This document shows, in pieces, positions 1 through 35,479 of a stretch of 35,479 bases of DNA (within the stretch, counting starts at the first letter, position 1; every line of letters starts with the position of its first letter). The notes beneath the pieces were generated by a model, which saw only the letters and a program-made list of their open reading frames with translations, did no database searches and was not told where the DNA came from. A program made the position numbers and the translations under genes. Source of the DNA: Gemmatimonadales bacterium (GTDB lineage Bacteria > Gemmatimonadota > Gemmatimonadetes > Gemmatimonadales > GWC2-71-9); NCBI GenBank assembly GCA_044221825.1, contig JBGAOL010000002.1, positions 1 to 35,479 of the forward strand, in the 5' to 3' direction.

Positions 1-78
1 ACCACGCGGTACCTGCACCTGCACTCCCAGCTGATCGACGACGTGCCCCTTGGCCGGGTGACGGAGCCCACGGCCTGA
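1..78 (+). CDS. 3' end of an upstream gene (partial, product unknown)
   Basis: Frame 1 is open from the window edge to TGA at 76-78. 24 of 25 sense codons end in G/C, a coding-type GC3 bias. The stop overlaps the next ATG (TGATG at 76-80). Confidence 0.45.
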   Translation, partial: TTRYLHLHSQLIDDVPLGRVTEPTA

Positions 79-2045
79 TGTGCGGCATTGCCGGGATCGT
101 CCGCGCCGACCCCCGGGGGGTGGACCTCTCCACCCTGGGGCGGATGGCGGCCGCGATCCGGCATCGCGGGCCCGACGGCTACGGCTTCTACAGCGCGGCG
201 CAGGTGGGCCTGGCCCACGTGCGGCTCAGCATCATCGACCGGGCCGGCGGCGCCCAGCCGATGGAGGACGCCGGTGGCCCGGTGCTGGTGTACAACGGCG
301 AGGTCTACAACTACCGCGAGCTGCGCGCCGAGCTCCAGGCGCTGGGCCACGCCTTCCATACCACGAGCGACACCGAGGTGCTGCTCCGCGCCTGGCAGGC
401 GTGGGGCCCGGGGATGCTGGAGCGGCTGAACGGGCAGTTTGCCTTTGCGCTGTGGGACCGCGCCGAGGAGACGCTCTTCCTGGCGCGGGACCGCTTCGGG
501 GTGCGCCCGCTCTACTACGCCGAGCCGGGAGATGACCTGGTCTTCGGGTCGGAGGCCAAGGCGATCTTCGCGAGTGGCGAGGTGGCGGCGGCGCCGGACC
601 CGGTGGGGCTGGACCAGGTGTTCACCTTCTGGGCGCCGCGGGCGCCGCGGACGGTGTTTGCCGGCGTGCGGCAGCTGCCGCCGGGCCACTGCGCGCTCTG
701 GCGCGCGGGACGGCTCCAGGTCCGGCCATGGTACCGGCTGGACTATCCCTCGGCGCGCATGGAGCCGGCGGAGGCGGTGGCGGCGCTCGACGACCTGCTC
801 ACCTCCAGCGTGGCGTTCCGGCTCCGGGCGGACGTGCCGGTGGGCGCCTACCTGAGCGGCGGGCTCGACTCGAGCATCACCTGCCGGCTGGCGGCCGCGC
901 AGTCACCGCACCAGCTGCGCACCTTCTCGATCACCTTCGCCGATCCCGCGCTCGACGAGAGCCGCTTCCAGCAGGAAGTGGCGAGGGCGGTGGGGAGCCG
1001 GCACGTGGTGGAGCACATGGGGCCGGGGGCCATCGCGGGGGCATTCCCCGAGGTGGTGCGGCACGCCGAGGTGCCGCTCACCCGCACGGCGCCGGTGCCG
1101 ATGTACCTGCTGGCGCGCCGGGTGCGCGAGCAGGGGATCACCGTGGTGCTGACGGGCGAGGGGTCGGACGAGCTCTTCCTGGGCTACGACCTCTTCAAGG
1201 AGGCGGCGGTGCGCCGCTTCTGCCTCCGCCAGCCTCACTCCGCCGTGCGGCCCCGACTCTTCGACCGGCTGTACCCGTACCTGCGGGGTGGCGCCGCCAC
1301 GGGCGAGTTCTGGCGGCGGTTCTTCCTCGACGCGGGATCGCCGGCGGACCCGCTCTTCTCGCACCTGCCGCGGTTCCTGCTCACAGGGCGGATCCGGGAC
1401 TTCTACAGCGCGGAGCTCAGGGCGCAGCTGGCGGGGCACGACCCGCTGGCGGAGCTCCGCGCCGGGCTGCCGGCGGAGTTCGGCGCGTGGGCGCCGGACA
1501 ACCAGGCCGCGTACCTCGAGATGCGGACGCTGCTCGATCCCTACCTGCTGAGCGCGCAGGGCGACCGGATGAGCATGGCGCACGGCGTCGAGGGCCGGTA
1601 CCCGTTCCTGGACCACCGGCTGTTCGAGTTTGCCGCGCGGCTGCCGGTGCGCTCACGGCTCCGCGGCCTGCACGAGAAGGACATCCTGCGCCGCTGGGCC
1701 GCGTCGCGGCTGCCGGCGAGCGTGACGGCGCGTCCCAAGCAGCCCTATCGCGCGCCCGACGCGCCGGCGTTCTTCGGCGCGGAGGCGCCCGGGTACGTGC
1801 GGGAGCTGCTGTCGCCGGCGGCGCTGCTGGCCACCGGCTGGTTTGCGCCGGCGGCGGTGGCCGGGCTGGTGCGGCGCTGCGCCGCCGGCCAGGCGAGCGG
1901 CACCCGTGAGAACCAGGCCCTCGTGGCCATCCTGTCCACCCAGCTGTGGCACCAGGCCTTCGTGGCGGGCGCGGACGCGGTGCGTCCGCTGCCGCCCGGG
2001 GGCGCCGACGTGGTGCTGCTCGATCCCGTTCCCGTCACCCGCTGA
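78..2045 (+). CDS. Asparagine synthase (glutamine-hydrolysing) family amidotransferase
   Basis: 655-aa ORF. The N-terminal MCGIAG places the class-II (Ntn) amidotransferase catalytic Cys at position 2. The SGGLDSS PP-loop ATP pyrophosphatase motif (YLSGGLDSSITC) is present. Length and layout match the AsnB family. Confidence 0.9.
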   Translation: MCGIAGIVRADPRGVDLSTLGRMAAAIRHRGPDGYGFYSAAQVGLAHVRLSIIDRAGGAQPMEDAGGPVLVYNGEVYNYRELRAELQALGHAFHTTSDTEVLLRAWQAWGPGMLERLNGQFAFALWDRAEETLFLARDRFGVRPLYYAEPGDDLVFGSEAKAIFASGEVAAAPDPVGLDQVFTFWAPRAPRTVFAGVRQLPPGHCALWRAGRLQVRPWYRLDYPSARMEPAEAVAALDDLLTSSVAFRLRADVPVGAYLSGGLDSSITCRLAAAQSPHQLRTFSITFADPALDESRFQQEVARAVGSRHVVEHMGPGAIAGAFPEVVRHAEVPLTRTAPVPMYLLARRVREQGITVVLTGEGSDELFLGYDLFKEAAVRRFCLRQPHSAVRPRLFDRLYPYLRGGAATGEFWRRFFLDAGSPADPLFSHLPRFLLTGRIRDFYSAELRAQLAGHDPLAELRAGLPAEFGAWAPDNQAAYLEMRTLLDPYLLSAQGDRMSMAHGVEGRYPFLDHRLFEFAARLPVRSRLRGLHEKDILRRWAASRLPASVTARPKQPYRAPDAPAFFGAEAPGYVRELLSPAALLATGWFAPAAVAGLVRRCAAGQASGTRENQALVAILSTQLWHQAFVAGADAVRPLPPGGADVVLLDPVPVTR

Positions 2046-2056
2046 GCCAAGTCCCG

Positions 2057-2338
2057 ATGCCGACCACCACCGAGTCCCAGATCCAGGGCGCCGTCGCCCA
2101 GTTCCTGCAGGAGAACTTCCTCTACATGCGCCCCGACCTGGTGCTGCAGCCGGACGACCGGCTGCTGGCGCGCGGGGTGATCGACTCGATGGGCATCATG
2201 GAACTCATCGCGTGGATCACGGACACGTACGGCGTGGAGCTGGCCGACGAGGAGATCACCGAGGCCAACCTCGGCTCGCTCACGGCCATCGCGCGGTTCG
2301 TGACGGGGAAGCTCGGGCGGCAGGGCGCGGCCGCGTAG
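2057..2338 (+). CDS. Acyl carrier protein (stand-alone, about 93 aa)
   Basis: Internal ATG at 2057 of ORF 1946-2338, 12 nt after the amidotransferase stop. The product MPTTTESQIQGAVAQFLQEN...GVIDSMGIMELIAWI carries the DSxG/DSM phosphopantetheine-attachment Ser context typical of ACP/PCP domains. The upstream part of the ORF is Arg/Gly-rich overlap with the previous gene. Confidence 0.75.
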   Translation: MPTTTESQIQGAVAQFLQENFLYMRPDLVLQPDDRLLARGVIDSMGIMELIAWITDTYGVELADEEITEANLGSLTAIARFVTGKLGRQGAAA

Positions 2339-2340
2339 GC

Positions 2341-2367
2341 CCCGCCCGTCGTGCGTCCGGGGGCGGG
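2341..2367. terminator. Weak GC hairpin between convergent genes
   Basis: cccgccc (2341-2347) pairs with gggcggg (2361-2367) across a 13-nt loop, in the 29-nt gap between the ACP stop and the kinase stop. There is no clear U-tract. Confidence 0.2.
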
Positions 2368-5010
2368 CTAGTTGGCGGAGTCCACGGCGGCGCGCATGCG
2401 CGCCGCCCAGCCCGGGACGACGCGGAGGTAGGAGGCGCTGGTCTCCTCGGGACTCTGCAGGTAGAGCAGCCACCCGTCGCGCGTGACGCGCTGGGACCAG
2501 CCGCTGGTGTCGGAGAAGCGCGGGTCGCGCGCAAAGAACCGGGGGGCGCCGGCGGGCTCCCCGGTCACGGGATCGACCCGCACCACGTACCAGGCCACGC
2601 CCGCGCGGTAGAGCACCTCGGTGGCCGAGAGCCACGCCGGCTCCACGCCCTCGGGAGCCACCTGCCAGCGCTTTCCGGGCGCCGGAAAGGTGGTCACCAT
2701 CACGTGACTCCCGTCGACCGTCTGGTAGGCCAGGAGCCTCCCGCCGGGCGCCAGCGACCCGAAGCGCGCGTCCGTTGCGATGAGCGGCGTGGGGGCGGCC
2801 CAGCGCGGGCCGGGGCGCACCCACGCGATGGCCGCCGTTTCCCAGTTCTGCAGGATCACGGCACTCGGATCCCGGAAGTCCACCGGGTCGAGGTAGGCGC
2901 CGGCATCGCTCGAGGCGTAGAGCGTGTCGGGTGCGTGCCCGCTGTTCGGCAGGCCGCGGAGGATGGACCAGCGCCCGGCGTCGCGCACCGCGAAGAGGAG
3001 GGCGTCGCCGGCGGGGGTCCAGATGGGGTGGCGGATGTACTCGGCCGTCCACCAGGCGATCATCTGGCCGTCGCGCAGGTCGTAGAGACGGAGCTCCTGG
3101 TGGCTGGGCCCGGGCACCACGGCGGCGAGCCAGCGGCCATCGGGACTCAGGTCGAAGCGCTGGAAGGCCCCGGCCGGGACCGGGAGGAGGTCGGGAGTGC
3201 CGCCGGGGCGGAGCCGGGCCAGCCGGCCGACGCTGGCATCGACACCGGGGGCGAAGACCAGGCGGCCGTCGCTGGCGATGTCGTACTGCCCCGCGCCGAT
3301 GGGTTCGCGACGGATGCCGGAGAGGAGGGGCACCGGACGGCCCGCGATGCCCGTGGCCACGTCGAGGGGCGCGGCCGAGAAGTCGCCGTCCGGCGAGAGG
3401 AAGGCAAGGTACTTCCCCGCCACGATGCCGGGGGCGGTGCCGCGGAGCTCACTGGGCTCGGCGCCGCCACCCGACGTCAGGCGGATGTCGTGGCGGGTGC
3501 CCGTGGCCGGGTCGAGCAGGAACATGGCGCCGTTCCACACGCACACGAACTGCCGCGAGGCCGGCAGCCACTCGCCAAGGGGGCAGCGGGTGATGCTGCG
3601 CGGGGTGACCACGCGGGTGTTGAGGTCGATGGTGGCGAGCGCGGTGCCGTCGTCGTAGAGCACGAGCACGGTGTCGCGCCCCGACCAGGCGAGGCCGGAG
3701 GCGCCCTGCACGTCGTAGAGGTGGCGCGCCTCGCCGCCGGCGAGGGGCACGACCATCACCCGGACGCCGGCCAGGTACGCCACGCGCGATTCGTCAGGCG
3801 AGACCCGCGGCACGGTGCCGCCGGTGGTGCCCGGGAGGAGGCGCGCCTCGGCGGTGCGCAGGCTCCGCCACCAGAGCTCGGTGGAGTCCCCGCGGAGCGC
3901 GGCATAGACGGCAAAGCCGCCCCCCGGCGCCACGCTCAGGTTCCTGAGCGGTGTCCCGTACGCGCTCGACACGCTCACGGCGTTGAAGCTGATGGGCGCG
4001 GAGTCGGGGAGGGCCGCGTCGTAGGTCACGGGGGCATCGAGGCCCGCGCTCCGGGCGCGGCCCATCCGGAAGGCGAGGGCACTCCCCGCGATGCCGAGGA
4101 GCGCGACGGCGGCCGGCAGGAGCCAGGCGCGCCGCGCGGGGACGGGCGGGGCATCCTGCAGCAGGGATGCGGAGCTGCCCTGCCCCGCCAGCGCGGCCGC
4201 GAACTCCGCCGCGGTGGTGAAGCGGTCCGCGGGAAGCTTCTGGATGGCCTGGTGCACGGCGGCCGCCACCGCGGGCGGCACCGTCTGCCGGATGGTGGTG
4301 ACGGGTTCGGGCCGCGCGGTCATCACCTTGGCCACGATGGCCTGCGCGGTGGGCCCGGTGAAGGGTGGCTCGCCCGTGAGCATCTCGTAGAGCACGCAGC
4401 CCAGGGCGTAGACATCGGAGCGCGCGGTGATCTCGCGCTCGCCCATGGCCTGCTCCGGGGACATGTAGTGGGGCGTGCCCAGGCTCATGCCGGTCTCGGT
4501 CATGCGGGTGCTGCCCGCCTTGCTGGCGGCGAGCGCGATGCCGAAGTCGGCCACGAGGGCGCGGCCGTCGTGCAGGAGGATATTCTCGGGCTTGATGTCG
4601 CGATGGATGACGCCGTGGCGGTGGGCATAGTCCAGGGCGCCGGCGATCTCCGTGGCGATGCGCACCGCGTCGGCGATGCCCAGCTGCTTCTCCCGGGTGA
4701 GCCGGTCGCGGAGGGACTCGCCCTCGACGTACGGCATCACGTAGAAGAGCTGGCCCGCGGCCTCGCCGCTGTCGAAGAGCGGCAGGATGTGCGGGTGCTG
4801 CAGGTTGGCGGTGGTGCGGATCTCGGCGAGGAAGCGCTCGGCACCGATGACGGCGGCCAGCTCGGGGCGCAGCAGCTTGACCGCCACCCGGCGGTCGTGC
4901 CGGAGATCCTGCGCCAGGTACACGGTGGCCATGCCGCCCTGGCCGAGCTCGCGCTCGAGGCGATAGCGGTCGGCGAGGGCGGCGGCGAGGCGGTCGGGTG
5001 GGGTGGTCAC
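2368..5010 (-). CDS. Receptor-type Ser/Thr protein kinase with C-terminal TolB/PD40-like beta-propeller (paralog K1)
   Basis: 880 aa. Hanks kinase motifs are present: GQGGMATV, VAVK, HRDIKPENILL, ADFGIA, YMSPEQ. One hydrophobic segment (AWLLPAAVALLGIAGSALAF) follows. The long C-terminal region carries repeated SPDG-type motifs. Confidence 0.9.
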   Translation of the reverse strand: MTTPPDRLAAALADRYRLERELGQGGMATVYLAQDLRHDRRVAVKLLRPELAAVIGAERFLAEIRTTANLQHPHILPLFDSGEAAGQLFYVMPYVEGESLRDRLTREKQLGIADAVRIATEIAGALDYAHRHGVIHRDIKPENILLHDGRALVADFGIALAASKAGSTRMTETGMSLGTPHYMSPEQAMGEREITARSDVYALGCVLYEMLTGEPPFTGPTAQAIVAKVMTARPEPVTTIRQTVPPAVAAAVHQAIQKLPADRFTTAAEFAAALAGQGSSASLLQDAPPVPARRAWLLPAAVALLGIAGSALAFRMGRARSAGLDAPVTYDAALPDSAPISFNAVSVSSAYGTPLRNLSVAPGGGFAVYAALRGDSTELWWRSLRTAEARLLPGTTGGTVPRVSPDESRVAYLAGVRVMVVPLAGGEARHLYDVQGASGLAWSGRDTVLVLYDDGTALATIDLNTRVVTPRSITRCPLGEWLPASRQFVCVWNGAMFLLDPATGTRHDIRLTSGGGAEPSELRGTAPGIVAGKYLAFLSPDGDFSAAPLDVATGIAGRPVPLLSGIRREPIGAGQYDIASDGRLVFAPGVDASVGRLARLRPGGTPDLLPVPAGAFQRFDLSPDGRWLAAVVPGPSHQELRLYDLRDGQMIAWWTAEYIRHPIWTPAGDALLFAVRDAGRWSILRGLPNSGHAPDTLYASSDAGAYLDPVDFRDPSAVILQNWETAAIAWVRPGPRWAAPTPLIATDARFGSLAPGGRLLAYQTVDGSHVMVTTFPAPGKRWQVAPEGVEPAWLSATEVLYRAGVAWYVVRVDPVTGEPAGAPRFFARDPRFSDTSGWSQRVTRDGWLLYLQSPEETSASYLRVVPGWAARMRAAVDSAN

Positions 5011-5065
5011 GGGTGCCCCAACCTACGCCCGGGCGGGGGGCGGCGCCAGCACGGCGCACGCCCGG

Positions 5066-5959
5066 TCAGGCGGCGGGCGCGCGCCCGGCGAGGATGGTGA
5101 CGTTGTCGCTGGCGCCGCGCTCGAGGACCAGGTCCAGCAGGTCGCGGCAGAGCTGCTCCGAGGAGGTCATGCGGCCGAGGTGCTCGGCGAGCTCGGCGTC
5201 GGAGACGTGCTTGGTGAGGCCGTCACTGCACAGGACGACGACGCCGTCCCGGTCCTTGATGTCGAAGCGGGTCACCACCGGCTTCGCCTCCTCGCCGCCA
5301 ATGGAGCTGACGAGGACGTGGCTGAGCGGGGAGCTGGCCACGCGGTCGGGCGCGAGGGCGCCCTCGTCCACGAGGGCCTGCGCCATGGTCTGGTCGCGGG
5401 TCACCTGGCGGAGGGTGCCGCGCAGGAAGTGGTAGCAGCGGCTGTCGCCCACCTGGACCACGTAGACCCAGGGCCAGATGACGATGGCCAGCGTGAGCGT
5501 CGTGGCCATGCGCAGCCCCTCCTCGGCCTGCGCCTTGGCCTGCACGGCGGCGTGCGCCTCGAGGGCGGCGGTGCGGAGCGCCTCCTCGAACTCCGCCTCC
5601 TGGTCGGTCCCGGCCGTGTGGTAGCAGCGGAGGCCGGTGCTCACGTAGCTGGTGATGGTCTCGGTGGCGAGCTGGCTGGCCTCGCCGCCGGCGCCGCTCC
5701 CCACGCCGTCCGCCACGAGCATGATGGTGGCCAGCCGCTGGCCGCGGAGCGGCAGGCTCTCCACGTCCGGCAGGCTGGTGCCGTGCAGCAGCACCTGCGG
5801 GTGCACGGTGCAGAGGAGGAAGTGGTCCTGGTTGGCCTTGCGGACCTTGCCCACGTGGGTGAGGCCGAAGAGGTCGAGCTCGTCGTCGCGCGGCTTCTGG
5901 CCGGGGACGCGGTGGCTCCCGGTGAAGAGGCGGGTGGTGAACAGGTCGGTCAGGGACAT
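5066..5959 (-). CDS. PP2C-family Ser/Thr protein phosphatase
   Basis: 297 aa. GLTHVGKVRKANQDHF near the N-terminus and ...SDGL...ASDNVTIL near the C-terminus are the PP2C/PPM signature blocks. A strong SD (GGAGGAGGAG) lies just upstream on the minus strand. Confidence 0.85.
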   Translation of the reverse strand: MSLTDLFTTRLFTGSHRVPGQKPRDDELDLFGLTHVGKVRKANQDHFLLCTVHPQVLLHGTSLPDVESLPLRGQRLATIMLVADGVGSGAGGEASQLATETITSYVSTGLRCYHTAGTDQEAEFEEALRTAALEAHAAVQAKAQAEEGLRMATTLTLAIVIWPWVYVVQVGDSRCYHFLRGTLRQVTRDQTMAQALVDEGALAPDRVASSPLSHVLVSSIGGEEAKPVVTRFDIKDRDGVVVLCSDGLTKHVSDAELAEHLGRMTSSEQLCRDLLDLVLERGASDNVTILAGRAPAA

Positions 5960-6050
5960 GGGGCTCCTCCTCCGCCAAGATGCAGCACGGATGGGAGACG
6001 CGCGAGCGGTGGAGAGGGGGGCGGCCGGAATCCGGCCATGCCGCAGGGGG

Positions 6051-6725
6051 TCAGGGCGCGGTGATGTCGTCGAGGAAGCGGCGGTCCACGTAGCCGTTCA
6101 CGCCGTCGAGCAGCACCCGGTACCAGCCCTGGGAGAGCGAGTCGGAGAGCACCTCCTGCCCTTCGAGGAGCACCTGCACCACCGGGGCACCCGGGCTCCG
6201 GTCGGCGCGCATGTTGACCGTGGTGTTGACCCGGCGGCGGGCCACGCCGGCCGGGAGCGGTGCCGGGGCGGTGACGGTGGAACCCGGGAGCACCGGCGCG
6301 GGCGCGCGGGCCGGAAGCGGCGGGGGTGGCGGAGGCGGAGGAGCCACGGCCACGGGTGCGGGGCCCGCCAGCCGGGTCACCGCCGCGCTGTCGCGGACGG
6401 TGTCGCTCGCCAGCACGCTGTCCACCAGGCTGTCGGCCGGTGCCGCACGGGGCGTGTCGATGGCGATGGCCTGCTCCACGCGCTCCGGCGGGGTGGCCGC
6501 CACCGGGGACAGCGCGCCACGACTCCGCCGCACCCGGTCGATGACGACCACGGCGAGGGCCACGCCCACCACGCCCACGAGGAGCGCCACCGGGATCCCC
6601 CAGTTCTTGGACCGGGGCGGGGTGTAGTTGAACGGCTTGGGGTCGGCCGGACGCCCGCAGGTGGGACACCGGGTGGCGACGCTCAGCACGTTCCGGCCAC
6701 AGCCGGGGCACTCGATGTACGACAT
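6051..6725 (-). CDS. Zinc-ribbon / single-TM / Pro-rich / bacterial SH3-domain protein
   Basis: 224 aa. The N-terminal CPGCG...CPTCG is a CxxC-x-CxxC zinc ribbon. It is followed by a hydrophobic segment (WGIPVALLVGVVGVALAVVVI), a poly-Pro tract (PPPPPPPPLP) and a C-terminal SH3_3-like block (VNMRADRSPGAPVVQVLLEGQEV...GWYRVLLDGVNGYV). Confidence 0.7.
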   Translation of the reverse strand: MSYIECPGCGRNVLSVATRCPTCGRPADPKPFNYTPPRSKNWGIPVALLVGVVGVALAVVVIDRVRRSRGALSPVAATPPERVEQAIAIDTPRAAPADSLVDSVLASDTVRDSAAVTRLAGPAPVAVAPPPPPPPPLPARAPAPVLPGSTVTAPAPLPAGVARRRVNTTVNMRADRSPGAPVVQVLLEGQEVLSDSLSQGWYRVLLDGVNGYVDRRFLDDITAP

Positions 6726-6811
6726 GGCGATCGGACTTTCAATGCAATCCCGGTGGGGGCACCGGAGCGGGGGACGTTGCGCGGGCTGAGGAAAGATGGG
6801 AGGGGGAGGAA

Positions 6812-6833
6812 GGGACCGCTAGGAGAGGGTCCC
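6812..6833 (-). terminator. Candidate hairpin downstream of the homocysteine methyltransferase gene
   Basis: gggacc (6812-6817) and ggtccc (6828-6833) form a 6-bp stem with a 10-nt loop, 9 nt past the stop at 6842. On the minus strand it is followed by a pyrimidine/T-containing run (ttcctccccctcccatctttcc). Confidence 0.25.
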
Positions 6834-6841
6834 GGCCTCCG

Positions 6842-7711
6842 TCACTCCAGCAGTGCCTTCCCCATCGCCGCCAGGTGCCCCGCCGTGCTGCCGCAGCAGG
6901 CCCCGATGATGTGCGCCCCGCGCGCCCGCACGTCGCGCGCGTACTGGGCCATGGCGCCCGGCGTGGCGTCGTAGGTGGCGCGGCCGTCCACCAGCGTCGG
7001 CATCCCGGCGTTGGCCTTGGCGATGAGCGGCAGCGTGGTGCCCGTCGCAGCCATCTTCCCGATCACGTCGAGCATCTCGGCCGGGCCGTTGCCGCAGTTG
7101 GCGCCGAGCGCCGCGACGCCGAGCGGGGCGAGCGCCTGCACCGCCTGCTCCGGCCGTACGCCCATCATCGTCCGGCCCTTGGTGTCGAAGGTCATCGTCA
7201 CCATGATCGGGATCTCGGCCGAGACCTCGCGCACCCCGGCCACCGCCGCCATCACTTCGGCCAGGTCGGACATGGTCTCGATCCAGATCAGGTCCGCGCC
7301 GCCCTCCACCAATCCCTGCGCCTGCTCCGCGAAGCCGGCGCGGGCCTCCTCCGCGCCGAGCGGGCCGAGCGGCGCCAGCAGCAAGCCGCTCGGCCCGATG
7401 TCCCCCGCGATGAGCGCCTCCGGCGCACCACGACGTGCGACCGCCACGGCAGCACGATTCAGCTCCGCATGCCGCGACGTGAGCCCATGGCGGTCCAGCC
7501 GCCAGCGACTGGCCCCGAAGCTGTTGGTGAGGACGAGGCGCGCGCCGGCGGCGGCGTATGCGGCGTGCACACCCGCCACGCGCTCGGGGAAGTCCACGTT
7601 CCAGAGTTCGGGGGCGGCGCCGAGCTCGAGGCCGAGCGTCATCAGCGTGCTGCCCATGGCACCATCGGCGAGCACGGGGCCCGCGGCCAGCAGGTCGTCC
7701 AGGCGGCCCAT
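6842..7711 (-). CDS. Homocysteine S-methyltransferase-domain protein (MetH N-terminal-module-like)
   Basis: Internal ATG at 7711 of ORF 6842-8188 gives 289 aa starting MGRLDDLLAAGPVLADGAMGSTL. Zn-ligand Cys contexts GANCG and GACCGS are typical of the S-methyl_trans family. The 159 upstream codons of the ORF are antisense to the corrinoid gene region and are not protein-like. Confidence 0.85.
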   Translation of the reverse strand: MGRLDDLLAAGPVLADGAMGSTLMTLGLELGAAPELWNVDFPERVAGVHAAYAAAGARLVLTNSFGASRWRLDRHGLTSRHAELNRAAVAVARRGAPEALIAGDIGPSGLLLAPLGPLGAEEARAGFAEQAQGLVEGGADLIWIETMSDLAEVMAAVAGVREVSAEIPIMVTMTFDTKGRTMMGVRPEQAVQALAPLGVAALGANCGNGPAEMLDVIGKMAATGTTLPLIAKANAGMPTLVDGRATYDATPGAMAQYARDVRARGAHIIGACCGSTAGHLAAMGKALLE

Positions 7712-7816
7712 CGGTCTGTTCCAGGTCTGTGTAAGGGGAGTGGTGCGCCCGGGTTTGCGGTGCGTTCCGGGATGAGGGAATATTGCCTGCCTCCCGCCCT
7801 TCCACGAAGAGACCCC

Positions 7817-8479
7817 ATGTCCGACGCGCTGTTTGCCGCGATGCGGCAAGCCGTGATTGACGGCGACGCCGACCAGGCCCGCGCCCTCGCCACCGACGCG
7901 CTGGCGCAGGGCATCGCCCCGCTCGACGCCATCAACCAGGGCTTCGTCCCCGGCATCCACCACGTGGGGGTGCAGTTCGGCGCGGGCGAGATGTTCCTGC
8001 CCGACCTGGTGCTGGGCGGCGAGGCCATGAAGGCGGCGGTGAACGTGCTCGAGCCGGAACTCGCGCGCCGCGGCGCCGAGCGCGAGCGGCTCGGCACCGT
8101 GGTGCTCGGCACGGTGCGCGGGGACATCCACGAGATCGGCAAGACGCTGGTGCACACCATGCTCTCCGCCAGCGGCTTCGAGGTGCACGACCTGGGCGTG
8201 GACGTGAGCGTGGAGCGGTTCGTGGCGGCGGTGAAGGAGCGGCAGCCCGACGTGCTCGGGATGTCGGCGCTCCTCACCACGACGATGCCCGGCCAGAAGC
8301 TCGTGATCGAGGCGCTGAAGGCCGAGGGACTTCGCGACCGGGTGAGGGTGATCGTGGGCGGCGCGCCGGTGAGCCAGGCCTGGGCCGACAGCATTGGTGC
8401 CGACGGCTACGGCGAGGATGCCATGCGCGCCGTGACGCTGGTGCGCCGCCTGCTCGGGAAGGACGCGCCCGCCGCATGA
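7817..8479 (+). CDS. Corrinoid (B12)-binding methyl-carrier protein
   Basis: ATG at 7817 within ORF 6875-8479 gives 220 aa. It has an N-terminal helical cap (DADQARALATDALAQGIAPLDAINQG), the DxHxxG motif (GDIHEIGK), then SALLTTT and VIVGGAP, which are the classic B12-binding Rossmann signature. Confidence 0.9.
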   Translation: MSDALFAAMRQAVIDGDADQARALATDALAQGIAPLDAINQGFVPGIHHVGVQFGAGEMFLPDLVLGGEAMKAAVNVLEPELARRGAERERLGTVVLGTVRGDIHEIGKTLVHTMLSASGFEVHDLGVDVSVERFVAAVKERQPDVLGMSALLTTTMPGQKLVIEALKAEGLRDRVRVIVGGAPVSQAWADSIGADGYGEDAMRAVTLVRRLLGKDAPAA

Positions 8480-9924
8480 AGCCGACGATCACCATGCTCG
8501 ACCCCGCGCTGCTGGAGCGCATCGTGGGGGAGGCGATCGCGCTGCTCGGCGCCACGGGGGTGCGAGTGCAGTCGCCGGCGGCGCAGGTCGTGCTCCAGCA
8601 GGCGGGCGCCACGGTGACCGACGGCGTGGCCTGGATCCCCGAGGCCGCCATCCACCAGGCACTGGCCAGGGCGCCGCGCACCTTCCGGCTGCATCGGCGC
8701 GACGGCACGCCCGCCGTCGAGTACGGCGGCGAGGCCTCCCACTTCGATCCCGGCTCCTCCTGCGTCAGCGTGCTGGACCCTGACACCCGCGCACCGCGCC
8801 CCTCGCAGGCCACCGACCTGGTGCGGCTGGTGCAGGTGGCCGAGGGGCTCGCGGCGTACTCAGCCCAGTCCACTGCCGTGGTCTGCGGCGACGTGCCGGC
8901 GGCCATCGCCGACCTGTACCGGCTCTTCCTGGTGCTCTGGTACTCGGAGAAGCCGGTGGTGACCGGCGGCTTCACGGCGGCCACCACCGCCACGATGATC
9001 GCGCTGCTCGAGGCGGAGGCCGGGAGCGCCGAGGCGCTCCGCGCGAGGCCCCGGGCGGTGTTCGACGTCTGCCCGGTGCCGCCGCTGCTCTGGAGCGACT
9101 ACGCCGGCGACACGCTGCTCACGCTGGCGCGCGCGGGCGTGCCGGCGGAGATCGTGTCGGTGCCGCTGGCGGGCGCCACGGCCCCGGTGACGCTGGCGGG
9201 CGCGCTGGTGCAGCACACCGCTGAATGCCTCACAGGCGTGGTGATCCACCAGTCCGCGGCGCCGGGTGCGCCACTGGTCTGGGGCGGCGCGCCGGCCATC
9301 TTCGACATGCGCACCGGCAACGCGCCGATGGGCGCCATCGAGACGGCGATGCTCAACGCCGCCACCTGCCAGGTGGGGAAGCACCTCGGGCTCCCCACCC
9401 ACGGCTACCTCTGCGGCAGCGACGCCAAGGTGGTGGACGCGCAGGCCGGACTGGAGACGGGGATGGCGGCCCTCGCGGGGGTGCTGGCCGGGATCCACAT
9501 GATCTCCGGCGCCGGCATGCTCGACTTCCTGGCGACGCACAGCGCCGAGAAGCTGGTGCTCGACGCCGAGGCCATCCTGATGGCGCAGCGCTTTGGCCGG
9601 GGCATCGAGGCGCGGGGCGAGTCGCTGGCGCTGGCGACGTTCCGGCAGGTGGGGCTCACGGGCGAGTTCCTCAAGCTCAAGGAGACGCGGAACCTCTTCA
9701 AGCAGGAGCAGCACCTGCCCTCCGCGGTGATCGACCGCGCCTCCTACCGCGGCTGGCAGGACGCCGGCGGCCTCGACGCCTTCCAGCGGGCGCGGCAGCG
9801 GGCCGACCAGCTGGTGGCGCAGTACCAGCGCCCTGCGCTGGACCCGGCACGGGAGGCGGCGATGCTGGCCCTCATGCAGCGTGAGGCGGTGGCCGTGGGA
9901 CTCACCACGCTCCCGGGACTCTGA
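8476..9924 (+). CDS. MttB-superfamily (trimethylamine methyltransferase-like) substrate:corrinoid methyltransferase, non-pyrrolysine type
   Basis: 482 aa, the usual MttB size. The N-terminus LDPALLERIVGEAIALLGATGVRVQSPAAQVVLQQAGA is MttB-like. The ORF is uninterrupted with no in-frame TAG. Its ATG overlaps the corrinoid gene stop (ATGA at 8476-8479). Confidence 0.8.
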   Translation: MKPTITMLDPALLERIVGEAIALLGATGVRVQSPAAQVVLQQAGATVTDGVAWIPEAAIHQALARAPRTFRLHRRDGTPAVEYGGEASHFDPGSSCVSVLDPDTRAPRPSQATDLVRLVQVAEGLAAYSAQSTAVVCGDVPAAIADLYRLFLVLWYSEKPVVTGGFTAATTATMIALLEAEAGSAEALRARPRAVFDVCPVPPLLWSDYAGDTLLTLARAGVPAEIVSVPLAGATAPVTLAGALVQHTAECLTGVVIHQSAAPGAPLVWGGAPAIFDMRTGNAPMGAIETAMLNAATCQVGKHLGLPTHGYLCGSDAKVVDAQAGLETGMAALAGVLAGIHMISGAGMLDFLATHSAEKLVLDAEAILMAQRFGRGIEARGESLALATFRQVGLTGEFLKLKETRNLFKQEQHLPSAVIDRASYRGWQDAGGLDAFQRARQRADQLVAQYQRPALDPAREAAMLALMQREAVAVGLTTLPGL

Positions 9925-9925
9925 G

Positions 9926-10597
9926 ATGACGGCCGTGGCCCTTCCCATCGTCACCGTGGACGAGCTGCTCCGCGCCCAGGGCGCCGATCCCGCGCGGCTC
10001 GGCGCCCGCCACGCCGCGCTCGCGGCCATCGCCGAGGAGGCGCTCGAGGCCGGGGCGGCGGCGGTAAGCCCGGGGGTGACGTGGAGCTGGCGGGAGGTGC
10101 GCGGGGTGCACCCGGGCCGGGTGCTGCTGGACGGGGCCGGCCCGCTCCGGCACGCGGCGCTGGCGGAGGGCCTGGCCGGCGCCAGCCGGGTGGCGGCGGC
10201 AGCGCTCACGCTCGGCCCGGGGCTGGAGCGGCTGGTGGTCTCGCACGTGATGGGGCGGCCGTCGCTGGCGCTGGCCCTCGACGCCTACGGATCCACGGTG
10301 CTGATGCGGCTCGGCACCGAGGCGCGGCAGGCCATCGCGGCGGAGGCGGCGGGGCACGGGCTGGCCATGGGCCCGTCGCTCTTCCCGGGGATGCCGGGCT
10401 GGCCGGTGGTGCCGGGCCAGGCCGAGCTGCTGGGCCTGCTGGACGCGCCGCCCGACGGGCTCACGCTCACCGAGCTCGGGATGCTGGTGCCGGGCAAGTC
10501 GCTCACGTTCCTGGTGGGCGCGGGGAGCGGCCTGGCGCCGGGGGGCGCCCCCTGCGACGGGTGCGAGGCGTCGCCGCGCTGCTCGCACCGCGCCTGA
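9926..10597 (+). CDS. Methionine-synthase activation-domain-like protein (Met_synt_B12-like)
   Basis: ATG at 9926, one nt after the MttB stop, gives 223 aa. The C-terminal block SLFPGMPGWPVVPGQAELLGLLDAPPDGLTLTELGMLVPGKSLTFLVG resembles the SPGY..W....Q..LF.LL......I.LTES.MM.P.KS signature of the MetH reactivation module. This assignment is from memory of the family pattern. Confidence 0.6.
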   Translation: MTAVALPIVTVDELLRAQGADPARLGARHAALAAIAEEALEAGAAAVSPGVTWSWREVRGVHPGRVLLDGAGPLRHAALAEGLAGASRVAAAALTLGPGLERLVVSHVMGRPSLALALDAYGSTVLMRLGTEARQAIAAEAAGHGLAMGPSLFPGMPGWPVVPGQAELLGLLDAPPDGLTLTELGMLVPGKSLTFLVGAGSGLAPGGAPCDGCEASPRCSHRA

Positions 10598-10598
10598 C

Positions 10599-12224
10599 AT
10601 GCCCGGCGCACCCCACCTGACGGTCGAGTTCCAGCCGCTCGGCCGGCGCGCCGCCGTGGCCCCGGGCCAGACGCTGCTCGACGCCGCGCGCGAGGGCGGC
10701 ATCGCGCTCACGGCCACCTGCGGGGGCGCCGGCTCCTGCGCCAGCTGCCGGGTGCGGCTGGTGCACGGCGCGCTCTCCCCCGTCACCGACCTCGAGATCC
10801 TGGCGCTCGACGCCGCCGAGCTCGCCGCCGGCGACCGGCTGGCCTGCCAGGCCCTGCCCGAGGGCAGCGTCCGCCTCCACTGCCCGCCCGACTCGCTCCG
10901 CACCAGCCAGCGGCTCCAGCTCGAGGCGCTGGGCGGCGCCGTGCCCGACGGCTCCATTCCTGCCCCGCCCGGCGCCCTCGGCCTGGCCGTGGACCTCGGC
11001 ACCACCAAGGTGGCGGCGTACCTCGTGGACCTGGCCACCGGCGCCGCGGTGGCCAGCCACGCCGCGCCGAACCCGCAGGTGGCCTGGGGCGAGGACGTGA
11101 TCAGCCGGGTGGCCTACGCCGGCCAGCACCCCGACGCGGCAGCGCGCCTGACACAGGCGGTGCGCGCGGCGATCGCGAGCCTGGCGGGCACCCTGTCGCG
11201 GCATGCCGGCGTCCCGCTCAGCGAGGTCCGCCGGATGGTGGTGGTGGGCAACACCGCCATGCACCACCTGCTCCTCGCCCTGCCGGTGACCCAGCTCGGG
11301 CTGGCCCCGTACGCCCCGGCCCACACCGACCCGCTCACCCTGACCGGCGACCCGCTCGCCACCGGCCTCCCGGCCGCCGCGGAGGTGGTGCTTCCGCCCG
11401 TGATCGCGGGCTTCGTCGGGAGCGATCACGTGGCGATGCTGCTCGCCGCCGGGCTCGACACGGCGCAGGACACCGTGCTGGCCGTGGACATCGGCACCAA
11501 CACCGAGCTGTCGCTGCTGCACCGAGGCGTGCTGCTCACCTGCTCCACGCCGTCGGGACCGGCGTTCGAGGGGGCGCACCTCTCCACCGGCATGCGCGCG
11601 GCGCCGGGCGCGGTGGAGGCGGTGCGCATCGCGGGGGACCAGCTCCACTGGCGGAGCGTGGACGACGCCCCGCCCATCGGGATCTGCGGGTCGGGCGTCG
11701 TGGACCTGATGGCGGAGCTGCTGCGGGCGCGGCTCCTCTCGGAGCGCGGGGCGCTGGTGGGGGAGCACCCGGCGCTCCGGCGCGGCGCGGGCGCCCCGGA
11801 ACTGGTGGTGGTGCCGGGGCGGGATACGGGGCATGGCCGCGACCTCACGGTGCAGCGGCGCGACCTGCACGAGATCGCGCTCGCCAAGGCGGCGATCCGG
11901 AGCGCCATCGACACGCTGCTGGCGCGCGCGGGACTCGACGCGCGCGCGGTGGACCGGGTGGTGGTGGCGGGGGCGTTCGGGAGCTACCTGGACCTGGGGA
12001 GCGCGGTGCGGATCGGGATGTTCCCGGCGCTGCCGCGGGAGCGGTTTGTGCAGGTGGGCAATGCGGCGGGGCTCGGCGCGCGGCAGGTGCTGGTGTCGCG
12101 GCGGCGTGAAGCCGACGGACTGGCGCTGGCGCGGCGGGCGGTGCACGTGGAGCTGGGCGCGGAGCCGGGATTCCGGGAGCGGTACCTCGACGCGCTCTGG
12201 TTGCCGATGCGGACGCGGGGGTGA
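10599..12224 (+). CDS. Reductive activator of corrinoid proteins (RACo/RamA-like): N-terminal 2Fe-2S ferredoxin plus ASKHA ATPase (DUF4445)
   Basis: 541 aa. A plant-type ferredoxin Cys pattern is present (TATCGGAGSCASCRV...LACQA). ASKHA phosphate motifs DLGTTKVAAY and AVDIGTNTE follow. The ATG lies 1 nt after the upstream stop. Confidence 0.85.
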   Translation: MPGAPHLTVEFQPLGRRAAVAPGQTLLDAAREGGIALTATCGGAGSCASCRVRLVHGALSPVTDLEILALDAAELAAGDRLACQALPEGSVRLHCPPDSLRTSQRLQLEALGGAVPDGSIPAPPGALGLAVDLGTTKVAAYLVDLATGAAVASHAAPNPQVAWGEDVISRVAYAGQHPDAAARLTQAVRAAIASLAGTLSRHAGVPLSEVRRMVVVGNTAMHHLLLALPVTQLGLAPYAPAHTDPLTLTGDPLATGLPAAAEVVLPPVIAGFVGSDHVAMLLAAGLDTAQDTVLAVDIGTNTELSLLHRGVLLTCSTPSGPAFEGAHLSTGMRAAPGAVEAVRIAGDQLHWRSVDDAPPIGICGSGVVDLMAELLRARLLSERGALVGEHPALRRGAGAPELVVVPGRDTGHGRDLTVQRRDLHEIALAKAAIRSAIDTLLARAGLDARAVDRVVVAGAFGSYLDLGSAVRIGMFPALPRERFVQVGNAAGLGARQVLVSRRREADGLALARRAVHVELGAEPGFRERYLDALWLPMRTRG

Positions 12225-12245
12225 GCGGCGGCGGCGCGCCGCGCC

Positions 12246-15002
12246 CTACTCCTTTGCGCCCGGCCGCGTGAGGCTCCGCAGCACGCTGAACCAGTTGGTG
12301 ACCACCGTCAGCTGCGTGGTGCCCGCCGGACCCGCCATCGGCGCCAGCAGGTAGAGCCGCTCGCCGTCGGCCGAGGCGGCGTACTCGTAACCGGCCACGT
12401 TGATCCAGTCCCCGCGGGCCAGCAGCTCGGGCTCGCCGGCCTCCAGCGTGGTGGTGCCGCCGATGCTGGCGCGCCACCACTCCTGCCCGAAACGCCACAC
12501 CAGCGCCCGCCCGCCCTGGATCCAGACCGGCTCCTCCCCGCCGTTGCGCGAGATGCGCCAGCGCCGTCCCGTCAGCGGCCACGGCTGGACGTAGATCTCG
12601 TCGGTCCCCGTCTCGCTCGACGAGTAGGCAATCCACCGGCCGTCGGGCGAGAAGGTCCCGCCCCACTCGAGCCCCGGCGAGGTGGCCACGGGCTGGCTCA
12701 CGTCGCCGCTGTCGTGGTCCACCACCACGAGGTCGGGGCCGGTGGAGTCGCCGATGACGTTCAAGGAGAAGTGCCGCCCGTCCGGTGACCAGTAGAGGCC
12801 CGAGCCCACGAAGGCCGAGCGAAGGACCAACAGTACGGTGGCATTCTCCCGGCCGCTGACCCCCTGGGCCATGAGCCGGTACTCGGTGTCCACGCGCAAC
12901 GGGTAGGTGACACGCCCGTCCGGGTGGAAGGCGGGGCAGCCCACGCCACCGCTGGTGGTGAGGGGGACGCGGGTGCCGCGGGCCAGGTCGTACACCCACA
13001 TGTTCCACAGCCCCGTCTCCGGGTCGGTGACGCGGGTGGCGAGGGACCGTCCGTCCGGGGAGATCGCCAGGCACCCGAAGGTGGCCGGCTCGAACGGCAG
13101 CGTGTCCACGCGCCCGCCGCGGCCGCGGACCACGAGGCGGCTCCGGTCATTGGTCCCGCCCGCCGCGTAGACCAGGAGCCCGCTCTGCGCGAAGGTGTAC
13201 TGGCCGGCGAGGGTGCCGGCCTCGAGCCGCAGGTGCGGCAGGACGGTCACCGGCTCCCCGGACACCTGGAGTGTGCCGAGGTCGAAGGGCACGGCCCAGA
13301 GCGCGCCGCGCAGCCAGTAGGTGAGGTACCCGGCCGGCACGTACCGCACGTCGGTGCCCCCGGACAGCACGCGTCGGGGCGCGGCGTCGCCGGGCAGGTA
13401 GAGGTTGCTGTCCGCCAGGATGCCGCGCCCGCCCGGCAGCGAGCGGTGCAGCCGCATCGCACGGTGCAGGTCCTCCCGGGCGCCGGTGGCCGGGTCGATG
13501 CGCACCAGCCGCCGTCCCTGGAGCTCGCTCAGGGTGATGCCGCCGTCGTCGGCCCAGTCCGCGGCGAAGAAGCTGTTGACGCGGGTGATGGGGACCGGCG
13601 GGCCGCTGACCCCCATCCGCACCTTGCTCAGCTGGTCGCGGGCATGGAAGGCCAGCCAGGCGCCGTCCGGCGAGAAGAACGGACAGCACGCGTCCTCGGT
13701 GCCCGGCAGCGCGATGACGCTGTCGCGATCCATGGGGCGGAGGAAGAGCTGGGTGCCCTCGCCCCGCTGCGCCACGTAGGCCAGGGTCCGGCCGTCGGGC
13801 GAGAGCGCCAGCGCCGTGCGGCCGATCCCGAGCGGCGCCTTGCCGACGAACGCCAGCGGCGCCGAGTCAGGCAGGACGACGGTCGAGGTCATGACCGCAC
13901 CGGCGTCCACCACCGGCGCCCGCCGGCTCCATCCCCACACCGCGGCGCCACCCGCCACCAGGAAGAGCACCCACGGCAGGGCCGCGGCCAGGCGGGCGCG
14001 CGGGGCCCCGGCTTCCCGCGCCGCGCGCGGATGGTGGGTCGTGGTGCCGGGGCGCGCCAGCGCCTCGGCGAACTGCGCCGCCGACGCGAAGCGGTCCGCC
14101 GGCAGCTTCTCCAGCGCGGTGAGCACCGCCGCCTCCACGTGCGGTGGCACCGTCTTCCGCTGCAGGGTGATCGCCCGCGGTTCCTCCGTCATCACGCGCG
14201 CCACGATGGCCTGCGCGGTGGAGCCCGTGAACGGGGGATCGCCCGTGAGCATCTCGTAGGTCATCACGCCGAGCGCGTAGACGTCGCTCCGCGCGGTGAT
14301 CTCCCGCTCCCCCATGGCCTGTTCCGGCGACATGTAGTGCGGCGTGCCGAGGCTCATGCCGGTCTCGGTCATGCGGCCGCCCCCGGTGCTCGAGGCGGCC
14401 AGCGCGATGCCGAAGTCGGCCACGAGGGCGCTGCCGTCGTGGAGCAGGATGTTCTCGGGCTTGATGTCGCGGTGGATCACGCCCTGGCGATGGGCGTAGT
14501 CGAGCGCCGACGCCACCTGGGTGGCGATGCGGACCGCGTCCTCCACCGGCAGCTGCTTCTCGCGCGTGAGGCGGTCCCGCAGGGTCTCGCCGTCCACGAA
14601 CGGCATAACGTAGAACACCGTCGCCTCCACCTGCCCCGAGTCGTGGAGCGGGAGGATGTGCGGGTGCTGCAGGTTGGCGGTGGTGCGGATCTCGTGCAAG
14701 AAGCGCTCGGCGCCGAGGATGGCGGCGAGCTCGGGGCGGAGGACCTTCACCGCCACCTTGCGGTGGTGACGCAGGTCTTCGGCGAGGAAGACGGTGGCCA
14801 TGCCACCCTGACCGAGCTCGCGCTCGAGGCGGTAGCGGTCGGCGAGGGCGGACGTCAGACGGTCGGGGGTGGCCGGCAGATGTGCCTCGAGCTGGTGGGG
14901 GGTATAAACCTCCAAGGTACGGTCCCAAGCGTCCTGCGGCCAGCCGAACAGGGCATACTTGCCCGAGCGGCACCGCGGTACCTGCCTGATCTCTCTCGTC
15001 AC
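12246..15002 (-). CDS. Receptor-type Ser/Thr protein kinase with TolB/PD40-like beta-propeller (paralog K2); start uncertain
   Basis: Kinase motifs GQGGMATV, VAVK, HRDIKPENILL, ADFGIA and YMSPEQ, a TM segment (LPWVLFLVAGGAAVWGW), SPDG repeats and the C-terminal VVTNWFSVL tail. The longest ORF starts with GTG at 15002. No ATG/GTG lies at the position where the paralogs start, just before PDRL. An alternative in-frame TTG is at 14915. Confidence 0.85.
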   Translation of the reverse strand: MTREIRQVPRCRSGKYALFGWPQDAWDRTLEVYTPHQLEAHLPATPDRLTSALADRYRLERELGQGGMATVFLAEDLRHHRKVAVKVLRPELAAILGAERFLHEIRTTANLQHPHILPLHDSGQVEATVFYVMPFVDGETLRDRLTREKQLPVEDAVRIATQVASALDYAHRQGVIHRDIKPENILLHDGSALVADFGIALAASSTGGGRMTETGMSLGTPHYMSPEQAMGEREITARSDVYALGVMTYEMLTGDPPFTGSTAQAIVARVMTEEPRAITLQRKTVPPHVEAAVLTALEKLPADRFASAAQFAEALARPGTTTHHPRAAREAGAPRARLAAALPWVLFLVAGGAAVWGWSRRAPVVDAGAVMTSTVVLPDSAPLAFVGKAPLGIGRTALALSPDGRTLAYVAQRGEGTQLFLRPMDRDSVIALPGTEDACCPFFSPDGAWLAFHARDQLSKVRMGVSGPPVPITRVNSFFAADWADDGGITLSELQGRRLVRIDPATGAREDLHRAMRLHRSLPGGRGILADSNLYLPGDAAPRRVLSGGTDVRYVPAGYLTYWLRGALWAVPFDLGTLQVSGEPVTVLPHLRLEAGTLAGQYTFAQSGLLVYAAGGTNDRSRLVVRGRGGRVDTLPFEPATFGCLAISPDGRSLATRVTDPETGLWNMWVYDLARGTRVPLTTSGGVGCPAFHPDGRVTYPLRVDTEYRLMAQGVSGRENATVLLVLRSAFVGSGLYWSPDGRHFSLNVIGDSTGPDLVVVDHDSGDVSQPVATSPGLEWGGTFSPDGRWIAYSSSETGTDEIYVQPWPLTGRRWRISRNGGEEPVWIQGGRALVWRFGQEWWRASIGGTTTLEAGEPELLARGDWINVAGYEYAASADGERLYLLAPMAGPAGTTQLTVVTNWFSVLRSLTRPGAKE
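14812..14850. repeat. 39-nt exact repeat (kinase 5' coding segment), left copy flanking the island
   Basis: ccgagctcgcgctcgaggcggtagcggtcggcgagggcg is identical at 14812-14850, 22779-22817 and 25664-25702, with one mismatch at 4947-4985. On the minus strand it encodes ALADRYRLERELG. Confidence 0.9.
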
Positions 15003-15045
15003 GTCAGGGAAGGCCGCGGGGCCGTTCCTAGTCGCGACTCTCGAC

Positions 15046-15351
15046 TCACCTTAACACATCATACCTCTTCCACTCGGGAAGGTGTACGGCCATCATCGCC
15101 TTGAACAACTTGCCGTGGTTCGGCACCCGCAAGTGCAGGAGTTCATGCAGGATCACAAAATCCTGAAAGTCCCCAGATTTACGACAGAGATCATCCGCGA
15201 GGGTGAGCACACCGGTGGTTGAACAGGACCCCCACTTCCGGGTCATCCGCTGAACTCGCACGATTCGCGGGCTGGCCCGAAGGCGCCTAGACCAGCGATC
15301 AACCTTTCGGCGGAGCCGGGCTCGACAGTTGCTACGCTTCGGCATCCGCAT
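15046..15351 (-). CDS. Short DUF45/M48-like (YgjP/SprT-type) HExxH metal-dependent hydrolase
   Basis: The C-terminal part of ORF 15046-15588 reads [18 protein letters not shown]...[19 protein letters not shown], the WGSC...HELxHL...NH signature of DUF45. The likely start is ATG at 15351 or 15345, overlapping the hsdR stop by 14-20 nt. The upstream 79 codons lie inside hsdR in another frame and are Arg/Ser-rich. Confidence 0.6.
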
Positions 15352-18283
15352 CACCGGCGAGAAGGATCGCGAGGACGAGATCGACGACGCGGCCCCGCTC
15401 GTCCTTGTCGAGTCTGAGGAGAGGGCGATACAGCGCGGCACGCAGCCGGCGCTGTTCCTCCGCATTGACCCGGGCGTTCGGGAAGCGGGCCAGCTCCGTC
15501 TCCCCCTGGCGTGCCAGGTCCATGGCGCTGATTCCGGCTTTCCCGAATGCCGGATCGTCCTTGAGCGCCCAGTAAACGCCGAATGCACGCGGCGAGAGGC
15601 CGCTGTCCTTCTCCGCCTTCAGCGCCGCCTCCTTTTCCCGGGCCAGCGCCTCGATGACGTCCATCGCTGCCAGGCCGGTGGTCGTGCGGTTCTCCAGATC
15701 CTTGAGGATCCGTTCGGCCCGCTCCCGAAGGGACTGCAGGATCGGGGCGGACTCCGGCGCCGCATTCATCTCAGCCCCAAGTCCGCGAACGAGATTGAAA
15801 ACCTTCCCCTCGTCCGACCCCGGGTCTCCCCGGAGCTTCTCCAGGGTCTTGACGTCGAAGGTGACCGACCGCACCCCCTCCCCCAGCCCGTACTGGATCA
15901 CGCTCTCCTTCACGAGCTGCCCGGTCTTGTAGGCCAGGTCGGCAGCGTAGCCGCCTCGATCAGTGTAGGCATTGCGGACAGCGGCATACAACTGCGCCAG
16001 TCGCTTGAATGCGGTGATGTGATCCCGCAATGCCGGTGACGGCGACAGGATTTCCCACAGCGATTCAAGCTCCTTGTAGGCCTCGAAGAAGGCCTTCCGT
16101 GCCTCGGGATCGAGAAATCGACCATAAACGATCGCCTCAAGCTGCTCGTCGAGCCCGCCCTTCGCTTCTGCCTGGAGATAGTCGGTCTTCGCCCGTTCGA
16201 GCCTCGCCAGCAGGTCCTTGAACATCAGGTCGAGGTCCTCGATGACGCCGCTGACATCGGAGCTGTCGAACTGCAAAGCCTTCTTGAGCTCCCGGAGGAC
16301 ACCCACGAAATCGACCACCAGGCCGACCTTCTTCTGCACCCCATTGGCGTCGATGTAGGGCCGGTTCACCCGAGCGATCGCCTGCAGCAGGACGTGGTCC
16401 CGCATCGGCTTGTCGAGATACATGCAGTACAGCACCGGGGCGTCGTAGCCGGTGAGCAGCTTGTCCGTGACGATCAGGATCTTCGGATCCTCGCCCGGCT
16501 TCCGGAACAGCCGCCGCACGTCGGTCTCGCGCTCCTCCGAGAGCTGCACCTCGGCCACCAGCGGGCGCTCGATGATGTCGTTGGGGTTGTCGGTGTAGAC
16601 CGCCTCCGACCACTTCGGCGGCAACAGCTCGTCCAGGGCGCGCTTGTACTTTGCGCAGGCCTCACGGTTCACGCCCACCAGGAACGCCTTGAGCCCGAGC
16701 GGCTGCACCTTTTCCCGGAAGTGTTCGGCAACGAACGCCGCGACCTTTGCGATCCGGTCGTCTGCCGTGAGGAAGGTGCGCAGGCCGACCGCCCGGTCGA
16801 GCACCCGGTTCAGCTCGTCGATATCAGTTACCCCTTCGGCCTCGGCGAGCTGGAAGAACTCACGGTCCAGCCGCTCGGCGGGCACCGTCATCTCGCTCGG
16901 CGCCATGGTGTGCCGGATCGGCAGGGTGGTCTCGTCCTCGATCGACTCGCGGATCGAGTACTTGTCGAGGTACCCCTGCTTGTCATCGGCGCCGAAGATC
17001 TTGAAGGTGCCTTCTCCCTGCGCCGTGCGCGCGATCGGCGTGCCCGTGAAGCCGAGGATGGTCGCATTGGGCACGGCGGCCATCATGTAGCTGCCGAGGT
17101 CCCGGGCCACCGAGCGGTGGGCTTCGTCGATGAAGACGTAGATGTTGTCTCGGGTATTGGCGTTCTTGTCGATCCCCTCGAACTTGTGGATCATCGAGAG
17201 GATCAGGCCGCGCTTGTCGGTCTGGAGCAGCTCCTGCACCTCGGCGCGGGAGCCGGCGCGCCACACCGGGATGTCCTGCTGCTGCATCTCCCCCAGCAGC
17301 TTCTCGACCCAGCCCTTGAGCTGGCCCTCGAGCTCGGTGCGGTCCACCACCAGGATCACGGTCCCGTTCCTGAACCTGGCCTTGTCTTCCAGGACCATCC
17401 GCGCCGCGGTCAGCAGGGTGAAGGTCTTGCCCGAGCCCTGGGTGTGCCAGATCAGTCCTCGCTTCCTGCCCGGGTCCGCGCAGCGCTCGACGATCTTGTC
17501 GATGGCGACGCGCTGATGCTGCCGCAAGACGGACTTCCGGGTCTCCCCATCCTCCACGTAGAACAGGATCCAGTGCTGCAGGGTGCGCAGGAAGTCGGTC
17601 GGCTCGAAGAAGGCCTGGACCGCGAAGCGGTAGCTTTCCTCCCGCTGCTGCTTCCATCGCGCCATGTACCGGCGGTTGGCGTTCCAGGTGACGCCGTACC
17701 AGTAGTCCAGCAGGTGGGTGACGTTGAAGAGCTGGGGCGAACCGATCAGCTCCGGGGTCTCCAGCTCGTAACGCCGAAGCTGGGTCACGGCCCGGTCGAT
17801 GGCGCTGCCGTCCTTGGGGTTCTTGTGCTCGACGATGCAGACCGGCACCCCGTTGACCCGGAACATCACGTCCGCCCGGTTTCCTTTGCGGGCCGGCGGC
17901 TTGAGCTTCCACTCCCAGGTGACGTGGTAGACATTCTCTCCCGGCCGCTCGAAGTCGATGAGCTGCACCCGTCGGTCGCGCTGCTCCCCCTCGTCGTACC
18001 ACTGCCGCTCGCCCCGCAGCCAGGAGAGCATGGTGCGGTTCCCCTCGATGGTCGGGGGGATGGCCTCCAGCTTCTCGATCACCTGGCGGATCGTCTCCGC
18101 CGGCATCCACTCATTGAACCGGGCCAGCGCCGCCTCGAGCTCGTCGCGGAACAGCATGCCGGCCTCGCCGCCCCGCTTCTGCTGGGCGATCTCCGGCGGA
18201 AGCGGTGTCCACCCGATGCCGGCGGCATGCGCCACCATCGGGAACTGGACCGAGCCTGCCTCGGTGATGGTGAGCTGACTCAT
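15332..18283 (-). CDS. hsdR: Type I restriction enzyme, R (endonuclease/translocase) subunit
   Basis: 983 aa. It has an N-terminal PD-(D/E)xK-like block ([18 protein letters not shown]), SF2 helicase motif I (TQGSGKTFT), motif II (FIDEAHRS) and a C-terminal HsdR-type helical domain. Its ATG overlaps the hsdS stop (ATGA at 18280-18283). Confidence 0.95.
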
Positions 18284-19584
18284 GCCGGGGCCTCAGCCAG
18301 CGGGGCGGCCTCGAGCGCCGAGAGGTCGAGGTCGGCGGCCCGGAGCTCGCCGGTCATCAGCTTGTGAAGCAGCGCCTTGAAGAGGTCGTCGAGGATGATG
18401 CGCTTCCTACGGTGAAGTGTGATCTTGCGGTCGATTGCTTCGAGAATGTCCACAATCTCCATCTGCTCCTTTACGTCGGCCGGGAACGCGATTGGGATCC
18501 CGCGGACAATGTCGAGATTCAAGTTCTGCTGCTGACCACCGTGCGCAAGCTGGCGAATGTCTTCGTAGCGATACGCCAGGAACTGGTAGAGATAGCGCCC
18601 CTCAACCGACCCGTCGGTTGGCCGAATCGCCGCGCACGCTTGATTGCAGGCTGCCGGGACCCCGAGTAGCGCCACCTTTCCTCGAGTGACACCTTGGCCA
18701 TACATGGCCATGAGGAGTGTCCCGATCGGAAGGAGTTTGGCCGCCGATCCAGCAAGGCCGGCCTCTGTGATGTGCTCCTCCGTGTCCTCGATAACGCAGT
18801 AATCCACCTCCGAGGTCTTGACCCAAGGGATGTAGCCGCCCTCCCAGTAGGCCGGATTGCCACGCGCGGGGGTGCCTCCTGAGACAACTGAATGGTGCTC
18901 GCCAAGCGAGGCTACCTTCCAACTTGCTGGCAGCGCCCCGATGTCCGAGTCGTTCCGCGCCTCGCCCCGCAGCCCGCGGCTGAAGAGCGCCTGCATCACA
19001 GCCCGCTTGAGGTCTTGGGCCACTGCGGCGGCTTTCGTCTGGATGCTCGAGGCCTTTTGGATGGCTTCGAGGACGTTCGCGCACGCGGTTTGCTCATGTG
19101 GTGAGAGATCAGGGATCGGGAGGTCGAGCAAGACACTTTCCGGAACCCGCTGCCTTCCGGTTGAGCCCTCCATCCGCTCAGCCACATGGTGTCTTACATC
19201 CGGATGGAGGAGGTAGAAGAACAGAAGCCTGGGGTCATAGCCGGGTTGCCGAGCATGCAGGGGAATAACTTCCGTTGTTCCGTAAGCAAACGAGCCCGGC
19301 AACTCGCTCGCCAACGCTTGCTTCCCATTCTCAAAGGACGGGGTGATCTTCGCGACGAGGATGTCACCCTTTTCGAAGTATGTGCCGCTCGAAATCGCAT
19401 CCGGTCGCCGCATCGTGTAGACGGGTGCATAGGAGCCATCCTGTGGGATCGCTTCCATGGCGGCAAACGGGATTTCGGTGAACGTCGAGCGGTTGAGACC
19501 TCGCGGTGCCTTGGTGACCTCGTAGGCGTCACCGACTCGAATCCACGGTCGCCCCTGTTGGAGGACTGCTTCAAGCAGGTTCAT
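18280..19584 (-). CDS. hsdS: Type I R-M specificity subunit with two target-recognition domains
   Basis: 434 aa. Two TRD-like halves are each followed by a conserved helical spacer (...[39 protein letters not shown]... and ...[40 protein letters not shown]). It sits between hsdM and hsdR with overlapping ends. Confidence 0.9.
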
Positions 19585-21412
19585 CGCTCACTCCGCTCAG
19601 CATCTGGGAGATCGTGGCGGAGAGAGAGCTGGCATCTGCATCAAGCCTGCCCATCTCTCGGAGCAATGCGCCCACTGAGCCGACTTCCGCGGTGCTGGAT
19701 TGTCCCACCCACCGGCTGGGACTCAGGTTGTAATCCTCGTTCGCGGCCTGCTCCCGCGTAATGACCGCGATCTCCCCCTCGACTTCCTCCCCTTTGATGT
19801 AGGCGGCTGCCAGAGGACGGATGGCATCCTCGGGAATGAAGTTCTTCGGCCGCCCCTTCTGCACCCGCTTCGACGCGTTCAGCAGGACGATCTTGCCCTT
19901 CCGCGCCGCCGGCTTCCGGCGCGACAGCACCACGATCACCCCGGCCGCGGTGGTGTTGTAGAACAGGTTGTCCGGCAGCAGGATCACGCCGTCGATCAGG
20001 TCGCGGTCCACGAACCACTTCCGGATGTTCCGCTCCCGGTCCTCGTTTCTGGAGCCGGAGCCCCGGGTCACCGCGCCGGTGTCGAGCACCACCGCCGCCC
20101 GCCCCCGCTCTTGGCGAGGCAGGCCAGGTGTGCTGCAGCGCCAGGCCCAGTCACCCTTGCCGGTGGTCACCCCGCCCTGGCCGGTGAAGCGGTCGAAGGG
20201 GTCATCGGCCAGGAGATCCGGGTTGAACGGCTGGTTCCACATCGGATTGGCCACCACCACATCGTAGGTGCGGATCCGGCTGTCGGCGGTTTTGAACTTG
20301 GGGTTGATCATGGTGTCGCCCCGGGCCATCTCCACGGTCATGTCGTGGATGATGGCATTCATCTTGGCCACCGCGTAGCTCTCGGCCGTGAGCTCCTGAC
20401 CGTAGAGCTTGAGCGGCACTTTGCTGGTGGGGTCCAGCTCCCGCGCCACGAGCTGGAGCTTGACCAGGAGCCCCGCCGAGCCGCAGGCGTAGTCGTGGCA
20501 CTCCTCGCCGGGCCTCGGGCGCATGATGTGCGCCATCAGGAAGCCGACCTCGGTTGGCGTGAAGAACTCGCCGGCACTCTGCCCCGAGCCTTCGGCGAAT
20601 TTCCTGAGGAGGTACTCGTAGGCCCGGCCGAGGAAGTCGGGCTGCACGTCGGCCAGGCCGAGGCGGTAGCGGGGATCGGAGAAGGTTTCCACGACCTCCC
20701 GGAGCTTGGCCGGATTGATGTCCCGCTCGCCATTCCGCTCGGCACCGAAGTCCACCACATCGATGACGCCGGAGAGGGACGGGTTCTGGCGGACCACCGC
20801 CCGCACCGCCCTGGTCAGGTGCTCACCGATGTCCTTCGGGCGGGTGCTCCGGCCCTGATCGTCGCTGGGCCAGTCGTACGACGTGCGCCCGTTGATGACG
20901 CCCCATCGGGCTTCCCGCGGGAGGTAGAAGCGGAGAAGGCCGTGATCCTCCTCGGCGATTTCCAGCGCGGTCTCCCGACTGCCATATTCCTCTGCCAGGC
21001 GCTCGATCTCGTCATCGAAGACGTCCGACAGCCGCTTGAGGAAGAGGAGGGGAAGCAGGTAGTCCTTGAACTTCGCCGCGTCCTTTTCTCCCCGGATGGA
21101 ACACGCGGCGTCCCAGAGCATCTGCTCCATGGGTTTGGTGGATGGCGCGCTGGTTGGACCCTTCGCCCGCCGCCGTGTTACCTGCGCCGCTGCCTGGCTT
21201 GAGTCTGCCCTTTCATTTCCGTCAATGCCGGCTTCCAGCGCCAGTGCAGCAATGGCGGTCAGTGCGGCCTTCTGCGGTTTGGTCAGCCCGCCCTCCCAGC
21301 GATTGACAGTCGCGAAGGAAACGCCGAGGCGCTCTGCCAGCTTTTCCTGGCTGAGGTTGAGGCTTGCCCGGATCGCCTGCAGGGTTGCAGATACATCAAT
21401 TGATTTAGTCAT
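19571..21412 (-). CDS. hsdM: Type I R-M N6-adenine DNA methyltransferase subunit with N-terminal XRE-type HTH extension
   Basis: 613 aa. The N-terminus [23 protein letters not shown] is a helix-turn-helix. It is followed by an HsdM_N-like block ([35 protein letters not shown]), an AdoMet motif ([11 protein letters not shown]), the catalytic NPMW (NPPY/F/W-type) motif and [17 protein letters not shown]...[10 protein letters not shown]. Confidence 0.9.
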
Positions 21413-21418
21413 GTATGA

Positions 21419-21433
21419 TATATACGCTATATA
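21419..21433. promoter_or_regulatory. TATATA-cgc-TATATA element immediately upstream of hsdM (possible -10 / leaderless-type promoter)
   Basis: tatata (21419-21424) and tatata (21428-21433) lie 7-21 nt from the hsdM ATG (21412). No Shine-Dalgarno sequence is visible between them and the start. Confidence 0.25.
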
Positions 21434-21475
21434 ACAAAATACTGCAATAGCTGTATTATGAGACGAAATCTTGAA

Positions 21476-21551
21476 TAAACCAAACTATGATTATTCCATA
21501 GTTTGGTTTAGCTTGTAAACCAAACTATGGAGCTCCATAAGTTTGGTTTAC
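21476..21551. promoter_or_regulatory. Two tandem palindromic operator-like sites sharing the half-site AAACCAAACTATG
   Basis: O1 is taaaccaaactatg (21476-21489), a 7-nt spacer, then catagtttggttta (21497-21510), a perfect 14-bp inverted repeat. O2 is gtaaaccaaactatgg (21515-21530), 4 nt, then ccataagtttggtttac (21535-21551), the same arms with one extra A. They are located in the divergent hsdM/Fic intergenic region. Confidence 0.7.
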
Positions 21552-21568
21552 TGCTGATAGGGAGGCGC

Positions 21569-22768
21569 ATGCCTGGCCATACAGTTCACAGGATCTGGCA
21601 GAGCAATCCCGTCCTTGATGCACCGGCCAAATACCGGAAGGCCTGCGGCTACGAGCCCTTCATCCCGGATCTGCTGGGCGGACTCCAGCTGCACCTGCCG
21701 GGGGATGTGGCGGGCCTGATTACCGAGGCGGAGGCGGCGATTCGAGGCCTGAATGCTCCCGGCAAGAATGCCCTGCGCCCTTTGGCCCGGCTGCTATTGC
21801 GTACCGAATCCATCGCCTCCTCCAAGGTGGAGGGCATGCAGATGGGGGTGCGTGAGCTCGCGCGTGCCGAGGCGAAGATGGAAGCGGGTGGAAAAGGGAG
21901 CCAGACCGCGATCGAGATCCTCGACAACGTCAACGCCATGGAAATCGCAATCGCCGAGGCGGCCAGAACGGAGCAGTGCGAACCGGCCGCCATCCTGGCG
22001 ATTCACGGACGCCTGATGGCGCACGACCGGCGCGCGGATATCGCGGGCCGGTTCCGGACCGAGCAGAACTGGATCGGGGGTAACGACTACAACCCTTGCG
22101 GTGCGGACTTTGTGCCGCCGCCGCCAGAGGAGGTGCCTCATCTTCTCGATGATCTTTGCGCCGCCATCAATAGAGATGAACTCCCTGCTCTGGTGCAGGC
22201 GGCGCTGGTGCACGCCCAGTTCGAGACCATCCATCCATTCGCGGATGGTAACGGGCGGACGGGGCGCGCCCTCATTCACGTGATCCTGAAGCGTCGAGGG
22301 GTTGCCCCAGCGTATGTGCCGCCGATCAGCGTCATCCTTGCCGGGGCAAAGGATCGGTACATCGAGGGGCTGACCCGATTTCGGCAGAGCGAAGAGGGGG
22401 CGCTGGCGTGGATCGAGCAATTTGCCGGCGCAGCGGCCCGATCAGCGACACTGGCTCAGAGGTATCTCGAGGAAGTGCAGCAGCTCCAGACGGAGTGGCG
22501 GGAGCGCTTGCGGCGAGTCGGGGAACCCAGAACCGATGCGGCCGCCTGGGCAGTCATCGATGTGCTGCCTGCCCATCCGGTGATCACCGCGCCGGTCGCG
22601 GCAGCGGCGACTGGTCGTTCTAAGGCACCGATCTACGAGGCGCTCATCCAGCTACAGGAAGCCAGGGTGCTCAGGCCGTTGTCTGAATCGAAGAGAAATC
22701 AATCGTGGGAGTCGGAGGGAATGCTGAACCTCATTGCCGGGTTGGAGTCAGGTACGATGCCAGCCTGA
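21569..22768 (+). CDS. Fic/DOC-family protein (probable AMPylase) with Fic_N inhibitory helix and C-terminal wHTH-like tail
   Basis: Canonical Fic motif HPFADGNGRTGRALI. The N-terminal SxxxEG inhibitory motif is present (IASSKVEGM). The preferred start is ATG 21569, preceded by AGGGAGG at 21559-21565. The track's upstream ATG at 21527 lies inside operator O2 and has no SD. Confidence 0.85.
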   Translation: MPGHTVHRIWQSNPVLDAPAKYRKACGYEPFIPDLLGGLQLHLPGDVAGLITEAEAAIRGLNAPGKNALRPLARLLLRTESIASSKVEGMQMGVRELARAEAKMEAGGKGSQTAIEILDNVNAMEIAIAEAARTEQCEPAAILAIHGRLMAHDRRADIAGRFRTEQNWIGGNDYNPCGADFVPPPPEEVPHLLDDLCAAINRDELPALVQAALVHAQFETIHPFADGNGRTGRALIHVILKRRGVAPAYVPPISVILAGAKDRYIEGLTRFRQSEEGALAWIEQFAGAAARSATLAQRYLEEVQQLQTEWRERLRRVGEPRTDAAAWAVIDVLPAHPVITAPVAAAATGRSKAPIYEALIQLQEARVLRPLSESKRNQSWESEGMLNLIAGLESGTMPA

Positions 22769-22846
22769 CCGCGACTGCCCGAGCTCGCGCTCGAGGCGGT
22801 AGCGGTCGGCGAGGGCGCCGGCCAGACGGTCCGGAATGCCGCTCAC
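22748..22846 (-). pseudogene. 5' remnant of a Ser/Thr kinase paralog (first 24 codons only)
   Basis: GTG at 22846 opens VSGIPDRLAGALADRYRLERELGQ, matching the N-termini of the intact paralogs. The reading then runs into unrelated SRSGWHRT* overlapping the Fic 3' end. The GTG overlaps the stop of the upstream kinase (GTGA at 22843-22846), as at the intact junctions. Confidence 0.75.
22779..22817. repeat. 39-nt exact repeat (kinase 5' coding segment), right copy flanking the island
   Basis: Identical to 14812-14850 and 25664-25702. Confidence 0.9.
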
Positions 22847-25728
22847 GGCCTGCCCTCCAGGTCCCCGACCGCCGCCAGCTCGGCACGGACGCTGTCGCGC
22901 TGCGGGATGCGGGACAGCTCCGGGTCCACCCGCATGCGCAGGTAGCCCCGGTAGGCGCGGATGGCGCCGGCCCGGTCTCCCGCTGCCGCCGCCAGCTGGC
23001 CCTCGAGCCGGAGCGACTCGGCGAGCCCCATCGGCTTGGGATAACCCACCGAGCTGTAGCGCCGGCGCACGGCGCGGAGCGCGCGGTCGATGCGCCCCTC
23101 GGCCTGGTAGAGCCGGGCGAGCTGGATCGACGCCCAGTCGGCATTGCCCTCGCGGCCCACCCACATGGAGTCGGCGACATCCAGGAGGCGGGGCGCCGCC
23201 GGGTCACGGCGCTGGACGGCGATGATGGCCTCCGTGAGTGGCACCATGCGAATCCAGAACCCCTGCGTCGAGTCCTTGGCCGCCCGCTCCTTCTGGAACG
23301 CGAGGACCCGCGGCCCGACGCTCAAGTCCCCCCGGACAAGCCGGGTGAAATCCAGGAGATCGGGGCTCAGGCGCGTGCTGTCGAGGGGAGGGCCGCCATA
23401 GTAGGTGGCCATGAGCCACGGATAGACCGGGTTCGGGTCCATGGTGCGAAGCGTGTCCAGCCACCGGGCGGCCTCCGCGGGCCGGCCCCGGTTGAGCAGG
23501 ACGTACGCGCGGGAGAGCGCCATCTCGTGCCGCTCCCCCCGGGAGGCGGCCTGGGCGTGGAACAGCTCCAGCAGCTCCGGCTGGCGCACGATGGTGAGGC
23601 TGTCGAGCGGATTCTGGAAGAGGATGCCCTGCACCGCGTCGACCGGCTGGTCCTTGAGCGCAACCAGGAACCGCCGCAGCCCGACGGTGTCGCGCGTCGC
23701 CGAGAGCAGGTCCCAGCGGGCGAGCGCCACCGTCTCGGCCGTGGAATCGAGCGCCACCGCCCGCTCGGTCCAGAGGCGTTGCGCCGCGGTGTCTCCCGCG
23801 ACGAAGGCCACCCGCGCCATGTGCGCGATGGGGCTGCCGTACAGCGAATCGAGCCGGAACGCCCGCTCGAAGGCCTGCCGCGCCCGCAGCTCGGGGTCGG
23901 TGATGTCGGAAAGGCGTCCGGCATGGAACAGCGCATCGGCCAGGTAGTGCCACGCCTCGGCGCTCTCCGGAATCGACTGCACCGCGCGTTCCGCGTCCGC
24001 GATCTTGTCGGTCCACGGCGTCTGGCGCGGGTAGCGGGACCCCTGGCGCAGCGTCAGGAAGAGCTGGTCCTGCGGGTTGAGCCGACCCCGGTACTGCCAG
24101 GCGAGCCGGTTGACGCGCAGCATGTCCACGGTCGCCGGGTGCCAGCCATCGGATTCGATCAGCGCCGACAGTGCCAGCGCAAAGGTGGAATCGAGCTGGA
24201 TCGCGCGCTCGAAGGCGGGCGTCGAGAGCTGGAAGGCGCCCCGGCGGAAGGCGGCCATCCCGTCGAGATACGCCCGGAGCGCCTCGAGGCTGGTGGTGGT
24301 CAGGGCGCTCACCTGCGACGCCTGCGCCCCGGCACCGAGGGCCAGCAGTTGCGCGGTGAGGCGGTCCACCATCACGAAGAGCGAATCCTTGGGCCCGTTC
24401 ACGCTCGCCTGCGCGAGCACGCGGCCGCCCGGCATCTCCTGCAGCGTCGCGGCGATCACCAGCTGGCCGGCCGGACCCACGATGCTGCCCTGCAGCACGC
24501 GGCCCGCGCCGATCTTCCGCGCCACGCGATCAACGCCCTCGGCCGGCAGGTCGTCATCGGCGCCACCGGCATCCCGCACGGCGGCCAGCACCGAGCGGGT
24601 GTCGGCGGAGCGCGGTCCGCCCTCGCCGGTGAGCTTGGCCTGCAGCAGGTCCACCATGCCCTGGCGCAGGTACTGGACGCTCGGATCCGCGCCCGCCACG
24701 CGAAACGGCAGCACGGCGACGAGGTGCGGATCGAGCTCACGGCCGCCCCGTGCCCACGGCCGCCACACGCCGAGGGCCACCGCCACCACCAGTCCCAGCG
24801 CCCCGGCGATCGTGGCGATGCGCGTCCCCCGCCCGCTGGCCGGGCCGGCGGCCACCGGCCGGGTGCTCGTCGGGGTCATCCCGCCGCTCGGCGTCGCCAG
24901 CGGCTCGAGCGCGGCGCCGAGCTCCTCGGCGGTCTGGAAGCGGTCGGCCGGACGCTTGGCGAGGCAGCGCATGATGGCCGTCTCGAGCGCCGGCGCGAGC
25001 CCCGCCCGCTGCTGGCCCACGGGCGTGGGCTCCTTCATCACGTGCGCCGCGAGCATCTGCTGCGGGTTCAGCCCGTGGAAGGGTGGGAAGCCCGTGAGCA
25101 TCTCGTAGCCCATCACGCCGAGGGCGTAGATGTCCACGCGGGCGTCCATCTGCGGGTCGGCCGAGGCCTGCTCGGGGGCCATGTAGGTGGGGGTGCCGAG
25201 GGCCACGCCGGCGGTGGTGAGCTGCTGGCGGCCGGACGCCTCGGTCACCGCCTTGGCGATGCCGAAGTCCATCACCAGCGCGTGGCGCCCCGAGAGCAGG
25301 ATGTTCTCCGGCTTGATGTCGCGGTGGACCACGCCGGCGTGGTGCGCCACGGCGAGCGCCTCGGCGATCTCGCCGAGCAGGCGCACGGCGTCGGGCACGG
25401 GGAGCTCGCCGGTGCGCGTGAGGCGGTCGCGCAGGGTCTCGCCCTCGACGTAGGGCATCACGTAGTAGAAGAAGCCCTGCGCCTCGCCGGAATCGAGCAC
25501 GCCGAGGATGTGGGGATGCTGCAGCCGCGCGGCCACCTCGATTTCGCGCAGGAAGCGGTCCGAGCCGAGCGTGGCCGCGAGGTCGGGCCGGAGCACCTTG
25601 AGCGCCACCTTGCGGTGATGCTTCAGGTCCTCGGCCAGGTAGACGGTGGCCATGCCACCCTGGCCGAGCTCGCGCTCGAGGCGGTAGCGGTCGGCGAGGG
25701 CGTCGCGGAGGCGGTCGTTCAGGGTCAT
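22843..25728 (-). CDS. Receptor-type Ser/Thr protein kinase with extracytoplasmic VAVLPF-type domain and TPR-like repeats (paralog K3)
   Basis: ATG at 25728 (MTLNDRLRDALADRYRLERELGQGGMATVYL) gives 961 aa. Kinase motifs are HRDIKPENILL, MDFGIAKA and YMAPEQ. The TM segment is IATIAGALGLVVAVALGVW. VAVLPFRVAG and multiple TPR-like helical pairs follow (e.g. AEAWHYLADALFHAGR, RAYVLLNRGRPAEAARWLD, ARLYQAEGRIDRALRAV). The 178 upstream codons of ORF 22843-26262 overlap K4 out of frame. Confidence 0.85.
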   Translation of the reverse strand: MTLNDRLRDALADRYRLERELGQGGMATVYLAEDLKHHRKVALKVLRPDLAATLGSDRFLREIEVAARLQHPHILGVLDSGEAQGFFYYVMPYVEGETLRDRLTRTGELPVPDAVRLLGEIAEALAVAHHAGVVHRDIKPENILLSGRHALVMDFGIAKAVTEASGRQQLTTAGVALGTPTYMAPEQASADPQMDARVDIYALGVMGYEMLTGFPPFHGLNPQQMLAAHVMKEPTPVGQQRAGLAPALETAIMRCLAKRPADRFQTAEELGAALEPLATPSGGMTPTSTRPVAAGPASGRGTRIATIAGALGLVVAVALGVWRPWARGGRELDPHLVAVLPFRVAGADPSVQYLRQGMVDLLQAKLTGEGGPRSADTRSVLAAVRDAGGADDDLPAEGVDRVARKIGAGRVLQGSIVGPAGQLVIAATLQEMPGGRVLAQASVNGPKDSLFVMVDRLTAQLLALGAGAQASQVSALTTTSLEALRAYLDGMAAFRRGAFQLSTPAFERAIQLDSTFALALSALIESDGWHPATVDMLRVNRLAWQYRGRLNPQDQLFLTLRQGSRYPRQTPWTDKIADAERAVQSIPESAEAWHYLADALFHAGRLSDITDPELRARQAFERAFRLDSLYGSPIAHMARVAFVAGDTAAQRLWTERAVALDSTAETVALARWDLLSATRDTVGLRRFLVALKDQPVDAVQGILFQNPLDSLTIVRQPELLELFHAQAASRGERHEMALSRAYVLLNRGRPAEAARWLDTLRTMDPNPVYPWLMATYYGGPPLDSTRLSPDLLDFTRLVRGDLSVGPRVLAFQKERAAKDSTQGFWIRMVPLTEAIIAVQRRDPAAPRLLDVADSMWVGREGNADWASIQLARLYQAEGRIDRALRAVRRRYSSVGYPKPMGLAESLRLEGQLAAAAGDRAGAIRAYRGYLRMRVDPELSRIPQRDSVRAELAAVGDLEGRP

Positions 25729-28390
25729 GACTTCACCTTGGCGCGGAGCTCGGTGAACCAGTCCTCCACGTAGAAGACGTTCTCGCTCGCGGGCCCGGCC
25801 AGGTCCTTGATCATCAGGAAGCGCTGGTCGCCCGGCGCGACGTCGTACTGCTGGCGGTTGCGGGCGGCGATGTAGCCGTCGAGGCGGAAGAGCGGGCGCG
25901 GCGTGCCGGCCGTGAAGCTGGCTCCCGTGGTGACGGGCACCGCCATCAGGTGCGTGGGGCTCTTGTAGAAGAGTTCGCGCCCGCTGTGCGCCCAGCGGAC
26001 CTCGGTGCCGCCGCCGCTCGAGATGGGCCGCCGCCACGCCACCGAGGGGAAGGGCGAGACGTAGACCTCGAGCGCCCCATCGGCGTCCGAGGAATAGGCG
26101 ATGTACTTCCCGTCCGGCGACAGGTCGAAGATCGAGGTGCGGTCGGCGCCGATGAGCAGGCCCATGAGTACGGTGTCGCCGCTGGTGCGCCGGTAGCGGA
26201 TGTTGCCGTCGCCGCCCTCCTCGTCGGCGCGGACCACGAGGTACTGCCCGTCCCGCGTCCATTCTACTTCCCAGAGCCCGAAGCGGTGGTCGGCGACGAT
26301 CACGGGCGGGGCGCTGCCGTCCACCGGCACCATGAAGGCGTCGTAGGCGTCCTGGCCCTCGCGGCCGGTGGCGTTGGAGAGGTAGGCCAGCGCCGTGCCG
26401 TCGGCGCGCCAGTGGGGGCGCCAGTTCACCGTGCCCTGCTGGGTGATCCGCTGGCGGGTGCGGTCGTCGCGCCAGAGCCAGAGCTGGGTGCCGTCCTCCA
26501 TGATGCTCAGCGCGATGGCCTTCCCGTCGGGGGCGATGGCGGGATAGACGAACCGCGCGTGCCAGGTGCTGTCCACCGCCCGGGCCGAGCCGTCGCGGGC
26601 CACCCAGGTGAGCTCACGGGAGGCGTGGCCCAGGCCGCCGCCGGTGCTGTAGAGCAGCGCGCCGGTGCCGGCGAGCGCCACGGTGCCGGGCTCCACGTCC
26701 TCGAGCACGGGGACGGCGCCGCCCGTCAGCTGCATTGCATTGAGGTCGAACGGTGCCGCGAACAGGCCACCCTCCCGGGAGGTGTACAGCAGGTGGCCGG
26801 TAGGCGCGTACCAGGCCCCCGCCGCATCCTTGGCCAAGAGGCGTGCGCTGTCGGCGCCGAAGTCCCAGACATAGATCGACGACGCCACGCCGCAGTTGCC
26901 GGGACACTGGGTGAACAGGAGGCCGCGGCTCCCGGGGAGCGGGGTGATGGCGGCCGTGGTGCGCCGGATCATCAGGGAGTCGCCCTCGACCCGCACGGCC
27001 GCCCCGCCGGCCGCCGGCAGTCGGACGATCTGGTTCCCCTGGTTGACGTAGAGAATGGTCCCGTCGTCGAGCCACGCCGCATTGCCGTACACCAGGTTCA
27101 CGTCCTCGGCCAGCGTCACCGCGCCGCCGCCCGCGACGGGGACCTTGCGGAGCTTCTCGCCGCTCACGAAGCCCACCCACTGGCCGTCCGGGGAGAAGAA
27201 CGGGGAGATGGCGCCCTCGGTGCCGGCGATCGGCACCGGTTCGCCCTCGTGGCGGAGCTTGCGATAGAGGCGGAGCTGGCCGTCGGCGGAGTCGGCGAAG
27301 ACGATGCTGGTGGCGTCGGGCGCCAGCGCCGCCTGCGCGGCGAGCCGCTGCACCCCGGGCGAGAGAATCGACCCGAAGGCATGGCGCCACAGCAGCACCC
27401 GCTGGCGCGAGGGCAGCTCGGCCGGGCGCGGGCGGAAGGCCTGCGCGGCGAGGGCCAGGAGGAGCACCACGTTGAGTGCCGCGAGCGGCAGCAGCCAGCG
27501 CGGGCGCGCACCACTCGCCGCGGCGGGTGCCGTCGCCCGCGTCCCCGCGCCCGCGCCGTAGCGCACATCGCCGAGCGCGTCGGCGAAGGCGCGCGCGGAC
27601 TCGAAGCGGTCGGCGGGCAGCTTCTCGATGGCCTGCGCCACGGCGGCCGCCACGTGCGGCGGCACGCTCTTCCGCACCCTGGTGACCGGGGCCGCCTCCT
27701 CGGTCACGATCTTCATGATGATCTGCTGCGCCGACGCGCCCACGTGCGGCGGGTTGCCGGTGAGCATTTCGTAGCAGACGCTGCCGAGCGAGTAGATGTC
27801 GCTCTTGGCCGTCAGCTCCTTCTCCGCCGTGGCCTGCTCCGGCGACATGTAGTGCGGCGTGCCGAGCGAGAGGCCCGTCTCCGTCATGCGGCCACCCGCG
27901 GCGGCGCTGAGCGCCAGCGCGATGCCGAAGTCCGCCACCATGGGGCGGCCATCGTGCAGGAGGATGTTCTCCGGCTTGATGTCGCGGTGGATCACGCCGT
28001 GGCGGTGGGCGTAGTCGAGCGCGTCGGCCACGGCCACGGTGATGCGCACGGCCTCGTCGATGCCGAGCTGGGTCTCGCGATCGAGCTTGCTCCGGAGCGT
28101 CTCGCCGTCGATGAACGGCATCACGTAGTAGAGGAAGCCCCCGGCCTCGCCGCTGTCGAAGAGCGGGAGGATGTGCGGGTGCTGGAGTGCCGCCGTGGTC
28201 TTGATCTCCACCACGAAGCGTTCGGCGCCTAACATAGCCGCGAGCTCGGGCTTGAGGACCTTGACCGCCACCTTGCGGTCGTGCTTCAGGTCGTGGGCCA
28301 GGTAGACGCTCGCCATGCCGCCCTCGCCGAGCTTCCGCTCTAGGCGGTAGCGGTCGGCGAGGGCCTGGGCCAGGCGCTCCGGGGCGGCGG

Positions 28391-28394
<4 letters not shown>
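25725..28394 (-). CDS. Receptor-type Ser/Thr protein kinase with TolB/PD40-like beta-propeller (paralog K4)
   Basis: ATG at 28394 (MTAAPERLAQALADRYRLERKLGEGGMASVYL) gives 889 aa, with full kinase motifs, a TM segment (WLLPLAALNVVLLLALAAQAF), SPDG repeats and the C-terminal FYVEDWFTELRAKV. This is only the 3' part of the 1940-aa track ORF 25725-31547. Confidence 0.9.
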
Positions 28395-31047
<2,653 letters not shown>

Positions 31048-31051
<4 letters not shown>

Positions 31052-33714
31052 GGGGCCCCCGCCATCTTGGCCTTGGCCTCGCCGTCCCAGTGGAGCACCA
31101 CCACCAGCTGCCGCGCGGCGTCGATGGGCACCTCGGCCCGCGAGAGGAAGATGAAGCCCTTGTCCCCGGGGAGCGCCGTGAACGCCTGGTGGTAGGGGAA
31201 GAGGACGAAGCTGCGGGTGCTGAAGAGCGACCGGCGGCTGGTGGGCTGGAACTCCGTGGTGCCGCCCGTGCCCACGGCCACCAGCGTGTCCGCCCGCTCC
31301 ACGTAGTAGAGCTCGCGCCCCGAGGCCGACCACACCGGGTGCGCCCCACCCGCGATGGACACCTGGGTGCGGCCCTGCTCCACCGCCGGGAACGGCCGCA
31401 CGAAGACCTCCTCGCGCCCCGACTCCACCGAGACGTAGGCGATCCACTTCCCGTCGGGGGAGAGCGCCGGCATGTACTCGTCGGCGCGGCCGGCGGCGAT
31501 AGTGACGCGGCTCGTGTCGCCGGTGGTGCGGCGGGCGTAGATGTCACGGACGCCAGGTACGGTGCCGGTGCGGTAGATGAGCCACTGCCCGTCGGCGGAC
31601 CAGAGCGCCTCGTCCACCTGCGCCGTGTCGCCCGGGAGGAGGCGGACCGGCTGGTCGCTGCCGTCGGCCCGGATCCGGTAGAGGTAGGTGCGCGAGCGGT
31701 CGCGGTCGGAGCTGAAGCTGATGGAGCGGCCGTCGGGGAGCCAGGCCGGCCGGTAGTTGATGGAGCCGTCGAAGCTGAGGCGGGTGAGCGGGCCCTGGTC
31801 GAGCTGCTTCACCCAGAGGATGTTGCCGGTCGGCTCCGCGGTGCTCACCACGAGCCGGCGCCCGTCGGGGGAGAGGGCCAGGCTCGTGAAGCGGGCCCGC
31901 CAGGAGGGATCCACCACGCGGGCGCGCCCCGCCAGGTCCACGGTGCTGACGGTGCCCACCCCCGCCACCTGGTTGGCCGGCAGGTACACCAGCGTCCCGT
32001 CGTCGGCCAGGGCCACCTCGGGCACCACGCCGATCTCGAGCTGCACCCCGTTCAGGAGCGGCACCGGCGGCCGCTCGAAGCGGAGCTTGTCCAGGTCGAA
32101 CGGCGCCCCGGCCAGCGTCCCGTCCGACTGCAGCACCACCAGCCGCCCGTCGCCGAGGTAGAAGCCGCGCGAGGTGTTCCGGGCCAGCGTGTCCATGGCC
32201 CGCGTGGCCAGGTTGAGCGCCAGCAGGTGCTCCGACGCGCAGTTGTTGCTGCAGAGGGTGAGGAGGACCACGTCGTTGCGGGGCACGCGCGTGGGGAAGG
32301 CCATCACGCCGTCGGCCGGGGCGGGGAGCACCTCGGTGGCCGCGCCGCCGCCCGCCGGGACCATCCGGAGGCCGAAGGCGTCGCTGGTGTAGATGATCCG
32401 GTCGTCGGCCAGCCAGGCGCCGCCGGGGAGGATGCTGCTGGCACCGCCCGCCAGCTCCACGGGCGCCCCGCCGGCCACCGGCACCTTGTAGAGCTTGCTG
32501 TCCGCGATGTAGCCCACCCACTTGCCGTCGGGCGAGAAGAAGGGCCCGTCGCCGCCGTCCGTGCCCTCGAGGGTGCGCACCTGGAGGTCGCCGAGGTCGC
32601 GCACCGCGATGCGGGTGGGCCCGGGCTCGTTGGCGGCCACGTAGGCGAGGCGCCGCCCGTCGGGGGAGAGCGCGAAGGCGACGCCATAGTAGCCGACGTG
32701 GTTGACGCGGAGGGCGGGCAGGTCGAGCCCGAGTCGGGTCACCGGCGCGGGCGCCGGCCGCCACACCTTCACCGCCAGCGCGAGCGCGGCCAGCGTCGAG
32801 ACCATCGCCACGACGCCGAGCACGCGCATGGCGAGCGGCGGTGCCGCGGGCCGCGCCGCGGCGCGCGAGGCCGTCGCGGGCCGCGCGCCCTCGTCCCGGA
32901 GCGCGGCCGCGAACTCCGCGGCACTCGCAAAGCGGTCCGCCGGCAGCTTCTCGAGGGCGGTGAAGACCGCCGCCTCCACGTGCGCCGGCACCGTGCGCCG
33001 CTGCTCCGTGAGGCTTGCTGGCTCCGCCGTCATCACCCGCGCCACGATGGCCTGCGCCGTGGGGCCGGTGAAGGGCGGTTCGCCGGCCAGCATCTCGTAC
33101 GTCGTGACGCCGAGCGCGTAGAGGTCGGCGCGGGCCGTGATCTCCCGCTCGCCCATGGCCTGCTCCGGCGCCATGTACTGCGGCGTGCCGAGGCTCATGC
33201 CGGTCTCGGTCATCCGCGAGCCGCCCGCCTTGCTCGCCGCGAGCGCGATCCCGAAGTCGGCGACGAGGGCGCGGCCCTCGTGGAGCAGGATGTTCTCGGG
33301 CTTGATGTCGCGGTGGATGACGCCGTGGCGGTGGGCATAGTCGAGCGCACCGGCCACCTCGCCCGCGATGCGCACGGCATCCGCCACCGGCAGCTGCTTC
33401 TCGCGCGTGAGCCGGTCGCGGAGGGATTCGCCCTCGATGAACGGCATCACGTAGAAGAGCTGGCCGCCCGCCTCCCCGCTGTCGAAGAGCGGCAGGATGT
33501 GCGGGTGCTGGAGGTTCGCGGTGGTCTTGATCTCGGCCAGGAAGCGCTCCGCACCGAGAATGGCGGCGAGCTCCGGGCGGAGCACCTTCATGGCCACCGG
33601 GCGGCCGTGCTTCTCGTCGTCCGCCAGGTACACGCTCGCCATGCCGCCCTCGCCGAGCTTGCGCTGCAGGCGGTAGCGGCCGGCGAGGGCGGCGGCGAGG
33701 CGCTCGGGGATCAC
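31048..33714 (-). CDS. Receptor-type Ser/Thr protein kinase with TolB/PD40-like beta-propeller (paralog K6)
   Basis: GTG at 33714 (V-IPERLAAALAGRYRLQRKLGEGGMASVYL) gives 888 aa, with kinase motifs, a TM segment (VLGVVAMVSTLAALALAVKVW) and SPDG repeats. Its stop overlaps the K5 GTG. Confidence 0.85.
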
Positions 33715-35479
33715 CGGCTGCCCGCCTTCCGCTCGAGCTCCGTGAGCATCCCCTCCACCACCACCAGCGGCAGGTCCTCTCCCGTCCCATGGGACACGAG
33801 CCGCGCCATCAGGAAGCGGCCGTCCGGCGCCACGTCGAAGGGGGTGTAGAACTCCGCCTGGCCCAGGTAGTGCCGCTCGCTGAGTGGGAAGAGGGTCACG
33901 TGCTCGCCGAGCCGGGGTTCTGCGCCTGGCGTCACCGCCACGGCCGTCAGGCGCCGGTCCGCGTTTACGTAGAAGAGCTCGCGCCCATTCCGTGACCAGA
34001 GCGGTGCCACCCCGCCATCGGTGGAGACCTGCCACTTGCCCGCGCTGGTGCTCGGGAAGGGCCGCAGGAACACCTCGGTGCGCCCCGTCTCGTTCGACTC
34101 GTAGGCCAGCCAGCGCCCATCCGGCGAGAGCGCGATGGCCTCCTCATCGTGCTTGGTGACCACCACCGGCACCGGGACGCTGTCGATCCCGGGCCGCAGG
34201 CCCACGATGTCCCGCCCGCCGGTCTGCCCGATGATGCCGCCGGTGCGGAAGAGGAGCCACCGCCCGTCGGGGGACCAGGTCGCCTCATAGACCCCGGCCT
34301 GGGAGTGAAAGAGGAGGGAGTCCGCCCCGGTGCCGTCGGCCCGCCGCAGGAAGAGGCCGCCGGCAGTGGCGCTGAGGCGGGCGGCGGCGAACATGAGGGT
34401 TCGGCCGTCGCGCATCCAGCGGGGCCGGAACTCCGGCGCCGCCTCCGAGGTGACCCGGGAGAGCGGGCCGCGCGGCAGCTGCTTCACCCAGATGTCGTCG
34501 CCCGCCTCGGTGTGGAGGCCAAGCGCCACCCTCGAGCCGTCCGGCGAGAGCGCCCATCCAGCGTTGTTGCCGAAGCTGGTGAGCGCGAACGTCCACCCCG
34601 GGTCCACCGGCGTCTCGCGCCCGCCGCGGTCCACCCAGACCAGCTCATACTGCCGGACCAGCTGCTCCGGCGAGCCGCGCCGGAACACCACCGTGCCGGA
34701 AGCGGACAGCCCCACGAGGGGAAACACCACGTCGGTAAGCGCGATGCTGTCCAGCACAGGGACGGGGGTCCCCGAGGGCTTGAGGGTCGAGAGATCGAAC
34801 GGCACCGCCAGCATCACGCCATCCCGGCGGATGTAGGCCAAGTGCCCCGTCGGGAAGTAGAAGCCCAGGACGGCGCCGGCCACGACCTCGTGCGAGGTGC
34901 GGGTCCGGAGGTCGAGCACCCACACATCCGCTTGCGTCCGGCAGTCCGGCAGGCACCGCGTGTAGAGGATGCCGCGCGCGCCGGGCAGCGCCGCGAGCAA
35001 CACCCCCACCGAGCCGTCCACCGGCAGGTCCTCCACCGTCCCGCCGTCCGCGGGGATGCGCCGGAGGAGCGCACCCCCGGTGGGGGCACCCGAGCTGTAC
35101 GCGATGGTGTTATCGTCGAGCCATGTGATCCCCACCACGCCCGCCGCCCACCCGGCGAGGGTGACAGCCGCTCCGCCCGCCGCCGGCACCTTCCGCAACT
35201 GCTCGCCAACGCGGAAGGCGAGCCACTGGCCGTCCGGGGACCACGTGAAGTCGGCCACCCCGTCGCTGCCGAGCACCGGCCTGGCGTCGAAGCTGTCGCG
35301 CGCCTTGATCCAGAACTGCGGCACCCGCCCTGCGCCGACACTCGGCGCGAGGTAGCCGATGCGTGAGCCGTCCGGGGAGGGCAGGCCGCTCCACAACGCA
35401 AATGGCGCCTGGCCCGGCGGCAGGGCAAGTCCGAAGCGCGCCAGCGGCGTCTCCGCCGGACGCCGGGCCGCCGCCACCG
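33711..35479 (-). CDS. TolB/PD40-like beta-propeller region, probably the C-terminal part of a further kinase paralog (K7; 5' end outside the window)
   Basis: The reading frame is open to the window edge. It shows SPDG repeats and the same C-terminal tail type (VVVEGMLTELERK). Its stop overlaps the K6 GTG. A kinase domain is inferred from the paralogs and is not visible. Confidence 0.75.
   Translation of the reverse strand, partial: VAAARRPAETPLARFGLALPPGQAPFALWSGLPSPDGSRIGYLAPSVGAGRVPQFWIKARDSFDARPVLGSDGVADFTWSPDGQWLAFRVGEQLRKVPAAGGAAVTLAGWAAGVVGITWLDDNTIAYSSGAPTGGALLRRIPADGGTVEDLPVDGSVGVLLAALPGARGILYTRCLPDCRTQADVWVLDLRTRTSHEVVAGAVLGFYFPTGHLAYIRRDGVMLAVPFDLSTLKPSGTPVPVLDSIALTDVVFPLVGLSASGTVVFRRGSPEQLVRQYELVWVDRGGRETPVDPGWTFALTSFGNNAGWALSPDGSRVALGLHTEAGDDIWVKQLPRGPLSRVTSEAAPEFRPRWMRDGRTLMFAAARLSATAGGLFLRRADGTGADSLLFHSQAGVYEATWSPDGRWLLFRTGGIIGQTGGRDIVGLRPGIDSVPVPVVVTKHDEEAIALSPDGRWLAYESNETGRTEVFLRPFPSTSAGKWQVSTDGGVAPLWSRNGRELFYVNADRRLTAVAVTPGAEPRLGEHVTLFPLSERHYLGQAEFYTPFDVAPDGRFLMARLVSHGTGEDLPLVVVEGMLTELERKAGSR

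Follow-up and report, generated by a model that had tools for sequence, protein, structure and literature searches.

The window, by which we mean the whole 35,479-nucleotide stretch of DNA analyzed here, comes from an activated-sludge (wastewater) Gemmatimonadales bacterium and carries a tandem, translationally coupled array of kinase genes. An island of about 8 kb (7.9 kb) with a restriction-modification (R-M) system and a Fic gene lies inside the 5′ start of one array member, K2. The upstream member K3 (22843..25740, minus strand) is a kinase-TPR gene by Pfam, with orthologs widespread in Gemmatimonadales; a scan of GTDB with its C terminus found no relative, and exact look-ups of the window K3 and Fic open reading frames (ORFs) returned no match, gene starts differing in the databases. 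The K3 stop and the GTG at 22846-22844 on the minus strand overlap as GTGA; this GTG opens VSGIPDRLAGALADRYRLERELGQ, after which the kinase homology breaks. The resulting K2 stub (22748..22846, minus strand) consists of 24 native codons, 8 unrelated read-through codons, and a stop at 22750-22748, and its end lies antisense to the last codons of Fic; the coupled 24-codon kinase remnant proposed in the first-pass annotation is borne out. On the far side of the island, K2 (12246..14879, minus strand) is an intact but re-headed Ser/Thr kinase gene with a PD40 beta-propeller (Pfam Pkinase and PD40). Its candidate starts, as read from the sequence, are CTG at 14879 (with GAGG five nt upstream), TTG at 14915, and GTG at 15002.

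The island is an insertion with exact limits. Four independent metagenome k141 contigs from four ENA samples (L001, L168, L169, and L170) match window positions 30195-22775 at 99.0 to 99.2% identity, resume at 14846 (98.2 to 100%), and lead from K3 directly into an intact K2. Exactly 7,967 bp are skipped and a single repeat copy is retained, so that the skipped sequence equals the island plus one repeat copy; in L001 the two alignments to the window overlap by 39 nt, at the repeat 14812-14850. The K2 gene of these empty sites reads VSGVPGRLAEALADRYRLERELGQGGMATVF... and from the repeat onward is gapless and 99.3 to 100% identical to K2 of the window. Because this set of empty sites exists, we accept the island as a real insertion beyond chance, as had been claimed from the window sequence, and the proposed alignment to island-free relatives recovered the empty site in all four contigs. 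The coordinates given earlier for the 39-nt repeats, the GTGA-coupled stub, and the Fic stop all hold. The orphan GTG is likewise a native 5′ end, as had been argued, but the gene to which it belongs is K2 itself and not a separate, lost member of the array. Outside cultivated model species, one seldom has both an occupied and an empty site that agree at 99% identity and show exact junctions.

Array membership varies among strains, with an extra kinase after K2 in L168. Such variation speaks for an account without any insertion, in which a deletion would have removed a separate member of the array, leaving the stub as its relic, and K2 would be an independent gene. That account is refuted by the four empty-site contigs, where the stub start runs unbroken into K2 and the skip corresponds to the island and one repeat copy, and we give it practically no credence.

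The island cargo is a predicted complete type I R-M operon (hsdM-hsdS-hsdR plus a short ygjP), its HsdR, HsdM, and HsdS all present, intact, and co-oriented, together with a SoFic-like Fic gene. hsdM (19571..21412, minus strand) carries an N-terminal XRE-type HTH (Pfam N6_Mtase, HsdM_N, and HTH_3; PADLOC MTase_I, 5e-141) and shares 72 to 82% amino acid identity over residues 1-613 with 80 loci. It is followed by the specificity subunit gene hsdS (18280..19584, minus strand; Pfam Methylase_S; PADLOC Specificity_I, 1e-109) and by a full-length restriction subunit gene, hsdR (15332..18283, minus strand; Pfam HSDR_N, SWI2_SNF2, and T1R_D3; PADLOC REase_I, 3e-89), with 70 to 82% amino acid identity over residues 1-983 in metagenome relatives. 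The short ygjP-like metallopeptidase ORF (15046..15330, minus strand) has an HELLH motif and matches Pfam PF01863 at model positions 112-200. We rejected the idea that it is a truncation scar, as the short form is conserved after hsdR in the cassette family: among the 80 related cassettes, most of those on contigs that extend past hsdR carry the same ORF behind it. By this conservation it is a native companion of hsdR.

An AT-rich divergent control region (21413..21568; 35% GC) with promoter-like sites on both strands separates hsdM from the Fic/DOC gene (21569..22768, plus strand; Pfam Fic and Fic_N), which is convergent with the kinase array. Its product matches PADLOC SoFic PDLC03963 at 2e-74 over model positions 5-358 of 361, its translation contains the catalytic motif HPFADGNGRTGR, and its relatives are 399-aa proteins. 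The full-length model match and the catalytic motif point to a putative SoFic anti-phage defense gene; defense functions are predicted for both the R-M system and Fic by homology. The combination resembles known pairings of type I R-M with SoFic (PADLOC model; PMC12249575) in its full-length HsdR, HsdM, and HsdS and its full-length SoFic-like Fic with catalytic motif, and differs from them in the HTH domain on hsdM and the short ygjP after hsdR. A small downstream antitoxin, AS1, has been described for the Escherichia coli SoFic homolog (PMC12249575); here the Fic ORF ends at 22768, and an AS1-like ORF cannot fit downstream because the stop lies 10 nt from the junction with the repeat. The first-pass annotation had suspected that the kinase stub continues in degenerate form into the last Fic codons, on a TGGCAT similarity that amounts to 15/17 nt. 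This was mistaken, and we rejected it: the sequence is Fic's own conserved C-terminal coding sequence, which ends in MPA before the stop in L004 and in TPA before the stop in L005.

GC content falls from 0.74 to 0.64 across 14851-22778, and GC at third codon positions is 0.68 to 0.89 in the island genes versus 0.94 to 0.96 in the host genes. The compositional discontinuity expected at the island (64% versus 74% GC) is real, and it marks the island as of apparently foreign origin and horizontally acquired.

The island lies between direct repeats of kinase 5′ coding sequence, as had been noticed: a perfect 39-bp copy on the left (14812..14850; codons ALADRYRLERELG of K2) is identical to one on the right (22779..22817), with no exact extension on either side. 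The third copy noted in K3 (25664-25702) is also identical, and paralogous copies occur in K1 (4943; 1 mismatch) and in K4 and K6 (4 mismatches each). Because K3 carries the same 39-mer, and because the k-mers of this segment are far deeper in community data (50-760x) than those of the island (4-7x), the identity of the 39-mer taken alone would go no further than paralog conservation. The empty site matches it at 37/39 positions. Around the perfect core lies an imperfect repeat of about 62 bp, in which the stub copy matches the target at 53/62 positions, the K2-side copy matches it at 49/62, and the two copies match each other at 54/62 and share a rare GACCGTCTG; upstream of the core, identity between the arms is only about 63%. 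Both island-repeat junctions are present in independent public runs (right, X1 and X6; left, X10).

The last 10 nt of the island at its right end (22769..22778; CCGCGACTGC on the plus strand) are common to the related island L005/L006. At the left end, an island-borne kinase-like head (14851..14894, minus strand; ..QLEAHLPATPDRLTS), which is not in the empty sites and forms part of the imperfect repeat, substitutes for the native VSG.P.RLA. head of K2; because it differs from the target head (the 49/62 above), it came in with the island. Between ygjP and this new head lies a foreign leader (14895..15045, minus strand; GC 0.65) without a detectable homolog, 195 nt in all when the island's own kinase-like head at its end is counted. 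The leader showed no similarity to the K3 3′ end, to any fetched locus, or to any protein, a protein search with the leader peptide gave matches to the kinase part only, and no terminator was predicted in it. An origin of the leader as a degenerate K3 3′ end was rejected, the local alignment score being below the shuffle mean. An RNA-derived contig covers 14939-15227, from ygjP into the leader. With its new head, K2 now lies downstream of the hsd operon on the same strand and may be expressed by read-through from the island side; the case shows how a member of an operon can become uncoupled from its neighbor and come under foreign control.

No integrase or transposase was found in the whole window (Pfam on all large ORFs; PADLOC), and no integrase in the related copy L005; the absence of an integrase noted earlier holds. 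Nor did a test for a transposon or insertion sequence reveal one: besides the lack of a transposase in the window, CGCGACT, a 7-nt repeat present at each end of the module, was rejected as a short target duplication, as it is not significant (20% of random windows share a 7-mer).

The related island L005/L006 is decayed, its Fic gene sharing 84% amino acid and 82% nucleotide identity with that of the window, and it has the same right end: homology between the window and L005 runs to 22779, and this end, 6 to 11 nt past the Fic stop, is conserved. Here too the island borders on a kinase stub of like orientation, but the junction is at codon 44 (after VAIK) rather than codon 24, in another kinase and another genomic context. 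No other related island was found. Elsewhere the parts of the island keep other company. In 80 metagenome loci with the hsdMSR-ygjP cassette, homology ends within 15091-21436 and no kinase neighbors were seen, and the loci of Fic homologs (80 in GTDB and 30 viral, at ≤66% identity) had no R-M or kinase neighbors and thus pointed to no vector or integrase.

Integrase-mediated islands at gene ends, and their integrase-less derivatives (CIMEs), are flanked by attL and attR, and their usual target is the 3′ end of a gene. The island resembles CIMEs in its identical core, its divergent arms, a replacement gene end that keeps the target intact, and the possibility of precise excision. Site-specific integration by a tyrosine or serine recombinase at the kinase head, with the 39 bp as the att core of a CIME-like element whose integrase was lost or acted in trans, would account for the perfect core between divergent arms and for the replacement 5′ end carried for the target, as well as for the right end shared with L005; an RNA-run contig that joins 14811 to 22779 (7,967 nt skipped, 39 nt shared, zero mismatches) could be its precise-excision product. 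We nevertheless consider it unlikely. The island differs from CIMEs in having no integrase in cis, a 5′-end target, a related copy joined at a different codon, and no circular form observed, and the same association recurs in 0/80 related hsd cassettes, 0/80 GTDB Fic loci, and 0/30 viral loci. Moreover, K3 carries the core as well, and other paralogs carry it with 1 to 4 mismatches, all of them without an insertion. Of the attL/attR-like element first proposed, the bracketing repeats stand, but a dedicated site-specific element does not, given the lack of an integrase, the codon 44 junction in L005/L006, and hsd cassettes that elsewhere are never found by kinases.

Our preferred reading, to which we assign a probability of about 0.6, is an integrase-free insertion of the horizontally acquired island by host recombination across a conserved, multi-copy kinase 5′ segment. 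The island would have brought a diverged kinase head of its own, with the foreign leader ahead of it, and recombination within the 39 bp identical in island head and target head would have produced a 24-codon stub still coupled to K3 and a K2 untouched except for its new head. The host's homologous-recombination machinery would act on the conserved multi-copy ALADRYRLERELG segment with no element-encoded recombinase, either through a single crossover of a circular form or through transfer from a strain already carrying the island, and precise loss could occur through the same repeats. The 39-mer would offer many landing sites because community DNA contains it in roughly 100-fold excess over the island. 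Also in favor are the related island L005/L006, with its shared right end and its kinase stub, and L171, where two more kinase stubs flank toxin-antitoxin-like cargo. Homologous recombination through paralog conservation, first raised as a caveat, has become a better reading than attL/attR. Several observations count against it. The islands of the window and of L005 end at the same nucleotides past the Fic stop, like the defined end of an element, for which plain homologous recombination does not account. The combination of identical core, divergent arms, and element-supplied gene end is also the classic signature of integration by an integrase, and such an enzyme might have acted in trans. 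A length of 39 bp is near the lower limit for efficient RecA-dependent recombination.

The RNA-run contig joining 14811 to 22779 would fit an island-free form that shares this allelic background and hints at precise loss; it is also possibly a k=31 graph chimera through the repeat. The window assembly is the only one that links island and genome across the 39-mer, as the Logan k=31 contigs all stop within it. Together with the high repetition of the 39-mer in the community and an RNA contig that ties the window-type patch described below directly to K2, this invites the suspicion of an assembly chimera, in which the island would sit in another paralog sharing the 39-mer and would have been misjoined to K3 and K2. 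Such an artifact is very improbable: both reads and the k-mers used by current assemblers extend well beyond 39 bp, two in-frame misjoins would have to occur in concert, and the unitig depths of island, K2, and K3 match within runs.

A mosaic patch at the stub side (22814..22858, minus strand) spans the last K3 codons and stub codons 1-11 and departs from each of the four empty-site contigs at 12 of its 45 nt, over a background of 0.6%. Both patch alleles occur in public runs, and the allele is apparently not strictly linked to the island (X13 has the R-type without the island, and X3 has the island with an E-type patch contig only). A single gene-conversion tract from the island-side head was rejected as its source, since the patch contains at least three switches as well as five unique changes. 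Nor does one crossover into an E-type site yield the observed stub-side sequence, which counts against host recombination. The confinement of the patch to the repeat region instead suits a break-associated illegitimate insertion of the kind proposed for R-M complexes, with the duplication made de novo in another strain or allele with a similar K2 head, the copies having since diverged and the block having spread by flanking recombination. This event class is documented for type I systems (PMC2853133), and the two repeat copies are closer to each other, rare GACCGTCTG included, than either is to the empty site. A perfect core beside arms of about 63% identity, however, is unlike the uniform divergence of a duplication, and the patch allele is seemingly not strictly island-linked; we regard this origin as quite improbable.

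R-M gene complexes inserted with long target duplication were reportedly described by Nobusato et al. in 2000. The published criteria are that R and M genes lie inside an insert of <20 kb, that the repeat exceeds 30 bp and aligns to one copy in the empty genome, and that mobility genes are lacking (PMC2853133). The island agrees on each point: it carries both R and M, measures 7,967 bp, is absent from four contigs at 99% identity, and is flanked by repeats, perfect over 39 bp and imperfect over about 62 bp, whose two copies both align to the one copy of the empty site, with no mobility genes. It thus resembles the insertions of Furuta, Abe, and Kobayashi (2010; PMC2853133), which are likewise short, lack mobility genes, have repeats of >30 bp, and are lower or different in base composition; type I examples exist among them, one with extra genes within the operon. 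The published repeats are near-identical to the target (e.g., 45/46) and unique in the genome (PMC2853133), whereas here only 39 bp are perfect, the arms have diverged (53/62 and 49/62), and the repeat is a conserved gene head that many paralogs of one family share. The present case also differs in its phylum, Gemmatimonadota, and in a target rebuilt with a foreign head and leader. The core defense hotspots cDHS1 and cDHS2 of Pseudomonas aeruginosa offer another parallel, with defense systems between conserved host genes and no mobile-element scars, and transfer by homologous recombination through conserved flanks has been proposed for them (PMC10250203). Unlike those variable hotspots, the insert described here is intragenic, is bounded by a duplicated gene piece, and represents a single event in one strain lineage.

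The spread of defense systems that lack mobile-element genes is a question of practical weight, and this case adds a clear new instance to a mode of movement of R-M and other defense systems that is recognized but little understood. In an uncultivated phylum, a type I R-M and SoFic island entered a gene that survived the event, and the point of entry is a sequence with many copies per genome. Should the event indeed depend on this repeated kinase head, one could predict that accessory DNA inserts in arrays of paralogs. More broadly, the 5′ head of Gemmatimonadota Ser/Thr kinases, which occurs in dozens of copies per genome, might be a portable integrase-free attachment site and the kinase arrays a phylum-wide landing pad for defense islands. 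On this view, host recombination would let cargo with a captured kinase head move into, out of, and among kinase genes, giving each target a new head and leaving coupled stubs behind. We hold this extension to be tentative and on balance doubtful; it draws support from the stubs in the window, in L005/L006, and, twice, in L171, and from many stub-like ORFs.

On the minus strand of the window (74% GC), Ser/Thr kinase genes form a tandem array that repeats every ∼2.66 kb, in which K1, K2, and K4 to K7 encode kinase + PD40 propeller proteins, K3 (22843-25740) encodes a kinase + TPR protein, and adjacent genes are joined by GTGA or ATGA overlaps. K3 relatives carry Gemmatimonadales annotation; many Gemmatimonadales contigs have orthologues (60 to 78% identity), and there is also a near-identical cluster. 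K2 and K3 are separated by a block of lower GC content (64%), whose genes have a GC3 of 0.68 to 0.89 versus 0.94 to 0.96 in flanking genes. The minus strand of this island encodes hsdM, whose product bears an HTH domain at its N-terminus, along with hsdS, hsdR, and a short YgjP-like ORF. A Fic gene occupies the plus strand, divergent from hsdM; the hsdM-Fic intergenic region has 35% GC and promoter-like sites on both strands. PADLOC identifies hsdM, hsdS, and hsdR as a type I restriction-modification (R-M) system and the Fic protein as full-length SoFic (2e-74). Judging by homology, the R-M system would restrict unmethylated DNA, and the Fic protein is a putative AMPylating abortive-infection toxin (PMC12249575). 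In contrast to E. coli SoFic, for which an AS1-like antitoxin ORF is described downstream (PMC12249575), the island Fic lacks such an ORF; none could fit, since its stop lies 10 nt from the island end (22769-22778).

The first-pass annotation had placed this block as an insertion in the 5′ end of a kinase gene and proposed a search for related contigs without it; four were recovered. These empty-site contigs (L001, L168, L169, and L170, from four ENA samples) are 99.0 to 99.2% identical to window positions 30195-22775 and resume directly at 14846 with 98.2 to 100% identity, the two alignments sharing exactly 39 nt. All carry the start of an intact K2, VSGVPGRLAEALADRYRLERELGQGGMATVFLAEDL..., overlapped by the K3 stop, and therefore the 24-codon stub beside K3 in the window is the native head of K2 itself. 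Loss of a separate array gene is excluded by the same contigs, in which the stub start is continuous with K2. The window exceeds the empty sites by 7,967 bases (one copy of the repeat and 7,928 bases of unique sequence), and the empty sites prove the insertion. Independent activated-sludge and bioreactor runs contain the island at ∼100% identity; contigs of runs X1 and X6 span the junction from Fic into the repeat, and an X10 contig spans the repeat-leader-ygjP-hsdR stretch.

Identical 39-mers, with no exact extension, occur at 14812-14850, 22779-22817, and 25664-25702; the third copy, in K3, had been entered as a caveat to the insertion, and both it and all earlier coordinates are correct, including that of the Fic stop, which 10 nt separate from the repeat. 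The K1 version has a single difference, and the 39-mer's k-mers are 50 to 760× deep in community DNA against 4 to 7× for the island, so that its identity is not by itself remarkable. The extreme is run X10 (∼760× versus 7×), which indicates kinase-head sequence common to very many genes or organisms of the bioreactor community. The stub opens with GTG at 22846, overlapping the K3 stop, and reads VSGIPDRLAGALADRYRLERELGQ; its native codons give way to eight unrelated ones ahead of a stop at 22748, so that the convergent stub ORF runs antisense across the final codons of Fic. A supposed degenerate continuation of the remnant (TGGCAT) is Fic sequence, since the Fic C-terminus is conserved in relatives (MPA-stop in the window and in relative L004, TPA-stop in the related island L005).

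On the minus strand, the stub side consists of the K3 end, GTGA, head codons, 39-mer, G-CAG, TCGCGG, and TCA (the reversed Fic stop), and the K2 side of the ygjP stop, a 151-nt leader (14895-15045), CAGCTCGAGGCACATCTGCCGGCCACCCCCGACCGTCTGACGTCC, 39-mer, T-CAG, and the remainder of K2. The leader showed no homology to the K3 3′ end, to the retrieved loci, or to any protein. The K2-side sequence indicates that the island brings a kinase-like head of its own, ...LPATPDRLTS-ALADRYRLERELG, which is distinct from both the empty-site head (49/62 positions alike) and the stub copy (54/62). Neither the GTG start of K2 nor its coupling to K3 survives; candidate starts are CTG at 14879 (GAGG five nt upstream), TTG at 14915, and GTG at 15002. 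Because K2 now follows the hsd operon, sharing its strand and separated from it by no predicted terminator, and one RNA-derived contig covers the ygjP end and leader, read-through expression of K2 from this operon is plausible.

Host-mediated recombination across the conserved kinase head best explains the insertion (probability roughly 0.6), with the crossover falling within the longest identity tract. This reading is favored by that placement, by the lack of a recombinase, by the island's own homologous head, by a related island that interrupts another kinase at a different position, and by agreement with the published criteria for R-M "insertion with long target duplication" (R and M in the insert, <20 kb, repeat of >30 bp, no mobility genes; PMC2853133). 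The related island, in two NCBI metagenome assemblies (L005 and L006; host GC, ∼70%), encodes a Fic with 84% amino acid and 82% nucleotide identity to ours. Its module is decayed: hsdS and hsdM are gone and hsdR is fragmented, with ygjP and Fic retained. The hsdR fragments are fused in frame to ygjP (L005 1-3113 and L006), Fic is intact, and the whole is flanked by a phosphofructokinase-like gene on one side and a kinase stub of 44 codons on the other. Homology to the window passes the Fic stop and ends at the same terminal nucleotides, GC(A/G)GTCGCG(T)G. The island then adjoins another kinase head, again in the orientation seen in the window; this kinase is coupled (TGATG) to a TPR gene, and its head breaks off after codon 44 (...DRQVAIK) rather than 24. 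At the other end of L005, the phosphofructokinase-like start lies 15 nt past ygjP, leaving no second head. The shared right end fits a defined element end better than homologous recombination and keeps alive insertion by an integrase acting in trans, which we consider unlikely: no part of the window resembles an integrase or transposase. Of the attL/attR likeness drawn in the first-pass annotation, direct repeats bracketing an insert in a kinase 5′ end stand, but there is no recombinase and the break codon differs in L005/L006.

What this reading does not account for is a patch on the K3 side of the stub repeat (22814-22858), where 12 of 45 nt differ from all four empty sites (background, 0.6%). 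Within the 33 nt adjoining the repeat, seven of nine differences match the island-borne head, among them a rare CGT in GACCGTCTG. Unique differences number five of the 12, two of them in these 33 nt and three in the final codons of K3, and there are at least three switches in the pattern. The patch is thus reproduced neither by a simple crossover into a site with the empty-site allele nor by a single conversion tract. The patch allele and the island may segregate separately, as suggested by short contigs that are unable to phase the two: in run X3 the island is at ∼4× and the sole patch contig has the empty-site allele beside a window-like K3 body, and X13 suggests that an island-free site with the window allele exists. 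A metatranscriptome contig from X13, a sample also containing island sequences, joins 14811 to 22779, with the 39 nt fitting both sides without mismatch, and has the window-type patch. The join is more likely real than a graph chimera, short of proof, since reads from an island template over the patch-core boundary would mostly reach the Fic side too; it agrees with the proposed amplification and release through such repeats (PMC2853133).

The island is a new, unusually well-documented case of R-M insertion between long direct repeats with no integrase. Its twist is that the conserved head of a multicopy kinase family serves as the repeat and that the target gene is re-headed, not destroyed. 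Interest would grow should kinase heads turn out to act generally as a landing pad.

The hsdM(HTH)-hsdS-hsdR-short ygjP cassette is widespread and conserved, with 72 to 82% protein identity in 80 metagenome loci (L088-L167), whose DNA homology to the window is confined within 15091-21436 and none of which has a kinase nearby. HsdM (19571-21412) always has an N-terminal XRE-type HTH domain, and the YgjP-like ORF (15046-15330) has 90 to 95 residues, which align with just the C-terminal half of the Pfam model. The ORF follows hsdR in most loci whose contig passes hsdR and is therefore native; this conservation rules out truncation. Gemmatimonadota, Actinomycetota, and Chloroflexota commonly encode Fic homologues; those at ≤66% identity show no linkage to R-M or kinases, and no close viral relatives were found.

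Short kinase-head ORFs are numerous in the protein collection. Contig L171 carries two stubs of 47 and 49 codons followed by a full kinase, with small ORFs between them including a DUF6036 nucleotidyltransferase and a VapB-PIN pair among other genes; both stubs (within 10001-15137) break near the VAIK lysine, the DUF6036 stop overlaps the second stub's start, and the interleaved cargo also includes a TPR gene and an aminotransferase. P0246 (81 residues, 697-nt ENA contig) has tandem kinase heads in one short ORF, ..ALADRYVIERELAYGGMA.. then ..VADRYEIHRELGQGGMATVYLAEDL.., and may be another product of head-to-head recombination. A recurrent contig in X2, X3, and X11 to X13 (depth, 4.6 to 10) joins the HELLH-coding part of a ygjP-like sequence (window ∼15150-15171), through 19 nt (ATTGAGCGCGGTGG(CC/TT)TTG), to a kinase head core that starts at offset 12, and may represent a further stub-to-ygjP junction. 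Within the array, L168, from a strain 99% identical to the window, has an extra 982-amino-acid kinase gene (7947-10988, against window 12213-12259) between K2 and the RACo gene; the window has no such gene, so that array copy number differs among near-identical strains. The K4 kinase domain (27690-28023) has 13 substitutions relative to L001 in ∼330 nt (background, 0.6%), which looks like a recombination or paralogue-conversion tract. Among K3 orthologues (P0001-P0120), the last 2 to 4 residues past a conserved GDLEG are hypervariable, coinciding with the overlap onto the next kinase gene's ribosome-binding site and start.

Follow-up and report, generated by a model that had tools for sequence, protein, structure and literature searches.

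The locus described here raises the question of why genes for receptor kinases that are paralogs of one another should be chained by stop/start overlaps. The window, that is, the whole stretch of 35,479 nucleotides that was analysed, comes from a soil-type Gemmatimonadales bacterium and carries, head to tail on its minus strand, six or more receptor Ser/Thr kinase genes that are old and have diverged. The sequence-only reading of this DNA took the arrangement to suggest obligate co-expression, either of a hetero-oligomeric receptor or of a co-regulated battery of sensors. Gemmatimonadota, abundant bacteria of soils, have a family of Ser/Thr kinases with propeller ectodomains that is very large (a homologue search returned at least 8000 candidates at E ≤ 1e-30), and our literature search found no paper on their kinases or signalling.

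Architecture of the Kinase Chain

The row begins at the contig end with the 3' part of K7 (33711..35479), which encodes 588 aa of a PD40/TolB-type ectodomain (PD40, E = 7.7e-26; family ectodomain HMM, E = 1.4e-147) and whose 5' end lies beyond that point. It continues on the same strand with K6 (31048..33714, 888 aa), K5 (28391..31051, 886 aa), K4 (25725..28394, 889 aa) and K3 (22843..25728, 961 aa), and, after an interruption described below, with K2 (12246..15002). K6, K4 and K2 each combine a Pkinase domain and a PD40 ectodomain, both matched in Pfam, with a transmembrane helix (residues 298-316 in K6); in K3 the kinase and helix are followed by a TPR-like, non-propeller ectodomain. A further member of the same family, K1 (2368..5010, minus strand), stands alone, is 38-43% identical over its full length to the array kinases, has the N-terminus MTTPPDRL and likewise opens with GTGA; a PP2C gene (5066-5959) precedes it with a gap of 55 nt.

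Every one of the overlaps claimed by the sequence-only reading is present. In all five, TGA closes the upstream reading frame and NTG opens the downstream one: GTGA at 33711..33714 (K7 to K6), 31048..31051 (K6 to K5) and 22843..22846 (K3 to the original K2 start), and ATGA at 28391..28394 (K5 to K4) and 25725..25728 (K4 to K3), all on the minus strand. The genes are thus co-directional pairs in which stop and start have four nucleotides in common, the defining feature of −4 overlaps, and the chained genes abut with no intergenic DNA between them.

The products are Hanks-type receptor kinases, in which a single transmembrane helix separates a PknB-like kinase from a TolB/PD40 propeller (a TPR-like ectodomain in K3). 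The kinase domains of K1-K6 score 162-173 bits against PF00069 (gathering cut-off 31.7), and the Gly-loop, VAxK, HRD, DFG and APE motifs are kept in all six, so that no pseudokinase is present; for the APE motif of K4, where a pattern search returned only an N-terminal APER, this statement relies on the corresponding positions being invariant in an alignment that includes K4. One hydrophobic segment is found at approximately 296-322 in K1, K3, K4 and K6, and at 338-356 in the 918-aa reading frame of K2. PD40 matches in K2 and K4-K7 range from E = 1e-16 to 1e-28, K3 has TPR-like matches only, and the propeller ectodomains give matches to PD40, Tricorn_N and Tricorn_2nd. The earlier description of paralogous single-pass sensors with differing ectodomains is therefore borne out, and their length of about 890 aa applies to K4-K6 (886-889 aa) but not to the longer K3.

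In the AlphaFold2 model of K5 (pLDDT 82), the kinase (1-275) is followed by a disordered linker, the transmembrane helix (299-321), an all-beta ectodomain (330-875) and a C-terminal helix (876-885). PknB and PknA are the top PDB matches of this model in Foldseek (E = 2e-19, TM 0.82-0.86 on the target), with 36-39% identity in the kinase domain, and TolB chains match K5 by sequence (E = 4e-14). The same PDB search, dominated by the kinase domain, gave no structural neighbour for the ectodomain, and NCBIfam holds no full-length model for this family, all its matches lying below their cut-offs. Each protein would be expected to hold its PknB-like kinase in the cytoplasm and, beyond a single transmembrane helix, a sensor of about 560 aa in the periplasm.

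Placement of the Start Codons

The meaning of the overlaps depends on the starts being correct. At 74% GC, off-frame reading frames span hundreds of codons (one of 1940 aa covers K4 and K5), and A, G or T precedes about three quarters of TGA stops, so the overlaps might be chance start-like codons, with the true starts elsewhere. Against this, codon-position GC changes precisely at every junction: GC3 in the downstream frame is 0.47-0.55 over the 300 nt before the starts and 0.95-0.97 after them (0.47 to 0.97 at K7-K6), or 0.84 after the start of the short remnant discussed below. The next in-frame start upstream is 46-107 codons away, and a later start would remove the strand of the Gly-rich loop. 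At four junctions NTGA is the sole plausible start; at the fifth, that of K5, another GTG follows three codons later (codon 4; VSAV-PERL) and would make the junction +5 rather than −4. This is the only downstream candidate that precedes the loop, and an independent gene call (P0001) chose the same K5 start as ours.

The family agrees with this placement. In 121 of 215 members the nearest start precedes the anchor Leu of P(E/D)RL by seven codons, and it does so in similar proportions of −4-coupled (36/59) and stand-alone genes (67/111), and homologues measure 882-903 aa (n > 100) with two outliers, of 867 and 923 aa. The starts originally placed by aligning N-termini are thus upheld by several lines of evidence, and it is scarcely credible that the overlaps are artefacts of composition.

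Displacement of K2 by a Restriction-Modification Island

The last junction leads into a short reading frame of 32 codons (22748..22846, minus strand), which consists of VSGIPDRLAGALADRYRLERELGQ, eight foreign codons and a stop. K2 itself has no family-type start, and its longest reading frame opens at GTG 15002. Between the two lies a low-GC island of about 8 kb (14868..22774; 63% vs 74% GC), delimited by composition, Pfam content and a flanking repeat; it carries hsdR (15332-18283), hsdS (18280-19584) and HTH-hsdM (19571-21412) on the minus strand and a Fic gene (21527-22768) on the plus strand. The 413-aa reading frame beside the repeat was considered as an integrase, and Pfam shows it to be the Fic protein; the island contains no recombinase gene. 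The repeat is a 60-nt imperfect direct one (54/60), with its left copy (14808..14867) in the present 5' region of K2 and its right copy (22775..22834) in the remnant. It cannot serve as a unique signature of these two, since its 38-bp core recurs in K3 and, almost unchanged, in K1.

What ties the remnant to K2 is instead a shared CGT codon, the break point at ...ELGQ and the N-terminus of the K2 orthologue at another locus (L004), which begins MSGVPARL and is −4-coupled to an upstream kinase. On the evidence of this orthologue and the flanking repeat, the remnant is the displaced 5' end of K2 and not a decayed paralog. The chain is reconstructed as having once run from K7 to K2 through at least six genes, K2 being the sixth. 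The foreign Fic and type I restriction-modification island would have entered later, within the first 24 codons of K2, leaving the 32-codon remnant coupled to K3 and splitting K2 from the chain.

Furuta, Abe and Kobayashi reportedly described in 2010 restriction-modification units inserted with long target duplication. The present island resembles such insertions in combining a foreign type I system, a direct repeat of the target gene and the lack of a recombinase gene, and differs from them in that the copies disagree at 6 of 60 positions, with the mismatches clustered. A search of metagenomes for exact matches to the K3/remnant junction, meant to find the empty K3-K2 site, gave none, and the 80 metagenomic relatives of the Fic protein are at most 63% identical, none lying beside this hsdMSR set or kinases.

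The −4 Junction in Related Loci

Coupling of this kind had been called unexpected for paralogous sensors, a view that the relatives do not support. The background comes from related Gemmatimonadota loci totalling 1.2 Mb, each limited to 10 kb on either side. Of the kinase-kinase neighbours on one strand, 45% meet in a −4 junction, against no more than 17% of the remaining same-strand pairs (Fisher p = 3.6e-6), a 2.6-fold excess over what is an upper-bound background, the figures coming from a crude, deliberately generous GC3-based gene caller; real gene tables offer only a handful of non-kinase pairs. By another count, the −4 junction joins 43 of 106 same-strand kinase-kinase neighbours and is the commonest junction among close pairs (43/65). 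Independent gene callers report identical overlaps in related loci.

The survey of relatives that had been proposed does reveal further overlapped arrays: chains of three to four genes are present in nine other loci, and L165 has four to five kinases in succession. Five consecutive −4 junctions would occur with a frequency of 0.45^5, or about 2%, if the junctions were independent events, which they are not; the chain is uncommon, yet within the normal behaviour of the family, and chained overlaps are typical of these kinases in Gemmatimonadota. The tendency extends to members outside any chain, as 63 of 91 stand-alone genes (69%) open with NTGA, residue 2 being mostly Thr or Ser. Junctions of +8, +15, −1 and 0 are also found among relatives.

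Age of the Paralogs and the Question of a Common Complex

The neighbours are not recent tandem duplicates. Array paralogs are 44-48% identical overall (kinase domains 54-69%, ectodomains 32-40%), whereas orthologues of K5 (81%) and K2 (80%) are found in another genome, at L004, where the K2 orthologue directly follows that of K5; the K5 orthologues identified stand at 81%, 80%, 75% and 65%. On these values the neighbouring kinases are best described as anciently diverged paralogs. A block of 5' coding DNA is conserved among them.

It has been held that translational coupling marks the subunits of one complex, and the chained kinases might accordingly be obligate partners in a hetero-oligomeric receptor, the overlaps setting the stoichiometry and assembly of neighbours. 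PknB-type kinases dimerise and trans-phosphorylate, and this general background, the PknB-like nature of the kinase domains and the enrichment of −4 junctions among kinase-kinase pairs all favour such a receptor. Overlapping unidirectional pairs are also reported often to encode subunits of heteromeric complexes (PMC10666635). The premise itself is disputed by a survey of 3,998 genomes, in which overlaps between complex subunits are not enriched over closely spaced, non-overlapping neighbours (bioRxiv 10.64898/2026.09.10.750558). In the loci related to ours, the same partners do not stay adjacent: the K5 orthologues at L004 and L001 have different neighbours, those at L001 being kinases orthologous to neither K6 nor K4, and K3-like and K4-like genes stand in the opposite order at L045 and L082. 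The hetero-oligomer is weakened because partners are not conserved. In addition, a preferred PD40-TPR pairing of neighbouring ectodomains was sought in related loci and none was found, no member is a pseudokinase, many members stand alone, and the same junction joins these kinases to unrelated genes (PIN toxins, PP2C, a beta-lactamase-like protein and a GMC oxidoreductase). An obligate complex is accordingly judged very unlikely.

A more speculative variant accommodates changing partners. Long coupled polycistrons would be selected, their junction hard-wired in the Met-Thr/Ser N-terminus, and their products would form mixed, cross-phosphorylating receptors, with cassette shuffling changing their composition. 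This is a long shot; if true, co-production at a fixed ratio would yield a bacterial multi-receptor kinase array that varies between strains.

Proposed Transcription and Coupling of the Array

What fits unconserved partners, diverged paralogs and intact catalytic motifs is the other option that had been put forward, a co-regulated battery. We consider it likely, reading from the genes, that the array encodes a battery of sensors acting independently, co-transcribed and probably coupled in translation. A scan found no sigma-70-like promoter or terminator-like site on the array strand, with an E. coli-type consensus that may not fit 74%-GC Gemmatimonadota; given this and the lack of intergenic DNA, which leaves a terminator no space, co-transcription with termination-reinitiation is the natural reading. 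The whole array would be transcribed as a single mRNA, and ribosomes ending one kinase would reinitiate on the next, so that sensors that differ in ectodomain and are nearly identical in catalytic output would be produced in a coordinated manner. Termination-reinitiation at −4 overlaps, the commonest overlap class in bacteria, has been shown by experiment in E. coli and Haloferax (Huber et al., 2019; PMC6728339).

The family N-terminus, Met-Thr/Ser...P(E/D)RL, carries within itself a TGA in the +1 frame, at which each upstream gene stops; whole-gene units duplicated or shuffled via the highly conserved 5' coding block would then bring the junction along, and, because start and stop share bases, it may be hard to lose once made.

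The same N-terminus lends itself to a neutral account, in which the overlaps are by-products of genome compaction that do nothing for expression, every kinase being initiated, and perhaps transcribed, independently. The frequency of NTGA among stand-alone genes, the commonness of −4 overlaps in bacteria at large and the variety of junctions among relatives speak in its favour, as does the reported evolutionary lability of overlaps (bioRxiv 10.64898/2026.09.10.750558). Shine-Dalgarno-like motifs precede 37 of 59 coupled starts vs 37 of 111 stand-alone starts, in DNA that is G-rich and coding; being somewhat commoner before coupled starts, they would permit independent internal initiation, and this lineage seems to make little use of Shine-Dalgarno sites. 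Neutral packing is harder to reconcile with the excess of −4 junctions in kinase-kinase pairs over an upper-bound background, with the persistence of junctions between paralogs only about 45% identical, and with the position of the downstream start, which a 4-nt overlap places inside the footprint of the terminating ribosome and which couples where this has been tested (PMC6728339). On balance we regard the neutral account as rather improbable, and retain the coupled battery as the preferred reading.

If the coupling were confirmed, the array would offer a clear natural example in which termination-reinitiation drives expression over a polycistron longer than 13 kb, and would define which sensors are co-expressed. 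Its practical value lies in correct start-codon annotation, in an operon model and in a worked example of a restriction-modification island breaking a chain.

Relation to Known Kinase Systems

Neither tandem paralogs of Ser/Thr kinases nor −4 overlaps are new, and the array is an ordinary operon-style arrangement that involves no new mechanism. In Mycobacterium tuberculosis, the pstP-rodA-pbpA-pknA-pknB operon likewise holds adjacent paralogous Hanks-type receptor kinases on one strand; there two kinases lie amid cell-wall genes, whereas here at least six are consecutive in a chain without non-kinase partners, and the ectodomains are TolB/PD40 propellers or TPR rather than PASTA (PknB) or almost none (PknA). 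By the coordinates in strain H37Rv, the end of pknA would share 4 nt with the beginning of pknB, an overlap of which a literature search returned no explicit statement. With the −4 coupled pairs described elsewhere (Huber et al., 2019, PMC6728339; 2023, PMC10666635) the present genes have in common the sharing of four nucleotides, and they differ in encoding paralogous sensors and not subunits or pathway partners.

In myxobacteria (Perez et al., 2008) and Planctomycetota (PMC11032199), kinases that span the membrane and bear periplasmic WD40 or TPR repeats form large families specific to the lineage, in which some duplicates are directly adjacent and most expansions are species-specific and recent. 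The cytoplasmic Pkinase, the periplasmic repeats and the adjacent copies are shared with our array; here, in contrast, neighbours are old, closer orthologues lie elsewhere, and the repeats are PD40/TolB/Tricorn-like instead of WD40. These papers make no mention of stop/start chaining of kinases, and the preprint "Atlas of bacterial STKs" makes none of Gemmatimonadota, PD40, TolB or tandem genes.

A parallel in domain layout is PknD of M. tuberculosis, a single-pass Hanks kinase with one six-bladed NHL beta-propeller as its sensor. The NCBIfam PknD model matches only the kinase part of our proteins, below its cut-off. Both kinds combine a single-pass Hanks kinase with an extracytoplasmic propeller, but the all-beta ectodomain modelled here is of about 545 residues and probably forms two propellers.

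Overlapping junctions and start codons

The window is a complete contig of 35,479 nt with 74% G+C, and its minus strand carries the receptor Ser/Thr kinase genes K7, K6, K5, K4 and K3 and a terminal remnant, in that order. The five junctions proposed by the sequence-only reading can each be read directly: GTGA at 33714-33711 (K7/K6, ...AGC CGG TGA / GTG ATC CCC GAG CGC CTC) and 31051-31048 (K6/K5), ATGA at 28394-28391 (K5/K4) and 25728-25725 (K4/K3), and GTGA at 22846-22843 (K3/remnant). At all five, TGA ends the upstream ORF and NTG begins the next. The predicted products of K6, K5 and K4 (888, 886 and 889 aa, each with one transmembrane segment) agree with the earlier description of sensors of about 890 aa, whereas K3 is longer (961 aa); K7 is cut by the contig end.

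High-GC DNA contains spurious long frames, such as an ORF of 1940 aa stretching over K4 and K5, and the starts were therefore tested in four ways. In the downstream frame, GC3 rises at each NTGA from 0.47-0.55 over the preceding 300 nt to 0.95-0.97 (0.84 in the short remnant), and the next in-frame start upstream lies 46-107 codons off. Related loci totalling 1.2 Mb were scanned with an HMM of the kinase domain that takes the Leu of P(E/D)RL as its anchor. Of 215 family members, 121 have their nearest in-frame start exactly 7 codons ahead of this Leu, and the distribution of the spacing is the same in genes with a 4-nt overlap (36/59 at 7 codons) and in those with an upstream spacer of more than 50 nt (67/111). 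Homologues among the matches listed measure 882-903 aa, with two exceptions (867 and 923 aa), and the database's own gene call gives K5 886 aa. All of this agrees with the starts first proposed from aligned N-termini: the NTGA starts of the chained kinases are real, save in K5, the sole ambiguous case, where a second GTG stands three codons in. The rule that follows for annotation is to place the start at NTGA.

Nature of the chained proteins

Pfam matches to Pkinase are far above threshold in K1-K6, PD40 (WD40-like propeller) matches occur in K2 and K4-K7, and K3 has weak TPR matches instead. The glycine-rich loop, VAxK, HRDxKPxN, DFG and APE are kept in all six complete kinases (K1-K6), none of which looks like a pseudokinase; judged by these motifs, all look catalytically competent. 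A single hydrophobic segment lies near residue 300 in each of them (at 338-356 in the 918-aa ORF of K2). K5 was modelled with AlphaFold2 from an alignment of 47 sequences (mean pLDDT 82). The model places a disordered linker (280-299) and a helix (299-321) between the kinase domain and an all-beta region (330-875), after which comes a short terminal helix; its nearest solved structures are PknB and PknA of Mycobacterium tuberculosis. The ectodomain matches TolB propellers in sequence (E = 4e-14) and has precomputed Tricorn_N and Tricorn_2nd matches, while NCBIfam holds no full-length family model. Taking domain matches, membrane segment and model together, the chained proteins are predicted to be Hanks-type receptor kinases that cross the membrane once and carry a large propeller sensor in the periplasm (a TPR sensor in K3), which bears out the proposal of receptor kinases with differing ectodomains.

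The ectodomain of K1, a stand-alone kinase of the same family (2368-5010), has no Pfam match, yet K1 can be aligned from end to end with the propeller kinases (38-43%). On the minus strand it begins 55 nt after a PP2C phosphatase (5066-5959), with which it forms a classic phosphatase-kinase pair; an SH3_3-domain protein (6051-6725) directly precedes the phosphatase on that strand.

Frequency of the overlaps in related genomes

The comparison set consisted of 79 related genome loci, Gemmatimonadota without exception; the named protein relatives belong to Gemmatimonadales or Gemmatimonadaceae. An exact 4-nt junction was found in 43/106 kinases with a same-strand upstream kinase within 3 kb, and in 43 of the 65 kinase pairs with a gap of at most 50 nt. 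The survey of relatives that had been suggested thus yielded similar arrays: chains of three or four kinases in nine other loci, with four to five in a row in one (L165). Within the ±10 kb covered by the comparison loci, no chain longer than that of the window was seen. The same overlaps appear in the output of independent gene callers.

The background was estimated with a crude GC3-based caller that takes the overlapping start whenever possible, so its rates are upper bounds: 45% for kinase-kinase pairs vs 17% for non-kinase same-strand pairs (Fisher p = 3.6e-6). The junction is therefore a genuine and statistically supported habit of the family, with an enrichment of about 2.6-fold. Such overlaps are also common in this lineage, as in bacteria generally, where co-directional gene pairs overlap in about 15% of cases, most often by ATGA. 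Family kinases overlap in this way with unrelated upstream genes (two PIN toxins, PP2C, beta-lactamase-like, GMC oxidoreductase, BNR/sortilin-like), and one is linked to an MFS transporter downstream. The view that such coupling is not expected for paralogous sensors is not supported by these counts.

In two loci a tiny called ORF lies between kinases with a 4-nt overlap on both sides (L001, 199-384, 61 aa; L166, 9873-10004, 43 aa); these may be caller artefacts, remnants as in the window, or real coupling bridges.

The remnant and the inserted island

From its start at 22846, the remnant ORF reads VSGIPDRLAGALADRYRLERELGQ before passing into unrelated sequence, and it stops after 32 codons. 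Between it and K2 (12246-15002) lies an island of about 7.9 kb (14808-22834; 63% GC vs 74% for the contig) encoding a Fic protein, HTH-HsdM, HsdS and HsdR (Pfam). Its borders are an imperfect 60-nt direct repeat (14808-14867 and 22775-22834, 54/60 matching), which encodes residues 5-24 of a family kinase, and the island sits within the first 24 codons of K2. In L004, the closest relative, a 4-nt overlap joins the K5 orthologue (81%) to a K2 orthologue (80%) that follows it and whose start, MSGVPARL, much resembles that of the remnant, VSGIPDRL. Gene order and likeness indicate that the remnant is not a decayed paralog but the displaced original 5' end of K2, and that the chain once ran K7-K6-K5-K4-K3-K2. 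Present K2 has no family-type start; its longest ORF begins at GTG 15002, and by eye an in-frame TTG stands about 19 codons before the anchor. A restriction-modification island is thus seen splitting a kinase chain.

No recombinase (integrase or transposase) gene was found in the island, an exact-match metagenome scan for the K3/remnant junction gave no island-free site, and eighty metagenome Fic relatives included no second copy. Within the island, hsdS and hsdR overlap by 4 nt (18280-18283) and hsdM and hsdS by 14 nt (19571-19584); overlaps of this kind, here in foreign DNA, are a reminder that operons commonly contain them, whatever their origin. The divergent hsdM-Fic region (21476-21550) contains a 35-nt palindrome twice, 40 nt apart (TAAACCAAACTATG...CATAGTTTGGTTTA), which looks like a pair of putative operators, possibly for the HTH_3 fused to the HsdM N-terminus.

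One receptor or independent sensors

The sequence-only reading left two options, a hetero-oligomeric receptor and a co-regulated battery of sensors. One study (PMC10666635) supports the notion that overlaps mark subunits of one complex; a larger survey (bioRxiv 10.64898/2026.09.10.750558) contradicts it. A fixed multi-subunit receptor made of neighbouring kinases fits poorly with the family's history. Between neighbours in the window overall identity is 44-48%, the kinase domains being more alike (54-69%) than the ectodomains (32-40%); orthologues of K5 and K2 elsewhere share 80-81%. The partners change: L004 (7413-11971), compared with the window (12246-31051), has K5 and K2 adjacent and no K4 or K3, with a 4-nt junction in both, through either insertion in the window's lineage or deletion in that of L004; in L001 the K5 orthologue is flanked by non-orthologous kinases; and K3-like and K4-like genes are reversed in order in L045 and L082. 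No preferred propeller/TPR pairing was found among neighbours. Old divergence, shifting content and free pairing fit interchangeable, independently acting sensors, and the evidence favours the plain reading of the chain as an operon of such sensors.

The chain combines two things already well known, tandem Ser/Thr kinase paralogs and 4-nt overlaps. The pknA and pknB genes of M. tuberculosis lie in one operon and probably overlap by 4 nt. PMC11032199 describes tandem paralogs in expanded kinomes (citing Perez et al., 2008) and Pkinase-TM-WD40/TPR architectures in Planctomycetota, and propeller-type repeats in bacterial kinases have long been known (PMC1262709).

Expression and origin of the chain

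The chain has no intergenic DNA, correct starts and divergent ectodomains. A simple scan found no sigma-70-like site, with an E. coli-type consensus that may not be the host's at 74% GC, and its sole terminator-like match lies on the opposite strand outside the array (22127-22147); the chain may tentatively be placed on one predicted transcript. Ribosomes would then pass from gene to gene by termination-reinitiation, as demonstrated for 4-nt pairs of E. coli and Haloferax (PMC6728339). A Shine-Dalgarno-like motif is absent before two thirds of stand-alone family starts, a count that is not decisive but would suit a lineage in which such sites play little part. The chain offers an opportunity to test translational coupling over long distances in a phylum that has received little study.

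The start is ATGA, GTGA or TTGA in 63/91 stand-alone members, K1 among them, since the second residue is mostly Thr or Ser; the +1-frame TGA thus belongs to the family N-terminus, and an upstream gene reading in that frame would stop at it. The first ~60 nt are nearly identical in DNA across paralogs otherwise 45% identical, and could give unequal recombination a place to act, so that whole start-to-start units would move together with their junction.

Elsewhere in the window, positions 6842-12224 contain a cluster for corrinoid-dependent methyl transfer. A homocysteine S-methyltransferase is encoded on the minus strand at 6842-8188; the cluster also includes an MttB-family methyltransferase (8476-9924), a RACo corrinoid-activation protein (10599-12224) and, between these two, an ORF of 238 aa that matches nothing in Pfam or NCBIfam (9881-10597).
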